Positions 1 to 63,526 of a stretch of DNA of 63,526 bases are shown here, one piece after another (position 1 is the first letter of the stretch; each line of letters opens with the position of its first letter). The translations under genes were made by a program, and so were the position numbers. Under the pieces are notes generated by a model that ran no database searches, was not told the DNA's origin, and saw nothing but the letters and a program-made list of their open reading frames with translations. Source of the DNA: a virus (taxonomy: Duplodnaviria; Caudoviricetes). The stretch covers positions 1 to 63,526 of IMG/VR virus record IMGVR_UViG_3300024182_000007; one strand, 5' to 3'.

Positions 1-624
1 CCCCGTCTGTCCGCCTTTCTTCTGAGGAGCGGCGGCTTCCTTCTTCTTTGAATAGGGAAAGACGAATATCTTGTCGAAGATCAGCAGCGTCGGCGGGTCC
101 TTCCTGTCGTCCTTATCCCCGTCGTCAATTTTGTCCATCTTATGAGTGATGACGTGCCCCTTCAGCCCGACGTGATCCGGCAAATACCCCTTATTCAGAA
201 TCTCCGGCTTGAATCCCTGCTTCTCCAGACTGGCGCAATGGATCATCCACTTGCACTTCTTATTGAGCACGGCACCATTGACGGCATTGATGGTATTGCC
301 CTCCGTATCGACGTCCGTACCCTCGTCTGAAGGTTCGTCGTCGTCCCGATTGTCGATATTCCCCGGATGAAATCTGTCTACGCTCTCTTTCCCCAGCGAG
401 AAGTAATGATATTCCGGTTCGGCGTCGTCGATCGGGTCCAGATCGGCGTCCAATAACTGTAGCTTGTAGGCCACACACGTAAACGGGGCGCTCTGTTTCC
501 CCGTCTTTTTATTGGGTGGAAACTGATGGACTTTGCACACGCACTCCAGGACTTCCACGTTCCCTTCCTGAATTCCCAGAGAAGTTTCGACGGCGTCTTT
601 CGTCGCGTTGCTGACTTTTCCCAT
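1..624 (-). CDS. N-terminal part of a probable ssDNA-binding/recombination protein; ORF runs off the left end
   Basis: Hand translation: ATG at 624 with AGGAGA SD, 208 open codons to base 1 (MGKVSNATKDAVETSLGIQEGNVEVLEC...KKEAAAPQKKGGQTG). Missing from the ORF track because it has no stop. The SSB call rests only on its position upstream of the exonuclease and Sak4-like genes if the ends join. Confidence 0.6.
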   Translation of the reverse strand, partial: MGKVSNATKDAVETSLGIQEGNVEVLECVCKVHQFPPNKKTGKQSAPFTCVAYKLQLLDADLDPIDDAEPEYHYFSLGKESVDRFHPGNIDNRDDDEPSDEGTDVDTEGNTINAVNGAVLNKKCKWMIHCASLEKQGFKPEILNKGYLPDHVGLKGHVITHKMDKIDDGDKDDRKDPPTLLIFDKIFVFPYSKKKEAAAPQKKGGQTG

Positions 625-706
625 AACTCTCAAATCTCCTGTTCTTTCGTTTGAATTTGTCTTAGATTTTAGTGGCTTAGATCATCCTCAAAAAGGCGCA
701 AGGCAA

Positions 707-736
707 AGCGTATCACAAGAAACCGTGACAAGTCAA
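707..736 (-). promoter_or_regulatory. sigma70-like promoter (TTGACT-18-TACGCT, extended -10) with TCACGGT box
   Basis: Motifs read directly, upstream of the ORF starting at 624. Confidence 0.5.
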
Positions 737-960
737 TAGTATTCTTTAGCTCTAGAATCATACGCTTTGACGGCAGCGTTTACAAAACTTGTAGCCTTCC
801 AAACCAAGCCAGTTTAGTTTCAATATATGGGCGTTAGCCACAAGCGGGATCTTCCCCGACGGCGGGTCGAATATCCTTCCGCACCCGCTCAGATAAAAAT
901 GAAAAGCGAACGACCAGCGGCATAGATGGAACGTCCTGTCCGTCCTGAATGCCCTCCAGA

Positions 961-3441
961 CTAAACGTGGAGCTTCGGCGGAGGCGGCGGCGGATCGAGA
1001 CACGTTCTCATGTTGAACCACGACGGAGCCATTCCCTTTCTGATCCCCGAGGGGACCACCCATTCTATTTGATCGTCAATACAATAGACCTCACATCTAT
1101 CGTCGGCCGCTCGCATCCCCCTCCCCCTCATCTGCTGCAATTCCTGCATGACCGAATAGAGCATGAACTTCTTATCCTTGTTCCTCTCCTTCGCCAGATG
1201 AGAGGTAGTCACGTCGAAGGGGACTTTCGCTATAATCTGGTATTCGCACTCGGAATTATGTGAGGCAAAACCTTCTGCGACCAGCGTTTTGGTCGTCGTG
1301 CCGGTAGCCATTACATCTTGCTCTCCGATAAACTCTTTGCTTACTACCTTGACGGGTCTCGATCGTAATGAGCCAAAGCTGCCGATGCGGAGTTTTGGCA
1401 AGAGTCTTTCAGGTCGTATCTGACCAAGAAACCGCATGATGTCGCTCCTCCGTGTAATGAGTAGAGATATTCCATCCTTCCGTTGGTCTTGAGTACGCTT
1501 TTTGAAATAGCCACTGAAAGGAAAACCCTTTTCCTTCAGAAGTTCCATGATCTTATAAAGCATTTCATTTTCTGTCTGTGAAAGCCCCAGGAATATATTA
1601 GGTGAGTCACCCCCGCGATTCCATTTATTTACACGTTGTGACAGATACCCCTCTCCATCGAATGCCGATGCGAGGTACCCGGAAGCATAATCGGCATCGG
1701 TCTTCCAAACATCGGCAATCTGGCATAACGAACTGGGAAGAGTGGCGTCTCCTCGCAAATTCTGTGTCTCAACCCACTCAGAAACTCCGTTGCGAAAGAC
1801 GAGCCATTTATGCGCGTGAGACGATATTAAACGTGTGCCGTCTTCTAAACCGATTTGATAGCAAGGTAGGCGGATAAGCGCATTGCCCGTAATCGTTGCC
1901 TCTTGCCATCTTCGACTACGTCGTCCATCTACACGCTCTTCATCGAACGCAGCCAACTTTTGACCTATATGCAAGTCACCGATTTGCTTCCACTGAAGAT
2001 CCGCAGTCAAGACTTTGGTGTTAGGAGAGACGCAGTAAGGGAAGTCCCATCCCGTGGAGAACGACGGGCTCACCAGAACTCTAGGGGGCGCCGATCTCCT
2101 AAATTCCTCCGCCTTAGCGCTCGTCTCCCTTGCGTCGTTATTCAGGATCATCAGCCTCGCGTATTGAGAATGCCTTTGAATGAACGCCGCCCGCTCGTAA
2201 CTCTTCGTCTGAATAATCCCCTTTCTATCCAACCTGTCCTCTATAATCTGATCCACGCGCGCGACCATCACTTTCAGCTCATCCTCGTCCGTCCTCCAGG
2301 TCATCTTCACCGTCGGGATATGGATAAAGGGCATGCGATTCAGCGGGAAGACGCGCGGCCACTCTTTGAATTCGTACTCGCTCTTCGGAACTCCGAGCAA
2401 CTGGAGAGTGTAAGGCCGGACGGTGCCGGAGAGCATGACGATCCGAGGGACGCCAGAGAACAGGTTCGAGCGGACGTATTTCCCCGGCCAGATACACTCG
2501 AACGTGATCCCTTTCTCATCGGCTTCCCAAACCCATTCCCCTTGAGTGAGCGTGGAGATCCACCACAGCCGGTTATCCAGGTCCTTGTCTGTATCTGTAT
2601 CCTCTTCTTGGCCATGCGCCCTCTTAAGCGCCTTTCTGGAGAGGACGGCCCATCTCTTCCACCCGTCCAGCTCCAGCCCCCCTTTGCGGTCAATGGGCAT
2701 CGGCAGCGGCGCCTCCACGTAAGAAATATGAATAGCGACGAAATCCGAAATCTGGTCGAAAATAGCATGGGCTTCGTCGCACACGAGTATCCCCACGTTC
2801 CCCAGACTCCCCTTACTGGCCCTCCGCGAATGCATCCAGAACTGATAATTCGTCACTCCCAGCGGACTCGCCCTGAAAGCCGTCAATGCTTCAGAGTACT
2901 GGCAAAGGGGCGTCCCATATAGATTACAGTCCTCGTCAATCCCCCTGTCGCACGTCCACCACCCTTTCTTGTTTCGCTCGTCTCCGGAATGGCACTTATA
3001 ATTCGCAACCCCGCGCATGTCGGCCATCCCGCACGGTCCAAAATCTTTCCCGTACTGATCTTGTAATCCTTTGGTGGCGGTAAGGACGACAACCCTCTGA
3101 TCAGAGAGTTCCCCGATCATCGGCGGGATGGCGCTCTTTCCCGATCCAGTGCTCTGAGACAGGACGGTTATCGGATGCTTACTATCGAGAACGGCCTGCA
3201 CTCCCTCTATCTGAGTCTTCCTCCAGGTCTCGAATTTAGCCGGAAGGTTGAAGTCTTTCGGAGAAGAGCAGCGGCCCCAATCGGCCGCCTTCGTGCATTC
3301 CCGGCAGCAAGTGCAATTGGCTGACTCTGCCAGGTAAAGGTCCTGAAACGGACAAGTATGAGGAGGGGACTGTTCGTGCGGACAGTTCCTCATCCCCGTC
3401 AGTTTGGAGGCGATCGATTGGGCAATCTCGGCTTTCGTCAT
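961..3441 (-). CDS. SF2 DinG/XPD-like helicase with intein
   Basis: Walker A STGSGKS, DEAH box, SGT motif III, FSTGWDFP motif V, Q..GRGMR motif VI and a four-Cys FeS-like segment. Start at 3441 inferred from the ATGA overlap. Confidence 0.9.
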   Translation of the reverse strand: MTKAEIAQSIASKLTGMRNCPHEQSPPHTCPFQDLYLAESANCTCCRECTKAADWGRCSSPKDFNLPAKFETWRKTQIEGVQAVLDSKHPITVLSQSTGSGKSAIPPMIGELSDQRVVVLTATKGLQDQYGKDFGPCGMADMRGVANYKCHSGDERNKKGWWTCDRGIDEDCNLYGTPLCQYSEALTAFRASPLGVTNYQFWMHSRRASKGSLGNVGILVCDEAHAIFDQISDFVAIHISYVEAPLPMPIDRKGGLELDGWKRWAVLSRKALKRAHGQEEDTDTDKDLDNRLWWISTLTQGEWVWEADEKGITFECIWPGKYVRSNLFSGVPRIVMLSGTVRPYTLQLLGVPKSEYEFKEWPRVFPLNRMPFIHIPTVKMTWRTDEDELKVMVARVDQIIEDRLDRKGIIQTKSYERAAFIQRHSQYARLMILNNDARETSAKAEEFRRSAPPRVLVSPSFSTGWDFPYCVSPNTKVLTADLQWKQIGDLHIGQKLAAFDEERVDGRRSRRWQEATITGNALIRLPCYQIGLEDGTRLISSHAHKWLVFRNGVSEWVETQNLRGDATLPSSLCQIADVWKTDADYASGYLASAFDGEGYLSQRVNKWNRGGDSPNIFLGLSQTENEMLYKIMELLKEKGFPFSGYFKKRTQDQRKDGISLLITRRSDIMRFLGQIRPERLLPKLRIGSFGSLRSRPVKVVSKEFIGEQDVMATGTTTKTLVAEGFASHNSECEYQIIAKVPFDVTTSHLAKERNKDKKFMLYSVMQELQQMRGRGMRAADDRCEVYCIDDQIEWVVPSGIRKGMAPSWFNMRTCLDPPPPPPKLHV
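1255..2034 (-). mobile_element. Intein (260 aa) with LAGLIDADG endonuclease domain
   Basis: Starts CVSPNTKVLTAD, has block B SHAHKW and YLASAFDGEG, ends EGFASHN followed by +1 Ser. Removing it restores DFPY-SECEYQII. Confidence 0.92.
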
Positions 3442-3611
3442 TCCTTCAACCCGTCCGACTTCAAACATCCGATTTTTATATTGCAGGCATCAATAACGTC
3501 TTTAAGATCGGCATAGGTCGTCTCACGGCTGACGCGCGTGTCAGAGAACAGATCTTCGATCGCATTCATTACGGCGTCCACAAGCTTCTGGTGGCGTTCG
3601 GCCTTAGTCAT
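3438..3611 (-). CDS. small hypothetical protein
   Basis: ATGA overlaps with both neighbouring genes. Confidence 0.6.
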   Translation of the reverse strand: MTKAERHQKLVDAVMNAIEDLFSDTRVSRETTYADLKDVIDACNIKIGCLKSDGLKE

Positions 3612-4864
3612 TTCTGAAATCCCCTCTTCACGTAATCCCCAGCCTTCTCCGTCAGTTCCCACCCTCCCCCTTCGCTCCTCTCCATTATCCTCAGCGCCCC
3701 CAACTCCTCTAATGCCCTTTTGGCCGTCCCATCGGAGAACATGCCTCTAGCTGCAACGCGCCCCGCGCTCGTCCGATAGTGCGGCCCGTTCCCGTTCCTC
3801 CCGACCATATCAATCGCTTCCCTCAGCGCGACACTCCGCACCATCGGCATCGAATCAAGCGCCATTTTCTTAATAATCCTCCACGCCTCCCCTCCGATCC
3901 CGCCCTCTACTCCCAGGAATTCCATCGCCCGATAGATCATCCCTAACTCGAGTGTGATGCGAGTGGGCTTCTCCGCGCTAGGGACATCGGTAATCTCCTT
4001 CGAGAACGTATCCCTCAGCACCAGTCCCCTGGCCGTCCCCGCCAGCTGCCCCATCGCTATGATCCCGTCCTTCTCCGCATGGCTGAGTTCCCTCGGCTCT
4101 ATCTTGCTTTTCCAGTCCAATCCAAAACTCTCGAAAAAGCTCTTCACGCTCTCCCTGATCTGAGCGGCCATCTTAGGCGTATTCGCTCTCCCCAGCGCGG
4201 CGAACGCCTCTGCCCACCCGTCCGAATACGGATAACGAAAGAATACGAACCTCTCTCCCATCGCGCTGACCATCGCATGACTCCTATCGACGGCCGGCGT
4301 CACCCCCGTCAGGAATCCGATATGCCCCTTCCACCTCAAACACCTCCCTCCTTCCCCTCCCACGTCCCTCACCCATTCGCCGTCGTAAATCTCCCGGAAC
4401 GCCGCCAGCATCTCCCCCAGATCGTCCTTATGCATGGCTAGGATAGAAGTAAAATCCTTGAATATCAGCGCCCCTCTATCCCCGATCTCCCTCAATATCC
4501 CCCCCTTAGCGGCCTTCTCCTGATCCCCCTTCCCCGTCTGCTTCCAATACTTCTTGGGGACGCCGCTCAATAAAGACGGATGCCCCTTGAGCGTGCTCTT
4601 GACATAGACCCCATCGACGTCCTTCAGCGTCATCAATAGTTCCGTCTTCCCGCAGCTCGACTCTCCGACGAGCATCAGCCACACCGGATCGCCCTGCATC
4701 ATATTGGCCGCGAGACTCCCCATAACCACGTACAGCGGAGATGGATCTGGCAGATGAAGAAAGTCCTGGAATTGGGCGGCCAGCGCATATATGGGCGTCG
4801 ATGAGGAGGCTAAGGGGGAACGCGAAAAGGAAGCTTTACGCGGCATCGTTTGGGCTAGATTCAA
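3608..4864 (-). CDS. MCM-like AAA+ ATPase, probable replicative helicase, with C-terminal winged helix
   Basis: GESSCGKT Walker A, LIFKDF Walker B-like, LREIYDG-like motif (FREIYDG), MGERF arginine finger. Confidence 0.75.
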   Translation of the reverse strand: MNLAQTMPRKASFSRSPLASSSTPIYALAAQFQDFLHLPDPSPLYVVMGSLAANMMQGDPVWLMLVGESSCGKTELLMTLKDVDGVYVKSTLKGHPSLLSGVPKKYWKQTGKGDQEKAAKGGILREIGDRGALIFKDFTSILAMHKDDLGEMLAAFREIYDGEWVRDVGGEGGRCLRWKGHIGFLTGVTPAVDRSHAMVSAMGERFVFFRYPYSDGWAEAFAALGRANTPKMAAQIRESVKSFFESFGLDWKSKIEPRELSHAEKDGIIAMGQLAGTARGLVLRDTFSKEITDVPSAEKPTRITLELGMIYRAMEFLGVEGGIGGEAWRIIKKMALDSMPMVRSVALREAIDMVGRNGNGPHYRTSAGRVAARGMFSDGTAKRALEELGALRIMERSEGGGWELTEKAGDYVKRGFQK

Positions 4865-4947
4865 AGGGGAGCGGCATTGAGGAGCGCTCCCCCTCTGATT
4901 CCCCGCGAAAGGAGGTCAAGCCAAAGACGGGGAAACTCGTTAAAGGA

Positions 4948-6009
4948 TTAAGCGGCCCTCTTGGGCTTGGGCTCTCCCTTACTCTTGGGAAGGGCTTCGG
5001 CGATCTCGTCCCACTTCCGCAACAAAGTCCCCTCGGTCCCTTCCCCTTGGGAGAACTTCACAAAATACGCTGCAAATGATGCCATCACCGGCGGAGATGC
5101 AGGCCCGCACATGCTCTCGAAGAACCCGATCAGCTCTTTCTTCTGCCGGGGCTCCTTCCCCTTCAGCGCGCCTTTCTTTCTGGCCGCCTGAACGACATGC
5201 TTCTCCTGGACTTTGGGCTTCTCCGCGTTCTTCTTCGCTATGGCTTTTTGCTTAGCACTCATCTTCGGGTTGGCATCCGCCCTTTTAACGGCTTCCTTCG
5301 CTTCCTCCCGAGAGAGCTTTTTGGCGTCCTCGACGACTTCCTCGCGCTTCTCCGGCTCTACCCGCTTGATCGCCGTCAATGCGGCTTGAGTAGTCATCTC
5401 GCCGGAATGAACCTGCTGTTGAATCGACTTCGGCGCCTCGGCCAGCTTCTCGTGCTCGGTGATCGTCGCCGTGCTCACCCCAAAGTAAGCCGCCACCTGC
5501 TTGGTATTCTCGCCACCCTCCCAGCCGTTCTCCTTTCGGGCGTCGGCTATCAGCAGCATGAGATCGATGGGAGTAAAGTTCTTGCGCTGGATGTTCTCGA
5601 TGATAGCGGCGCGTTTCGCCTGCGCGTCATCGTATCGCCTGACAACGCATTCCAGCGTGAACGGCCCCTGCTTCTTCGGATCGTATCTCGACTTGAACTC
5701 GCCGGAATTGATCCTCATCGCGGCGGCCCTTCTGCGATGTCCGGCGATCAGCGAATATTGCCCTTGCTTCTCCTCCCTGACTATCAAGGGAAGCAATTGC
5801 CCCTCAGGCTCCAGTAAGCTCAGGGCAAGTTCGCGTATCGACTTCTCCTCGGCCTCAGGAGATCCCTTGAACTTTCTGACTAACTGCTCTTTCCTCAGCT
5901 TGATCTCATCCGGTAACAGATTAAGGGTCAACCCCAGATCCGGCCTTTCATCCTCAGGCTGATCATGCTGCTCCGGGGACGGGGAATCGCTCGTTTGTCC
6001 GTTCGTCAT
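4948..6009 (-). CDS. parB: ParB/Srx-domain protein with HTH
   Basis: LIAGHRRRAA arginine patch, IIENIQRKNFTP, then HTH (VAAYFGVSTATIT). Confidence 0.85.
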   Translation of the reverse strand: MTNGQTSDSPSPEQHDQPEDERPDLGLTLNLLPDEIKLRKEQLVRKFKGSPEAEEKSIRELALSLLEPEGQLLPLIVREEKQGQYSLIAGHRRRAAAMRINSGEFKSRYDPKKQGPFTLECVVRRYDDAQAKRAAIIENIQRKNFTPIDLMLLIADARKENGWEGGENTKQVAAYFGVSTATITEHEKLAEAPKSIQQQVHSGEMTTQAALTAIKRVEPEKREEVVEDAKKLSREEAKEAVKRADANPKMSAKQKAIAKKNAEKPKVQEKHVVQAARKKGALKGKEPRQKKELIGFFESMCGPASPPVMASFAAYFVKFSQGEGTEGTLLRKWDEIAEALPKSKGEPKPKRAA

Positions 6010-6334
6010 AAATCCTCTCTACCTGCTCCAGCGTCAGCCCGAAAGCGTCCGCTAGTTTTCTGGCCATCTTCAAGCTCGGCCGCGTCTTCAACGTCAACAG
6101 CCTGCTCAGATGGGATTCGTTCGTCTTCATTCTCGCGGCGGTCGCGCGAATGTTGATGTTCGGGAACTCCGGGTTCTTTCTCCCCCGCGTGCGCTTGTCG
6201 TCGGCGTCCCGGATGACGATCAGATTGGATTCGGGACGGCTTTCGACAAGCGGCGGCGCAGGAGGAGATTGCTGTTTAACCAGCCTAGCGGGGCCTTTGT
6301 TCTTAGCGGATTTCGTGGAGCGCTTGCTCATCAC
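5963..6334 (-). CDS. XRE-family HTH transcriptional regulator
   Basis: C-terminal HTH (IRATAARMKTNESHLSRLL..RPSLKMARKLADAFG). Preceded by TTGACA-16-TATCAT, probably leaderless. Confidence 0.75.
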   Translation of the reverse strand: MMSKRSTKSAKNKGPARLVKQQSPPAPPLVESRPESNLIVIRDADDKRTRGRKNPEFPNINIRATAARMKTNESHLSRLLTLKTRPSLKMARKLADAFGLTLEQVERIYDERTNERFPVPGAA

Positions 6335-6392
6335 CAGACCATGATACTCCATCATATTCCTTTGTCAAGCGCTTTCTTCTCGCTTATCACGG

Positions 6393-6488
6393 CTATTTTC
6401 TTCGGCCTTGCGTCAGCGTTCCGATCAGCGCAAAAAGCGAGCATACCGCTACGGTCACATTCAACCAGAATTGAAGATTTGCGCTCAT
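6393..6488 (-). CDS. 31-aa single-TM membrane peptide
   Basis: Hand translation MSANLQFWLNVTVAVCSLFALIGTLTQGRRK; ATGA overlap with the upstream ORF. Confidence 0.6.
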   Translation of the reverse strand: MSANLQFWLNVTVAVCSLFALIGTLTQGRRK

Positions 6489-6616
6489 CTCCCCTGCCTC
6501 GCCCTGATCAGCTGATAGACGCAAGCGAACAAGCAGAGGAGAATCGCGCCCGTAATCCAATCCCCTAATTCCTCCGACAAAGGACGGGCGAATATACGCA
6601 AAGCAAGACCGATCAT
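6485..6616 (-). CDS. 43-aa single-TM membrane peptide
   Basis: MIGLALRIFARPLSEELGDWITGAILLCLFACVYQLIRARQGR; ATGA overlaps at both ends. Confidence 0.65.
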   Translation of the reverse strand: MIGLALRIFARPLSEELGDWITGAILLCLFACVYQLIRARQGR

Positions 6617-6747
6617 CTCTTTCTCTGCCCGGCGATCATGCGGCATCCGACGTAAATACCAAAGAACAGTAACAGGAGAACGGAGACGATCTCCCAATCC
6701 GCAAGGTGGCGCATGAGAATCCAACTAGACGTTACGTGGCTCGTCAT
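6613..6747 (-). CDS. 44-aa single-TM membrane peptide
   Basis: MTSHVTSSWILMRHLADWEIVSVLLLLFFGIYVGCRMIAGQRKR; AAGGAG SD. Confidence 0.65.
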   Translation of the reverse strand: MTSHVTSSWILMRHLADWEIVSVLLLLFFGIYVGCRMIAGQRKR

Positions 6748-6844
6748 ATAACTCCTTAACCCTTAAAAGGGAGCGGCTCCGTCTCACTCCCTCCTGAGAA
6801 CGGCCGCCGCTCGTCGTCTGTCTCATATAGGGTAGGTTGAGAGA

Positions 6845-6873
6845 ATAGTAGCAGATCGTCACGGTCAAGTCAA
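6845..6873 (-). promoter_or_regulatory. sigma70-like promoter (TTGACT-17-TACTAT, extended -10)
   Basis: Motifs read directly; ACCGTGA in the spacer; downstream hairpin at 6771-6812. Confidence 0.65.
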
Positions 6874-6879
6874 GAACTT

Positions 6880-7170
6880 TTATTTGGTCGAATACGGAGG
6901 TCTGGGGACGGGCTTCCCCGTATGCAGATCGACCTTCTCTCCTCTCAGCGGGTGAAGCTCCTGCCTCTCCTTTCGGATCTTCTTGATGAAGTCCTCGACG
7001 GCGGCCACGATCATCCCATTCATCGAGCACCATTCGATCTCCGACTCTTGTTTGAGCTTCTCGTGAAGGGGGACGGGAAGCTTGACGAGGATAGCCTGAC
7101 GCGGGTAGTAAAAATCGATGACCCAACCTGCGCGTTTGCGACGTCTCATTTCTTTGGCGGATAGTGACAT
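6880..7170 (-). CDS. Arc-like ribbon-helix-helix DNA-binding protein
   Basis: ILVKLPVPLHEKLKQESEIEWCSMNGMIVAAVEDFI pattern; TTGACA at 7202-7207 upstream. Confidence 0.75.
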   Translation of the reverse strand: MSLSAKEMRRRKRAGWVIDFYYPRQAILVKLPVPLHEKLKQESEIEWCSMNGMIVAAVEDFIKKIRKERQELHPLRGEKVDLHTGKPVPRPPYSTK

Positions 7171-7352
7171 ATACTAACGTATATCATGAACGGATACCGG
7201 CTGTCAATGGACATAACTTCTGCACGCACGTCTGTCTCACATCTTCTCTTGATGAATTACCCTTAGACTCTAGACTTAAATATAAGAGGGAGAGAGATTG
7301 AGACTATGGTCTGTGCAAAAGTAATGGACGGGCTTTCCCAAAGCGTGCTATC

Positions 7353-7919
7353 ATGCTGAGCATGCGTAAGATGCGTAATAGAATCATGCAGATGTACGGA
7401 ATTCACAAGACGCAATGGGATGCGATGGACGCGGTCGATCGTAAACTCTATTTGGATGAGAAGGCAGCCCGCAAAGAGGATAGAGCGAGGAGAAGAAAGC
7501 CTCCGAAGTTCGTTTCGGGGATGAAAATCGGCATGCTGACTCTTCTCATGAGGGCAGGAATCAGAGGATATTTTAGAGTGCCGTTCCATAACGGACGGTG
7601 GAAAGTGAAGTGCGATTGCGGAAAGGAGATCGTCGTCACCTATAACCAGTTGCAGAGAGGGAAGTATTCGTGCGGATGCACGCCCAAACCGAGGAAAGCG
7701 CCGGAACTCACGCGCCCGCCTAAAGAACTGCCTCAACGGGTATATGGGCGACTGATAGTGCATGAATATCACATGAACTTCGGCTGGCTTTGCGAGTGCT
7801 CCGACTGCGGGGACTTCTCGTGGGTCCGATACTCCAAGTTTCTGGAGGGGCATGGGAAGAGACCGTGCCTGCTGACGTGCCTCGATCGCAAACTGAAGCA
7901 ATCGAAGCGTGGGGGGTAG
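7353..7919 (+). CDS. protein with two C-x-C-x-C-G modules of the type found at the N-terminus of HNH/AP2 endonucleases
   Basis: WKVKCDCGKE...SCGC and YGRLIV...WLCECSDCG; no HNH catalytic motif seen. Confidence 0.6.
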   Translation: MLSMRKMRNRIMQMYGIHKTQWDAMDAVDRKLYLDEKAARKEDRARRRKPPKFVSGMKIGMLTLLMRAGIRGYFRVPFHNGRWKVKCDCGKEIVVTYNQLQRGKYSCGCTPKPRKAPELTRPPKELPQRVYGRLIVHEYHMNFGWLCECSDCGDFSWVRYSKFLEGHGKRPCLLTCLDRKLKQSKRGG

Positions 7920-7969
7920 GGGGGATATTCTATACTTATATATAAGTACTATATATATATATATAAGTA

Positions 7970-8903
7970 TTAAGTATTAGACGTATGCGTGAGCGTTATC
8001 CCCAGATGATCGCATGCCGGATCGCTCAAATCTAAGGCCGTCTTCAGATATCTTTCCGTCGTCTGAATCGATGAGTGCCCGAGGGCGGCGGATATCTGCT
8101 CCAGCCGCGCTCCCCCCTTTCTAGAAAGTTGGGCGAACGTGCGTCTGAGGTCGTGCGGCGCCAGCTTAAAGCCTCGTTCAGACGCGCGTTGACGCACGAT
8201 CTCCCAAATAGCGTTCGAGGATAGAGAGCGGTGGATAGATCCTCTCTCCAAGCTCCTCAGCACGCGAGAGTCATTGCGCTCCCATTCGTCTATATGCAAT
8301 AGTGCGGACCATTCTCTGAGGATGGACTCAGCCCAGAGAGGGACGGGGATAGTGCGGATGCGCTCCCCCTTCCCCCTTAGATCTAAGACGACGCGCCGCC
8401 CGTCCCTTATCTTGAAGCTGGCTCCAGATCAATTGTGCGGCCTCTTCTCGTCTCATGCCGCACCCTAACAATAGCGCGATCGCCGACCGATCTCTCGCTT
8501 CATATAGCGGATCGGCACCCTCTTTCGTCTCCAGCAGCCGCGCGCATTCTTCTTTAGAGAGCCAGTTACCGGCGCGCGCCCCTTTCTGAATCGATCCCTT
8601 GATGCGGAGGATGGATAGCGCCGTCTCGGCTGATATCGCGTGATGATCGGCGGCCGTCTGCGCCAGCCTCTTGATGGCCGCGAGGGATTGGTTCCGGGAG
8701 GAGATCGACTTGCCGGAGGAGATCAGATGCCCTATATAGGACTCGACTGTTAACCGATCAAGGGATAAATAGTGCGCCCAGGCGAGAAAAGAGCGCAGCC
8801 GGGAGGAATAAGCGCGGCGGGATTGAGGGGAGGGGAGGAGCTGGACGGCGGCGGAGATCAGATGCTCACCTATAGAGGGAGACGGTAATAGTGCGGCGCT
8901 CAT
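7970..8903 (-). pseudogene. Xer/integrase-like tyrosine recombinase interrupted by a +1 frameshift near 8414
   Basis: N-terminal part has RDRSAIALLLGCGMRREE. The +1 frame continues with DLRGKGERIRTIP, PHDLRRT and LGHSSIQTTERY, so all R-K-H-R-H-Y catalytic residues are present. Confidence 0.85.
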
Positions 8904-9268
8904 TCGCCCCCCGATCTAAATAAATAGTGCTTATAGAATCCAGCAGCTCCATAAGCTCCGCCGATCTGCACCGGCTGTGTAGGCTTTTCAGCCAGTTTTT
9001 GCGCCACCATCCGCGCTAAAATCCTGTCCCTCCTCGGACTCTCCGGAATCATCCAGACGAGTTTACACATGCTCTCGGGCGTAGCCGTTTCCAGCCGGTA
9101 GAGCGCATACCACTTCTTTTTATTCGGCGCGGCGAGCTGATTCCCCAGATAGCCGAAATCGACCCTGAACTCCCTCTCTCTATAGGCGACGGCGTGCCCA
9201 TATAGCCCGTGATTGACGCCCGATCGGATGCGCACGGGGATGGGAGGATCTATCTTTATCTCGCTCAT
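8900..9268 (-). CDS. hypothetical early protein
   Basis: ORF track; ATGA overlap with the recombinase start. Confidence 0.65.
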   Translation of the reverse strand: MSEIKIDPPIPVRIRSGVNHGLYGHAVAYREREFRVDFGYLGNQLAAPNKKKWYALYRLETATPESMCKLVWMIPESPRRDRILARMVAQKLAEKPTQPVQIGGAYGAAGFYKHYLFRSGGE

Positions 9269-9493
9269 TCGACCTCTTGCGTCACCATCTCAAAGTCGAA
9301 GCCGTCTGTGCTCCCAGGTCCTCTCAGCGTCACAAACGGACCATTGTGCGCCCGTGCGTCGATTCGTGACCCACCATTGTCCATGCTCAAAATCGGTCTG
9401 TAATTCTCCGATATGGCCCAGTCCTCGATCAAAAGCCGCCGATCTCACGCGGCGTCCCATAGATAACGTGTTCTGCTCAGTTTTCAGTTTCAT
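9265..9493 (-). CDS. small hypothetical protein (FEHGQWW motif), probable +1 frameshift near 9322
   Basis: The +1 frame gives GPGSTDGFDFEMVTQEVE* and ends in an ATGA overlap with the next gene. Confidence 0.6.
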
Positions 9494-9846
9494 TCGACTT
9501 CCCCTCTCAGAATGGCCGCCGTCAACAGCGCAATCTGATCCTCCGTTAACGTATTACTGTTCAATAGTGCGGTGAAATGCTCTCTTCTAGCGCACTGCGG
9601 GGTAAGCTGTCCGAGGTTCTGCGTCCGCGCGGGCAACTCGACCGTCGGGATTTTAGCGGACGGCGTTCTCTCCGGGCGCTTTACCGGCTGAACCAGTTTC
9701 CATGCATCCGGCCAGCGTACGACTTCATAAAGCGATATCTCGTTCGGCCTCCCCCCCACTCCCCCTTTTCCGAGTAGATAGATGCCCGTCCCGACGGCAC
9801 GCGGCATCTCCCGTTCTATCGGCGCGCGCGGCCTATAACGGTTCAT
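9490..9846 (-). CDS. hypothetical early protein
   Basis: ORF track; ATGA overlaps. Confidence 0.7.
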   Translation of the reverse strand: MNRYRPRAPIEREMPRAVGTGIYLLGKGGVGGRPNEISLYEVVRWPDAWKLVQPVKRPERTPSAKIPTVELPARTQNLGQLTPQCARREHFTALLNSNTLTEDQIALLTAAILRGEVE

Positions 9847-10271
9847 AGTGCGCCCGCCGTCAGCCTACACGCCACTAATAGTGCGATCTGCTCATCCGTC
9901 AGAGTCCCCGATCTCATCAACTCCGTGAAATCGTCCTCTTTCATCTGCCGCCGCAGCCGCCGCATAGTGCCGTCGATGCCGTTCTGAATGAACTCCCGCG
10001 CTTTATCCGGCGCGCTCAAACGGCCATTAACGTATTTCTCAGCGATCTCAACGGCCTCCTTCCGCGTCTTCCCCGTCCTGCATACGACCGGCGTACCGCA
10101 TAGGATATGAGAGACGACCCACCCGTGACCGCTGAACCCTTCCAATTCGCCTGTCTTATGCAGGCAGAACCCTTCCACTCCCATAAACGCGATTGGATAG
10201 CAGGGGAGGACGGGCTTTTTCTCGTTCGATCTAAGCCAGATAGTGCTCTTTTTCCGCCGTTCGTTCGTCAT
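9843..10271 (-). CDS. hypothetical early protein
   Basis: ORF track; shares a C-terminal motif with 9490-9846. Confidence 0.7.
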   Translation of the reverse strand: MTNERRKKSTIWLRSNEKKPVLPCYPIAFMGVEGFCLHKTGELEGFSGHGWVVSHILCGTPVVCRTGKTRKEAVEIAEKYVNGRLSAPDKAREFIQNGIDGTMRRLRRQMKEDDFTELMRSGTLTDEQIALLVACRLTAGAL

Positions 10272-10280
10272 AGTGCGGCC

Positions 10281-10634
10281 TCATCCTTTCGTCTCAATAG
10301 TGCGTATCACCTTATCGTTATCGCCCAACAACCAGCTACTAGACTGAGAGTTGCGCCTGAGCATGAGCATGAAAGAGGGCTTCCATCCGCCTGTAATCGA
10401 AACCGTCCCGCGTTTTCGCTCGTGTTCGCTTCCATCGGCACCGCAAAAAGCCACTTCGATCCTCGATTGCGACTGAAAGTATAGAATGAACTGCGGCGCC
10501 AGATTACCGCCGTCTACTTTCCCATGCTGGTTGCGCTTCCGATTCAATTCGTAGTAGAGCCGCTCTCCCATCGCGCGGAAAGCGGCTTTTTCCAGTGGCG
10601 TCCATCCGTTTGTCATTTGATCGAAAGCGTTCAT
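10281..10634 (-). CDS. hypothetical early protein
   Basis: ORF track; ATGA overlap with the VWA gene. Confidence 0.7.
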   Translation of the reverse strand: MNAFDQMTNGWTPLEKAAFRAMGERLYYELNRKRNQHGKVDGGNLAPQFILYFQSQSRIEVAFCGADGSEHERKRGTVSITGGWKPSFMLMLRRNSQSSSWLLGDNDKVIRTIETKG

Positions 10635-11863
10635 TCACTCATCCTCACAATTTCCCCGAACTCTACCCCTCTGTTAGCCCATTCTGGCGCTACCCACAAC
10701 ACCGGATAATCCGGCGCCGACGGCCGATCTCCACACTCTAGATCTGTCAGATAGATGAGGGCTTTAGGCTGTATTTCCTTCTCCTCAACCCAGTCAAAAA
10801 CCGGCTGGAAGTTCGTTCCGCCGCCGCCTTTCGCCTTGAGTATCAACTCATCCCCTGGCAGAAACTCATCTGTCTTTTGTACGCGCGCGTCGCAATAGAC
10901 CACGTGTATTTTCTCCGGCTTCGCTTCATCGGCTATAGCCTGAATCTCCGTATTGAAAGAAGCCAGCATAGGACCGTCGATACTCCCACTTGTGTCTACA
11001 GCTAGGACCAGCTCTCCCGTATTCTCCTTGACCATACCTGGCAAATATAAACCGGTTGCCACGTATCGCCTATTCGGATGGCTCCAGCTGTAATCGGACG
11101 GAATCGTAGCGGCTACGAACTCTCGGAGGATCTGTTTCCAATCTTGCGGAGACTGGCGCCCGTTCCGCATCTGTCTATCTGCCTCACCGGGCATCTTTCC
11201 AGCCTTACGCGCAGCCATAGCAGCTTGCTCGGCCGCTATCTTCCAATCTTGCTCAGTCGGAATGTCCCCAGAACCGTCTCCAGGATCGTTTTCCTGCCCC
11301 TTTTCCTGCCCGTGCTGGGGTTTTGGACCGCCGGACGACCCTTTACCGCCTGAATCCTTAGAATCGGCCTTAGGGGCATCCTCAAATGTGCCAGTAGGGC
11401 AGGGCTTCCCTTTACCCTGCCCCTGCCCCTGCCCTTTGCCTTGTTTCGGCTGCGGATTCCCTTGAGACTTCCGTTTGGCGTATATCTGCTCTGCTGACAT
11501 CCCCTTATACTGGGCGTCGATAAGGGCTCCTTGCGGAAGAGTCAAACCAGCATCTACTAATAACTGGTTAATGGCGTAATCGCAGGCTACGTTCCACTCG
11601 TATGCGTCTCTGGTTCCGCGTCTGAACACGTGCAGTAAGGCGCAGTGTTCTACCTCATGAGCGTACACTCCTATCAGCTCAGGATCGGAGAGGGTTTCGA
11701 CGAATGGACCATGATAGATAAGATCACGCCCGTTGGTGCACATCGTGGGAGGATTGATAGTATCGTCTCTCGTGGCGTTAAGTCTCATGGCCAACGTCCC
11801 AAAGAACGGATGTTCTAGGAGAAGACGTGTACGCGCTCGCCTCATTCTCAATTCAGGCGTCAT
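10631..11863 (-). CDS. metallopeptidase-like (DUF2201-type) + VWA domain protein
   Basis: HEVEH zinc motif, WNVACDYAIN, low-complexity linker, VDTSGS MIDAS, GGGGTNF, YLTD. Confidence 0.9.
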   Translation of the reverse strand: MTPELRMRRARTRLLLEHPFFGTLAMRLNATRDDTINPPTMCTNGRDLIYHGPFVETLSDPELIGVYAHEVEHCALLHVFRRGTRDAYEWNVACDYAINQLLVDAGLTLPQGALIDAQYKGMSAEQIYAKRKSQGNPQPKQGKGQGQGQGKGKPCPTGTFEDAPKADSKDSGGKGSSGGPKPQHGQEKGQENDPGDGSGDIPTEQDWKIAAEQAAMAARKAGKMPGEADRQMRNGRQSPQDWKQILREFVAATIPSDYSWSHPNRRYVATGLYLPGMVKENTGELVLAVDTSGSIDGPMLASFNTEIQAIADEAKPEKIHVVYCDARVQKTDEFLPGDELILKAKGGGGTNFQPVFDWVEEKEIQPKALIYLTDLECGDRPSAPDYPVLWVAPEWANRGVEFGEIVRMSE

Positions 11864-12042
11864 CAGTACACCGCCAGTTCCGCGCCTAAGAGCGCAGATT
11901 CAACCGCCGCTTCCGTCAGATGTGTTTTGACGTGTACGAATTGCTCGAAGCCTATCGCCATCTGTAACGCGAGCGCTCTTTCGCCCGCGTCATTCACGCT
12001 ATCGGCTTCCAATTCCGTTACAGTAATTACCAGGTAAGTCAT
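11863..12042 (-). CDS. 59-aa hypothetical protein
   Basis: Hand translation MTYLVITVTELEADSV...LAVY; fills the gap with one-base overlaps. Confidence 0.55.
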   Translation of the reverse strand: MTYLVITVTELEADSVNDAGERALALQMAIGFEQFVHVKTHLTEAAVESALLGAELAVY

Positions 12043-12923
12043 TAGATGTAATCCTCCATCGCCTTCATAATCCTTTCGGCATCCTCAGCAACTCTCATCC
12101 TCGCGGTATCCTGCTCTCTCAACTCTTCCGCGTCGTAGCTAGTCAGGTTCCGGCGCATATCGGCCGCTATCCGGTCCAGCTCCTTATCTCTAGTGATGTT
12201 GAGACTCGGGAGGATGTCCAACAGTTCAGTGATATTCGTTACCAGGGAGTCTCTGAAAGCCCCTTGCGTCCCGTTCTCCGTTCTGCTGAAGGACTTAAGG
12301 CGTTCGCTCATTTTCTGCGTCACGTCATAACACCTTTTCCATACGTCTCTCATAGCCGAATCAATGACCGCTTGGGTCTGCTCCTGCATTTCCTCCCTGA
12401 TTCGGCGGGTTTCATCGTCCCCTAGAGAGACTCGGAAGTCTGAAGCATCCGGTAACGGCTGTATCAGCGTCGTAAATTCAAACTTACGCGCGATTTGGGA
12501 AGCTGAGGGATAATCGGCCGCGTTGTACAGTCCGTTAAGCTTCCCTTGAGCATCCACTACGTATCTTGGGTAAGCCTGTAGAAAGTGGTTCAACGCGCTA
12601 TCGAACTCCGCCTTGAAGTCAGCTATCTTAGCGGAGTAGTCGAAGTAGCCAGCAGACGACAGAATGCGGTAACCGTCGTCTCTCCAGGGCAAGGTTCTAA
12701 AATAGTGTTCAGTCCTGGCAGCTCCGGCTATCTTCTTTAACTTCTCCAAGGCGTCCTTCGCAACGAGGGACTTGTTATAACGTCCCATCGTGATGTCGGA
12801 GTTGTGGTTGTCTGAGACTTCTTTATCTACTCGTTTATCGTTTTTCTGCGCGGACCACTGGCGGATATTCAGGGATATCAGCATAGCCCGATCGGTGAGC
12901 GAATGCGTTTGTGTGGCGATCAT
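12042..12923 (-). CDS. DUF3150-like helical protein
   Basis: W..K.D N-terminus, TLPW, YPS...KF motif; usual neighbour of MoxR-VWA genes. Confidence 0.7.
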   Translation of the reverse strand: MIATQTHSLTDRAMLISLNIRQWSAQKNDKRVDKEVSDNHNSDITMGRYNKSLVAKDALEKLKKIAGAARTEHYFRTLPWRDDGYRILSSAGYFDYSAKIADFKAEFDSALNHFLQAYPRYVVDAQGKLNGLYNAADYPSASQIARKFEFTTLIQPLPDASDFRVSLGDDETRRIREEMQEQTQAVIDSAMRDVWKRCYDVTQKMSERLKSFSRTENGTQGAFRDSLVTNITELLDILPSLNITRDKELDRIAADMRRNLTSYDAEELREQDTARMRVAEDAERIMKAMEDYI

Positions 12924-12956
12924 AAGTCAATCCTCTTTCCGCCTGAAAAGCAGCGG

Positions 12957-13022
12957 TATATACGCGCGCGCGTATCTATATATAAAGACTCACCCTTAGA
13001 TATAGACGCGCGCGTGCGTATA
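12957..13022. repeat. imperfect inverted repeat built of alternating purine-pyrimidine tracts
   Basis: TATACGCGCGCGCGTATCTATA ... TATAGACGCGCGCGTGCGTATA. Confidence 0.8.
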
Positions 13023-13032
13023 AATCGGCGCT

Positions 13033-14016
13033 CTAGAAGATGACCTCCTGATGAGCAATGGCCCATTTCGTAAACTCTTTCGTGGTCTGTAAGCTGGAAT
13101 CCCGAGTAATGGCGTCTTTCATCGCGTACACTCCATATTCCTCTTCCATCCGAGCCATATACTTATGTACGCGGCCGATAGTCTTATCGGTCGTCCGTCT
13201 TGCTAAAGCGGCCGATACAGCGAAACAGGCGGAAGGTTCGCTCTTTTTGGGCACTGGAGCGGTGTCGGGATTCAGGAGAATCGCGTCGATACTCGGGAGC
13301 TGAGAGTACATCCGGGCATAGGCGCAATATTCGACGGCCGGACCATCGCCTATCGCCCCCGCGTATAACTCCTGTTGCAGATCGATTGCAGGCTTTAGCG
13401 CCGTTATTCGACTAATGAACTCCCACGTCCGCGGACATGGAAACGCGCGCTGACTCTTGTCATACGCATGTAGCAGGTGAGGGAAGGAGCGGAGAAAGGC
13501 TATCACCATAGGCTGTATATCGTTCTGAACGGCCCATCGGCTCCAATCCTCCAAATCCACCTCGGCAGTCAGGTGTTGGAATCTGGATCTAAGCGCGGAA
13601 TCCATTCTGTTGACTCCGACGCCTTCATCGTTACCGGCCGCTAATACAACCCATCTCTCCGGTAGAATGTATTCTCCTATCCGCCGATCTAAAACCAGCT
13701 GTAAGCAGGCGTTCTGGACTAGCTGAGGAGCGCGATTCAATTCATCCAGAAAGAGAACTCCTTTAGTCTTGGGGTCATGCGGAAGGAACTCCGGCGTACA
13801 CCAGTGAGCCCTTCCATCGCCGTTCACATGCGGAAGACCGCGCAAGTCCACTGGATCTAATAAGACGGCGCGTATGTCGATCAGATCCAGTCCCAGCCGG
13901 TTAGCGGTCTGCGCTACTACCTGAGACTTGCCGATCCCCGGAGGCCCCCATATAAAACACGGCTGTTTCGCGCTAATCAATAGCTCTAGCGCTGAGGTGA
14001 GCTGACTGGGTTTCAT
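13033..14016 (-). CDS. MoxR-like AAA+ ATPase
   Basis: GPPGIGKS, LFLDELNRA, AAGN, ALRSRF, CPRTW. Confidence 0.92.
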   Translation of the reverse strand: MKPSQLTSALELLISAKQPCFIWGPPGIGKSQVVAQTANRLGLDLIDIRAVLLDPVDLRGLPHVNGDGRAHWCTPEFLPHDPKTKGVLFLDELNRAPQLVQNACLQLVLDRRIGEYILPERWVVLAAGNDEGVGVNRMDSALRSRFQHLTAEVDLEDWSRWAVQNDIQPMVIAFLRSFPHLLHAYDKSQRAFPCPRTWEFISRITALKPAIDLQQELYAGAIGDGPAVEYCAYARMYSQLPSIDAILLNPDTAPVPKKSEPSACFAVSAALARRTTDKTIGRVHKYMARMEEEYGVYAMKDAITRDSSLQTTKEFTKWAIAHQEVIF

Positions 14017-14165
14017 CGCGTGGCCTCCGTTTTCGGCTTCCGACGGCGCCACGGTGGAACTTCATTACCCTTTGGATACTTATTAGCGTTAGGGCATCCG
14101 CGCTCGTGACACGGTACACCGTTGATAGCCAATATCTGGCATTGGCTACAGTAAAGCTGTCTCAT
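14013..14165 (-). CDS. 50-aa Cys/His metal-binding protein
   Basis: Hand translation MRQLYCSQCQILAINGVPCHERGCP...; strong SD; ATGA overlap with the AAA gene. Confidence 0.7.
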   Translation of the reverse strand: MRQLYCSQCQILAINGVPCHERGCPNANKYPKGNEVPPWRRRKPKTEATR

Positions 14166-14169
14166 CTCT

Positions 14170-14421
14170 TCACCTCATCCTTTCGTCTGTATTCGTCTCT
14201 TGTACGTCGATCCCCAACATCCGCGCGTCTTCCACAAATACGCTACACCCTTCCTTCTTCCTCTCAGCGATCCACGCCAGCAGCTCCTCATCCGATCTGT
14301 CACTGGGAATCGTCTCGAATCGCCCATCGGCCGCGCGCGCCACTACTAAAGTATGCGGACTGCCGAATTGCTCCAGCGCCCTTCTCTGCTGTCTTCTCTT
14401 GCCCTGATAATGTCTAGTCAT
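14170..14421 (-). CDS. hypothetical early protein
   Basis: GAGGTG SD; ORF track. Confidence 0.7.
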   Translation of the reverse strand: MTRHYQGKRRQQRRALEQFGSPHTLVVARAADGRFETIPSDRSDEELLAWIAERKKEGCSVFVEDARMLGIDVQETNTDERMR

Positions 14422-14642
14422 CTCTTCACCTCTAGAGTCTCTAAGGACGCGCTATGGTAAACGCGCGCCATCTCTATCCATTGCTCTCCGGCGCCGTAGA
14501 TCGGCTCCACTAGCAGGCGCACTCTGCCGTAACTGTTCTTAACATCGCGCACCATGCAGGCGATGCGCACTTGCTCAAATTCGACAAGCACGCGCGCACC
14601 TATCGCTGGAAGCATCTCTTTACACGTTTGCGTCTGTTGCAT
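14418..14642 (-). CDS. hypothetical early protein (first gene of the operon)
   Basis: GAGGTG SD; promoter upstream. Confidence 0.7.
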   Translation of the reverse strand: MQQTQTCKEMLPAIGARVLVEFEQVRIACMVRDVKNSYGRVRLLVEPIYGAGEQWIEMARVYHSASLETLEVKR

Positions 14643-14659
14643 CTCTTCACCTCTCCTCT

Positions 14660-14688
14660 ATCCTAAACATAACCGTGAAGGAATGCAA
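14660..14688 (-). promoter_or_regulatory. sigma70-like early promoter (TTGCAT-17-TAGGAT) with TCACGGT
   Basis: Motifs read directly. Confidence 0.55.
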
Positions 14689-14689
14689 T

Positions 14690-15654
14690 AATAAATGCAT
14701 ACCACAAGTCAATAATGTGTCTAATAGCCGGTTATACGTTGATTCTTAACACTGGTTAAGATGGTAAGGTTAACTATAGTTAAGATGAGGGGTAGGGGGG
14801 GAGAACTGATGAAGGGCGCCGGTAGAGGATATTCAGGTATTAAGATATTAAGACCTTAAGGTCCGAATATCCGAAACTTGACCTATACGTATAGCGCTAG
14901 TGCCTAGTGCCTGTCAAGTGCCGATCCTCCCTCATAACGCCTATTGAATGCCTCTAGCGTGTGCTCTATCGCCTGACTTGCGATAATACCTCTTATCACC
15001 AGCATCTCATTGATTGCACTATATATACTCGCTGGTACTAGTCGTCATTCCGCAAGCGGAATGACTCCCAGTCCAGCTCGCCGAGGGGCTAGTCCCAGAC
15101 GCCAGAGCGACCGTAGATCCTAGGGCCTTCGATTGTCCGGGGGCGGGCAAGCTGGACCTGCTCCTTGACCCGGAATGTATAAAACTTTTCAGTTTTCAGC
15201 CTGTGGAAATCCTGTGGAAAACGTGGTCTTCTTTCCCCCTTCTTCTGAATTCTCAGGCCGAGATATTTAATATGTCATTTTAATCTGGTCATGGTCTTTT
15301 TTCCGCTGTTTTCGGACATTCTAGATGCTGGTTCTAGTACCTTCTTTTTTCGCCGTTCGTTCGCCCTTATATGTGTCTCATGTCTGTGTAAACTCGGAGG
15401 GCGCAAGCGCCCTCCTTCGTTTCCACGACATTCGACCGCGCGCCCCTCTCCTTCTCCCGCGTTTGCGTACGCTCGTGCGGGAGAGTGCGCGTCGTTCGAT
15501 GGCTTGCGATTGGCGCGAGGCCGCTTGCGGCCTGCGTCGATGAGCAAACATCGAACACATATGCAGTGGCAAGACGAGAGGGGGCGCCGAAAACGGCCGA
15601 TCGTATGCAGCCGATCGTATGCAGCCGGTTAATGTGTGCTAGACTTCACTTGAT
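14690..15654. other. ~1-kb non-coding divergence region; candidate origin or genome terminus
   Basis: No convincing ORF. TTAAG repeats, hairpin GTCATTCCGC-AA-GCGGAATGAC, two DnaA-box-like 9-mers at 15202-15221, 14-bp tandem repeat at 15596-15627. Confidence 0.55.
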
Positions 15655-16014
15655 ATGAGCGTCGAATCCGTCCAAGCCTATACGGGCGTCACCATCACGC
15701 TGACGACTCACGACACCCGCTATAATCTGCTGACTCTCCTCCGGCTGGTGTCGGCGGACGTCCCTCCAACCTGCCGCGAACTCAATATTCAGTTCGATCC
15801 CGTGCAGGCCGGTGCAGCAGGCTCTCTATTGATCGGCGACGGCCAATGCTCGGACGTGGCGATGGGCGGCCAGCGCTGCTCCCTCATCCTCCTCCCCGGC
15901 CAATCGAATCATTACGGCGCCGGGGCGGACGTCCGCCAGGTCTACATCAACAACATCTTTCTCGTCTCGGATACGATGGACGGCATGCTCGTCAACGTCG
16001 AAGTTCAGAACTAG
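15655..16014 (+). CDS. hypothetical, possibly virion-associated protein
   Basis: ORF track; first gene of the fibre cluster. Confidence 0.6.
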   Translation: MSVESVQAYTGVTITLTTHDTRYNLLTLLRLVSADVPPTCRELNIQFDPVQAGAAGSLLIGDGQCSDVAMGGQRCSLILLPGQSNHYGAGADVRQVYINNIFLVSDTMDGMLVNVEVQN

Positions 16015-16035
16015 CCCGAAAACAGGCCCTTTCTT

Positions 16036-18528
16036 ATGTCCCCTACACTTCGTTTAATCCTCCGCGTAGCGTCTACGTGGCGATATCTTCTTTTCATATT
16101 CATCGTCTGTCCGCATACTTCAATGTATGGCCAGCCGACGTCGGATACGGCGCGCCATATCATCTGGGGGCCTTCTCTCCCCGCGTCATGCCGACCTTCG
16201 ACCGGCGACGTCTTTTTTAAGACTTCCGCCACGGCCGGCCCCTATTACTGCTCCGCGCCGAATACGTGGCTTCCCATCGGAACTGGAGTCGGCGGGTCGG
16301 TGACGAGCGTCGGCTCGGGCTGTGGGATGTCCGGCGGGCCGATAACGACGAGCGGGACTCTCAAGGCGTCCGAACTGGTGCAGATCGTCACTGGAACTCC
16401 CTACAACGTATTGTCGTCGGACTGCGGCAAACTCTTATATCTGAGCAACGCGACAGCTTTAGCAGTATCCATCCCTCAAGCAGGCGGGACATTCCCTAAC
16501 GGCTGGTACGTCGATATCCAGAATCCCGGACCTGGGACGATGACCATAACCCCTACTGTCAGCACGATCGACGGCGCCGCTAATCTGGTTGTCGGCGTCA
16601 ATCAGGGAGTCCGCATAGTCTCAGATGGAGTCAATTACGAGACTCAGAGAGGGGGCGCCGGGTCGTCCGCCGCAAACTCCAGATGCACGTTCACCGCCGC
16701 CTCCACCTGCTCCATCACCGGCCTGACGGGAGTGGCCAATCAAGCCGTCGTCTCCTGCTACGACAATTCCGGGACCTTGACGGAGATCATTCCCAACGAT
16801 TTCGGCGGGACGACCGCCGACACTTTAGTAGTGAATTTCAGCGCGCCGCAGACGGGATATTGCAACGCGAGCACGGGAGTGGGGGCGACGGGCGCAACGG
16901 GCGCCGCAGGGCCTGCGGGTTCTCCCGCCGCGCCAGTCAATAGCGTCCAGATCGACAATGCGGGCGCATTCGGCCCGGCGGCCGTCAACTCCAGCGTCGG
17001 CGTGTTCTGGGATACTGGCTATCCCTCGGTTAACTTCCGCGCTGTAAGCCAACTGTGGACCCTCGAAACCCCAACCGGAGGATTGACGGCCGCCCTGGCA
17101 GGCGCAGGCGCGGGCAATGTCCCTAACGGGGATAGTCTGTATGCGGTCGTCTGCCGCACTACCGTAGGGTTGAGCGACCCGGCAAAGGCTGGCGTCACCG
17201 TGGTCGATCACACTACAAATGGCAAGGTCACCTTGACTCTGCCAACTTGCGACACCGGATCGAGTCAGGGCAAGCGGATTTACCGTACCAAGATCGCCAC
17301 GCCGACAATCTATTACATCCTTGCCAATGTGGCGGTAGGCGCGACAACCTACACCGATAACACAGCCGACTCTGGCCTCGGAGCGCAGTCCTTATTTGAC
17401 TGGTCGCTCAGCGTTCCGATCAACACGAGCTCGGCGATCGTGGAAAACAGCACGGGGATCGATGTCGCGCAGCCTACGAATCTCGGATTCTACATTCCCC
17501 CGGAAAGCGCGCTCATCATGGGCGGAACGGGATTCACTCCTCCCCCTGGATCGGGAGGCGCAATGGCATTGGCTCCCCATACGCCGGGGATCATCGATGG
17601 AGCGGTCGTCGGGGCGTCGGGCGTCAGCGGGAATTGCGCCAAATGGGACTCCACCTCCGGATTGGCGGACAGCGGCGGACCTTGCGGTGGGGCTTCTCCC
17701 GGTGGCGCTGACCTCACCCTTCAGTACCGGATCAACTCTACGACATTCGGAGGGATGAGCGGAACCAGTTGGGATGACACGGCAAGAACGTTTTTGTTGG
17801 TCGATGGGAGCAGTAATCCAATATTTGGATTCAGTGCTGATCCGGCTAATATTGCGCCATTCATCTCTCTAGCTTTTAATCCGAATGGAATTGGTCCCGC
17901 TTCAGTGTCGTCTGGTGATGGCACTGCTGTAAATGATATCACTCTTATTTCTTACAAGGGTGGCGCTACCACGGATGTGGCTGGCAATGGCGGTAATGGT
18001 GGCAATTTGAATTTAATCAGTGGTGGAGGCGCGAATGGAGGAGTTAGCGGGGGTAGCGGCGGCACATTTCAGTTACAAAGCGGTCCAGGTGGTAACGCCT
18101 CTGCTGATGGGGTATCCGCTGGCAATGGCGGGGGGTTTACTATAGCCGCAAGCAATGGCGGACAGGCGACGGGCGCAAATGCTTTCTCTGGAAATGGAGG
18201 AAATGTCAGCATATCGGGTGGTGTTGGCGGAAACGCGGCAGCCTCAATGGGAACCGGGGGAAATGGTGGAAATGTTTATCTGACACCCGGTGATCCTGGA
18301 TCGGGTACGCTCGCGCCGGGGCTCAATGGCAAGGTAATTGTCAATGGAGCCTTTGCCAGCGAACTTGGCTCCTGTACGGCTGCCACTCTTTCCACGATAC
18401 TCACCGCCAATACTGACGTCTGTATGTGTACCGACTGCCAACCGACCAGCGGCTCAGATGATACCTGCACCGGATCGGGAGGGATATGGCTCGCCTACAA
18501 AACGGCTTCTGCGGTGGTGTGCCGATGA
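16036..18528 (+). CDS. Gly/Thr-rich tail-fibre/adhesin-like protein with probable signal peptide
   Basis: Hydrophobic N-terminus, GSVTSV fibre motif, collagen-like GATGATGAAGPAG, GGNGG repeats, 18 Cys in the mature part. Confidence 0.75.
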   Translation: MSPTLRLILRVASTWRYLLFIFIVCPHTSMYGQPTSDTARHIIWGPSLPASCRPSTGDVFFKTSATAGPYYCSAPNTWLPIGTGVGGSVTSVGSGCGMSGGPITTSGTLKASELVQIVTGTPYNVLSSDCGKLLYLSNATALAVSIPQAGGTFPNGWYVDIQNPGPGTMTITPTVSTIDGAANLVVGVNQGVRIVSDGVNYETQRGGAGSSAANSRCTFTAASTCSITGLTGVANQAVVSCYDNSGTLTEIIPNDFGGTTADTLVVNFSAPQTGYCNASTGVGATGATGAAGPAGSPAAPVNSVQIDNAGAFGPAAVNSSVGVFWDTGYPSVNFRAVSQLWTLETPTGGLTAALAGAGAGNVPNGDSLYAVVCRTTVGLSDPAKAGVTVVDHTTNGKVTLTLPTCDTGSSQGKRIYRTKIATPTIYYILANVAVGATTYTDNTADSGLGAQSLFDWSLSVPINTSSAIVENSTGIDVAQPTNLGFYIPPESALIMGGTGFTPPPGSGGAMALAPHTPGIIDGAVVGASGVSGNCAKWDSTSGLADSGGPCGGASPGGADLTLQYRINSTTFGGMSGTSWDDTARTFLLVDGSSNPIFGFSADPANIAPFISLAFNPNGIGPASVSSGDGTAVNDITLISYKGGATTDVAGNGGNGGNLNLISGGGANGGVSGGSGGTFQLQSGPGGNASADGVSAGNGGGFTIAASNGGQATGANAFSGNGGNVSISGGVGGNAAASMGTGGNGGNVYLTPGDPGSGTLAPGLNGKVIVNGAFASELGSCTAATLSTILTANTDVCMCTDCQPTSGSDDTCTGSGGIWLAYKTASAVVCR

Positions 18529-19049
18529 GACTACTACTGGCTTTGCTACTACCGTTCGTCCTGTGCGCCCAGCAGTCCACACTTCACCGCAATGCCGCAA
18601 ATCCCGGCGCGGTCCCCCAATGGATCAAATGCACCGTTACTAATAACTCGACAAATCTAGTCGTGAGTGGGACCGGCTGCACGGCGGCGACCATCGCCAA
18701 AGCGGGCGGACTTACCCAGACAATTCCGCTCTTTCCATTACTCGCTAATGGCTATGTTCATAACTATGTGCTCAAGACGAGCACGGCATTCGCGGGCACA
18801 ACGTCGCTACTCGGCGGGCTGGGCACCACTGGGACACCTAATCTCTTCCTCATCAGCGCTGTCACCGGATATAACATGAAGACGGCGGTAAGCGCCACGA
18901 ATCTCAGTACAGCCTTACCGTTAGTGGGAGGTAGCGATACGGCGAGCGCCAGTAATGTGGTCCTTCAATTGACAAGCACTATCGATAACCTGACCGCTAT
19001 TTCTGTTGGCGCAATCGATATCTGGGTGCTCTGGTCTGTTAGGCCATAA
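18525..19049 (+). CDS. secreted-type beta-sandwich fibre/decoration-like protein
   Basis: MRLLLALLLPFVLCA-QQ signal peptide; ATGA overlap. Confidence 0.7.
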   Translation: MRLLLALLLPFVLCAQQSTLHRNAANPGAVPQWIKCTVTNNSTNLVVSGTGCTAATIAKAGGLTQTIPLFPLLANGYVHNYVLKTSTAFAGTTSLLGGLGTTGTPNLFLISAVTGYNMKTAVSATNLSTALPLVGGSDTASASNVVLQLTSTIDNLTAISVGAIDIWVLWSVRP

Positions 19050-19065
19050 ATAAATCCGTACACGA

Positions 19066-19731
19066 TTACGGCACGGGCTGATATGGCAATGGCGTAGTCC
19101 CCTTATCGATTTGAGATCCCCAAACAAAGAGTACGTTTGAGTCTCCCGCGCTGAAATACGAAACCTGCCCGTTATTGTTGAGTGGCGCAATGCGCGGGAA
19201 AGCGGCAACGAATCGCTGGTGCGGGAATACCGGCTTGATCCCTACGCCTACCCGGTACCAGCCGTTGCCGGCGTCGGCGATGAAGGGGACAACGTTCGAG
19301 GTGTAGCCAGCCGCATTGAAGATCACGCCAGCCGCTAAATCGACGTGAATCTGGCCTAGGTAAGAAGTATTGCCGGAAGGGTCGGGCGCGTTGAGGAAAG
19401 CCTGCAAGTCGATCAGCGCGATGGAGTGGGTTCCGGCCTTCAGGAACACGCTGAAGCAGACGTGGTTCAAGTCGGGGACTGGCAGATTTTGCGGTGTCGT
19501 CTGGCCGTACAGGAAATGGGCGCCAGGATCGGCGCTGGGCGTCACTACATCGTCCAAGCCCTGCGCCATCGAGCCATCCGGGGCAATCGTTGCATTCGGA
19601 TGGACAGCCAGATTGACGAAGGTCCAGTAACCGGAGCTGAAATCCGTACTGGAAATCGGGATGTAATTCACGGTCTTTTGCGGCGACAGCAGTTGGGCGC
19701 TGGCGAAAATAATAAGGCAAGCTGTTTTCAT
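19066..19731 (-). CDS. carbohydrate-binding-like domain of phage spike/fibre type, probable signal peptide
   Basis: APDG, FSVFLKAG, GNGWYRV, VWGSQIDKG..P.PY motifs. Confidence 0.7.
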   Translation of the reverse strand: MKTACLIIFASAQLLSPQKTVNYIPISSTDFSSGYWTFVNLAVHPNATIAPDGSMAQGLDDVVTPSADPGAHFLYGQTTPQNLPVPDLNHVCFSVFLKAGTHSIALIDLQAFLNAPDPSGNTSYLGQIHVDLAAGVIFNAAGYTSNVVPFIADAGNGWYRVGVGIKPVFPHQRFVAAFPRIAPLNNNGQVSYFSAGDSNVLFVWGSQIDKGTTPLPYQPVP

Positions 19732-19835
19732 GCTTCCAAGCTTACTCCAAGCTTACGGCGTCCGTATCGGTTTGTATAGCTACATTTTTTATCCGGAACT
19801 GGTAAACTTGCAGTCGTGCGACCCGCTCTCACCCT

Positions 19836-20477
19836 ATGAAGCACCCCATGAAGCCGCTTACAATTGTCGTTCTATCTGTTTTATCTTCCGTATTACTCTA
19901 CGCCCAGGCCGTCACCGGAGGACTGACTTCCAAAGGCCCCGTCGATTCCACCTCCGCGACCTCCACGGCCCCTATCAAATCCGGAACGTCCCTCCCCGGA
20001 ACCTGCTCGGTCGGCCAGCTCTTCTTCAAAACGGACGCCGCCAATACGGGAGTTTTATACGCCTGCACGGCGACGAACACGTTCACCCAACAGACGGGAA
20101 TTCCAGGCGCCCATTCCTTCACTTGTAACATCGGTTCGGCGACTTCCTCAACCGTCATCGCGACCGGCGACACCGGATGCTACTCCGATACGGGAACTCT
20201 CTCCGGCAATATCACCGGCGCGACGATCACCGGAAACGCCGCCGCCCTCGCCACTTGCTCCATCACCGTCGATATATGGAAAGCTAACGCCGCCTATCCC
20301 ACCTCCGGCAATAAGATATCCGCCTCCGCCCCAGTGACTCTCTCTTCCGCCCATACGAACGACGCCGGATCGGTTGGCACTTGGACTCTCCCCGTCGCCG
20401 CTCATGACCGATGGGGGGCGTCCGTCGCCAGCGTCACTGGATGTGTATACGCCACACTGAGGGTGGAGTTCCAATGA
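19836..20477 (+). CDS. fibre-like protein with signal peptide
   Basis: MKPLTIVVLSVLSSVLLYA-QA; LP.TC..G..FFKT...LY.CT..NT module; SITVDIWK...ISASAP..LS C-terminal domain. Confidence 0.72.
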   Translation: MKHPMKPLTIVVLSVLSSVLLYAQAVTGGLTSKGPVDSTSATSTAPIKSGTSLPGTCSVGQLFFKTDAANTGVLYACTATNTFTQQTGIPGAHSFTCNIGSATSSTVIATGDTGCYSDTGTLSGNITGATITGNAAALATCSITVDIWKANAAYPTSGNKISASAPVTLSSAHTNDAGSVGTWTLPVAAHDRWGASVASVTGCVYATLRVEFQ

Positions 20478-21991
20478 GAACCTTCAGAATTTGGCTGCTC
20501 CTGTTCGTTGCGGCCCATGGAGTTGTGCGCCCTGCTAATGCCAATGTCAGTGGCATCGACATCGACGTACGAACTACCGGGAACGATGGCAATGGCGGCG
20601 GTTACGCCAATCAGACACTTACCTCTTCCCAAATCTCGACACCTGCCTGCACTGGAGGAACCGATTTCAGCCAATCAGACACGGCGCACGTGACCTTCAA
20701 CGGAACGACAGTTACGGCTACAACAGTAGGCGCGGGAGCAACCATCACTATCACCGGCTACACCGTTATCACCGGGGATAAGTGCAACGTCTTGCAGATC
20801 ACCGGGGGCGTCAACTACACGGCCAGCTTCTACCTGATAACTTCCGTAAGCACGGGCGCAAACACCTGGACGCTCGATCACAATGTAACCACCGGGGCCG
20901 GAACAGCCATGACCGGGGCTATGGGTGGGGCTCTAGCTACTCCAGCGCAGGCGAACGCCGCCGCAATCGCGCTCGGCACCTACAACCATGTCCACATCAA
21001 GACTGGGACATACACCTTCACAACTACGCCGTTCGCTTATACTTCGCCGCAACCAATTGGCCTAATCGTGGAGGGCTATGGCGCGGCTCACGGCGACATG
21101 GGAACGAAGCCGCTAATCACGACGGCCACCAACTCTATCAAGCTGGCGACCTTCACTTCTTCAAGCGACGGCGCAAAGACATTTCGCAATCTCTCCCTGA
21201 GCAATACAGCCGGAACGCGGGCGGAAGGATTCTTTGCGCCTTCCAGCTTCGGCGCCGCGCTCGTCCTCGACACCTGCATTCTGGACGGGTTTTCCTACGG
21301 CGTTCGCGGCGATCTCAATGTCAGCGAACGCTTTGTCGGGCTGCAAATCATCAACACGGAAATCAAAAACAGCACCGTCACCGGGATACTGAACGATGGC
21401 AACACATATTTATATCTGGCCTACATTCACGACAATACCGGCTATGGATTGGATAACGGCACGCAACATCAGCCCTTTACCTACTGGTCGGTAAATTACT
21501 CGGTTTTTGCCAGCAACACTATCGATGGGATACGTTTCCTTGGCACTTCCGGCCTCGAAAGCATGTCCGTGGATCATAGCGCGTTCTACAAAAACGGGGT
21601 GGCCGGAATTAACTGGTCCTCTCTACTGGGCGGACTGACCCTGACGAATAACGTCTTCGATCAGAACACGACTTTCGGCCTAGGCGGGTCGAATGCGCCT
21701 GCTCCCGGTTTCTTTAACCGTAACAACGCCTACTATCTCAATACGACGGCGGCGCGTTCGCCTAACTGGGCAGGATCGTCTTCCACGGGTGACGTGACGC
21801 TAACCGCCGAACCCTTCACAACTCCGGCGAGCGGCGTGTTTACTGCAAACTCTACGGCAGGCGGCGGCGCAGCGCTCAAGGGCGCGGGATACCCCGGCGC
21901 GTCGATTCTCGGCACGGGCGGCTCGGACATCGGGCCGCTTCAATCCGTCGCTTCGGCAGGAGGCTCTTCCAATTCCGCCTATGTCCAATAG
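20474..21991 (+). CDS. pectin-lyase-like right-handed beta-helix protein with signal peptide
   Basis: MRTFRIWLLLFVAAHGVVRPANA; N..G beta-helix repeats; DIGP.Q C-terminus. Confidence 0.8.
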   Translation: MRTFRIWLLLFVAAHGVVRPANANVSGIDIDVRTTGNDGNGGGYANQTLTSSQISTPACTGGTDFSQSDTAHVTFNGTTVTATTVGAGATITITGYTVITGDKCNVLQITGGVNYTASFYLITSVSTGANTWTLDHNVTTGAGTAMTGAMGGALATPAQANAAAIALGTYNHVHIKTGTYTFTTTPFAYTSPQPIGLIVEGYGAAHGDMGTKPLITTATNSIKLATFTSSSDGAKTFRNLSLSNTAGTRAEGFFAPSSFGAALVLDTCILDGFSYGVRGDLNVSERFVGLQIINTEIKNSTVTGILNDGNTYLYLAYIHDNTGYGLDNGTQHQPFTYWSVNYSVFASNTIDGIRFLGTSGLESMSVDHSAFYKNGVAGINWSSLLGGLTLTNNVFDQNTTFGLGGSNAPAPGFFNRNNAYYLNTTAARSPNWAGSSSTGDVTLTAEPFTTPASGVFTANSTAGGGAALKGAGYPGASILGTGGSDIGPLQSVASAGGSSNSAYVQ

Positions 21992-22000
21992 GCTTGATTT

Positions 22001-22924
22001 CTAGAAGGGAGATTCGAGAAAGTCCTTTATTTCGGCGCTCATCCCCACCATCCTCCCGTCTCTCTTACTAACGACCCCCGTCCGCGTCATCTTCCTTATC
22101 TTCTCCCTCACCACATGCCGGTCGTACCCGCTCCTCTCGATTATCTTCGTGATATTGATCCACTCCCCCTTCCCTTCTTCTCCGGCCTCCCTCGTCCCTT
22201 CGATCGCCACCTTCAGAATGCTTCTGTCCGCTGTCGATAAAGTGTCCCGCAGCAGTCTCCCGCCCGCCGCCAGATCGTTGGCCTCCGCCTTCTCCCTGCT
22301 CAAGTCTCTACCAAAGAGGGCCGCCCTCGAACTAACGGCCATCGACACGTTCTTATATAGCTCCTCCCAATGAGCGCCGTACAGAACGTGGATTTTAACC
22401 ATCGTCCGCATCCTCTCCATCAATCTCTCATCGACCTTCCACTGCCGGGGAAACACATCCCTATGCTCTTTTCGCACGCACAACTGAGCTAATCTTCTCG
22501 CCTCCCTGATCTGATTCATGTCCGGCAAATGGCCTTCATCCGCGACCGGCCTCAGCTTCAACGTATTGACGTCCAGGTCGCTGATTAAGTTCCTCAACGG
22601 GATGTGCGTCGGCGCCTCGATATCTATGAATAGTCTGTTCTCCTTCCTCCTCTCCAATAACTCCCTGATCGGCTCTCTCGTGTAATACGGGCGGTCCCGC
22701 CTCCACAACCTCATCCTCGTATCGATCTCCACCGTCTGAAAATCGAACCATCTCAGCTCCCCCGTAGCCGGAGCGTCTAAGACTATCCATAGAGGAGGAT
22801 ATAAGGATTGAGGGTGGATGGGGATCGAGCAGGAGAGGATGATCTCCGTCGCCTGACGATCGACGACGCCCATCTTCTGCAAGTGCGAATGAAGATCTTC
22901 TATCCTCTCCTCGTAGTCGATCAT
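22001..22924 (-). CDS. hypothetical, possible degenerate MCM-like AAA+ with C-terminal winged helix
   Basis: Weak by-eye similarity to 3608-4864, lacking Walker A. Confidence 0.55.
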   Translation of the reverse strand: MIDYEERIEDLHSHLQKMGVVDRQATEIILSCSIPIHPQSLYPPLWIVLDAPATGELRWFDFQTVEIDTRMRLWRRDRPYYTREPIRELLERRKENRLFIDIEAPTHIPLRNLISDLDVNTLKLRPVADEGHLPDMNQIREARRLAQLCVRKEHRDVFPRQWKVDERLMERMRTMVKIHVLYGAHWEELYKNVSMAVSSRAALFGRDLSREKAEANDLAAGGRLLRDTLSTADRSILKVAIEGTREAGEEGKGEWINITKIIERSGYDRHVVREKIRKMTRTGVVSKRDGRMVGMSAEIKDFLESPF

Positions 22925-23085
22925 TCCTCGTCCCTCTTTCGACTGTTAGCCGCGCGGAACCTGATCCTCTTCCAGACCTCTAAGAAGGCGAATATTTCAT
23001 CGACGCTGATGGGGCTCAGATCGGACGGACATTGAATGACGAATTCTCCTTCCGGTAAATTGAAGCGATCCTCGGTCATCTGCAT
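22921..23085 (-). CDS. 54-aa hypothetical protein
   Basis: Hand translation MQMTEDRFNLPEGEFVIQCP...; ATGA overlap. Confidence 0.5.
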   Translation of the reverse strand: MQMTEDRFNLPEGEFVIQCPSDLSPISVDEIFAFLEVWKRIRFRAANSRKRDEE

Positions 23086-23092
23086 TTATCTA

Positions 23093-23122
23093 TTGTAATC
23101 ACGGTCAGCGTTCTGATACAAT
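23093..23122 (+). promoter_or_regulatory. sigma70-like promoter (TTGTAA-18-TACAAT, extended -10) with TCACGGT
   Basis: Motifs read directly, upstream of the packaging operon. Confidence 0.55.
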
Positions 23123-23140
23123 CCCCCTTATAGAAGAAAT

Positions 23141-23725
23141 ATGCCCCTCAGCCGAGAAATGGTATTTAATGAACTCGATGGAGCGGAGGCGAAGGAGATC
23201 CTCCTCCAGCGCTTCTCCTCCCATCTCAACTCGATCCCCTGGCTCCAGCGCCACCTCACCCTCCCGCGCGTGCGGATGAGGCTCTCCATTACGTTCGAGA
23301 TGTACGCCGACCAGCCGACGCCCGATATCCAAACTATCGCGGATGACTTCACTATCAGAACCGATCACGGCGAGACTCTCCCCTTCAAACCTCATCTTTA
23401 CGAGGAGGAGGAGACGATCGACGCCTCTCCGCTCACCGGCGACCCGCCCGACCAGATCCGCGAAGAACACTCTCTGCCCGTCCCCACTCCGGTCAGAAAT
23501 AAGACCCTCAGAGTGACGGAGGATTCCTTTATAGAGCACGCTGATCTGATCCCCGGCGTAACTATAGATAGGATCAGATCGGATACTCCCTCTCCGACGC
23601 GCGGATCTACTCAGATCACCCAGGATTTCGGCCCGCGCCTCCAGAGATCCGAACCTGCCCTCCCGTTCAAGAATAGAGATAGGGATCATAAGCAGGTTCC
23701 GCTGCAAGTCCCGCGTAAACCGTAA
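23141..23725 (+). CDS. hypothetical protein
   Basis: ORF track. Confidence 0.7.
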   Translation: MPLSREMVFNELDGAEAKEILLQRFSSHLNSIPWLQRHLTLPRVRMRLSITFEMYADQPTPDIQTIADDFTIRTDHGETLPFKPHLYEEEETIDASPLTGDPPDQIREEHSLPVPTPVRNKTLRVTEDSFIEHADLIPGVTIDRIRSDTPSPTRGSTQITQDFGPRLQRSEPALPFKNRDRDHKQVPLQVPRKP

Positions 23726-23740
23726 AAAGGAGAATAAAAG

Positions 23741-24040
23741 ATGACTGAAGAAATGACGGCGATCGCATTGCCGCGCTACCGTTCGCATAAGGAAGTGTGG
23801 GCGCTGAAGATCAAATCAATTCAGTTTGACGTAGATAAGGAGCGAGACGATCTGAATGGAGCCTTGATCATTACGCCGGAGGACTCAAGATACGCGCCGT
23901 TCAAGGTTCCGGCCAAGTTCGTTCCGAGGCACTCAGCGGCGCGTCCTGAAACCGGCTGGTACTGGGTGAGGTACGCCGACGGCTACGAATCGTTCTCCCC
24001 CGCCGCCGCCTTCGAGGAGGGATATACCCGATGCGAATAG
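23741..24040 (+). CDS. conserved phage protein (GY.V.Y.DGY.S.SP...FE.GY family)
   Basis: YRSHKEVWALKI and WVRYADGYESFSPAAAFEEGY; AAGGAG SD. Confidence 0.75.
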   Translation: MTEEMTAIALPRYRSHKEVWALKIKSIQFDVDKERDDLNGALIITPEDSRYAPFKVPAKFVPRHSAARPETGWYWVRYADGYESFSPAAAFEEGYTRCE

Positions 24041-24474
24041 GCTCTCTGGTCAACTGGACGAAGCGCACGAACATGCACCCCGATTCCGAAACAGTCGTCC
24101 TCCCAGCCATCGTCAATCAGATCTGGGAGGAGACTGACGGACGAATCAAGAACGTTGGATTATTCGTCTTCTCCTTCGAGGGGCAGTTCCTATCGAGAGT
24201 GACTCCAGTAGATCAGATCGAAGTGATCGCCGACCCCCAATCTTTAGCCGGAGCCCTCGCCGCCGTCCCCGGAATCCTCAAGTCTCAGTTTCAACAGGAT
24301 AAGGATATCCAGGAGTTGAAGTTCAGGCTATCTGCGCTCGAAGGCTCCTTAGGCGTGACCGATCCTCAGGCGAAGGCTTCCGTCACTCAGGTAATTCCTC
24401 CTACCGAGGATCATCCCGCCGTTTTTAAGAGCGGACATAAGCTCGTCGCCGGTAAGGGGATGAAAGAGTCGTGA
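24031..24474 (+). CDS. hypothetical protein
   Basis: ORF track; overlaps neighbours. Confidence 0.65.
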   Translation: MRIGSLVNWTKRTNMHPDSETVVLPAIVNQIWEETDGRIKNVGLFVFSFEGQFLSRVTPVDQIEVIADPQSLAGALAAVPGILKSQFQQDKDIQELKFRLSALEGSLGVTDPQAKASVTQVIPPTEDHPAVFKSGHKLVAGKGMKES

Positions 24475-24809
24475 CGATCGCCGAATTCACCATCGAGCTT
24501 AAACGGACGAACGAACTGCTCGAACGCCAATCGCTCGCCTCGGAAAGAATAGCCGACGCCCTCGAACGCCTGTCCCCCATCCTCCCGCCTTCGACCGGCG
24601 CTCCTTATCAAGCCACCGTCCGCGACCTTCTCAACGTCTCCCCTTCCCGCGTGGATGCTTTAATGGGAGAGAGACTGGAGTTCGCCGCCCGCGAGGGCCT
24701 CGTCCCGGACTCTTCATCCTTCCGTGCTAGAGTACTAGAGTATGAAGGCCAAATCCGCGCCGAATACGGAGAAGAAGCCGTCCAATCCCTCCCGTGGAAT
24801 AAAAAATGA
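24471..24809 (+). CDS. hypothetical protein
   Basis: ORF track; GTGA overlap. Confidence 0.6.
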   Translation: MTIAEFTIELKRTNELLERQSLASERIADALERLSPILPPSTGAPYQATVRDLLNVSPSRVDALMGERLEFAAREGLVPDSSSFRARVLEYEGQIRAEYGEEAVQSLPWNKK

Positions 24810-25383
24810 CCCTCTTCCTTCTCCTGCTCGCCGTCGGACTGTACGTGCTCTTAGTCCGCTTTCGTTGACCTTCCGCGATCTGAAGCCCAACTGGCGCTCT
24901 TACATCTCCTACGTCGCCTATGCCGCCGATGAAGGGGATGAAGATATGGCGTCCATCATGAAGGTCCTCCACGGACTCCCCAAAAAAGAACGGGATCTCG
25001 TCATGCCGGAGCGCCTCTGCGAACTCGCTGGCGTCAAGCCCTCAGAACTTGTCGGCGCCGTCTGCTCCCAGGTCTGGGCTCTCCAGAATGGCGAATCAGC
25101 GATGGCGGCCTCTATTCTTCATCCGTCGGTGGTTCGTAGGACGGCGAAGGCCGCCAATAACCTCAAATACGGCGGACGAGACAGGGAACTATTCTTCAGG
25201 ATTACCGGCTCTCTCCCTGATAGAAAGGGGACGACGATTATCAACAATAACAATCCTCAGACGGCCATCGTCGAATCGGGCGTCAAGGGACAACTCTCTT
25301 CGATGGATCAAGCCGTCGTCGATATGGACCGTCTCCTCGAAGAGTCCTCTGCTATCAATGTTCAGTCCTCAGTCGGTAGCTAA
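24742..25383 (+). CDS. probable terminase small subunit
   Basis: Directly upstream of and overlapping TerL; helical with an INNNN tail. Call is positional only. Confidence 0.5.
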   Translation: MKAKSAPNTEKKPSNPSRGIKNDPLPSPARRRTVRALSPLSLTFRDLKPNWRSYISYVAYAADEGDEDMASIMKVLHGLPKKERDLVMPERLCELAGVKPSELVGAVCSQVWALQNGESAMAASILHPSVVRRTAKAANNLKYGGRDRELFFRITGSLPDRKGTTIINNNNPQTAIVESGVKGQLSSMDQAVVDMDRLLEESSAINVQSSVGS

Positions 25384-27496
25384 ATCCGAATCCTCTCTTG
25401 CTCAGAAGGGGATCTATCTTCACCGCCACTCTCTATCCGAATGCGAGCGGATGATCGCCTCCCTCAACTCTATCTACGTTGTGGACCACGAGACGGAACA
25501 GGAAGTTAAGACGCGCGAACTCACGTCTGAAGAAGTAGCCTGGGTTCAAAACGAGCGCCTCCTCTGCCGTATCGACTTCCGCTACTGGCTCTCTAACTAC
25601 TGCCTGATCAAGGATGAAGAAGATCACACCGTCCACATGTCCCTCTGGAAGTCCCAGGAGATCTTTCTCGACATCATCGGCGAGATGGAGGACGCCGATA
25701 TAGCGATCATGCTCATCATCCTCAAAGCCCGCCAATTGGGGCTATCGAGGCTGATCTCTCTCATTCTTCTTCACGGCATCATCTTCCACGCCAACATCAA
25801 CGCCTTCATGGCCTCCTCCACCGAGGACAAAACCCGCCTCCTGTTCGATATGACGGATTTCGTCCTCGAACGTCTGCCCTGGTGGATGCGCCCGTCCGAA
25901 AAGTTCCGGCGCGAGAACAAGCTCCTCGAACTCCACAATGGTTCGGGCGTCACTCTCCAGCACGGGCAGCAGACGACGGGTATCGCGCGAGGCACGACCC
26001 CTACACTCGCCCATATCTCCGAATTAGCTGAGTTCGACGATCCTTCTTCTTTGATCGATAGCTCTCTGATGCGGGCCATGCACGACTCCGTCTTCACCAA
26101 ACTCTTTCTCGAAGGGACGGCTCAGGGCCAGCATAACTGGTGGCACGACAAATGGCTGTCTTGTAAAGCCGGATGGCCCCAAGGACGTTCTAGATTGCGC
26201 CCTCTCTTCCTCCCCTGGTTCGTCGGCGGACTCTATCCCAAGCAGGCGTGGCTCCGCGCTCATCCCATCCCCGAAAACTATTCCGAGACGATCCTCCCTT
26301 GGGCGCTCGAACACGCGCGCATGGCTTCTGAGTACGTCCGCCATTCCGACTATTTAAGCCGCCACCTAGGCTCTACGTGGGAGATGCCCATCGAGCAGAT
26401 ATGGTATTACGAGTGCGAGAGGGACGCCGCCCTCCGCGAGCGCCGCCTCAACCGCTTTTTGCAGGAGATGCCCGCCAATGACGATGAAGCTTTTCAATCG
26501 ACTAACACATCTGTCTTCGATACTGAAACGATTACCTATTATCGGGACCGTTCGCACTCCTATCCTCTGCTGGGAGCGTACGGTCTTCGGGGACCTGCTG
26601 AGTATCTCCCTTCCCGGCTTCAACCCTCGTCGCTTCTTGTTGATTACAACCGGCCGCCGATCGAGATTCGTTCCGCTTGGGGGACGGGATATCCTATTCC
26701 ATTCACTCTTGTTCCTCTTCGCTTTGATGGTTGGTCCCTCGAATCCGATGCGGGCGGTATTGATAAGATCTATCTTTGGGAAGCTCCTGAACCGGGAGAA
26801 GTTTACGGGTTGGGAGTGGATACATCCGACGGCATCGGGAAGGATAGAACTGTAATAGAAATCCTGAAGAAAGGGTCTGTCTATAATCCGGCCAAGCAAG
26901 TCGGGGAATACGCATCGTCTAAAATGAATGCTTTAGACGCCACCCCCTTTTGTCTCGCCCTCGGCACTCACTTCTCCGTACCTAATGAGTTCGGGATCGT
27001 CCGTCAGCCGCGCATGGCCATTGAGTGTAGAGGGAATGGCGATCAGACTCAGCTCAGGTTGAAGATGCACGGCTGGACTAACTTTCATCCTTGGGTGGAG
27101 AGGATGATCGACAACAAGAAACTGGACCTCAAGCAGGTCAATAAGATAGGGGTGTTCACCAACTTTCAATTCAGGGTGGGGATGATCGACATGCTCGTGA
27201 AGATGATCCGAGACTTGGAGGTAGAGATCTGTTCTCCTTTCTTCGTCAGCGAAATGACCTCCCTTGAGGCGGACGATTTCAACCAGTCGATCAGGGCCGA
27301 TTACGGCGGGCACGATGATAGGGTGATGGCCCTCGGATTCGTTATAGTGAGTCTATACAGGTTCGACACTACTTTCTCTCAACGGGCGAAGGAGAACATG
27401 AACTCTTATATGGGAAGAGGGCCGAGGCAGAAGGACGCCCCTAGAATATACGCGAGATGGCGACCGGGGGCGCAGGAGGCGACCAGCGGATTATAA
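25358..27496 (+). CDS. terL: terminase large subunit
   Basis: ILKARQLGLS Walker A, HISELAEF Walker B, EGTAQG coupling motif, GVDTSDG and GHDDRVMA nuclease motifs. Confidence 0.95.
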   Translation: MFSPQSVAKSESSLAQKGIYLHRHSLSECERMIASLNSIYVVDHETEQEVKTRELTSEEVAWVQNERLLCRIDFRYWLSNYCLIKDEEDHTVHMSLWKSQEIFLDIIGEMEDADIAIMLIILKARQLGLSRLISLILLHGIIFHANINAFMASSTEDKTRLLFDMTDFVLERLPWWMRPSEKFRRENKLLELHNGSGVTLQHGQQTTGIARGTTPTLAHISELAEFDDPSSLIDSSLMRAMHDSVFTKLFLEGTAQGQHNWWHDKWLSCKAGWPQGRSRLRPLFLPWFVGGLYPKQAWLRAHPIPENYSETILPWALEHARMASEYVRHSDYLSRHLGSTWEMPIEQIWYYECERDAALRERRLNRFLQEMPANDDEAFQSTNTSVFDTETITYYRDRSHSYPLLGAYGLRGPAEYLPSRLQPSSLLVDYNRPPIEIRSAWGTGYPIPFTLVPLRFDGWSLESDAGGIDKIYLWEAPEPGEVYGLGVDTSDGIGKDRTVIEILKKGSVYNPAKQVGEYASSKMNALDATPFCLALGTHFSVPNEFGIVRQPRMAIECRGNGDQTQLRLKMHGWTNFHPWVERMIDNKKLDLKQVNKIGVFTNFQFRVGMIDMLVKMIRDLEVEICSPFFVSEMTSLEADDFNQSIRADYGGHDDRVMALGFVIVSLYRFDTTFSQRAKENMNSYMGRGPRQKDAPRIYARWRPGAQEATSGL

Positions 27497-27671
27497 TAGT
27501 CTGATGAATAAAGGATGGCGTCGAAAAGCGGCTGAGACTTTCGCTCAGTCTATCTTCGATCTCATCGTGGCGATGGGAGGAGATAGATCGACCGCGTATT
27601 ATTGTCAGGCCGTCTGGTGGGAGGCTGTCGAACGCGGGGATTTCGGAGAATAACCAGGGCGGAGCCGCTAA

Positions 27672-27848
27672 ATGAGAGAGACTAACCCCCGTCAGCTTTC
27701 CGACGCCTCTATCTCGACGCTGATCGAGCAGGACATATGCCCTATGTGCTTAGGAGAACTGGACACCGGATGGGAATGCAATGAGTGTGGATACGACGCC
27801 ATGCCGCTGGTGAAAGGACTGAAATGTGAACTCCCTAAAACCCGGTAG
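27672..27848 (+). CDS. 58-aa zinc-ribbon protein
   Basis: Hand translation ...ICPMCLGELDTGWECNECGYDA... Confidence 0.55.
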   Translation: MRETNPRQLSDASISTLIEQDICPMCLGELDTGWECNECGYDAMPLVKGLKCELPKTR

Positions 27849-28050
27849 AACTTTCCAATCCTCCCATCTGAATAAAGTCCTCGACTATTCATCCGACTCA
27901 GGCTCCCTCACTCTGGAATTCGTCAACGGCTCCGTCTACTCCTATTCTGGCGTCCCCTTCTCCGTCTTCTCCAGGCTTCAGAAGTCCTCCTCTCCTGGGG
28001 CGTTCTTCCATAAACATATTAAAGGTAAGTACGCCTATGCTAAAGTTTAG
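27826..28050 (+). CDS. KTSC domain protein
   Basis: SS....Y.....L..EF.NGSVYSY.GVP...F..L..S.SPG.FF...IKGKY. Confidence 0.85.
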   Translation: MNSLKPGRTFQSSHLNKVLDYSSDSGSLTLEFVNGSVYSYSGVPFSVFSRLQKSSSPGAFFHKHIKGKYAYAKV

Positions 28051-28592
28051 TGAGTATGAACTGCCCATCATGCGGCGATCCCATTCAGATCGGAGACTGG
28101 CCCTTCTGCTCCGGACCCGGCTCGCATCAGTCCGTATTCCAGCGCGACTCGCTCAATTTTCCCGCGATAGTCTTGTTTAAGGACCTGTCCACCGGGGAAG
28201 TCTATCCGGCGGCGCACACGTCCGAATCCACCCCCCACTTGCACGAACGCATCGAGATCAGGGATATGCGGACGGCGGACTTCTACATCCGGCAGATCAA
28301 CTCCCGCGAGCGCGAAAAGGCCGTCGATAGAAGGGAGATGAACCGGCTCTATTTTGAGGAGAGGACAAAGGAAAGAAGGGAGAAAGTCGATAGTCTCCTC
28401 GCCTCGGGCAAACTATCGAATCGGGCGCGATGGCTGGCCGAGAAAGCGCGGGCTTATGCCAACGCCAAGCATGAGAAGCGCTTCTCTAAGCCTTTGGACC
28501 CGCACGCTCATTTCCAGGCCCTCTCCTTCGACTCCTCCAATCGTATGCCCTATTCCTCCCCTGAAACCGGATGGAAGGATCGTAAAGCATGA
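28050..28592 (+). CDS. hypothetical protein with N-terminal CxxC
   Basis: ORF track; located between TerL and portal. Confidence 0.7.
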   Translation: MSMNCPSCGDPIQIGDWPFCSGPGSHQSVFQRDSLNFPAIVLFKDLSTGEVYPAAHTSESTPHLHERIEIRDMRTADFYIRQINSREREKAVDRREMNRLYFEERTKERREKVDSLLASGKLSNRARWLAEKARAYANAKHEKRFSKPLDPHAHFQALSFDSSNRMPYSSPETGWKDRKA

Positions 28593-28933
28593 CGAACGTC
28601 TCCGCGCGTTTATTTACGGAATTCGAGTGCGCCTGCCTTTCCGCCATCCGCGAGGAACCCCCTCCCCCCTCCGCCGTTCAGTGGAAGGACATTCCCATAG
28701 GGCAGATCTTTACAGGCGACTCCAGGTTGGCTCCAAGAGAGTACCCTCCCGGAATGCATACCGGCTCGTATGGATGCGAAGGCCCCTGGCTGAAAGTGTC
28801 CGGACAGATAATATACAGCTTTCAGTCCGGAGGACATTGGAACGTCTTCGTAGAATCCTCGAATATCTGGTTCGAGAAGTACCGACCGATGCGTAACGTG
28901 AGATTAGTGGAAGTTCCGGACGCCATCCGATGA
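28589..28933 (+). CDS. hypothetical protein
   Basis: ATGA overlaps on both sides. Confidence 0.6.
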   Translation: MTNVSARLFTEFECACLSAIREEPPPPSAVQWKDIPIGQIFTGDSRLAPREYPPGMHTGSYGCEGPWLKVSGQIIYSFQSGGHWNVFVESSNIWFEKYRPMRNVRLVEVPDAIR

Positions 28934-31068
28934 TCCACGATTTAGACTATCTCGCTCCTACCCCCTATAACACTCGCGGGGAGACTATCTGCACCCCTGA
29001 TGACTTACTAGCTTGGTCTCAGGCCGCCGTCAAAACCTCTAGATCCTACCTTAGGCTTCAGCCTGCCTACCCCTTTATTCAAACCGGCCTGGACATGATC
29101 AACGGCGTCTCCCCAAAGACCGGCCCTCAATCCCTCTCCGACGTCAATCTCGAACTCACCGTCCGCAACCTCAAAGAACTCGTCGCCGCGCAGACGAACA
29201 TCCGCATCATCCCCGCCTTCAAGACTGAGATCTCAGAATTCCAGGCCCAGCGCGACATCCTCAACAAGTGCTTCATGAGCTGGCAGCAGATGACCTTCGC
29301 CGACCGGCGCTTGAGAAAAGGCTGGCAATATGCATGCGGATGCGGCACGGGATATATAGGGGAGAGATGGGATAAGTCCTATCACTATAAAGGGAAAGGG
29401 GATCTCATCTGGGACGCTTACGGGCCGCTCGACGTCCTCCCTCTCGGCCTCCCTCGAAATCACGATCTTCAGAAGGCGTATTCCGTCTGCTTAAAAGTCG
29501 AAACCCCCATTCACGAGGCGATGCGCTTGTTCCCTCTGATCGCCGACCGCATCACGTCTCAGCGGGATAACGTCAAGGGGCGCGGGACCATCATCTCCCA
29601 AGCGGTAAAGTACGCATCGGCCGCCCTTAGAAAGTTCGGCCCCGGCGCCACCCAGCAGGAGGAAGTGAAACCGTGGGCGACCGTCGATATCTACTATCAC
29701 TATATCGACGACGTGAATATTAACGACTCCGGGCAGGATATGCTCATGGGCGAGCCGGGAACGAACTGGTCTTATATCGTCCCGTACGTGGGGAAGGACA
29801 TCAAAATCGGCGAGAAGAACGGCTCTCCCATCTTTCGCCGCGCCTCCCATGAAGACTGCCTCCTCTACCCTAACAAGCGCCTGATCATCTGCACCGACGA
29901 CCTCTGCTGCAACCCCGATCCGATGGTTCAATGCTCCCCGTACTGGCATGGGAAATACCCCGTCGCTCAGTTGCGGGCCGATGACTGGCCGTGGCTCTTC
30001 CTCGGCATGCCGCTAACCCGCGCCGGTCAGTCTCTTGAAAAAGCCGATAACGAGCTATTGAGGGGAGTCGTCGACTCATGCGCGGTTCGCTTATCCCCTC
30101 CCCGCAAGTTCGATCGCAACACGATGTCCGACGCCCTCGCCTCCACCCTCAACACGCGCATCCCCAACCAAGTAATCGGACTCGACATGACGTTCGGCGG
30201 CGGCGACCAGATGTCCCCTCTCCTCCCCGTCCAATACTACGAATTCCCGGCTTATATCCCCGAAGTCATCCAGCAGAATCAGGACCGCCTGACTCATCAG
30301 ATGGGAGTCGCCGACGCCGTGGCTATGTCGCGCGCCCGCCAGCTCCCCGCCGGAGACTCCATCGACAAGATGATGGAAGCGCTCGGCCCGCTAGTCCGCG
30401 ACCAGTCCCGCAACATGGAGGAATCCATCCGCGCCTTAGGAGAAATGTGGAAATCGGACTTCTTCCAGTTCATCTCCGCCCGCCGACGCATGGAGATGAT
30501 CGGGACCGACGGGCTGACGAATGAAGACTTCGACTATGACCCTGGAACGCTCATCCCTTCGACTCAGGACATCCGCAACATCCGGGACGAAGGGAAATAC
30601 GCTGTGACGATAGAGATGGAGAAGATCGACTCGTCCGACGGCGTTCCTTATTTCCAGCGCGCGCGCTGGCACAAGGACAACTTCGCGTTCTCCGTCGTCC
30701 CTTATTCTCTCCACGAACTCAACTCCATCACGCGCAAACTCTTCCACCTCCAACTGATGAGGACGGGCTTCCCGATAGATTGGTGGACCCTTGCTAACTT
30801 ATTCGACATCAAAGAGTTCGGAGAAGCCCCTCAGTTCACCGACCCTGAAACGGGAGAGAAGAGACCGGCAAGAACGGTCATGGAGAGGTATATCGTCCAG
30901 TTGGAGATCCAGCAGCGCGTGAAATCTGCTGTAGAGCAAGCGGGCGGGGGTGCAGGGGGAGGACAGAAAGGCGCCGGTCGTCCTCCTACTGGAAATCAGC
31001 CGCCAGTGTTGGAACAAAAACATCTGGACGCCGGAACGCGGTCTACTATAAGAGAGAGCCGGAGATAG
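28930..31068 (+). CDS. portal protein (P22-like size)
   Basis: 712 aa after TerL, PYWHGKYP motif, helical core, low-complexity GRPP tail. Confidence 0.85.
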   Translation: MIHDLDYLAPTPYNTRGETICTPDDLLAWSQAAVKTSRSYLRLQPAYPFIQTGLDMINGVSPKTGPQSLSDVNLELTVRNLKELVAAQTNIRIIPAFKTEISEFQAQRDILNKCFMSWQQMTFADRRLRKGWQYACGCGTGYIGERWDKSYHYKGKGDLIWDAYGPLDVLPLGLPRNHDLQKAYSVCLKVETPIHEAMRLFPLIADRITSQRDNVKGRGTIISQAVKYASAALRKFGPGATQQEEVKPWATVDIYYHYIDDVNINDSGQDMLMGEPGTNWSYIVPYVGKDIKIGEKNGSPIFRRASHEDCLLYPNKRLIICTDDLCCNPDPMVQCSPYWHGKYPVAQLRADDWPWLFLGMPLTRAGQSLEKADNELLRGVVDSCAVRLSPPRKFDRNTMSDALASTLNTRIPNQVIGLDMTFGGGDQMSPLLPVQYYEFPAYIPEVIQQNQDRLTHQMGVADAVAMSRARQLPAGDSIDKMMEALGPLVRDQSRNMEESIRALGEMWKSDFFQFISARRRMEMIGTDGLTNEDFDYDPGTLIPSTQDIRNIRDEGKYAVTIEMEKIDSSDGVPYFQRARWHKDNFAFSVVPYSLHELNSITRKLFHLQLMRTGFPIDWWTLANLFDIKEFGEAPQFTDPETGEKRPARTVMERYIVQLEIQQRVKSAVEQAGGGAGGGQKGAGRPPTGNQPPVLEQKHLDAGTRSTIRESRR

Positions 31069-31083
31069 AAGGATGGAGGACAA

Positions 31084-31269
31084 ATGCCCGCCGAACGGTT
31101 CACCAAAAAAGCCGACACTCCCAAGCGCCGCCGTCAGTGGATGCATATCTACGAATCCGCAAAGCGTCGTGGAGCTTCAAAATCATCGGCTATTCAACAG
31201 GCAAGCGGAGTTATCAAAAAGCAGTCTCGCTCAAAGCGCCGCCGCTCCGGGAAGCGCCGTAGCTATTAA
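31084..31269 (+). CDS. ChaB-like basic protein
   Basis: RRQWMHIYES......SAIQQA pattern; GGAGG SD. Confidence 0.6.
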   Translation: MPAERFTKKADTPKRRRQWMHIYESAKRRGASKSSAIQQASGVIKKQSRSKRRRSGKRRSY

Positions 31270-31418
31270 CCGATTTGAGATCCTGAAACTGTCGGTCGCC
31301 GATATCGATCTCATCCTCTCCACTATCAAACAAGAGCGGAGAACGGGCTCCCTCACTATCCACTTCTCTCAGGGACGCGCCGGGGGATACGCCGAGTTCA
31401 AGCAGCAAGTCTAGTTCC

Positions 31419-31613
31419 ATGCGTAACCTGAAAACCCATTGCCTCCGCGGGCACGAATACACGAAGGAAAACTCCGGGTATTTCAGGAACGGCGCGAGGT
31501 ACTGCAAGGAATGCAAGCGGGTCCTCGGCAACGTCCGCCAGAGGAAAATGACTGTATGGTGGAGGACTCAGGGCCGGAGCGCATCCGATCTGATATACTT
31601 GGAGCGCATGTAG
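31419..31613 (+). CDS. small zinc-finger protein (HNH-associated domain only)
   Basis: KTHCLRGHEYTKEN...RYCKEC. Confidence 0.7.
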   Translation: MRNLKTHCLRGHEYTKENSGYFRNGARYCKECKRVLGNVRQRKMTVWWRTQGRSASDLIYLERM

Positions 31614-31636
31614 AGTACTAACCGGATACAGAATGG

Positions 31637-31669
31637 GAAGGGCCGACTGACATTCGGCCCTTCTTTTTT
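31637..31669 (+). terminator. intrinsic terminator
   Basis: GAAGGGCCGA-7-TCGGCCCTTC followed by TTTTTT. Confidence 0.85.
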
Positions 31670-31939
31670 ATGACCGTCTTCATGCTCCTCCTCTCCTCCC
31701 TCATCCAAATAGTCCCTATTCTGCTGGCCGCCCGCGCCTACTCCAAATCCCCCCCTCTCATCTGATATGATGAGCGTGGGGTTTACCCTAACGACGTAAG
31801 ACGTACCCTGAGGAACCCCCGTAGGTCAAAACTAAGCAGAAATCCTCGGATGACTTGGGATGTACGATAGGCTCTTCACGCGACAATTCATAGGGCTTAG
31901 GTTCCGGGGCTGGTAATTACGGGGGACTAACTCTCGAAT

Positions 31940-32353
31940 ATGACGGAAGGCGAGCGCATCGCAATACTGGAGAGAGACTTGGCGGCTCTCGACCGCCTCC
32001 TTTCCTCCCACCGCGTCGGCCACGAGCGCGAGCACGAACTCCTCATGCAGGCCGTCGAGGAGTTCAAGTCCTACCTCAAATCCAAGCTCATCGAAATGAA
32101 CGAAGTCCGCGCCCAGATCGGGGAAGAGCGGGGAGCTTATATCACCCGAGATGCGCTCGACGCCCGTATGGCCGGTATCGAATCCCACATCTCCGCTCTG
32201 TCTCAATCGATGGACTCCCGCCTTAAGGCCATCGAAACGAAAGTCGCCAATTACGACGGGCGGCTGTGGATGATCGGCGCCGTGATGACCGCCCTTATGT
32301 TCATCATCACCATCGTTACGGAGATCGTCATCCGCATGATCTGGAAAGGCTGA
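31940..32353 (+). CDS. coiled-coil protein with one C-terminal TM helix (holin-like candidate)
   Basis: Heptad pattern followed by LWMIGAVMTALMFIITIV. Confidence 0.65.
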   Translation: MTEGERIAILERDLAALDRLLSSHRVGHEREHELLMQAVEEFKSYLKSKLIEMNEVRAQIGEERGAYITRDALDARMAGIESHISALSQSMDSRLKAIETKVANYDGRLWMIGAVMTALMFIITIVTEIVIRMIWKG

Positions 32354-32448
32354 CCTATTTCTAAAAGGAGGTGATGATATGACCCCTACATCCGGCGACG
32401 ACTGGGAGATCCTCTGGCCCCTTTTCGACTAACCCCTGAAAATAGCAG

Positions 32449-32478
32449 TTGACAGGCGCTTAAGGTTCCTGTTAAAGT
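32449..32478 (+). promoter_or_regulatory. strong sigma70-like promoter (TTGACA-18-TAAAGT, extended -10)
   Basis: Motifs read directly. Confidence 0.65.
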
Positions 32479-32525
32479 TCCAACTGAAGCGGCTCGTTTG
32501 GGCTATTCTTAGGTCACGAACCTCG

Positions 32526-32571
32526 AAGCCCCTCTGGAGACAATCCTCCTCCAGAGGGGCTTTTAGTTTTT
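32526..32571 (+). terminator. intrinsic terminator directly after the promoter
   Basis: 14-bp perfect stem AAGCCCCTCTGGAG/CTCCAGAGGGGCTT followed by a T-rich tail. Confidence 0.85.
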
Positions 32572-32670
32572 AGCCGACGATCCTCAGGTGGGCCGGTATT
32601 CTGAGTAGCCGATATACACCGCATCTCCTCTTCAAAAGGAGGCGCGACAAGTCGGGAAAGGAGAACGCCA

Positions 32671-32739
32671 ATGTTCTACGCCGAGGAAGTAGCTTACCGC
32701 CGCGGCCGCCGTGGCAAACATCGCGGCAAAAAGCGGTAA
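32671..32739 (+). CDS. 22-aa highly basic peptide
   Basis: AAGGAG SD; MFYAEEVAYRRGRRGKHRGKKR. Confidence 0.5.
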   Translation: MFYAEEVAYRRGRRGKHRGKKR

Positions 32740-32910
32740 TTCAAAATCGAGCGGATCGACTATCCGCATCTCTATTTCGTTCGTTCGCATCGTCACGAGG
32801 CGGTTTAAGACTCATCCCTTAGGCCGCCTTAAAAAGTGGAGCGTTAGTTGAAATCGATTGAGATCGTCGAACAAGGCCGGAGCACCTCCGATAACCTTAT
32901 TCTCTGATTT

Positions 32911-33243
32911 ATGTCCCCGTCCCCTTCTCCCTCCTCTTCCCCGTCTCCCGGAGCCTCCCCGTCCACTCTGGCCGGATCGAGCCTTTCTCCCGGAGCTTCT
33001 CCTGAAGCCGCTCAAGCGCAGGCGGGAGCAGATCAAACGGGGGAAGAAGGCGGCGATAAGGGCATGCAGATGACGATCCAGGAGATCCGCTCGATCGAAA
33101 CGAAACTGGTCGGTATGGCCAAACAATTCCCCTCGGCCGCCCCCAGTTTCCGCAAGACAGTCGACGCCCTCCGCTCCGCTCTCCGCCAGATCGTAGCCAA
33201 CCCTGGAAGCCCGGAGCCCTCCAGTCCCAATATCGGAGGTTAG
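32911..33243 (+). CDS. hypothetical head-module protein
   Basis: Ser/Pro-rich N-terminus, helical C-terminus; upstream of the scaffold. Confidence 0.65.
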   Translation: MSPSPSPSSSPSPGASPSTLAGSSLSPGASPEAAQAQAGADQTGEEGGDKGMQMTIQEIRSIETKLVGMAKQFPSAAPSFRKTVDALRSALRQIVANPGSPEPSSPNIGG

Positions 33244-33341
33244 AGATATGGATAAGCTGAAGGACAACTCCCAGGCTCTCCCGGCAGGATTCGATAACCA
33301 CGTTTCCCATGTATTCGTTACGTGGCCGAAAGGAGCTATCC

Positions 33342-34355
33342 ATGAATAAACAGGCTTTAGAAGCATACGTCAAGGAAGTGGCGGGAGACGATCCCGATAT
33401 CGCCTCGAAGATGCTGGAGATCCTCGGATCTAAGGAGGACGCCGCCAACCGTTTTCTCTCCGGCTTCGAGGGGAGGGCGGAGTCAACCCGCCGCTTCCAG
33501 GAGGCCGCCCAAACCAAGAAACAGGCCGAAACCCTGATAACCGATTACGAGCAGCGTCTCACTTCGGCGGACGAGAAGATCAAAAAGATCATGTCCGACG
33601 CCGCCTCCGACAAGATCTCCCTCGCCCGCGCCAAGGCCATGCTCCAGGTCGTCAAAGAGAAATACGCTCTGGCCGACGACGACATCCCCTCCGACGCCGA
33701 CGTTCGTTTCGCCGCCGATAAAGGAGTCGTCCCTAAAGACTCCGGGATCGACATCGAAGCCCGCCTCAAAACCTTCGAGGACGACCTCTTTAAGAGGATA
33801 TCGGAGAAGATCGTCCCCGAGATGAGCGGACTCGCCGCCATCCCCATCGTCTGGTCGGCCATCAACGGCGAACACTTTGAGCTTACCGGCAAGCGCCTTA
33901 CCAAACAAGAGCAGGCGGAGATCATGCGCGAGGCCCGCGAAAAGAACATGTCCCTGGAGGACGTATGGATGGCCAAGCACAACATCCCTCTCATCCGCGA
34001 GCAGAAGTCCGACGAGATCAAGAAGGCCAAATGGAAGGACGAGTGGGACAAGGCCGAACAAGCCCGCCGCACCGAGGAGGCCCTAAGCGGGGGGCAGAAG
34101 CGGGATGGTGTGGAGATGGTACCCGCTTCCCAGCGTTCTCCCCTCCTTCAAAAGAAGTTCGACGTCGAAGCTATCGATGGAGATTTCCAGCAAGAGGAAA
34201 TAAACGCCAGGAAGAGCGGATCAGACGGCCGAGGGAAGACTGACGGGAAGCATGAGGAGAAGCGGCTGAGGGGGGCGGACGCGGCGGCGGCCAACTTCAT
34301 GCGGCGGCGCTCACTTGGACTACAATGGGGCGAGCCGGAGAAGAAAGCTGGATAG
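33342..34355 (+). CDS. probable scaffolding protein
   Basis: Charged helical protein upstream of the capsid gene; AAGGAG SD before MNKQ. Confidence 0.7.
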   Translation: MNKQALEAYVKEVAGDDPDIASKMLEILGSKEDAANRFLSGFEGRAESTRRFQEAAQTKKQAETLITDYEQRLTSADEKIKKIMSDAASDKISLARAKAMLQVVKEKYALADDDIPSDADVRFAADKGVVPKDSGIDIEARLKTFEDDLFKRISEKIVPEMSGLAAIPIVWSAINGEHFELTGKRLTKQEQAEIMREAREKNMSLEDVWMAKHNIPLIREQKSDEIKKAKWKDEWDKAEQARRTEEALSGGQKRDGVEMVPASQRSPLLQKKFDVEAIDGDFQQEEINARKSGSDGRGKTDGKHEEKRLRGADAAAANFMRRRSLGLQWGEPEKKAG

Positions 34356-34364
34356 AATAGAGGG

Positions 34365-34946
34365 ATGCGTAAACTCTCTGAGAACGAACAACTCGCTTGG
34401 GCCGCTGGCTTTATGGACGGCGAAGGGTGTGTAAGCATCAGTCGTCAGAAAAGAGAACGGACCACCAAAAAAGAAGGCGATCATCGCGTGTATTACTGCT
34501 ATACGCTCGGTGTCGCCATCAGTCAGAAGAAGCCGGAGCCGCTGGAGATATTCCATCGCATGTTCGGCGGTCACTTCTTCTCCTACAAGTCCAAGGGCGT
34601 CACATACTGGCGTTGGCAGCATTGGGGTTCTGGAGCGCACGCCTGCCTCAATCAGCTTTTCTCATATCTGATCGTCAAGCGAAAGATCGCAAGCCTCTGC
34701 ATGGAATTCCAGGAGGAGATGACGGCCTGGAACCGGGAATTCGGACGTAACGGATACCCGGAGTGGATCATCAAGGCCCGTGAAGACTTCTGGATGAAAG
34801 CCCGCGTGATGAACGCGCGAAGCTGGTACGATCCGGCTAGTCCGAAGTACGAAGGCCCGAAAGCGGCATCGAAAAAGGGCCAAACCAAAGGTAAGAACGT
34901 CTATCAAAAAGGAGAACTTCGGTCTACTAAGGAATTAGTACAGTAG
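34365..34946 (+). CDS. free-standing single-motif LAGLIDADG homing endonuclease
   Basis: WAAGFMDGEGCV, ISQK, FGG, YLIVKR. Confidence 0.9.
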   Translation: MRKLSENEQLAWAAGFMDGEGCVSISRQKRERTTKKEGDHRVYYCYTLGVAISQKKPEPLEIFHRMFGGHFFSYKSKGVTYWRWQHWGSGAHACLNQLFSYLIVKRKIASLCMEFQEEMTAWNREFGRNGYPEWIIKAREDFWMKARVMNARSWYDPASPKYEGPKAASKKGQTKGKNVYQKGELRSTKELVQ

Positions 34947-34966
34947 GCTTGTAAGTTATTGATTCT

Positions 34967-36109
34967 ATGGCGGATCCGATTCTCGACGAAGTAAATTTGA
35001 CGACGCTCCCGGAAATAAATGATAGCGCCATCGAAGACCAGTTTTTTTTAGGCAGCGTGTTACAAGCGCACATCCGCGCCAAATGCCTCGTCCCCTTCAA
35101 GGGCGGCGCCTTCACCCGCAATACCTTCCTCTACAACCCTCTGAACGGCGGGGCGTATGCGAAGGGGATCGGCGGCTTCAATCTCACTAAGCCTCAGACT
35201 CTCGGCGGGACCGTCTTCGACCCGCGCTATTACGTCGTGATGATTATCGAGTATCTAGAAGATATCGACGTCCTCAATACAGGAGACCTCTCCATCTTCA
35301 GCCTGCTCGAAACGGACATGGCCAACGCCTACGAGACGATCAGCGCCATCATGGCCCTCGACATCCAGCAGAATGGAGTCATCGCCCCGCGCAACATCAA
35401 CATCAACGGATGGGTTGAAGCCATAAACGACGGGATCTACCCTTCATGGGACGGGAACATCTACACCACGTATGGGACGGCCACGCGCAACGGTGTAGTG
35501 AGGAAGGCTCTCAACGGAAACGTCTTCTGGTGCGGCAATCAGGACGGAACCGCCGGGGCGATCACCTACCCCATCATGAACGCCGCCTACGCCCTCACCC
35601 GGCGCGGTCGATTTGAACCAGACTTGGGAGTGGGGAACAAGCCGGTCATTACGTTCATTGAAAACCGCATGCAGCCGCAGCAGCGCCTCGGGCAGGAAGC
35701 TGCCTCAGTCCGAGATCCTTACTTCGGTGCGATGGGCTTCCGTTTCAAGCGGGCCATCATCATGCAGGACGACTACTTCCCCTCGGCCCTCGGCTACCCT
35801 TATTCGGACGCCACGAACGGCGGACTCGGGAACAATCTGACGGCCACTATAGCGTATGTAGCCCCGGCCGCCGTCTCGAACAACTTCCCCGTGGCCAATC
35901 AAACTCTGACGGTGGGCGAAGTTTTCGTCTTCTTCAATACGGACGACATCCGCTTCCGCGTTTCCGACTCCCGTGAGTTCGGCTTCAATCCGACGGACTT
36001 CATCCGCGCCCCGGATAACACGCGCATCGCCTCCCAGCTCAAAGCGGCCGTCAACATGGAGTTCACCGCCCCGTGGAAGCATGTGCAGCTCTTCGGGATC
36101 AACGGTTAG
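34967..36109 (+). CDS. major capsid protein
   Basis: 380 aa after the scaffold; EPDLGV, PQQR, GFRF..A.I..D motifs of HK97-fold capsid proteins. Confidence 0.85.
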   Translation: MADPILDEVNLTTLPEINDSAIEDQFFLGSVLQAHIRAKCLVPFKGGAFTRNTFLYNPLNGGAYAKGIGGFNLTKPQTLGGTVFDPRYYVVMIIEYLEDIDVLNTGDLSIFSLLETDMANAYETISAIMALDIQQNGVIAPRNININGWVEAINDGIYPSWDGNIYTTYGTATRNGVVRKALNGNVFWCGNQDGTAGAITYPIMNAAYALTRRGRFEPDLGVGNKPVITFIENRMQPQQRLGQEAASVRDPYFGAMGFRFKRAIIMQDDYFPSALGYPYSDATNGGLGNNLTATIAYVAPAAVSNNFPVANQTLTVGEVFVFFNTDDIRFRVSDSREFGFNPTDFIRAPDNTRIASQLKAAVNMEFTAPWKHVQLFGING

Positions 36110-36128
36110 TTTCAAGGAGATATAGAAT

Positions 36129-36794
36129 ATGTCACTCGGACTCACTGGCGTCTCTCTACAATCGCCGAAGCTCCCCACCGGATACTTGAACTCCCCTGGA
36201 GGCGACGTATCCCCCGGTGTCCCTCTTGTCTCCCCGTCAGGCTCCATTGTCCAGCCCTATCTCGGCCAACTAGGGGGCAAGCTCTGGGTGAGCGCCGACG
36301 ACGCGGCGAAGCTATCCGACCCGGCCACCCTCGGCGGCAATCTCTACGGCGGCGTCTATATGTACGTGCGCTTGGCCGCCGCAGCCGCCGCTCTCGGTCT
36401 CCAGCGCGGACGCCTCCTCTTCTGGGATACGTCCGTCGCTGACGATCTCTACCAAGTGACCACTCTCGAATCCCAGAATGGCGGCATCCCCATCTGGGCG
36501 GGCGTCCAGGTCAATATCCCCACCGCCGGGAATTATATCTGGATGCAGGTTCTCGGGAGGATGCGCGTGCGATGCAGGGCCGTTGTCACCGCCGCCACTC
36601 AGAACATCATCATGGCCCTCGCCGGAGCGGGAGCCGATAACGCGACTGTGGACGGTGTGGCTGCGGCTACGGCTGTGGTCTTCGGAACCGCCGGAGCGGC
36701 CATCCATCAATATCTGGGCGTAGGAGAGGTCGTGGCGGCTAATACGGCCCTCATCTCCATGACCCCCCGAGTCATGCCCGCGTGGAGGCAATAA
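36129..36794 (+). CDS. probable capsid decoration/cement protein
   Basis: Follows MCP; Y.YV and GNY.W.QV.G motifs. Confidence 0.65.
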   Translation: MSLGLTGVSLQSPKLPTGYLNSPGGDVSPGVPLVSPSGSIVQPYLGQLGGKLWVSADDAAKLSDPATLGGNLYGGVYMYVRLAAAAAALGLQRGRLLFWDTSVADDLYQVTTLESQNGGIPIWAGVQVNIPTAGNYIWMQVLGRMRVRCRAVVTAATQNIIMALAGAGADNATVDGVAAATAVVFGTAGAAIHQYLGVGEVVAANTALISMTPRVMPAWRQ

Positions 36795-36799
36795 TCCTC

Positions 36800-37018
36800 A
36801 TGGGAGCGCGCCAACTACGTCTGTTCGTCGTCCCTCATGACGGGGCGCAGAAGTTCATCGATCAGTCTCTCGCCGCCGGAGAGGAAGTGTTCCAACTCCC
36901 CTCCACTCCCGATCACAGCATCATCGGACTGACGGCGCCGCAATCTGCTAAGGTGGAAGTCAAGGAAGCCAAGGAAGTCAAAGAAGAGAAACCGGCTTCC
37001 AAAGGAGCGAGCAAATGA
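36800..37018 (+). CDS. hypothetical protein
   Basis: GGAGG SD; ORF track. Confidence 0.55.
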   Translation: MGARQLRLFVVPHDGAQKFIDQSLAAGEEVFQLPSTPDHSIIGLTAPQSAKVEVKEAKEVKEEKPASKGASK

Positions 37019-37173
37019 GCTGGATCGACATCCTCAAAGAGATCCTCGGCATCGTCGTGCAGATCCTCGGTTCCATCCATCCGACGTCCGCTCAATCGGT
37101 CATCACTCAATCGGACGGCCAGAAGATCACCGGCCAGCTCCGCCAGTTAGCGGACCAGATCGAAAGAGGCTAA
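37015..37173 (+). CDS. 52-aa amphipathic protein
   Basis: Hand translation MSWIDILKEILGIVVQILG...; AAGGAG SD; ATGA overlap. Confidence 0.6.
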   Translation: MSWIDILKEILGIVVQILGSIHPTSAQSVITQSDGQKITGQLRQLADQIERG

Positions 37174-37181
37174 CTCTCTAT

Positions 37182-37538
37182 ATGAAGCCTTATCCTACTC
37201 AGGGCGAATATCCGGCGGTCCCCGGCAATAAGATCTGGAGTCCCGCCGACGTCCTCGGCCCCACGTCGTACGCCGTGATCGTCCCCGCCTCCCCTCTAGT
37301 CACCGGCGGCCAGTTGATCGCCGCGTCCAAATTCGGCATGAAGTACCTGGAGATGGTCTTTCACGGGACCTCCGACGACGGGTCTTATATCGTCGTGGCC
37401 TATCTCGTCCCCTTTCAGACGGGACAGCCATCCACATCGGTTCGCCTGCAATGGATCACCGCCGCCACCGGAGCGGAAGTTGTCGCCACTACGAATCTTT
37501 CGGCGCGTACGGTGAGAGTCTGGGCGATCGGATCTTGA
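37182..37538 (+). CDS. probable minor virion protein
   Basis: GP.SY...GG, G.EV....NLS...VR....G beta-rich pattern. Confidence 0.6.
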   Translation: MKPYPTQGEYPAVPGNKIWSPADVLGPTSYAVIVPASPLVTGGQLIAASKFGMKYLEMVFHGTSDDGSYIVVAYLVPFQTGQPSTSVRLQWITAATGAEVVATTNLSARTVRVWAIGS

Positions 37539-37548
37539 GTATATTCAT

Positions 37549-37749
37549 ATGCCTATCCTCCAGATCATCGTCATTCTTCTCGTTCTGGCTTTAGTCTGGT
37601 GGATCTTCTCCACCTACGTACTTCCGCGCGTCCCCGAACCATTCAAAACCATCATCATCGTCGTCCTCGCCTTGGCCGCCTGCTTCTGGCTTCTGACTTG
37701 GGCGGGGATCATTCCCGGCAGCGCGTGGAATTTCAGGAGCGTGCGATGA
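37549..37749 (+). CDS. small two-TM membrane protein (holin candidate)
   Basis: Two hydrophobic helices linked by PEPFK. Confidence 0.75.
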   Translation: MPILQIIVILLVLALVWWIFSTYVLPRVPEPFKTIIIVVLALAACFWLLTWAGIIPGSAWNFRSVR

Positions 37750-38183
37750 GCAAAAAAGAACCTAAGTCCGAACCGCAGCCGGAACCTATCCATACCGTTC
37801 TCGATCTCGACGCATTCGCCGGTCAGAACATAACCAGTTTCAACGAAGAACAGCTGGCGACCTGGGATGAAGCGAAACGCCTCGCCCAATTCATCGACTC
37901 CAGCGGCGAGTTCCAGTCCGCCGGTATCCACACTCTCCCGATCACCGGCGACTTCACTACCTCCGGCATCTTCATCCCCTCCTGGGCGTCCGGACCCGGC
38001 GGCTTCCCGGAACCGTCCGACCTCCCCAACTCCAACTACTTCCTCCACTTCCGCTTCTCCAATCGCATGGAGGGGATGAACGTGGGACTCGTGCGCGGTG
38101 CCGTCAACCGCTACCCTAACTCCCCCGATTACGTTCTATCGGAGCTTCTGCGGGAAGTCCAGGAAGGCGCAAGGACCGCCTGA
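37746..38183 (+). CDS. hypothetical protein
   Basis: Start MSKKEP inferred from the ATGA overlap. Confidence 0.65.
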   Translation: MSKKEPKSEPQPEPIHTVLDLDAFAGQNITSFNEEQLATWDEAKRLAQFIDSSGEFQSAGIHTLPITGDFTTSGIFIPSWASGPGGFPEPSDLPNSNYFLHFRFSNRMEGMNVGLVRGAVNRYPNSPDYVLSELLREVQEGARTA

Positions 38184-38187
38184 TTGA

Positions 38188-39198
38188 ATGGCCTATCGGG
38201 ACCTGACCGGCGACCTTATCGGAGCAGTCCCCCGTTTAGGCTTCCTCAACGCCTCCTCTATCCTTTCCCGCGCCTGGAGAATGCTCCAGGATATGCGCCT
38301 CTGGAGCTTCAACGTCATCACGGACGGCCAGATCTATTCTCCCGACTCCATCTCCGTTGGGACAGTCTCGGCCGTCTTCAACTCCTTTACGGTGACTCCT
38401 GATGCTACGGCGATCGCCGCCCTTAACGCCGTCGTCGCCTCCAACCCCTTACTGGCGTCGTCTACTCTGGGCATAGGTCGGCAGATCCGCATCGGCTCTT
38501 CCCCCTCCGGACCGCTCTACGATATCTCCTCGTACGATGGGGCGACGATCACCCTCGACCGCCCTTATGGAGAACCGACGATCGCGGGCTCTCTCTATCA
38601 GGTCTATAAAGCTTTCTATGCGCCGCCAGTCATCGCCTCTCTCCCATCTGTTGACTTCGTGCGCTATTTCTCCGTCCGCAACGTCAACTCCGGCTACTCC
38701 ATCCGAGGCAGGAGACTTTTCTATACGCAGGCGCAATTGAACGCCATCGATCCCCAGCGTGGGGCCACCGGAGACGCTTACATCCTAGCCATCAAAGGCC
38801 GCAACGAACTGGGTCAGCCCGTTCATGAGTTCTACCCGAACCCCGTCAACCAATCTACATACGTAGCGCAGTTCCAGATCCGCTGGCCGACTCCCTCCCC
38901 CTCCGTCCCCCTCCCTCAGATGCCCTACGCTCTCGAAGAAACCCTCCTCTATCTATCCAAGCGTTTAGCTGGAGAGTGGGCGCTCTCCAACCTCTCCACC
39001 TATCCTGAATTAGAGAGAGTGAATTGGGTGGCTTATATTCAATGGCAGGATAAAGCCTTCAAAGAAGAACGTATCCAGTGCATCAAGCAGGATGACGAAA
39101 TAGCCCCTCAGATCGCGTATCTACAGGGAAGTGTGTTCGATTTTCCTCTCGGCGGGTCATGGTTGCAAAACCACGACTACTCCTCTCTTTTACCGTGA
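38188..39198 (+). CDS. probable head-tail adaptor
   Basis: N-terminal helices + WSF, ITLDRPY insert, EFYPNP; position in the module. Confidence 0.65.
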   Translation: MAYRDLTGDLIGAVPRLGFLNASSILSRAWRMLQDMRLWSFNVITDGQIYSPDSISVGTVSAVFNSFTVTPDATAIAALNAVVASNPLLASSTLGIGRQIRIGSSPSGPLYDISSYDGATITLDRPYGEPTIAGSLYQVYKAFYAPPVIASLPSVDFVRYFSVRNVNSGYSIRGRRLFYTQAQLNAIDPQRGATGDAYILAIKGRNELGQPVHEFYPNPVNQSTYVAQFQIRWPTPSPSVPLPQMPYALEETLLYLSKRLAGEWALSNLSTYPELERVNWVAYIQWQDKAFKEERIQCIKQDDEIAPQIAYLQGSVFDFPLGGSWLQNHDYSSLLP

Positions 39199-39211
39199 TC
39201 GCCTTATATTT

Positions 39212-39931
39212 ATGCAAATGACTTGGCCTTATATCGCGGGATTCTTCGATGGAGAAGGCTGCATCCACATGATGGGCGCAGGCGGCGCTAAAGGTAGATT
39301 CCGGGTAACAATCTGCCAGTCTCAGAATATCGGCAAGCGCACTCTCGAAGAGATATCTTCTTTCCTACGCTCGCATGGGATAGCTTCTTACGTTCTCGCC
39401 CACCGGCACGGTAAAGGGCGCAAGAAAGCGCATTGGAAGCAGGTATGGAATCTGTGGATAACGGAGCAGCGTTCTATTGTCAAATACATCGAAGGAGTCT
39501 TTCCATATCTTAGGATCAAGAAGCAATTGGCAGAGGACTATCGGAGAATCTGTATTCTTACTAATTCTCTAAAGGGTCTGACCACCCCTCAGATAAAGAT
39601 CAGAAGGGACGTGTTCTTCCGGCTGATGGAATCCGGCGTTCCACTCACCGAGATTGCGGCGATGTACGGGATGGACTACTCTTCGCTTTGGAAGAAAGCC
39701 AAGATATTCGGGTTCAAAGTTCTCACTACCGAAGAGAGCAACCGGCAGAGAGCCAAGGTTCCATTCGAGCAGTTGCTCGAAGACTATAATCGGCTTGGCA
39801 GCTATCAAGCCGTCGCCCGTTTATATCGATGTCCAAGCTTCAACGTTCGGACTCGTCTGATCAAAAACGGCGTCACTCCGAACGCTCCCGGAATCACTCG
39901 CGGCAACAAACGTGCTATCTTAACTGCTTAA
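39212..39931 (+). CDS. free-standing single-motif LAGLIDADG endonuclease with C-terminal HTH repeats
   Basis: YIAGFFDGEGCI, ICQS, PYLRIKK; two HTH-like segments. Confidence 0.9.
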   Translation: MQMTWPYIAGFFDGEGCIHMMGAGGAKGRFRVTICQSQNIGKRTLEEISSFLRSHGIASYVLAHRHGKGRKKAHWKQVWNLWITEQRSIVKYIEGVFPYLRIKKQLAEDYRRICILTNSLKGLTTPQIKIRRDVFFRLMESGVPLTEIAAMYGMDYSSLWKKAKIFGFKVLTTEESNRQRAKVPFEQLLEDYNRLGSYQAVARLYRCPSFNVRTRLIKNGVTPNAPGITRGNKRAILTA

Positions 39932-39944
39932 AAGGAGAATCAGA

Positions 39945-40136
39945 ATGAAGAACTCAAAAGGCGGCGGGATGATCCTCGGCAACGTCCGCTCCCCCATGTC
40001 CGCCGACCTCGTCAATCGTCCAATGGTCCCCGACTGCGCCCATAACACGACCATCAAAGGATCAGCCCCCCGATCCGCCCCTATCTCCTCCCCTCAGGCG
40101 CCGTTCGTCTCGATGGGGAGAAAGATGAAGCACTGA
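39945..40136 (+). CDS. hypothetical protein
   Basis: AAGGAG SD. Confidence 0.6.
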   Translation: MKNSKGGGMILGNVRSPMSADLVNRPMVPDCAHNTTIKGSAPRSAPISSPQAPFVSMGRKMKH

Positions 40137-40247
40137 GTTCATCACCAAGCCTCCGGGCGCGTCCGTAAGGCGTGTGGCCGCAGGGGACGGTTCATCCCGG
40201 TATTGACGTTCCCTGCTTTATAAGCCACGTAGCCGCTAGCCGGATAT

Positions 40248-41600
40248 ATGCCTTACACTCACACTACTCTCGCTGCTGCTTTAAGCGCCCTCTCCCTCCG
40301 CCTCGCCGATCCTAACGACGTCTACTGGACGGCGCCCGAAAAGACCGCTTATATAGTCGAAGCTCTAAGGACGTGGCAGGCGCTCACTTCCTTTTATAGG
40401 GACCGGCAGACGTTTAACACGATAGCGAACGTCTCCTTTTATAATCTGACGACCATCCTTCCGGCGGGCGTATTCGATTACAACATCACCGACCGCCAGC
40501 AGATCGCCGTCATGCTCTACCAACTCCTGGAGCGCCAACTCGTGGCGAACGCCTGGAATGGGACCGAACAGTTCAATCTTCCTCAGGTCGTCGGCGCTCT
40601 GGAAAGGAGAAGGGATCAGTTCTTAGCGGATTCGGGATGCGTTATCTCACGCTCCCTTATCGTCAGCGCTCCCAACCCATCCGGAAGAATCCCTCTCCCC
40701 GAAGGAATATCGGATATCCGAAGAGCGGCCTGGGCCAACGGCGCCAACCCTCAAGTCTTCAGCCAAATATGGAGAGACGACGAGTTCGCTATCAACGCCT
40801 ATAAATCCGCTTGGAGGCAGAATCCCGAAGACCCTCCTCTTGCCTATTCCGTCTCTCTGACTCCTCCCGTCTCCCTTCAATTGGCGCCGATACTCTTAAA
40901 CGCCGGTCAGATCGAATTGCTTATCAATCAAGCGGGACCTCCTCTCGACGTCACGGCTGGCGTCCTCCTCTCAGTCCCTGACGATTTCGCCTGGGGAGTG
41001 AAGTGGGGGGCCTTAGGGGATCTGCTCGCTTCAGACGGGCCGGGGAGGGACGTCGAGCGCGCTCAGTACTGCGAATTGAGATACAAGCAGGCCGTCGAGT
41101 TAGCGCAGATTAATCCCTCTATCATGGAGACGGATATCGGGGACGTCCCTCTGGACTCAGGCTCTATATTCGACATGGACGCTTACCGCCCGAACTGGCA
41201 GAACGATAGAGGGCAGCCGGATTACATGGGGATGGCCGGACGCAACCTCCTCGCATTCGCCAATACTCCCGACGCTATCTACGGTGTAGGGATCGATCTC
41301 GCCCGTAATATCCCCGTCCCCGTTCTAGCGGGAGACTTCCTCCAGATCAGCCAGGACATGCTCGACACTCTTTTGGACTACGCCCAGCATATCGCCTGCT
41401 TCAAAATGGGAGGGCAGGACTTCTCCGTGACCTCCCCTCTCTATCAGAATTTCATTAGGATGGCGGGAGAGCAGAACGGACGCATCAGACAAGCGGCTTT
41501 CTATAACGATGCGCTGCGACAACCGGCGCTAAAGATGAGCGGGGAGGTTCCGAGGCTGGACGTTCCGAGGACCGCGCAATATGAGAAGACTCTTACTTAG
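40248..41600 (+). CDS. probable second adaptor/tail connector protein
   Basis: RLADP...YWT..E...YI.EAL N-terminus; internally duplicated adaptor-like pattern; position. Confidence 0.65.
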   Translation: MPYTHTTLAAALSALSLRLADPNDVYWTAPEKTAYIVEALRTWQALTSFYRDRQTFNTIANVSFYNLTTILPAGVFDYNITDRQQIAVMLYQLLERQLVANAWNGTEQFNLPQVVGALERRRDQFLADSGCVISRSLIVSAPNPSGRIPLPEGISDIRRAAWANGANPQVFSQIWRDDEFAINAYKSAWRQNPEDPPLAYSVSLTPPVSLQLAPILLNAGQIELLINQAGPPLDVTAGVLLSVPDDFAWGVKWGALGDLLASDGPGRDVERAQYCELRYKQAVELAQINPSIMETDIGDVPLDSGSIFDMDAYRPNWQNDRGQPDYMGMAGRNLLAFANTPDAIYGVGIDLARNIPVPVLAGDFLQISQDMLDTLLDYAQHIACFKMGGQDFSVTSPLYQNFIRMAGEQNGRIRQAAFYNDALRQPALKMSGEVPRLDVPRTAQYEKTLT

Positions 41601-44130
41601 CTCTCTTTTCGTTCTTCTACTTTCGGCGTCCGCTTATGGACGCGAGCGCATGTACGGGATTTGTCAATTGGGGAACCAGACGGCCCTCGTCACGACCGGC
41701 CTCAACACGTCCCCGACGACCCCCTTGATGCGGTCCTACCCCAAATGCACGGTCACGGTCTATCTAACCGGAACTCTCACTCTGGCGACGATCTTCTCCG
41801 ACAATTCCGGGACTCCCAAAGCCAACCCATTCGTCGCGGACTCTTTCGGCTACTGGTTCTTTTACGCCGATAACGGCCGCTACGATGCTAAGTTAAGCGG
41901 CGCGGGCATCCCGGCCCCCTTCACCCTCTCTGATCTGTGGCTGGTCGATCCGGGACAAATCACGACTGGCGTAAGCTCCATCACTGGGACTGCGAATCAG
42001 GTCTGTACAAATGCATCGACGGGAGCAGTCACTCTCTCCATCTGCTCCAGCCCTACTCTCCCTGGAACTACAACGGGTACGTTCGTTGGGAACTTGACGG
42101 GGAACGTCACCGGCAACCTAACGGGTAACGCTTCTACCTCAACGGCTTTCGATCACACTCCGACGAAATGCGCCGCCGGAAGCTATACGATCGGGATAGA
42201 TTCAGGAGGGAACGCGCAAGGATGCACGGTCGCCGGTACTGGGACGGGAGACGTCTCCTCCAACACGGGTGTCTCGGTGGATGGAGAAGACGTTCAGTTC
42301 AGCGGGACTACTGGAAAACTGATCAAGCGGGCTACGGGGAACGGTGTCGTGAGCGAGCTGGCGGGCGTTCATCAGAATACGGATACGTCAACGCCCCTTC
42401 AATATCTGAGAAGTAAGGCTAATCTCGCCGGAGCGCCGAAAACGGAATTCGCCTCTCTCACCTACTCCGTCTCGTCGGACTTCGACTTCCCTCCCCAGAC
42501 CCCCGGCGGAACCCTCACCTCCGGCATCGGCAATACCGTCATCCTCACTCCCTGCCCTCTGGGGATATCCGGGTCCGCTCTCAACACGCGCCTGCTCATC
42601 CAGAACGGCGTGGGAACGGCTGAGTCCGTTCTGATCACCGGAGGCACTTGCACATCGGGACTGACAACGGGAAACGTCATGTTCACGCCCGCCTTCAATC
42701 ATTCCGGGGCCTGGACGATCCAATCTGCCACGTCCGGGATTAAAGAGGCGCTCAACTTCATCCCCGCTGATGGGGGAGTCGTGAGGATGCCGTGCGGACC
42801 TATCAATCTGGCCGCTACGATCGTCTTAGGAGACGGTACTCCCACCACCCGCTCCACCCGCAACTCCATGTCTCTCGTCGGCTGCGGTGGTGGACGTGGA
42901 GTAGACACCGCGTTTCCGGCTACCGGCGCCACCACCCTCCTCTGGACGGGCGCATCCGGCGGGACGATGATCCAGGTCCTCGGTCCCGTCGGAAACGGCA
43001 CTCTCTCCGACTTCATGCTCGACGGCCAAGGGACCGCCGCCCAGACTCTCGATCTCGTCCACGCCTATCACTGGACCTTTAGAAATCTGACCGCCGTGGG
43101 ATGGACCTCTGTAGGCTCCCGCTTAGTAGCTGTAGACTTTGTGTTCCCCGGCATGGTCGAAGGCGCTAACAAGAACCTGTTCGAGAACGTCTTTATCGGC
43201 GCGGGGACGGGAGGGGGAGGATCGGTCGCCTGCCAGTTCGGCCAGTCTGTCCCCAATGTCTCTTCTATTTTCGACGCCGCCCAGAACGTGATGATCAACT
43301 CCATCTGCCGGTCGGACGCCGGGACGGGGATGGAGTTGAGGCTGGCCGATAACAACACTTTCTATAACACGGCGATTCAAGGGGCGACCGGCCTCAAGCT
43401 TACTTCCCCCGTCGCTGGGTTTCCAGGAGCTAACGTCTTCGTACAGTCTCCCCTCGGCGGCGCTACTCCTATCTCGACGTCCGCCGGTTTCGACCTGTCC
43501 ACGACGAACAAGAACGTCTTCCTACCCTTATCGACTACCGACGCCCCGGTAGATCCGCGCACGCTCGTCAAGTTCGCCATAGGATTCGACTTCAGCGGGG
43601 AGTGGTTCGGGATCAACAAATCCCTCCCGCTTCATTACGCCTCCTCCACCTCCCCGGCCGCTATAGCCAATACTAACGCGGAGACGGCCTTTAATCGCCA
43701 CTATCTCATCCCCCAGAACACGCTCAACTTCCTAGGAGGAGTGGGAAGGGTGAAAGCGGCCGGTCGCGTATCCTCCACTGGAACGCCGACGCTTACCTTC
43801 CAGATCAAGCTAGGGGGAGTCCCGATAGGCAAGTTCACTTTCACCGTGGGGAACAACGTGACAAACGACGCCTTCTCCATGGAAACCGATTTCACAGTCG
43901 ATGCTTTAGGAGCTGGCGCTCTATTGGTCGGCCCTTCGATCGGCGTTATGGGGGGATTCTCCGGAGCTTCCACTATCCAAGCCAATCGGGTAGTTGGGCT
44001 TCAGGGGATCACCTGGACGAACGATAACGACCTGACGCTCACCGCTCAATGGTCCGCCGCCTCCGCGTCTAATACCGTCACGTTGGACGGATTCACCCTC
44101 GACATAGAATATCCTGGCCACATTCAATAA
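41581..44130 (+). CDS. tailspike/fibre (head-binding-like N-domain + beta-helix) with signal peptide
   Basis: MRRLLLSSLFVLLLSASAYG; LATIFSDNSGTPKANPFVADSFGYWFFYADNGRYD; GVSSITG; GIKEALN...GGVVRMP beta-helix cap. Confidence 0.85.
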   Translation: MRRLLLSSLFVLLLSASAYGRERMYGICQLGNQTALVTTGLNTSPTTPLMRSYPKCTVTVYLTGTLTLATIFSDNSGTPKANPFVADSFGYWFFYADNGRYDAKLSGAGIPAPFTLSDLWLVDPGQITTGVSSITGTANQVCTNASTGAVTLSICSSPTLPGTTTGTFVGNLTGNVTGNLTGNASTSTAFDHTPTKCAAGSYTIGIDSGGNAQGCTVAGTGTGDVSSNTGVSVDGEDVQFSGTTGKLIKRATGNGVVSELAGVHQNTDTSTPLQYLRSKANLAGAPKTEFASLTYSVSSDFDFPPQTPGGTLTSGIGNTVILTPCPLGISGSALNTRLLIQNGVGTAESVLITGGTCTSGLTTGNVMFTPAFNHSGAWTIQSATSGIKEALNFIPADGGVVRMPCGPINLAATIVLGDGTPTTRSTRNSMSLVGCGGGRGVDTAFPATGATTLLWTGASGGTMIQVLGPVGNGTLSDFMLDGQGTAAQTLDLVHAYHWTFRNLTAVGWTSVGSRLVAVDFVFPGMVEGANKNLFENVFIGAGTGGGGSVACQFGQSVPNVSSIFDAAQNVMINSICRSDAGTGMELRLADNNTFYNTAIQGATGLKLTSPVAGFPGANVFVQSPLGGATPISTSAGFDLSTTNKNVFLPLSTTDAPVDPRTLVKFAIGFDFSGEWFGINKSLPLHYASSTSPAAIANTNAETAFNRHYLIPQNTLNFLGGVGRVKAAGRVSSTGTPTLTFQIKLGGVPIGKFTFTVGNNVTNDAFSMETDFTVDALGAGALLVGPSIGVMGGFSGASTIQANRVVGLQGITWTNDNDLTLTAQWSAASASNTVTLDGFTLDIEYPGHIQ

Positions 44131-44131
44131 A

Positions 44132-47100
44132 ATGCCTGCCTATTCGAGAAAGAGTCAGAAGATGGTCTGCCGGGGGATGAACCTCGACCGCCCTATCGAC
44201 GCTCTAGGCGACGGCGAGTTCGCTTATCTCCAGAACGTGCGCCAGTATAAGGACGGGATCTTAGTCTCCCGCCCCGGCCTCTCCTCAGTCTCTAATTTCC
44301 CTCCCGCTTTCGCCAGCGACTACATCCATTCCTTCCTCACTCTGAACGACGTCAATCCCGATACCCCAGGTACGACTAAACGCTTCATCGGCTATAACGA
44401 ATCCCTCTTCTTCTCCGATCCTACCTTCCCCGCCGTCCCTTCTTTCGTCGATGGAGGGTTCTCCGGCGACCCTCTCTCCATGATCGGGATGTCCCCCATC
44501 TCTAATCCAACCCCGTTCGTCTACGTCTACGACCGCTTCAAGCAGCAGAAATACTCCGACTCGTATCAGGTGGGAGGCGTCCCTTTCTCCTATCCTATCG
44601 GCGTCCCTCAACTTGCCGTCTATCAGGCCGGTCCCCCCGTCCCAGTGATCGCCGCCGGAGATATAACGGGCACGGGATATTCCTGGCGCTGGCAACTGAG
44701 GCATACGCCTACCGGCGCTAAATCAATCCCCGGCGTCCCCACGTTCACGCCCGTCGATCTCGCTACTCAGCAAGTGACATTCGCCGATCCGGCCATCCAT
44801 ATCGCCGGGACTCTCGCTAAGGATCAAGAGTATACGTGGGATCTTTACCGGTTCGGCGGGACGATCAACGCCTGGTCTCTTATAGGCTCCGTCGTCAACC
44901 GCTCCGGCCTGACGATCGTCGATGATTTCTCCGACATAGATATAGCTTCAGCCCCTACCCTCCCCGTCGATGATAGATCGATCCTCTATCAGTCCTGGCT
45001 CATCCCCGACACTCCCGCCGCCGGATTTACTACCTCTACTACCGCTGCGGTCCCCACTTCTTCAGGCGTCGGAGGGAACGGATCGAGAGTGACGGACGCC
45101 GCTCTAGGCTTCAATCTCTCCTGGATACCGGGGACTCAGATCGTCATCGACGGAAACGCTTATACGATCGCCCGCGTTCTCGGAACCGGCGACCTATTCC
45201 TAAACGAGGATCTCGGCGGGAATCTGGGGATCGTCTCCTGGCATGTAGACGGGGCGCTCCAGACAGGCCAGCCCCTCCCCTTCGTCTGGGGTCCTTTCGG
45301 CTCCGGCCAGTTCGGGCTCTATTTATTCGCCTGTGGCGATCCCCGCTCCCCCGGAACAGTCTACTGGACGAATGGCAACGATCCCGACTCCGTATCTATC
45401 GCTAATTCCCTCGAACTAACGTCCTCATCCGAGCCTCTTCAAAACGGCTGCATCTGGAACGGCCGCGTCTGGGTCTGGTCTACCGAGCGCATGTTCGAGA
45501 TGGTCCCCGACCTAATCAATGCAGGCCAGTTCCTCGCCCAAGTAGTTCCCGGCGCGCGCGGATTAGCCGGAAACTGGTGCTTTTGCGTAGGCGACCTCAT
45601 CTACTTTAAGTCTCGCGACGGGATATTCTCGTTCGGCGGCGGCGGCCTCCCCACCTCCCTCACCGACATTCAACTCTACGAATTCTTGGGCCACGATGGC
45701 CAGAACGGATTCGGAGCGACCATCCCCAACCCAGAGAACTTCGGCGCTCCCGTCACTATCAATCCGCCCGATCCCAACCGCTTCCCCCAGCAGCGCCTAT
45801 TCTGGTCGGACGGCGTTTTATATTTCGATTTCGTCGATACCCTCAACTTCCCCGACACTCTCCTCTTCGATACTCATTTGATGAAAGGCTGGGCTAGAGA
45901 CGTCTATCCTTCTCAGGGGTATCGGGCGCATTATTCGGAATTGGGCTTTCACACGACGTTCGTAGCCGACGGACACACCCTCGACTGGCTGACCGGCGAC
46001 GACGATCTAGGCTCTCCGATCGAATGCTCGATCATGACGGGCGCCGATCTGTTAGGAGATATCCGCACGTCTAAGCTCATTGGAGACGCCGTAGTAGGAG
46101 CTATCCCCAACGTCACCCTCATCTCCGCTAAAATCCTCGGCGATCGAAACGCAACAGTTCTCGCCTCGGGAAATCTAGTTCCGAGCGGCGTCTACCAGCA
46201 GACTATCCTCACCGTCAACAACGCCGTTATCAACGCCGGTCTCAACTCCTTCTCCCAGACCGTCGGACTCTGGTGCCACTGGTCCTCGACCGAACGCACC
46301 GAACTCTGGGACTGGGAGCCCTCCTGGGTAGGCAAACCGGAGCGCATTATCGGACGGGCGACGGATTGGACCGACGATGGATTAGCCGGGGCCAAATACT
46401 TAAAGGGGGTAATCATCGAAGCGGCCATATCCCAGGTTGCAACGGGATTCGATCTTACTGTAGATCTAGCGGACGCCCAGCTAGTTTCGTCGGCTTCTTA
46501 CGCTTTCCAGCCAACGGACGTCGGCGCCATCCTCTCCATCACTCAACCTGTCAACGGCTTCGTCATGGGACAAGCTACGATTACGGGAGTCGTCGCCGGT
46601 AAAGCCCAGATCGACCACCCCGTAGCCCCTCTGGCTTCCGCTGGCGGACAGTTCACCGTCTCGGGATCGCGTTCCGTCATCATCCAGACCGACGGAGGGA
46701 TAGACGCGCAAGGGATAACTCTAGCCGCCATCCAGCAGTCCGAGTACGCCTACTTCATCACCCCCATAATCGCCCATGAGATGCGATTGGTCCCGTTCGA
46801 TCAGAAGACCTGCCAAATATTCAGTGTCCGCTGGCTCTGGGACCCTTACCCTGAATACCTCAATATCAAAGAGGATTTCTATCTGGAGCAGTGGCCGAGC
46901 GTCAAATATATAAGAGGGGTGCAGATCGAAGGGGATACGCAAGGGGCGTCAGTTGGCTTCAATATCGAGTTCGACGGGCAGTTAGGGCCGGGATTGGCGA
47001 TCGTCCAAAACGGGAAAACTCTCACTGAAATCGGGTTCGCCGTACCCTTCAACGCCAAAGAAATAAGATTGATCCCTCTCGGCCACTGGCGCCGTCATTC

Positions 47101-48067
47101 CGTCAAGTGGATCTACGACAACTATCCTCCCTTCGCCGAACTAATCACTGCATGGGAGGACTGCGGCGCTCCGGGAGATAAGTACATGCGTGGCGGCGTC
47201 CTCAGACTGGAGACGGGAAACGCCAACGTCACTCTCGCGCTGAAAAACGACAAAGGCATCCAGCTTACCGCGATCAGTTTGACCGCCAACGGCCAGCGCG
47301 AGTTCCCCTTCGTCGTCGAGCCCCCCGTCGTCTCCCATCTCGTCCGCTGGGAGCCTCAACCCGGCCAGCGGTGGGGGTACTTTCGGACGCGCTGGGACTT
47401 CGACCCTTACCCTGAGATCTATTTCGAGCGCACTCCCATCATCGAACTGGGGACTCCGGGGGCTAAATTCATGCAGGGAATCAAGCTCACCGCTGATTCC
47501 GGCGGATTCCCAGCGTCGGTAGATATCATCGCCGACGGGGATATCGTCGCCCTCACCCTCCCCCCAACCGTCTGGTCCGGAAAGCAGACGATCCCCTTCT
47601 CCTTCCCCGTCCCCTTCATCGCCCATAATCTCCAGTTGCGCCCCAAGAACATCCTCCGCATCTTCCTCCCCGAAACGGACTGGGTGTGGGAGCCCGCTCC
47701 CGATCTAGCCTCCAACTGGATAACTCAAGGGACTTCTTACGGCTTGCAGGGCTTCATCCATCACCGGGACGCTTACATAGCCATCTCCGAAGCCGCCTCC
47801 GACATCACTCTGACGATCACGATGGACGACGGAATCGCTTATGGATACGTCATCCCGGCGACCGTCGGCATCATGATGCGAAAGAAATACGTCGTCCTTC
47901 AGAATATGAAGGGGAAACTAGCGCAATATTCAGCCGTCAGTCCGACGCCATTCAGACTCTACGTGAGAGATCTGGAGATAAAAATCAAGAGTTGGGGCTC
48001 TACGGGTCCATTCATAAGCATGCGTCCGTTCGGCGACAACAGTTTCGCTATGGGAGCCCGCCTCTAG
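44132..48067 (+). CDS. tail nozzle/stabilisation protein (P22 gp10 / T7 gp12-like) with C-terminal tandem repeats
   Basis: GMNLD...LQNVR......SRPG N-terminus, beta-propeller-like core, position. Confidence 0.75.
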   Translation: MPAYSRKSQKMVCRGMNLDRPIDALGDGEFAYLQNVRQYKDGILVSRPGLSSVSNFPPAFASDYIHSFLTLNDVNPDTPGTTKRFIGYNESLFFSDPTFPAVPSFVDGGFSGDPLSMIGMSPISNPTPFVYVYDRFKQQKYSDSYQVGGVPFSYPIGVPQLAVYQAGPPVPVIAAGDITGTGYSWRWQLRHTPTGAKSIPGVPTFTPVDLATQQVTFADPAIHIAGTLAKDQEYTWDLYRFGGTINAWSLIGSVVNRSGLTIVDDFSDIDIASAPTLPVDDRSILYQSWLIPDTPAAGFTTSTTAAVPTSSGVGGNGSRVTDAALGFNLSWIPGTQIVIDGNAYTIARVLGTGDLFLNEDLGGNLGIVSWHVDGALQTGQPLPFVWGPFGSGQFGLYLFACGDPRSPGTVYWTNGNDPDSVSIANSLELTSSSEPLQNGCIWNGRVWVWSTERMFEMVPDLINAGQFLAQVVPGARGLAGNWCFCVGDLIYFKSRDGIFSFGGGGLPTSLTDIQLYEFLGHDGQNGFGATIPNPENFGAPVTINPPDPNRFPQQRLFWSDGVLYFDFVDTLNFPDTLLFDTHLMKGWARDVYPSQGYRAHYSELGFHTTFVADGHTLDWLTGDDDLGSPIECSIMTGADLLGDIRTSKLIGDAVVGAIPNVTLISAKILGDRNATVLASGNLVPSGVYQQTILTVNNAVINAGLNSFSQTVGLWCHWSSTERTELWDWEPSWVGKPERIIGRATDWTDDGLAGAKYLKGVIIEAAISQVATGFDLTVDLADAQLVSSASYAFQPTDVGAILSITQPVNGFVMGQATITGVVAGKAQIDHPVAPLASAGGQFTVSGSRSVIIQTDGGIDAQGITLAAIQQSEYAYFITPIIAHEMRLVPFDQKTCQIFSVRWLWDPYPEYLNIKEDFYLEQWPSVKYIRGVQIEGDTQGASVGFNIEFDGQLGPGLAIVQNGKTLTEIGFAVPFNAKEIRLIPLGHWRRHSVKWIYDNYPPFAELITAWEDCGAPGDKYMRGGVLRLETGNANVTLALKNDKGIQLTAISLTANGQREFPFVVEPPVVSHLVRWEPQPGQRWGYFRTRWDFDPYPEIYFERTPIIELGTPGAKFMQGIKLTADSGGFPASVDIIADGDIVALTLPPTVWSGKQTIPFSFPVPFIAHNLQLRPKNILRIFLPETDWVWEPAPDLASNWITQGTSYGLQGFIHHRDAYIAISEAASDITLTITMDDGIAYGYVIPATVGIMMRKKYVVLQNMKGKLAQYSAVSPTPFRLYVRDLEIKIKSWGSTGPFISMRPFGDNSFAMGARL

Positions 48068-48068
48068 A

Positions 48069-48578
48069 ATGCCCGCCCCCGCCGACTCCCCTCAACGCGC
48101 CTTCCCCCGCCTCATCTCCAATTCCGTGCCAGAGCTTCAGAAGGCCATTAATCAAGCCTTTGAATACATCTATCAGCTCCAGTCTAAAATAGCCGCCCCC
48201 AACCTCTTTACAGCCGTAGCCGATAAAGATCTCACTCTGACCATCGATCCCCAGCCCATCCCCGGAACCATGCTCCACTTGGAAGCCGGAGACTACCGCG
48301 TAATCGGGATATTTGAAGCCTTCATCGACGTGAACGCGAACGCCATGAACGGACGATTAGCCATCGACGGCCATCTCGTCGCTAATCCTATCGCCCGCAT
48401 GCTCATCACCGGCGCGGGCGTCTCCACTCTCGACTTATGCGTAGCGCAAATCTGGGAGTATAGCTCCCCTTCTCCCGGCGTCATCAATCTCTGGGCGGAT
48501 AAAGGGACGAACGTGGGGACGGGGATGATGCACAAAGACAACACGAAGATCCTGGCTCTAAAGGTAGTGATAGGATGA
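48069..48578 (+). CDS. probable tail-associated protein
   Basis: ORF track; position. Confidence 0.6.
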   Translation: MPAPADSPQRAFPRLISNSVPELQKAINQAFEYIYQLQSKIAAPNLFTAVADKDLTLTIDPQPIPGTMLHLEAGDYRVIGIFEAFIDVNANAMNGRLAIDGHLVANPIARMLITGAGVSTLDLCVAQIWEYSSPSPGVINLWADKGTNVGTGMMHKDNTKILALKVVIG

Positions 48579-48592
48579 ACCAGAGGCTTTAG

Positions 48593-49501
48593 ATGACAGG
48601 CGCAGATCCGATCTCCTCGCAATTCTCCAAGATATTCTCCATGATCAGCCCAGGCCAGAAGAATCAAGATATCTCGACGGGGGGCGGATGGGGGGGCGGC
48701 GGGGGGATCGTCAAAGAGCCCATCACCGGCGATTCCCTGACGCAATTCCTCCGCTCGAACTTCAACATGCTGGGAGACGTCGCTACTTCTACACTGGGGC
48801 AGGGGCAGAACACTTTAGGGGCCGGAGTAAACGCGCTAGCCCAACCTTTCGACTACTGGTCGGCGATCCTCTCCGGCGATAAGAACGCCCTCGCTAAAGC
48901 CATCGGCCCGACTGTCGGGGCTGTCGATAAGCAGTTTGAGGCAGCCTCCAGAGGGGCGTCTCAAAACATGGCCAGAGGAGGGGCGCGGGACGCTCAACTG
49001 GCCGAACTCCCCTTCCAGAAGGCCGGTAAGATTTCCGACGCTATTCTCAGTCTTCAGCCTCAAGCGGCGCAGCAACTCACCGGCCTCGCTTCCATCCTCA
49101 CTCAACTCGGACTCTCTCAAGAACAGCTAGCCGCCACGTTCGAGAGCATCCTCACCTCAGGTCAATTAACCAGGCGCCAGCAGAACAACGACGAGAACGC
49201 GGCGACGATGAAGTTGATTGGAGATATCGCTACGGCGGCTGGGAGTGTAGCAGGCGGATTCGCGGCCAGGAGCGACCGCCATCTGAAACGCAACGTGAGG
49301 TTCTTCGGGATGGAGAACGGCCACCGCGTCTACCGCTTTACTTACTTGAACGACCGCCGTCAACCTCCATCGGAATATATCGGCGTTATGTCCGACGAGG
49401 TGGAACGCATCGATCCGTCCGCCGTCATCCATACGCCTGCCGGAATCCTAGTCAATTACGATCGTATCGGCGTACAGTTCAGAGTCTTGAAGGAGACGTA
49501 A
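48593..49501 (+). CDS. probable ejection/pilot protein with C-terminal S74-like chaperone domain
   Basis: Q/A/G-rich helical body, then SDRHLKRNV, VYRFTY, GVMSDEV, VNYD. Confidence 0.75.
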   Translation: MTGADPISSQFSKIFSMISPGQKNQDISTGGGWGGGGGIVKEPITGDSLTQFLRSNFNMLGDVATSTLGQGQNTLGAGVNALAQPFDYWSAILSGDKNALAKAIGPTVGAVDKQFEAASRGASQNMARGGARDAQLAELPFQKAGKISDAILSLQPQAAQQLTGLASILTQLGLSQEQLAATFESILTSGQLTRRQQNNDENAATMKLIGDIATAAGSVAGGFAARSDRHLKRNVRFFGMENGHRVYRFTYLNDRRQPPSEYIGVMSDEVERIDPSAVIHTPAGILVNYDRIGVQFRVLKET

Positions 49502-51247
49502 ATGGGCGCAGGAGTAGGTATCGGCGGCTTTCTTACCGGGTTCGGACAAGGCTTTCTTGAAGCTAAAGAACGGAGGGAGAAGATCCGTCATGCGGCCATC
49601 GACGCCGGTATCCGCCGTCTCGTCGATATGACCAAAGACCCCAACTTCGACCCTAACGCTCTAGCCGACGTCAATCAAGTGATCTTCCAGACTCTCGGAG
49701 ACTTAGAAGGGGGGAAAGGCGCATCCAGAGGTCCAGGCGGGAAGAAGAACGATCCGATGCAGCACATGCAGCAGATGGTCGGCAGCCTCATGCAGAAGCA
49801 GATGGTCCCTCCCCAGCCGGGCGCTCCTCCGGTCCTCTCCCCTCGTGTCAGCCCCGAAGGCGGACGCGAGACTCTTGCTCAAGGATCTCCAGGAGCCTTA
49901 GGGAGGAAAGGCCCCTTTCTCTCTCAAGCGGAGATGCGGACGACCGTCGAGGAAGACGAGAGAAGGAGGGCGCAAATCCGCGAGCAGGAGACTCTCAAAC
50001 GCCAGCAGCTCCAGCTCCAGATGAGAGTAGCCGAAAAGAAAGCCGAAGAGGAGCAGAGATTAGCTAATTTTAGAACGATGGTCGGTACGGGAATGAGCGA
50101 GGCGGAGGCGTTCGGCATGAACTATCCAGGCCGCGCCAACCCTTATCTCAAAGGCGCCGGCCTGAAGGCTTCGACTCCCGTAGTCATCGAATTGAACGAT
50201 GGCACGAAGATCAACGGCTGGGAGGACAAGTTCAACAAGACGTTCACCCGTTTAGATGGGTCAGCGATAGAACCTAAGGCGATCAAATCCGTCAACCCGA
50301 AAGCCGCCGTCACTGGAGACAAGGGCGTATTAGGGGAACTGGAAGCGGCCCAGGCCAAAGTGGACGATCCTAAGACTTCTTCATCGGATCGTAAGGCGGC
50401 GCAACTCTTCATCGACTCTTACAAGCATAGAGACGTAGCGACGACTCTCCGCATTCAAGGCCAGCAATCCACGAACATCGGCGAGATCGACCTCAACGAC
50501 CCCAAATACGCCGACAAAGTAGCCCTCGCCCGCCAGGCCATCCGTCGCGGCGGAGGCGACCCTTCCTTCGGTCTCGGCGCTAATAACCCCGACCGTAAGA
50601 TCTATTACTCCATTAAGGGCCAGCTCCTCGCTCAAATGGGAGATCAGGAGGCGGCCGCCCAGCAAGCGGAATTCGCCGCCGGTAAATCCACCCTCACCGA
50701 ACTCATGCGCTTACGCGGCCAGATGAAGTCCGCCGAGAAAGGGACCGTCGCCGAAGTCGATCGCCTCCTCGCCCTGAATAAGACTCTCCCCCGCTCTAAA
50801 ATCCGGGCGTTTAACTCTCTCCAGCAGTTCCTCGCCGCCAATCTCTCCGACGCCCCCGAACTGGCCAGATTCAGAGAGGCTCTTCTAGCCGCCCGCTACC
50901 GCTACAACTCTATGATCACCAGCCTCCGCTCCGGCGGCACGTCTACGAATCAGGTTAGATCAGAGACGGCCGACGAGATCATCAACCGCTCGATGGCCGC
51001 CGGGACGATCGAAGCCGCCGCTAACGAGATGAAGGTCGGCATCTCGAACGTCATGAAGGGGATGGATCAGGCCGTAGACGAAACTCGCCGGGGGATCGGA
51101 GGGGGAGGGCAGACTCAACTCCCCAAGCCTAAAAACAAAGGGCAACTGATCTCAACGGACGAAGCCGTAGAATACATCAACGCAGCCGGAGGAGATGTGG
51201 AGAAGGGAAAGAAGATGGCGCGCGATAACGGCTATCAAGTCCCTTAA
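49502..51247 (+). CDS. probable ejection (internal virion) protein
   Basis: Gly-rich hydrophobic N-terminus, helical; position. Confidence 0.6.
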   Translation: MGAGVGIGGFLTGFGQGFLEAKERREKIRHAAIDAGIRRLVDMTKDPNFDPNALADVNQVIFQTLGDLEGGKGASRGPGGKKNDPMQHMQQMVGSLMQKQMVPPQPGAPPVLSPRVSPEGGRETLAQGSPGALGRKGPFLSQAEMRTTVEEDERRRAQIREQETLKRQQLQLQMRVAEKKAEEEQRLANFRTMVGTGMSEAEAFGMNYPGRANPYLKGAGLKASTPVVIELNDGTKINGWEDKFNKTFTRLDGSAIEPKAIKSVNPKAAVTGDKGVLGELEAAQAKVDDPKTSSSDRKAAQLFIDSYKHRDVATTLRIQGQQSTNIGEIDLNDPKYADKVALARQAIRRGGGDPSFGLGANNPDRKIYYSIKGQLLAQMGDQEAAAQQAEFAAGKSTLTELMRLRGQMKSAEKGTVAEVDRLLALNKTLPRSKIRAFNSLQQFLAANLSDAPELARFREALLAARYRYNSMITSLRSGGTSTNQVRSETADEIINRSMAAGTIEAAANEMKVGISNVMKGMDQAVDETRRGIGGGGQTQLPKPKNKGQLISTDEAVEYINAAGGDVEKGKKMARDNGYQVP

Positions 51248-51256
51248 ATTCAAGCT

Positions 51257-52672
51257 ATGGCCGATCCATTTGAAGAAGCCGCTAAAAAACTGAGAGAAGG
51301 GAGAGGGCAGGGGGGGAACGCCGATCCTTTCGGGGCGGCGGCCGAACGCCTGGGAATAAAGCCTCAGAAAGCCGATCTCCCTAAAGACGCCCCTAGGCGG
51401 TCGGTCGATCTGGGTCTATCCGCCATCCCTTATATCGCCGGAGCCGGAGCAGGCGCTCTAACGGGAGGCATGGGATGGATACCAGCCGGATTAGCCGCCG
51501 CCGGAGCAGGGGGAATCAGCGCTGGAGTGGAACAAGGTCTACGAAAGATTACGGGAGTCAATCCGTCCGAGCACCCGCTTAAGGAGATGGGGACGGCGGC
51601 TCTCGAACAGGGATTATACGAAACAGGAGGCCGTTTCGTTCTAGGCGCTCTCGAACGGGTCTTCGGGTCGTACGTAAACTCCATGAAGCTCTACCAGTCC
51701 GGCCTCAAACCCTCCGGAACGAGCGAGATCAAAGCCTCTAAATCCGTAGGCGCTGGTATCAGGGAAGGCATCCCCCTCACGGAGAAAGCCACGGGGATAG
51801 TACGCGGACGCATCGACTCCCTCAACGGCGCGATCGAGCGGACTATCCAGCAGTCCCCCGCCGATATCCCACCTAGCCGCTACGTGGCTAATATAGAATC
51901 GAAACTAGACGCGCTGAGGAAATCCTGGAGCAAGGACGCCACGGGCGGAGCGCATTTCGTCGATCAGATCGATGAAGCAGAGAGGCAGTTCCTCATCGAT
52001 CACGGCAACGTGCAGCCGATCCAGGTCCAAACCCAAGTCCCCAGCTCCAGCGGATTGACGACTCCCGGAGGGCAACCGGCGATGGTCACCAAAACCGTCA
52101 CCATCAAGCCGGAAGACATGAGTCTGGGGGAATTGAGAAGGAACGCGCGTCCGCTATCGACAGGAGACGCGCAGGCGATCAAAAAGCAGACTTACGAGAC
52201 GACACGCACCCGAAAGATGAACGCTTACGATCCTGGCGTCCATCCCGGTCTCGCCATCCGCATCAATAAAGAGATCCCCCGCGCGCTAAAAGAAGAATTG
52301 GAGCAGATCTACCCTCAGATAAAGAAGCTCAATGCGAGAGAAGGGGCGCTCATCGAATTAGAAGGCCAATTGCAGAGATTCACGAAACGCGAGATGAACA
52401 AGCAGACGCTCCCCTATATTCCCTTCGCTCTAGCCGGAGCGGCGGCCGGGGGCGCGCATGGAGAAGGTCATACGATGGGAGCGCTCGCCGGAATTATGGT
52501 CAGGCAGATGCTCGAAGACCCGGCGATAAAGAGCAGAGTAGCCATTGCCTTAGATAGAGCGTCGAGGATACCCGGAGCGGGAGTGGCCAAATATGCAGGT
52601 AAGCAGATTCCTCCGGTCGCTATTCGCGGGGAGGAATATATCCGTCAGAATCCAGGTCTATTTCAGCAGTAA
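51257..52672 (+). CDS. probable ejection (internal virion) protein
   Basis: DPF N-terminal repeats, Gly/Ala hydrophobic segments; last gene of the block. Confidence 0.6.
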   Translation: MADPFEEAAKKLREGRGQGGNADPFGAAAERLGIKPQKADLPKDAPRRSVDLGLSAIPYIAGAGAGALTGGMGWIPAGLAAAGAGGISAGVEQGLRKITGVNPSEHPLKEMGTAALEQGLYETGGRFVLGALERVFGSYVNSMKLYQSGLKPSGTSEIKASKSVGAGIREGIPLTEKATGIVRGRIDSLNGAIERTIQQSPADIPPSRYVANIESKLDALRKSWSKDATGGAHFVDQIDEAERQFLIDHGNVQPIQVQTQVPSSSGLTTPGGQPAMVTKTVTIKPEDMSLGELRRNARPLSTGDAQAIKKQTYETTRTRKMNAYDPGVHPGLAIRINKEIPRALKEELEQIYPQIKKLNAREGALIELEGQLQRFTKREMNKQTLPYIPFALAGAAAGGAHGEGHTMGALAGIMVRQMLEDPAIKSRVAIALDRASRIPGAGVAKYAGKQIPPVAIRGEEYIRQNPGLFQQ

Positions 52673-52762
52673 GATCGTCCCATTTCTTCTTTCGCCAAGA
52701 TAGCTTGAGGTCTTCTCTCAAGCACCAGACGAGGACAATCAAGAATAAAAACGTATCGGCGC

Positions 52763-53053
52763 TCATCCCTTCATCTCCATCTCCAGCTTCTCCGCCTCCA
52801 TCAACTGTTCCACCATCGTCTTCAGATGCATGAACCCCGGCACCCCCTCCAACCCATATCCGTCCGCCAGCGCGACGAAATGCTTAGCCGCCTCCGCCGC
52901 GTCCCTCCTCGCCGCCCTTATCTTCTGCTCCCGATGATGCCCGCACATCTTCATCGTCGTGAGATTCCCGCATACCTCCCCGTTCCTCCCCCCAGGCGAA
53001 CGGATGATCTCCGGGCATTTGAATAGCGGGCGTCCGATGCGGCTGACATTCAT
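52763..53053 (-). CDS. hypothetical protein
   Basis: ORF track; start uncertain. Confidence 0.5.
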   Translation of the reverse strand: MNVSRIGRPLFKCPEIIRSPGGRNGEVCGNLTTMKMCGHHREQKIRAARRDAAEAAKHFVALADGYGLEGVPGFMHLKTMVEQLMEAEKLEMEMKG

Positions 53054-53058
53054 CTTCT

Positions 53059-53313
53059 TCAGGCCCTCCCCTCCAGCACGTCCAACGCAAACTTCTCCAT
53101 CTCCGCATGCACGTCGTCCATCAAACTCAAATCCTCGTCGGTCGGCTCCGATTCGTGCGAGATCGACTCGGATATCTTTATCATCACCGCCCACGCTCCG
53201 GCATAAAACGCCCTTCTCGATTCCCGCTTCTGAATGGAGGAGCAGTCAGGAGGGAGGACGCGGCGGGCGAACTCATTCCATTCCTCATTGACTAACTGGC
53301 GCTTGACGCTCAC
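53059..53313 (-). CDS. conserved small phage protein
   Basis: Q..E.RRAFYAGA motif. Confidence 0.7.
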   Translation of the reverse strand: MSVKRQLVNEEWNEFARRVLPPDCSSIQKRESRRAFYAGAWAVMIKISESISHESEPTDEDLSLMDDVHAEMEKFALDVLEGRA

Positions 53314-53544
53314 TTTTTATCCTCGCTCAGAAGAACGCCGTCCTTCATGATGATCCTCACTGGCCCGTGCTTCTCCTTTATCTGTTTGTCCTTCTCGAAC
53401 CGGTCGCAGGCCGCTAGAACCGCCTCCCTGAATACAGGTCCTATGCTGCGTTCCGAATGCGCCCGTATGAGTTTCCGGTAACAATACTTCCTTCTCGCGT
53501 AGCCGCGGCCCGTACACTCTTCTTTTGTTGCCGTATCTCTTCAT
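53310..53544 (-). CDS. hypothetical protein, probable +1 frameshift near 53480
   Basis: The +1 frame gives YRKLIRAHSE...LLSEDKK* and ends in a GTGA overlap with the next gene. Confidence 0.45.
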
Positions 53545-54002
53545 GCGAACTCCATCAATCTCGTATCCAGATACTCCTCCCCCTCCTCGTATAACTCCCC
53601 TATAGTCTCCGGATCGATTCCAGCGTCGAGCATGAGGGCTTTCGCCTTCTCCACGTTGAATGACTTGCGCCGCTTATATCCGCTCACCGATATGCCGAAA
53701 TTCCCCGCTCTCAGTCCGGTTAATTCGTTAGCGAGGACGATTGCCGCCAACTCTAATCTGCACGTCCTCGCCGCTTCATCCGCCTCGGCCGCGATCTTCT
53801 TCTGCTTATGCGCGGTATTCAGCAGCAGACGGGCGCGATTGATAGTCGCCTTATCGGATAGCTCCGAGACTTGAGGTAAAGAGGAGTTCTCGGCGGAGGG
53901 CAGTCGCCGGGATTTGGAGAGAGAAGGGGAGTTGGAGAGTTTGCGGGCGACTTTTTGAGTAGTAACTAATCCCGCTTCCGACTTAGTAAGCTGTGCTTTC
54001 AT
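53541..54002 (-). CDS. hypothetical protein
   Basis: ORF track. Confidence 0.65.
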   Translation of the reverse strand: MKAQLTKSEAGLVTTQKVARKLSNSPSLSKSRRLPSAENSSLPQVSELSDKATINRARLLLNTAHKQKKIAAEADEAARTCRLELAAIVLANELTGLRAGNFGISVSGYKRRKSFNVEKAKALMLDAGIDPETIGELYEEGEEYLDTRLMEFA

Positions 54003-54003
54003 T

Positions 54004-54405
54004 TCAAATTGTCCTCTCTATGCCTTGACGGCAGTTATTGGAACAGTATTTCTGCCACCATCTCGATCTGGCAAAAGGCTTTTTACAGAAAAGACACGGT
54101 AGGTCCTTGCCGCGCTGCGATCGCCTGAAGCTGTACTTGGTAGGGTGATCGGCTAGCAGCTTGGCTTCGAGTAGGGAGGCTTCGTTCCACGTCTTGAAGG
54201 ACCAGACGTAGAAACGGTCGGATTCGAGCACCGGCTCCGCTTTCCCTATGACGTTATGACCGACAATCCTCCTCAGAACGCTGTCGGAAATACCGACGTA
54301 GAGGAACTCTTTCCCTCTCACCCAGGCGTACACGCAGGTGGATGCGTCGATAGGCACCAGATCGGTGGAATTATACACTTTGTCCGGCTTCGGATACGAC
54401 TCCAT
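54004..54405 (-). CDS. GIY-YIG-like nuclease with C-terminal zinc finger
   Basis: CVY...LYVGIS....R...H, LEAKL; CLFC...KYCSNNC. Confidence 0.75.
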   Translation of the reverse strand: MESYPKPDKVYNSTDLVPIDASTCVYAWVRGKEFLYVGISDSVLRRIVGHNVIGKAEPVLESDRFYVWSFKTWNEASLLEAKLLADHPTKYSFRRSQRGKDLPCLFCKKPFARSRWWQKYCSNNCRQGIERTI

Positions 54406-54441
54406 AAATGCCATAATATGGCATTTTTAGCTCCGTGTCAA
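54406..54441 (-). promoter_or_regulatory. promoter TTGACA-17-TATTAT overlapped by a 21-bp palindrome
   Basis: AAATGCCATA-A-TATGGCATTT at 54406-54426. Confidence 0.75.
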
Positions 54442-54470
54442 GGTCCTACTGCCGGATATAAGGCTTAGGG

Positions 54471-55931
54471 TCATTCCTTCACCCCCCACCTCTCCCCGAC
54501 CTCGCAATCGCTCTCGATCCGCGTCCTCCATAAATCCTCCCCCGTATCCTTGTCGATCATCACCCGATCGAATACGGGAGTGAGGGCTTCGGCGACTCCC
54601 TCCGCGTATCTCCCGTCAACTTCCACCATCAGCTGATCGTGAATAGTGAGTAAGGGCCACGCCCAGATCCCCTGCCTCTCAAACTCCAGCAGAAGCTCCT
54701 CCGCCTCTCCCATAATCAATTTCAACTGACCGGCGGCGGCCGACGTCACGGGTAAGTTCTGCGCCTGCCTCAATCCGGCCTGCCTGATCCAGGAATGCGT
54801 ACTCTCCACTTCCGGGATTCTTCTCATCCGTCCGAACGGGTCCCAGGACTTCTTATATCTCCGCGCTCTATAATGCGTGAGATCGAAATACTCTCTGACT
54901 TCCGGCCGTGTATTCAGCCATTCCTCGATAAACCATTTGCACCAGTCCTCAGTCAGCCACTTAGGGACTTCTACGTGATTCGAGCCGAAGTCCATAACCA
55001 ACTGAAGATACAGTCCTTTTTCAGTGGTCCCGTTCTGTATCCCGAAATTCACTCTCTTAGCCGCCATCCGATGCTTATACTTATCCGGCTTCACGTCTAA
55101 CGGCACGCCCAGCGCCTTATGACAGGTATCGTCATGAATATCCCCGCCGTTCTCATAAACCTCGATCATCGACTTGCATCTGGATAAGTGGGCCAACGCG
55201 CGCAGCTCAATTTGTGACAGATCGATAGAGACGATCTTAGTCCCCGGAGAAGCTATGAAAGCTGCTCTAACTAACGCGCCTTCCTCAGTCCTCACCGGGA
55301 TGTTCTGCAAGTTTGGGTTTCTACTAGCGATCCTCCCTGTAGCGGCTCTGGTCGTCGGCAGTTCCGTATGCAGCCGCCACGTATCGTCTACGTGCTTCAA
55401 CTCACATACAGGGCAGCATTCTCCCCGAGGATGGAACTTAGCCAACTGAGGAAGACTGACGACATAAGTCGAGACTAACTTCGCATATTCCCTATAGCTG
55501 AGGATCTTCGCCACTATCGGATGATCCTCTCTGAGAGTCTCTAATTGCCTCTTCCCCGTCGATATTCGTGACCCTCCCTTAGTGGTCTTCAGCTTCTTCC
55601 CGGAGCCCACCTTCAGGACGTTGAAGAGTAAGTCGGCGATCTGCTCCGCCGAACTCGCATTGATCGACGCATCCCCCTCCTCGTCCTCTATCTGAGACGA
55701 CCTCCCCACGAACTGATCCAACGCCCAATAAGGAATATAAGAAGAGATGTCTTTCTCCAGCTCCTTCATAGTCGAGGAGAAGCGGGAGGATAACTTGTTC
55801 AGATACGGAATGTCGATGGCAAAACCGAGGCGCTCCATCCTTCTTATCGATGGAATTGGTAACAAGTCGAGCTTTCTGACGTTCTCCGCGTCCGGACGGC
55901 CGGGAAGTTCTATACCTCCATATAGGCTCAC
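54471..55931 (-). CDS. polA: family A DNA polymerase, polymerase domain only
   Basis: ATGRIAS..PNLQNIP, DLSQIELR (motif A), R..AKRVNFG (motif B), TIHDQL (motif C). Confidence 0.95.
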   Translation of the reverse strand: MSLYGGIELPGRPDAENVRKLDLLPIPSIRRMERLGFAIDIPYLNKLSSRFSSTMKELEKDISSYIPYWALDQFVGRSSQIEDEEGDASINASSAEQIADLLFNVLKVGSGKKLKTTKGGSRISTGKRQLETLREDHPIVAKILSYREYAKLVSTYVVSLPQLAKFHPRGECCPVCELKHVDDTWRLHTELPTTRAATGRIASRNPNLQNIPVRTEEGALVRAAFIASPGTKIVSIDLSQIELRALAHLSRCKSMIEVYENGGDIHDDTCHKALGVPLDVKPDKYKHRMAAKRVNFGIQNGTTEKGLYLQLVMDFGSNHVEVPKWLTEDWCKWFIEEWLNTRPEVREYFDLTHYRARRYKKSWDPFGRMRRIPEVESTHSWIRQAGLRQAQNLPVTSAAAGQLKLIMGEAEELLLEFERQGIWAWPLLTIHDQLMVEVDGRYAEGVAEALTPVFDRVMIDKDTGEDLWRTRIESDCEVGERWGVKE

Positions 55932-56464
55932 AGTGTCGCCCTCTCTATCGCACGTCCCATAGCCCCCGTACCGGGGAATAAATCCACTACTTCATCGCCA
56001 TTCTGGACGTTGAGCAGGGTGAGAATCCAATCGCATACCGTCGCCGGTTTTGCGCCCACCAGACCTTTCTTCAGAGTGATAGGAGCGACGTGAAAATCTT
56101 TAGGCGTCGTCTGCTTCCCATTGCGCTTCGGGATTAGGGCACGATAGCCGTTTACAGGGTTCCGCCCGCCTCGAAATATCACCGGCTCCCAAGCGTAAGC
56201 GGGACGCACGTTGCGTTTGAAAGCGCAGAAAGACTTGCACCAGGCGGCTATCCTTACATCGTTTGGCAGTCCGCCCTTGTGAAAACACATGGAGTCGCAG
56301 ATGTTCAGGATCGTTAAGAGCGTCGGTGAGCTACAGGACAACGCCCATCCGTCGGGGAATTCCTCATATAGCCGGTAGACGAGGGCGACATGATCCACTT
56401 CGGCGCTTTTGTAGTGTCGCTTGGCTTGGCCTATATAGGGCGGATCGGCGTAGGCGAATCTCAC
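55928..56464 (-). CDS. N6A/N4C DNA methyltransferase (beta-type order)
   Basis: YADPPY N-terminal, KP motif, DLFPGTG C-terminal. Confidence 0.85.
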   Translation of the reverse strand: MRFAYADPPYIGQAKRHYKSAEVDHVALVYRLYEEFPDGWALSCSSPTLLTILNICDSMCFHKGGLPNDVRIAAWCKSFCAFKRNVRPAYAWEPVIFRGGRNPVNGYRALIPKRNGKQTTPKDFHVAPITLKKGLVGAKPATVCDWILTLLNVQNGDEVVDLFPGTGAMGRAIERATL

Positions 56465-56667
56465 CGCGTACTCTCTTCCTTCTCTCTCTTCAAATCCCAC
56501 TGATGAGCGCAATACCCCGCATGCGCGTACCCCACAATCACGCCTCCTCCATCCAGCACCGGCCTCACTTCCTCGTCGTTCGGATGCAATCTATCCTTGC
56601 AGTGGGCGCAGAATCCCAGCGCCTCAAAGCTCGTGATCCTCATCTTAAGCGTCCGCGTCTTCGTCAT
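56461..56667 (-). CDS. small CxxC protein
   Basis: CAHC...HAGYC. Confidence 0.55.
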   Translation of the reverse strand: MTKTRTLKMRITSFEALGFCAHCKDRLHPNDEEVRPVLDGGGVIVGYAHAGYCAHQWDLKREKEESTR

Positions 56668-58105
56668 CGATCTGCCAGCTTCCATCTCCCCTCCTCTCCT
56701 CCAGCTTCCTCTCCACTTGCAATGTGAAGTCGGCGTCTCCGCACCCGTATTGAACGGCGTCGGCCGGTTTACAGTTACCGATGCCCAGTATTGGGAGCTT
56801 CCCTATCCTCGCTTCTATGTAGACGCGATCGTCGTCGAACATCCCCTCATTCTTCGTCCATAACTCATCGGCCTTCTCCCACAGGTCGTATTCCGGATTG
56901 TTCGAGCACCTGATCATACGTATAAGGGCGCTCTCCACCGGAGATTTACGGGGAGTCTCCTTCACCCACGGGATAGTCTCCTCTCCCTTGCCGCAACCGC
57001 ACCGCCCGCATGCTTTACGCAAATGCGCTCTGCACTTGCAGGCTTTACACAAACGGGTCTTCATCGGCTTCAAATCAATGAGAGAAAGATCGGCTTGCGC
57101 TATACTCAGCGCCTCGGCCATCCACCCAACCGCCTTATCCCTGCTGGCCGGAGCGACGACATCCTCCCACGTGCGCATCGTCACCCCAAACAACCTATAC
57201 GCCAGCGCCTTGAGCTTCTGCGGAAGGTTCCCCTGCTGAAAAGCCTCTTGCATCGTGTCCCTGAACTTGTCCACTCGTATCCCGGCTTTCTCCAGCAGAT
57301 CGAGATCACCTGGCGCATTATGCAGAACGATCTCCTTCCCCTTGACGATCGCCGCCAGCTCCTTAACCGCCCATCCATACTCTTTCGTCAGCAACGCCAT
57401 ATACGCATGCCCCGGCGTGGACGCCCACTGAATCGAGAACGGCTCCCCCCCATGACTCTCCGTATCTATCGCTATCTGCTTAGCTCCTCTGAGCGTCTGC
57501 ATCTGACCGGCGTGCCTGATCAGAGAGTAATTCCCCGGAACCGAGTGATAGGTCGGCGGCATCCACCTATGCCTGAGCCATTTCCCCAATAACTCAAAGT
57601 CCTCAAGTAAAGGAGTCATGGCGTCGGTCTTAAACAGCCCCAGCGCGGGGTGATAAGTGGGCCATACCCATCCGTCGTACACTCCCATAAATCCCTTGAC
57701 CTTCTGCGGCCGTCCGTGGTGCGTCTCCAGATTGATTTCTATCCCTGCTCCCTTAGTCAGTTTGCAGGCGGTCGATCCCAGAAGAACGATGACTTCCGGC
57801 TTGCACGCTTCTATCTCTCTCGGGAGCCAATGACGCGCGCATCCCCATAGCTCTTTATCGGTGGGAGTTTTGTTGTTCTCGGCCCAGCACTTGACGCTAT
57901 TCGTTATTCTTACGTCAGGCCGCCTGAATCCGGCTATCTTCAGATACGTCTCGTCAAGCTCCTCCCCCGCTTTACCTACGAATACGTTCTGAAGCTTGTT
58001 CTCGTTCTCCCCCGGACGTTCGCCTATAAACAGGTAAGGACAAGGTAAAGGCCCGTCGCCCCGGATGGGATTAAAGGAATGGGGGCAGATCGGACAAGGC
58101 TGCAT
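56645..58105 (-). CDS. family-4 UDG-like domain fused to a 3'-5' exonuclease
   Basis: FIGERPG, FVGKAG, ITNSVKC, TYHPA; then IDTES, LHNA..DL, YGCGDAD. Confidence 0.9.
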   Translation of the reverse strand: MQPCPICPHSFNPIRGDGPLPCPYLFIGERPGENENKLQNVFVGKAGEELDETYLKIAGFRRPDVRITNSVKCWAENNKTPTDKELWGCARHWLPREIEACKPEVIVLLGSTACKLTKGAGIEINLETHHGRPQKVKGFMGVYDGWVWPTYHPALGLFKTDAMTPLLEDFELLGKWLRHRWMPPTYHSVPGNYSLIRHAGQMQTLRGAKQIAIDTESHGGEPFSIQWASTPGHAYMALLTKEYGWAVKELAAIVKGKEIVLHNAPGDLDLLEKAGIRVDKFRDTMQEAFQQGNLPQKLKALAYRLFGVTMRTWEDVVAPASRDKAVGWMAEALSIAQADLSLIDLKPMKTRLCKACKCRAHLRKACGRCGCGKGEETIPWVKETPRKSPVESALIRMIRCSNNPEYDLWEKADELWTKNEGMFDDDRVYIEARIGKLPILGIGNCKPADAVQYGCGDADFTLQVERKLEERRGDGSWQIDDEDADA

Positions 58106-58112
58106 GAGGATC

Positions 58113-58307
58113 TCATTCCGGCTTATGCTTTATATGAGTCGCTACTCTCACCGGCTTTTCTTCCCACATCTCGATCTGCGTCCCCTCTTTGACGGTCCGA
58201 TCGTTCAATAAGATCGAGACGCATTTCTCCGCCGTCTCTCTATCCGGCGCGAACAATTGCCTGCCGTGCGCCTCCCCCTGGACCTGAGCGGTGACTTTGA
58301 ATCTCAC
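58113..58307 (-). CDS. hypothetical protein
   Basis: GTGA overlap with the ERCC4 gene. Confidence 0.5.
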   Translation of the reverse strand: MRFKVTAQVQGEAHGRQLFAPDRETAEKCVSILLNDRTVKEGTQIEMWEEKPVRVATHIKHKPE

Positions 58308-59083
58308 TTTCTTCCCCCGTGTAGTATGCCCATTAAAGTCTCTACGGTCTTCGGCCCCAGCCCCGCCCTCTTCCAATCCTTAGCCGTCGCGTTGAACATC
58401 TCCTCCGGCTCCTTAAACTCCCTCGCCACGATCTCCGCCCGCCGATCCAACCCCGGTAGTTGAGCGGCCATCTTCCACGTATAGACCGCATTAGGCCCGC
58501 ACGTTCTCCTGATGTCGTCCTCCAAAGAAATGAAACGGGCCTTTCTCCCTATCCCGTTCGTAGGCTCCGGCGCGTATACCTGCTTGTGCGTCGAATGCTT
58601 CTCATACGCCTTCTGCCAGTACTTGTATCTCGACACGATAAACGCGGCCGTCTCTTGTTCGTTCTTCGTCTGCCTGACCCTGAATCCGAAGAACTCCTCC
58701 AGGCTAGCCAAGAAAGAATCGACTTCCACCCAAAGCACGGGTTGTTTCTTCGTCCCCCCTAAAACTCTCCACTCCCTCCCCCTGAGTTCTTCTAACGCGC
58801 CCGTCTTCCCGCACTGCCAGATCCCCTCTATAACCAGATATCTGACGTCGTACGTGCTCGCTACTCCAGGCGCCTGAAACCCTCCCAATCTCCTGTCACG
58901 CATGGAATTGACGAGATCCCTGATCTTCTTCCTCTCGACCCCGACTAATAGAGCCCCTTCCCCTTCAGCCCCATTCCCGCTCCAGCACGCATCTCCAAAC
59001 TCAAGCGTCGTCGTGGAGAGTTCGCATCCGTAGGGGCGGAAGCAGGGGAGGATATCCTGCTCTCTGCTGTCCAGCAAAATCAA
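58304..59083 (-). CDS. ERCC4/XPF-family nuclease (probable resolvase)
   Basis: LDSREQ, GD, VERKK..DLVNS, LVIEG; C-terminal HhH-like segment. Confidence 0.88.
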   Translation of the reverse strand: MILLDSREQDILPCFRPYGCELSTTTLEFGDACWSGNGAEGEGALLVGVERKKIRDLVNSMRDRRLGGFQAPGVASTYDVRYLVIEGIWQCGKTGALEELRGREWRVLGGTKKQPVLWVEVDSFLASLEEFFGFRVRQTKNEQETAAFIVSRYKYWQKAYEKHSTHKQVYAPEPTNGIGRKARFISLEDDIRRTCGPNAVYTWKMAAQLPGLDRRAEIVAREFKEPEEMFNATAKDWKRAGLGPKTVETLMGILHGGRK

Positions 59084-59084
59084 T

Positions 59085-59261
59085 TTATGCCCCTTTTGGC
59101 TTAATCGCCGCCATCGCCCTCCCCTGCAAGTCCATCACCCGCCCGTAATCATTCCACGTATCCGCCGGGATAGGCGAGTCGGCGGCGATCTTCAGCGCGT
59201 CCCTCATCGCGTCATTGGCCTTCTTCAAAGACGTATAAGCGTCCGTATTATCCGGTTTCAT
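59085..59261 (-). CDS. 58-aa hypothetical protein
   Basis: Hand translation MKPDNTDAYTSLKKANDAMRDALK... Confidence 0.5.
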   Translation of the reverse strand: MKPDNTDAYTSLKKANDAMRDALKIAADSPIPADTWNDYGRVMDLQGRAMAAIKPKGA

Positions 59262-59285
59262 CTCTCTTTCCTTCCTCCTCTTCCT

Positions 59286-60320
59286 TTATTTGGGCTTGGG
59301 AACTTCCATGATCGGATCGTCTTCCCATCTCGACCTGTTATAGGCCCTCAGCGCGTCCCTCAGCCCGATCTTGTTCCCGGCCAACTGATAAACCCCCTGC
59401 CAGTCCCGCTTGATATCGACCAGCGGATCGTACTGATGATCGACGAGAATCTTATATCGGCCGATATACTGCCGGTTGACCTTCGCCCCGTGCCAGTGAT
59501 GAATCGCGTGACAGGCCACATACCCGATATTCCTCTTCAAAACCTGGGCGTTTCTCTGCCACTGCTTAATCACCTGGACATAGCTCGAATCTCCCGGAAG
59601 CTTCTGCTGCAAGTGCTCCAGATTGGAGTCCGTCTTTCCGGCCAGTCCCATCGCCATGTGCCAGTCCCCCGACCCCAATATGCAGATATCCAATAGCCCG
59701 CCGATGGCGCTAAACGCCTCCGCCCGATAGCACCACGCCCCTCCCACCGCCCCGACCGCCGGAGCCCCGTACTCCCCCGGAAGTCTGCAATCCCCCGTCA
59801 CATAGTTATAGGTAAAGCTAGGCAGCGCTCTGGAGCACTGATGATTAGAATCCAAATCCGAATAAGAAGAAAACGGCTGGACGGCATCGTAATGCTGCAA
59901 CTGCTGGAGAACTTCCTGCGCCCAATCCGCCCGCGTGAACGTGATATCGGCGTCACAATAGCCGAAGTACTTAACTCCTAGAGGCAGACGGGCGAACCCT
60001 ATATTCAGCAGATTCTCCTTATGCCAGAGTTCCTCTCTCGATCTGAATTGAATGTGATGCGGATTCGCCGGATCGGTGACTTCAAACTGCCTGTCCCCGT
60101 AAGCCAGCTCGACGGTCAGCAGATTAACTCCGGAGTCCTCCATGTGCTTGGCGAACTTCCAGTAATTGTGATATCTCGATCTCCATCTCATAGGGTTGGA
60201 CATCGCCGTGACGATGAACAGTCTGTCCGGGAAGGGCCAGATTCGACCGACGCCCGTATGCGACCAGTGATCTATATAAGAGTCGGGATGAGGGGAAGGA
60301 ACGAACACGTCTTGTTTCAT
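59286..60320 (-). CDS. GT-A fold glycosyltransferase
   Basis: WHKENLLNIG, CDAD (DxD), GGAW, GSGD, HHWHG. Confidence 0.8.
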   Translation of the reverse strand: MKQDVFVPSPHPDSYIDHWSHTGVGRIWPFPDRLFIVTAMSNPMRWRSRYHNYWKFAKHMEDSGVNLLTVELAYGDRQFEVTDPANPHHIQFRSREELWHKENLLNIGFARLPLGVKYFGYCDADITFTRADWAQEVLQQLQHYDAVQPFSSYSDLDSNHQCSRALPSFTYNYVTGDCRLPGEYGAPAVGAVGGAWCYRAEAFSAIGGLLDICILGSGDWHMAMGLAGKTDSNLEHLQQKLPGDSSYVQVIKQWQRNAQVLKRNIGYVACHAIHHWHGAKVNRQYIGRYKILVDHQYDPLVDIKRDWQGVYQLAGNKIGLRDALRAYNRSRWEDDPIMEVPKPK

Positions 60321-60973
60321 ATGAATAGCTTGATTCTACTCTTGAACTTCCTCCCATCCAAAGACATGGCTTCCTCAGGGGACATCCCACGCACGTCGAT
60401 CCGATATTTGATCGTGGCTTGTCCAAGACCGGATTCTATAGTCCAATCTTGCATGCACTGTGTCCTTCCGAATGCTGTAATCCATATGTTTCTGCGCGTG
60501 TTGCGCGTTTGTTGATGCGGTAAAGTCCAAACGCAATTATCCGGCGAGTACCCCTTGTTGTTATTCAGTCGCTCGACACTGTGCTTTCGGCTAGGGCGCC
60601 TTCCCATGTCTGCGATGAAATTCTCGAATCTCATCCACCGTCGGCATATTCTGACGCCTCTTCCTCCATAGCGCTCGTACCCCTTGTAATTTTTGTTGTA
60701 GCAGCGCTGTTTAATCGCGTGGTACAGCTTGAATTCCGGGATTGTCGATAAGCCGTGCGTCGTTCTTGCTTCAGTCCCTAAACACCCGCAAGAACGAACC
60801 TGCTTCGAGGTCAGATTGCCTTGCTGAACGGCGGTGAGAGTTCCACAATCGCAAAGGCACAGCCAATAAAGTCTGGTCTTTTGAGGTCCCCGTCTGCTAT
60901 CGAAGCCCAATACAACAAGCCTATCGAAACGACGTCCGACCAAATGATCGTAGGTCTTCAAGCTCGCTGGCAT
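60317..60973 (-). CDS. HNH-type homing endonuclease
   Basis: CLCDCG, SCGC, YGGRG, F..DMG, SVERLNNNKGYSPDNCVW. Confidence 0.9.
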   Translation of the reverse strand: MPASLKTYDHLVGRRFDRLVVLGFDSRRGPQKTRLYWLCLCDCGTLTAVQQGNLTSKQVRSCGCLGTEARTTHGLSTIPEFKLYHAIKQRCYNKNYKGYERYGGRGVRICRRWMRFENFIADMGRRPSRKHSVERLNNNKGYSPDNCVWTLPHQQTRNTRRNIWITAFGRTQCMQDWTIESGLGQATIKYRIDVRGMSPEEAMSLDGRKFKSRIKLFI

Positions 60974-60977
60974 TTTG

Positions 60978-61814
60978 CTATTCCCAATCCTCCGGCGACG
61001 AATCCGGGTATATCAGCATGGCAAGCATCTGAAACGTAATTTGATCGTCCTCCAAAACCTGTTCCTCCCCGACCATCGAAGCGTTTGCTTGACACTGATT
61101 TATCGTAACATAAAAGGGCTTCCATCCCTCTTTATTCTTCTTCCCCCGGTAATGCCTGATCTCCACGTTGACGTGATACCCGATCTCCCCGAACCCCTTG
61201 CTCCTCGACTCATTGGTCGGCTGGTCGTTCTTCCATATGGCCTTCTCCTTGTGCGTAATCAGCAGGTGCTTCCCCGACACGGCGTTCAAAAAGTCGATCA
61301 TCTCCTGGTTATACATGCCCCTGTCCCTGGGCATGATCTTCTGATTTCGCCCGTAGCACGCATATAGAACATCCTCGGAGAGTTGAGAGCCCGTATCAAT
61401 CACAATACTCTTGCATTTCTTCTCCGGCATTTCGGCGAACTTAAACGCGGCTTCCTTGATCCTGTTCACATGCCACCGATAAAAGTGCATGCTGCAACAA
61501 TCGGGCATCTCGCTCCCGAATACCGGCTTCTTGAACTTGCCGCAGTCGTCGGGAAGCATCGCCAGTTGCATGGGATTCCCCACCCTTATCAAATCCTCCT
61601 TGGGCATGATGATCTTCTTCCCCATCTCCATCGCCGTCTTTCCGATGGTCGCCCGTGTCTTCCGATCCAGCGCCACTACGCCTATCGGAGAAGGAAAGGT
61701 AGCCGCGAAATGCGTCTTCCCCGATCCCTGCTCCCCTCTGCTGGACACCGACAACTTATCCTGCTCGCCGCCGGTCAGCTCCACGAACTCGATCGGATGG
61801 GCGACCTCCTTCAT
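60978..61814 (-). CDS. AAA_24/Sak4-like ATPase
   Basis: GEQGSGKTHFA, IVIDTG, LITH; next to the exonuclease. Confidence 0.75.
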   Translation of the reverse strand: MKEVAHPIEFVELTGGEQDKLSVSSRGEQGSGKTHFAATFPSPIGVVALDRKTRATIGKTAMEMGKKIIMPKEDLIRVGNPMQLAMLPDDCGKFKKPVFGSEMPDCCSMHFYRWHVNRIKEAAFKFAEMPEKKCKSIVIDTGSQLSEDVLYACYGRNQKIMPRDRGMYNQEMIDFLNAVSGKHLLITHKEKAIWKNDQPTNESRSKGFGEIGYHVNVEIRHYRGKKNKEGWKPFYVTINQCQANASMVGEEQVLEDDQITFQMLAMLIYPDSSPEDWE

Positions 61815-62572
61815 CTACACCGCCTCCCACTGGCCGTAAAATTCAGCGTGACTGACGCATTACTCAACGTCACCGCCTGACTGAACGGCGTAAACGAGCA
61901 CCGGCTCTTACTCGGCGTCACCACATAATTCCCCGCCGCTAATCCATTAAACGAATAAATCCCCGAGGGAGGCGTGATCATATTGGCCTGCGCCGCCCCG
62001 CTCAACCTCACGTTCGCCCCTCCCACTCCCACCGCCCCGGATATATTCCAGACGGTCGGCGGAGGGGGAGGGGGAGAAGCGGATATCGATACCGTCCCGC
62101 CCGATCCACCCGAACTGATGTATCTCCCCGCCGCGTCCGAAACCGTAACCCCCGTCACCGCTAGCGTGTCGATCTTCGGCCCCGGACCAGGCGCTATCCC
62201 CTGCGCTATCTGATACCGGATCGTCCCCAATAATCCGTTAGGGATGACATTTGAATTAGGAGGAGAGATTCCCGCTACCACGCAGACGGTCAGCCCCGTT
62301 TTCAGAGAGCAAGTGAGCGTCTTCCCGGCCGCCGTCACGCTCCCGCCTGGAGTAATCAGCCCTTGGGCGGTCGATAGATCGGAGAAGGGATGCGTCACCG
62401 TAAAGTTGAGCGCCGACGGCTGCGCTCCGCCCGTCGATGCCAATGAAACGCTTATATCTACCGTCCCCCCTGGAATCCCGCTTCCAGATCCAAGGGCGAT
62501 CGTCGCCGTCTGCGCCCCTGCCCATTTCAGACTCAGTCCGATTAGCGAACAGATAACCAATCGCAGTGTCAT
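61811..62572 (-). CDS. secreted-type cohesin + Ig-like (carboxypeptidase-regulatory-like) protein
   Basis: Signal MTLRLVICSLIGLSLKWAGA-Q; PGGTVDISVSL...SALNF...GKTLTC; poly-Pro linker; G.YSF.GL..GNYVVTP. Confidence 0.8.
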   Translation of the reverse strand: MTLRLVICSLIGLSLKWAGAQTATIALGSGSGIPGGTVDISVSLASTGGAQPSALNFTVTHPFSDLSTAQGLITPGGSVTAAGKTLTCSLKTGLTVCVVAGISPPNSNVIPNGLLGTIRYQIAQGIAPGPGPKIDTLAVTGVTVSDAAGRYISSGGSGGTVSISASPPPPPPTVWNISGAVGVGGANVRLSGAAQANMITPPSGIYSFNGLAAGNYVVTPSKSRCSFTPFSQAVTLSNASVTLNFTASGRRCR

Positions 62573-63213
62573 TCCGGTTTCACCTTCCCTTTGTTCTTTT
62601 CTATTAAGCGCCACGTATCGTCTACTTGAGTTTGGTCGAAGAGAATCAGATAGCGGATGTACTTAGCCTCTCGCGGCCACTTATAATCCCCGTTGATGAA
62701 GCAGACGTGCAGGCGCGCGAGGACGGAATCGTAAAACCCGCAGTAGGCCCGCATCTGGTGCATCCACAACCACTCCCGAAGGATATCCTTCCCATGTTTG
62801 GCCTTTTTGCCAGTAAATTTCATCTCTTCGACTACGACCGGAGTAAGGCCCGTATGAACTATTTCCGTTACGAGTTCGATGTCCTCAGAGATCGAGATGC
62901 CATCCGGGTTCCCATATACGCCCGCTCTCTCCTGCTCCCCCGGCTGCCACACCATCTCCGGATAAAAGCTCGCCGCGAACTCCTCCCAGGCGAATCCCAA
63001 CCCCATCCATAACGGCAGGTCCTCCTCCAATCTCTCCCCCGGCTTGAGAATCTTGGCTTGAACGGCGCAATGACGGAGAACGGCGGTCACATGCACGCCC
63101 TTCGATCGAATACGCGGAGAGAGACGGGATGATTTAGACGGCTGGAGGAGAGGGGAGCGCTTTAAGAGGTCGGCCATCTCGAACTGCACTTCCGTCTCCT
63201 CCAGGAGCTTCAC
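62569..63213 (-). CDS. PD-(D/E)XK (RecB/Cas4-like) exonuclease
   Basis: G...E, GNPDG, EEMKFT, QMRAY. Confidence 0.8.
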   Translation of the reverse strand: MKLLEETEVQFEMADLLKRSPLLQPSKSSRLSPRIRSKGVHVTAVLRHCAVQAKILKPGERLEEDLPLWMGLGFAWEEFAASFYPEMVWQPGEQERAGVYGNPDGISISEDIELVTEIVHTGLTPVVVEEMKFTGKKAKHGKDILREWLWMHQMRAYCGFYDSVLARLHVCFINGDYKWPREAKYIRYLILFDQTQVDDTWRLIEKNKGKVKPE

Positions 63214-63234
63214 GGATCACCTCCCTTCGACCGC

Positions 63235-63525
63235 TCACTTGAAGGTTACGACTCCATCCTCGATCTCATCGATCAGCCCTAGCTCGTCCTTCCCTGTCTC
63301 CTCCAGCCAAGGCGTATCGAACAGAGCCAGGACTTCCTTCGAGAGGGCTCCCTTGGTCTTATCCTTGATCATCTCCGCCTGGGCCAGCGTCTTTAGCTTC
63401 TTAATGGGAGCGGACTGCTCCGAGAGCTTACCGGCCAGAGTGGTAAGGATCTCGGTGGCCTTGTCTTTGGCCGCATCCCCTCCTCCTCCGTTCGTCTCAG
63501 CAGCGGCGTCCTTCTTCCCCGTCCC
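63235..63525 (-). CDS. C-terminal part of an ORF entering from the right end (probably the same gene as 1-624)
   Basis: Open frame GTGKKDAAAETNGGG...LIDEIEDGVVTFK*. Confidence 0.6.
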   Translation of the reverse strand, partial: GTGKKDAAAETNGGGGDAAKDKATEILTTLAGKLSEQSAPIKKLKTLAQAEMIKDKTKGALSKEVLALFDTPWLEETGKDELGLIDEIEDGVVTFK

Positions 63526-63526
63526 C

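Follow-up and report, generated by a model that had tools for sequence, protein, structure and literature searches.

A family-conserved array of short, one-way sites along the integrase operon of uncultured soil podophages, possibly of the stoperator type

Introduction

The closest described counterparts of the locus reported here are the stoperators of Cluster A mycobacteriophages such as L5, Bxb1 and TipsytheTRex. According to the parts of two studies dealing with these sites (PMC9283540, PMC6550527), they are asymmetric, occur in many copies and follow the direction of transcription in their orientation; some lie in promoters and others within transcription units, they show neither cooperativity nor phasing, and their consensus varies from one related phage to another. 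The same parts give a length of 13–14 bp and 20–30 copies distributed genome-wide, mainly in short intergenic gaps (PMC9283540, PMC6550527). The stoperator mechanism has so far been characterised in Cluster A mycobacteriophages, where the sites are bound by a monomeric immunity repressor of two domains, an HTH and a stoperator domain.

Sites of other kinds also have to be considered. Chromosomal parS sites often lie inside genes, and box A of the P1 parS site is an asymmetric heptamer. Replication iterons are tandem, helically phased repeats of 17–22 bp that accompany an initiator gene and an AT-rich element where the DNA unwinds. The consensus of the lambda arm-type sites ends in CACTAT, and the attC sites of integrons are imperfect palindromes of 57–141 bp that fold as single strands at the cassette ends. 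Chi and KOPS are short, asymmetric, frame-independent and co-oriented, and they are enriched and skewed in the chromosome of the host. At the RNA level, RegB of phage T4 cuts GGAG in early mRNAs, and MazF-type interferases have sites of 5–7 nt that are enriched in particular mRNAs.

Results

A cluster of co-oriented heptamers

The window, i.e., the whole stretch of DNA that was analyzed (63,526 nucleotides), is a 63.5-kb phage genome (G000). An exact word search revealed 12 copies of ATAGTGC between positions 8299 and 10303, all of them on the plus strand (8299, 8349, 8769, 8888, 8924, 9564, 9845, 9878, 9964, 10240, 10270, and 10297). Count, strand and span are the same as in an earlier note on this DNA, which had also correctly described the extension of nine of the 12 copies to CGCACTAT and the presence of only a few copies elsewhere; there are four of these, at 3776 and 7755 on the plus strand and at 15016 and 18976 on the minus strand. 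The 16 exact copies in the whole window compare with 3.90 ± 1.85 copies expected from shuffling, where the maximum was 9 and 0/100 shuffles reached 16. Rather than being equally dense genome-wide, ATAGTGC was the top-clustered 7-mer of the genome, with 12 of its 14 plus-strand copies inside 2005 bp. This cluster also contained 9 of the 10 copies of ATAGTGCG and all seven copies of AATAGTGC. Longer repeat families were confined to two pairs of 20–23 nt. Contigs from two other soil-metagenome studies matched parts of the stretch with two differences in all, which gives the sequence independent support.

Since the genes across the array are encoded on the minus strand, the word reads (C)GCACTAT(T) on the coding strand. 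The array's first copy is located 16 nt before the stop codon of a 117-aa ORF (phrog_8217; 10281..10634, minus strand, like all genes and copies described in this paragraph unless stated otherwise). It is followed by four small ORFans. The first, encoding 142 aa (9843..10271), has no relative but itself among 5.8 billion proteins; it includes four internal copies, and its ATG is made up of the final bases of the copy at 10270. The 118-aa ORFan (9490..9846) has its start codon within a copy (GCACTATG) and one internal copy, which corresponds to the peptide QIALL. The 67-aa ORFan (9290..9493) carries only a variant copy, GCACAA (9344..9349; TTGTGC on the plus strand), which belongs to the repeat families D12 and D18, and the 122-aa ORFan (8900..9268), overlapping the start of the next gene (ATGA), has one copy near its 3′ end. 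This next gene, int (7970..8903), encodes an Xer-like tyrosine recombinase and harbors five exact copies and one GCACAA variant (8433..8438), the latter encoding Ala-Gln of the conserved segment EAAQL. Int consists of a SAM-like core-binding and a catalytic domain, with PF02899 and PF00589 as the only matches, and is read in two frames owing to a +1 frameshift at about 8411–8420 (CAGCTTCAAG, not a homopolymer). An AT-rich palindromic tract is found after int at 7925–7977. A 13th exact copy (7755..7761) follows the int reading frame at a distance of about 210 bp, and an isolated one (3776..3782) is present in sense orientation within a gene for a 418-aa protein. An HTH_3 (XRE-type) gene (5963–6355) overlaps a gene (4948–6009) that shows domain matches to ParB_N and HTH_ParB; the products of this pair were candidate readers in the earlier note. 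On the plus strand, the rightward genes are preceded by an exact GCACTAT (15016..15022) in the divergent intergenic region.

Reading frames and codon usage

Eleven of the 12 array copies are wholly inside an ORF, and the twelfth, at 10270, spans a start codon. In accordance with what had been claimed before, the intragenic copies use all three reading frames, with five copies in frame 0 (GCA-CTA, Ala-Leu), four in frame 1 (xGC-ACT-ATx, including the copy at 8349 when taken in the post-frameshift int frame) and two in frame 2 (CAC-TAT). The same applies to the two copies said to sit at start codons, which overlap them as GCACTATG at 10270 (142-aa ORF) and 9845 (118-aa ORF). The enrichment survived codon-preserving shuffling: 10 wholly intragenic copies were observed, whereas synonymous-codon shuffles contained 1.35 ± 0.96 (maximum 6; 0/2000 reached 10) and codon-order shuffles 0.17 (maximum 2). 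Moreover, all five frame-0 copies take the Leu codon CTA, which represents 61 of the 762 Leu codons (8%) in 16 confident genes. The codon shuffles, the use of a rare codon and the family-wide conservation in non-homologous genes described below support the conclusion that selection acts on the DNA or RNA level rather than on the protein, and that the sites form a polar array. The previous proposal of selection on the DNA level therefore stands with respect to selection below the protein level and to polarity.

Arrays in related phages

G000 was compared with seven records of the same podophage family (G001–G007), which were found by their terminase (50–66% identity) and are all uncultured. The hosts of these soil podophages are probably Acidobacteriota. 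In all seven relatives, co-oriented copies of the core GCAC(A/T)A form arrays at the corresponding location, in and around an Xer-like tyrosine recombinase gene, so the check for conservation suggested in the earlier note had a positive outcome. A de novo k-mer scan retrieved CGCACAA in G002 (9/9 copies within 2 kb), TTGTGCC in G003 (10/15 copies clustered) and TTGTGC in G006 (19/22 copies clustered), in each case next to the int homolog. The number of GCAC[AT]A copies in the array span relative to all copies on that strand was 15/21 in G000, 18/24 in G001, 21/26 in G002, 25/36 in G003, 7/10 in G004, 12/27 in G005, 35/41 in G006, which has the largest array, and 14/18 in G007. With random placement, 0/5000 trials reached the observed cluster in each of the eight genomes. 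Inside the arrays, 147 copies were on the array strand and 3 on the opposite strand, and the array strand was the int-coding strand in every case.

The arrays span 2–7.5 kb around int. The ORFs upstream of int are non-homologous between the genomes and the gene content is hypervariable; when the DNA of G001, G006, and G007 was aligned, only int and two short stretches could be matched. The array of words survives wholesale replacement of the genes carrying it. Conservation around the core is limited to positions of about −2 to +7, with information at about eight positions, and the core differs by phage, being GCAC(A/T)A family-wide and (C)GCACTAT(T) in G000. Because related phages keep the same kind of array, the signal is real, and judged from these sequence comparisons the short asymmetric sites make up a functional array that is conserved in the family, with all copies pointing in the direction of transcription through the accessory operon that contains int. 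Outside the array, the sense bias in G000 was 9 versus 2 (ranks 254 and 20 of 3120 6-mers) and not exceptional; many other 6-mers were biased to at least the same degree, and these counts do not show that orientation follows transcription throughout the genome.

Promoter context and spacing of the copies

In three cases among 276 TTGAC[AT] hexamers, TTGACA was followed by the core after exactly 1 nt, compared to 0.13 expected by our own arithmetic. These TTGACA-N-GCACWA cases are located at 14917 (minus strand) and 18969 (plus strand) in G000 and at 31562 (plus strand) in G002. The first belongs to a composite site in a divergent regulatory region (14883..14917, minus strand), which comprises TTGACA (14917–14912), g, GCACTA (14910–14905), g, GCACTA (14903–14898), a near-copy GCGCTAT and then a 12-bp palindrome, CTATACGTATAG (14894–14883). 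This arrangement resembles a promoter whose spacer contains two tandem copies. The second composite, TTGACA-a-GCACTAT (18969..18982, plus strand), lies within a plus-strand gene, and no convincing -10 element was recognized after it. In G002, TATGCT is present 18 nt after the -35 region, forming a predicted promoter ahead of the HTH-ParB genes. In G001, four copies with a spacing of 11–12 bp end 4 nt before TTGACA-N18-TACTAT, a predicted strong promoter, and 14 further copies are located downstream of it. The 13-copy array in G007 starts at TTGACA-N17-GCACTA. The array of G000 starts mid-operon at the end of the 117-aa ORF, and no promoter was recognizable at this position. The L5 stoperator consensus has a TTGACA-like half beside a CCAC-like half, which would resemble the composite TTGACA-N-GCAC of the soil phages.

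The copies are not tied to ORF boundaries, and 28 of 141 were found within 40 nt of ribosome-binding starts, where 28.1 ± 4.7 were expected. Their spacing showed neither helical nor codon phasing (80 spacings of ≤120 bp; Rayleigh p 0.18–0.79). Unphased spacings fit separate, non-cooperative sites, as reported for stoperators in the parts of the two studies mentioned above (PMC6550527, PMC9283540).

Discussion

As the best explanation for these observations we propose that the integrase operon carries a polar array of operator or stoperator-like sites that is read by a putative factor, and we assign this reading a probability of roughly 0.4. We infer a DNA-binding protein as the reader and transcription as the process that it affects. 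A sequence-specific factor would bind each copy as a separate, non-cooperative unit. Copies that abut a -35 hexamer (TTGACA-N-GCACWA) or closely precede a promoter would serve as operators controlling initiation, and the many copies within the transcription unit as orientation-dependent roadblocks to elongation. Together, operators and roadblocks might silence, or time, the small accessory genes and int in the way known from Cluster A mycobacteriophage stoperators.

Measured against the descriptions in the above-mentioned parts of the stoperator studies (PMC9283540, PMC6550527), the soil-phage sites are similar in being asymmetric and multi-copy with an orientation tied to transcription in the arrays, in occurring partly at predicted promoters and otherwise within transcription units, in lacking phasing, and in having a consensus that varies between related phages. 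In contrast to the sites described there, the core has 6–8 bp instead of 13–14 bp, 12–35 copies are confined to 2–7.5 kb around int instead of 20–30 being distributed genome-wide, and the copies are mostly intragenic instead of lying in short intergenic gaps. Furthermore, the soil phage is a podophage with hosts probably from the phylum Acidobacteriota, and no homolog of a two-domain repressor was identified. Pfam and PHROG scans of 47 distinct ORFs of G000 yielded no candidate combining an HTH with a stoperator domain. Stoperator-like repressor sites are the best fit, though only by analogy, among the four options named in the earlier note, which besides these comprised parS, Chi/KOPS-like signals and recombinase accessory sites; the core is short, the layout is local and mostly intragenic, and no repressor was identified.

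No reader was found in the genomes compared; the only non-structural protein common to both subfamilies is Int, which is doubtful in this role. As neither ParB nor Int clearly qualifies, the role may fall to a host protein or to a phage protein that escaped recognition. If the array acts as polar operator and roadblock, stoperator-type silencing would extend beyond actinobacteriophages to uncultured soil podophages, in which the sites are far shorter than in Cluster A and restricted to one operon. Should the word be read by a host factor or by an enzyme acting on RNA, the phage would tag a fast-evolving accessory block for joint control without conserving its genes. In either case, the density and polarity of GCAC[AT]A make it simple to search this family for the int module and the regulatory unit, and the word offers concrete oligonucleotides for a pull-down of the reader once a host has been cultured.

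A further, tentative possibility is a new cis signal, i.e., a short one-way word marking the hypervariable accessory/integrase operon of temperate or plasmid-like phages, the reader of which would be some conserved host machinery or an unrecognised phage factor and not ParB, Int or a classical repressor.

The uniform sense orientation fits a signal on RNA equally well, although as a whole we regard an RNA-level explanation as unlikely. Here, the word would be read on early mRNA as (C)GCAC(A/U)A and would switch off or process the int/accessory operon as a unit; for instance, it could be cut by a sequence-specific endoribonuclease, bound by a protein with affinity for RNA or paired with the seed of a small RNA. 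The strict polarity, the placement without regard to frame, position, codon or helical phase, the absence of a link to ribosome-binding starts, the length of 6–8 nt with non-conserved flanks and the precedents of RegB and MazF-type interferases are in line with such a signal. However, the four tandem copies upstream of the -35 region of the strong promoter in G001 and the copies in promoter spacers of G000 and G002 would be absent from the transcripts of those promoters, even if read-through from upstream is possible. In addition, the copies are not consistently located in hairpins or loops (mean unpaired probability 0.54 versus 0.43 ± 0.23 for the background), an Rfam search gave no match, and neither a candidate nuclease nor a small RNA was found.

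Maintenance of a plasmid prophage, with the copies as a dispersed centromere for ParB or another centromere-binding protein or as iterons or titration sites in replication control, appears improbable. The array lies 0–3 kb upstream of an HTH-ParB gene pair in G000 and G002–G005, the only subfamily possessing this HTH_3/ParB_N pair; in G000 the gene encoding the ParB_N and HTH_ParB domains is located 2.3 kb downstream. Like parS sites, the copies are intragenic, and P1 box A shares the asymmetric heptamer format. The AT-rich palindromic tract after int and, in G004, tandem iteron-like runs of 7- and 8-mers upstream of the HTH-ParB genes also agree with a maintenance function. On the other hand, ParB_N, present in G000 and G002, was absent in G001 and G006 despite their 18- and 35-copy arrays, and the match in G007 was sub-threshold and 12 kb away from the 14-copy array. 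The earlier proposal of parS sites for an orphan ParB is contradicted by the arrays of G001 and G006, two genomes with neither a ParB_N match nor a homolog of the G000 ParB, and by the non-palindromic word. For the same two genomes, with that of G006 being the largest array, ParB was rejected as reader. The core is asymmetric and its flanks contain no inverted partner that would complete a palindromic parS-type site of about 16 bp; at 6–8 bp and unphased, it also differs from tandem, helically phased iterons of 17–22 bp. Up to 35 copies are dispersed over as much as 7.5 kb, and a centromere needs no uniform polarity of dispersed sites. Finally, no ParA was recognized in G000, where the 418-aa neighbor is without a family match.

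Similarly doubtful are binding sites for the Xer-like Int or its N-terminal fragment, either as half-sites or as accessory sites, with roles in autoregulation, in building a recombination complex or in an integron-like exchange of the small ORFan genes. Every strong array overlaps int, with 3–10 copies inside the gene, Int is shared by both subfamilies, and three interrupted int genes retain an open frame for the N-terminal 191–230 aa. A short word directly repeated beside a tyrosine recombinase gene is reminiscent of lambda Int arm sites and of the TnpI direct repeats of Tn4430, the lambda arm-type consensus even sharing the ending CACTAT, and the hypervariable, co-oriented small genes upstream of int resemble cassette arrays. 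Nevertheless, Int is doubtful as reader because it is absent from G004 (seven clustered copies, no PF00589 match), carries a frameshift in G000 and is interrupted in both G002 and G005, and because 80 bacterial loci from Acidobacteriota and others encoding an Int with 51–62% identity lack arrays, the word occurring there at background level (0.31 and 0.35 copies per kb for the two strands). The soil-phage Int has no arm-binding domain, and direct repeats in int would, if recombined, delete int itself. No inverted pair of words with a spacer of 6–8 bp recurs at a syntenic place, and sites spread over 2–7.5 kb and lying in int itself differ from arm-type sites, which flank a core with inverted arms at distances of no more than a few hundred bp. 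As for integrons, the flanks have no conserved, attC-like or core-like structure and no consistent fold. The notion of recombinase accessory sites put forward earlier is therefore weakly supported at best.

A polar signal for a DNA translocase, either Chi-like protection against a RecBCD/AddAB-type nuclease or a KOPS-like or packaging signal, is very improbable. The word shares shortness, asymmetry, frame independence and co-orientation with Chi and KOPS octamers, but it forms a single local cluster in one orientation, 6–20 kb or more away from the terminase genes, instead of being spread genome-wide. In two Acidobacteriota genomes, which may not be those of the host, CGCACTAT was not over-represented, with 56 + 61 (117) copies versus 51 + 52 (103) of the reversed control in the first and 39 + 32 (71) versus 45 + 31 (76) in the second. 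In 0.8 Mb of Acidobacteriota DNA, the frequency of the 7-mers was average to low (10th–70th percentile). The Chi/KOPS-like signal considered in the earlier note thus finds no support.

That the cluster has no function and is a by-product of protein repeats, duplication or composition could be argued from the copies at 9564 and 9878, which both encode QIALL in two neighboring ORFs, and from one or two int copies in conserved peptide segments (RIRTIP, EAAQL), but this reading is already close to refuted by the codon shuffles and the consistent use of CTA, and likewise by the use of three frames, the lack of longer repeat families beyond the two 20–23-nt pairs and the independent arrays of seven relatives in non-homologous genes.

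Enrichment and Genomic Setting of the Word

Across the phage G000, a complete virus record, ATAGTGC occurs 16 times compared to 3.90 ± 1.85 expected copies, and none of 100 shuffles reached 16. Twelve of these copies lie within 8299-10303, all on the plus strand, and the four outlying ones sit exactly where the earlier note had placed them. Among all 7-mers of the genome the word is the most clustered one (12 of 14 same-strand copies inside 2 kb), and nine of the ten genome copies of the 8-mer ATAGTGCG fall into the same 2-kb cluster. Because the local genes are located on the minus strand, the word reads (C)GCACTAT(T) on the coding strand; its flanks carry no information.

The genes of this region are all encoded on the minus strand. 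In transcriptional order they start with a MoxR-type ATPase gene, followed by genes for a DUF3150 protein and a DUF2201/VWA protein, five small ORFs, and the gene int (7970-8903) for a Xer-like tyrosine recombinase; an HTH_3 gene overlapping a parB gene lies farther along. Protein searches with DUF2201 gave one distant viral locus, which was left out of the analysis, and those with MoxR no viral locus, while a 142-aa ORF matched only itself among 5.8 billion proteins. Directly 3′ of int, an AT-rich, largely palindromic tract (7925-7977) with TATATATA runs and overlapping inverted repeats of 13-20 nt could serve as an attP core, a terminator or an unwinding element.

The earlier note had ascribed the enrichment to selection on the DNA itself. 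With codons preserved, 10 wholly intragenic copies compare with 1.35 ± 0.96 expected (maximum 6); none of 2000 synonymous shuffles reached 10, and codon-order shuffles yielded 0.17 copies. As had been claimed, the copies use all three reading frames and two of them span start codons, as GCACTATG. All five frame-0 copies encode Leu by CTA, which accounts for 8% of the Leu codons in 16 confident genes. No longer repeats were found as a source of the copies except for two pairs of 20-23 nt and the peptide QIALL, common to two neighboring ORFs. The enrichment of ATAGTGC is real and acts below the protein level. Two other studies recovered the same phage DNA from soil metagenomes, with two single-base differences in all in the covered parts of 7000-11000; the sequencing runs listed as containing it include no RNA. 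At about 17560-18000 and 20210, fibre-like genes contain the clustered 8-mers GCAATGGC (5 of 7 copies) and ATCACCGG (5 of 14), which are probably protein repeats.

A Common Core Forms Arrays in Related Phages

A DNA search with 7000-12000 against cultured phages gave no match. The nearest cultured phages by terminase, Tunturiibacter phages including Tunturi_1 (32% identity), possess neither an int/recombinase gene nor an array. A terminase search of genome_contigs was likewise without match, while IMG/VR contained 23 loci with terminases 49-66% identical to that of G000. Ten records (G001-G010) were examined. G008 is a fragment identical to G005, and G009 and G010 are half-genomes (53-58% complete) with no int match and only dispersed copies of the word.

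In G001-G005, the exact heptamer is no more frequent than expected by chance. When the surroundings of int homologues in the relatives were scanned de novo for k-mers, cognate words emerged: CGCACAA in G002 (all nine copies inside 2 kb), TTGTGCC in G003 (10 of 15 clustered) and TTGTGC in G006 (19 of 22 clustered). The conservation in related phages to which the earlier note had looked was found at the level of the core GCAC[AT]A, which forms one cluster in each of G000-G007. The array span holds 15 of 21 same-strand copies in G000 (2.5 kb), 18 of 24 in G001 (5.0 kb), 21 of 26 in G002 (3.1 kb), 25 of 36 in G003 (4.8 kb), 7 of 10 in G004 (3.4 kb), 12 of 27 in G005 (2.4 kb), 35 of 41 in G006 (7.5 kb), and 14 of 18 in G007 (2.2 kb). 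These spans were picked after the data had been seen, and the placement test moves a window as long as the span across every position; in every one of the eight genomes, 0 of 5000 random placements reached the observed cluster. The opposite strand carries three core copies in total across all eight spans, and the array strand is always the int coding strand. In 148 pooled sites, 8 of which are G008 duplicates, information is confined to about -2 to +6, and which base follows the core on its 3′ side depends on the genome (T in G000, C in G006).

A scan of the collection for ATAGTGC-N20-50-ATAGTGC was dropped, as the copy-rich loci inspected turned out to be fibre-gene protein repeats of the Asn-Ser-Ala type or other tandem repeats of low-GC contigs; no relative of G000 was among them. 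Other short-word arrays within 3 kb were GGTTCACT (about 20 copies, G001, about 20.9 kb), GACCCCGA (about 17 copies, G003, about 12.3 kb) and GGTCGCGG (about 35 copies, G004, about 57.3 kb).

Layout of the Arrays and Promoter Context

The ORFs around int show no homology between genomes, and the word has therefore been kept while the underlying genes were replaced. Even in the more closely related trio G001, G006, and G007, DNA-level alignment is limited to int and two short stretches. G006 has 29 copies spread across 4.7 kb of small ORFs, G007 has 13 packed in about 450 bp, and in G001 four copies at 11-12-bp spacing are followed by dispersed ones. Adjacent spacings showed no helical or codon periodicity, and proximity to SD-led start codons was at chance level (28 of 141 copies; 28.1 ± 4.7 expected). 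Longest-ORF strand calls in GC-rich relatives were unreliable and were excluded.

Several copies are associated with promoter-like sequences. The tandem block of four copies in G001 stops 4 nt short of TTGACA-N18-TACTAT, with 14 further copies downstream, and the G007 array begins at TTGACA-N17-GCACTA. A composite of TTGACA, one nucleotide and the core was found in 3 cases among 276 TTGAC[AT] motifs of the eight genomes, compared to 0.13 expected. The first, at 14917 of G000 on the minus strand, is followed by a second copy in tandem and then by a 12-bp palindrome; the second lies at 18969 of G000 on the plus strand; and the third, at 31562 of G002 on the plus strand, has TATGCT 18 nt past the -35 region and is located immediately ahead of the HTH-ParB genes. 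Judged by their sequence, two of the three look like promoters, whereas the one at 18969 does not. In view of these composites, the two copies described previously as reverse are sense-oriented sites in oppositely transcribed DNA, as is a pair of sites that had been missed. The perfect palindrome, CTATACGTATAG (14883-14894), adjoins the two tandem GCACTA copies. A 7-bp inverted repeat (ACTTGAC / GTCAAGT) encloses the palindrome, which a second, dimeric regulator may use as its operator.

A Stoperator-Like Reading of the Array

Dispersed and unphased, placed without regard to frame or position, and strictly co-oriented, the sites point to a process running one way along DNA or RNA. The copies abutting promoters or lying upstream of them favor a DNA-binding factor, which would affect initiation at these copies and elongation at the internal copies. 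By analogy, we tentatively read the array as stoperator-like, with a probability of about 0.4. The stoperators of Cluster A mycobacteriophages are described as asymmetric sites of 13-14 bp that number 20-30 per genome, follow the direction of transcription and are bound by a monomer without cooperativity (PMC9283540, PMC6550527). The likeness is one of analogy, not membership: the core has 6-8 bp instead of 13-14 bp, the array sites are operon-restricted and mostly intragenic, and outside the array of G000 the sense bias of the word is unremarkable. The composites of TTGACA and the core may resemble the L5 stoperator consensus. If the stoperator-like reading is true, the array is a variant of a known site type.

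A signal acting at the level of RNA would account for the polarity equally well, but the promoter copies fit it less well, and we consider it unlikely, though the strongest of the alternatives. The word has no consistent RNA hairpin or fold context, Rfam gave no matches in the window or the loci of four relatives, and no tRNA is present.

Candidate Readers of the Word

Maintenance sites, such as the centromere for ParB proposed earlier, have a low probability. The module of HTH_3, ParB, a 418-aa protein and a helicase is common to G000 and G002-G005 only; a ParB_N search gave no match in G001 and G006, and the G007 match stayed below threshold and lies far from the array. Hence the reader common to these phages is not ParB. 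Upstream of the HTH-ParB pair in G004 (53.9-54.3 kb), AT-rich non-coding DNA contains about six tandem GGACTGT and about nine tandem GGAAGTCR, which look like iterons or a centromere.

Recombinase sites are similarly improbable. Int is the sole non-structural protein common to both subfamilies and every strong array overlaps int, but several points count against Int as reader. G004 has no tyrosine recombinase, yet retains seven clustered copies upstream of HTH-ParB. The word occurs at background density (0.31 and 0.35 per kb) in 80 Acidobacteriota and other loci with Int homologues, and no inverted word pairs recur as a core site. Int comprises SAM-like core-binding and catalytic domains only. 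In G000, int is read in two frames, with a +1 frameshift at about 8411-8420, at CAGCTTCAAG, outside any homopolymer; contigs X2 and X3 from the two other soil studies leave this site uncovered. In G002 and G005, interruptions of about 235 nt and about 1.1 kb follow approximately residue 199 of Int, and Rfam gave no intron match. In G000, G002 and G005 alike, the two halves of the gene have remained open and conserved. Within the G005 insert lies a 9-bp × 27 tandem repeat.

Members of the Int family are numerous in Acidobacteriota MAGs (Bryobacterales, Solibacter, Terriglobia; 51-62% identity), where they occur in multiple copies. Five within-genome Int pairs that were compared (among L183-L262, e.g., L186, L196, L210) share a repeated unit of only about 0.94-1.0 kb, consisting of the int ORF and about 60-130 bp upstream, with 83-89% identity between copies. 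A further Int copy (52% identical) is encoded on a 55-kb plasmid of Tunturiibacter empetritectus.

Translocase signals appear very improbable. The over-representation in candidate hosts to which the earlier note had looked did not appear: CGCACTAT was as frequent as its reversed control in two genomes of Acidobacteriota, the candidate host phylum, and the array 7-mers have ordinary or low frequencies in 0.8 Mb of Acidobacteriota DNA, which is suggestive evidence against a polar host signal. That the array has no function is hardly credible given its enrichment. The remaining probability belongs to mechanisms beyond those listed.

Family scans of 47 distinct G000 ORFs and the Atlas, where a conserved 194-aa late-operon protein was looked up, gave no other reader candidates. 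Besides the stoperator-like reading, there is room for a more novel one, given the family-wide conservation and the fact that ParB and Int, the two obvious candidates, have each been lost in some members.

Other Features of the G000 Genome

Two 486-aa ORFs (56645-58105 and 54471-55931) encode a split family-A DNA polymerase; between them lies a 194-aa ORF without known family. An 835-aa DEAD/ResIII helicase (961-3468) has a LAGLIDADG_3 domain at residues 594-684. Since the tblastn matches of relatives jump roughly residues 478-713, this segment is a possible intein or homing-endonuclease insert.
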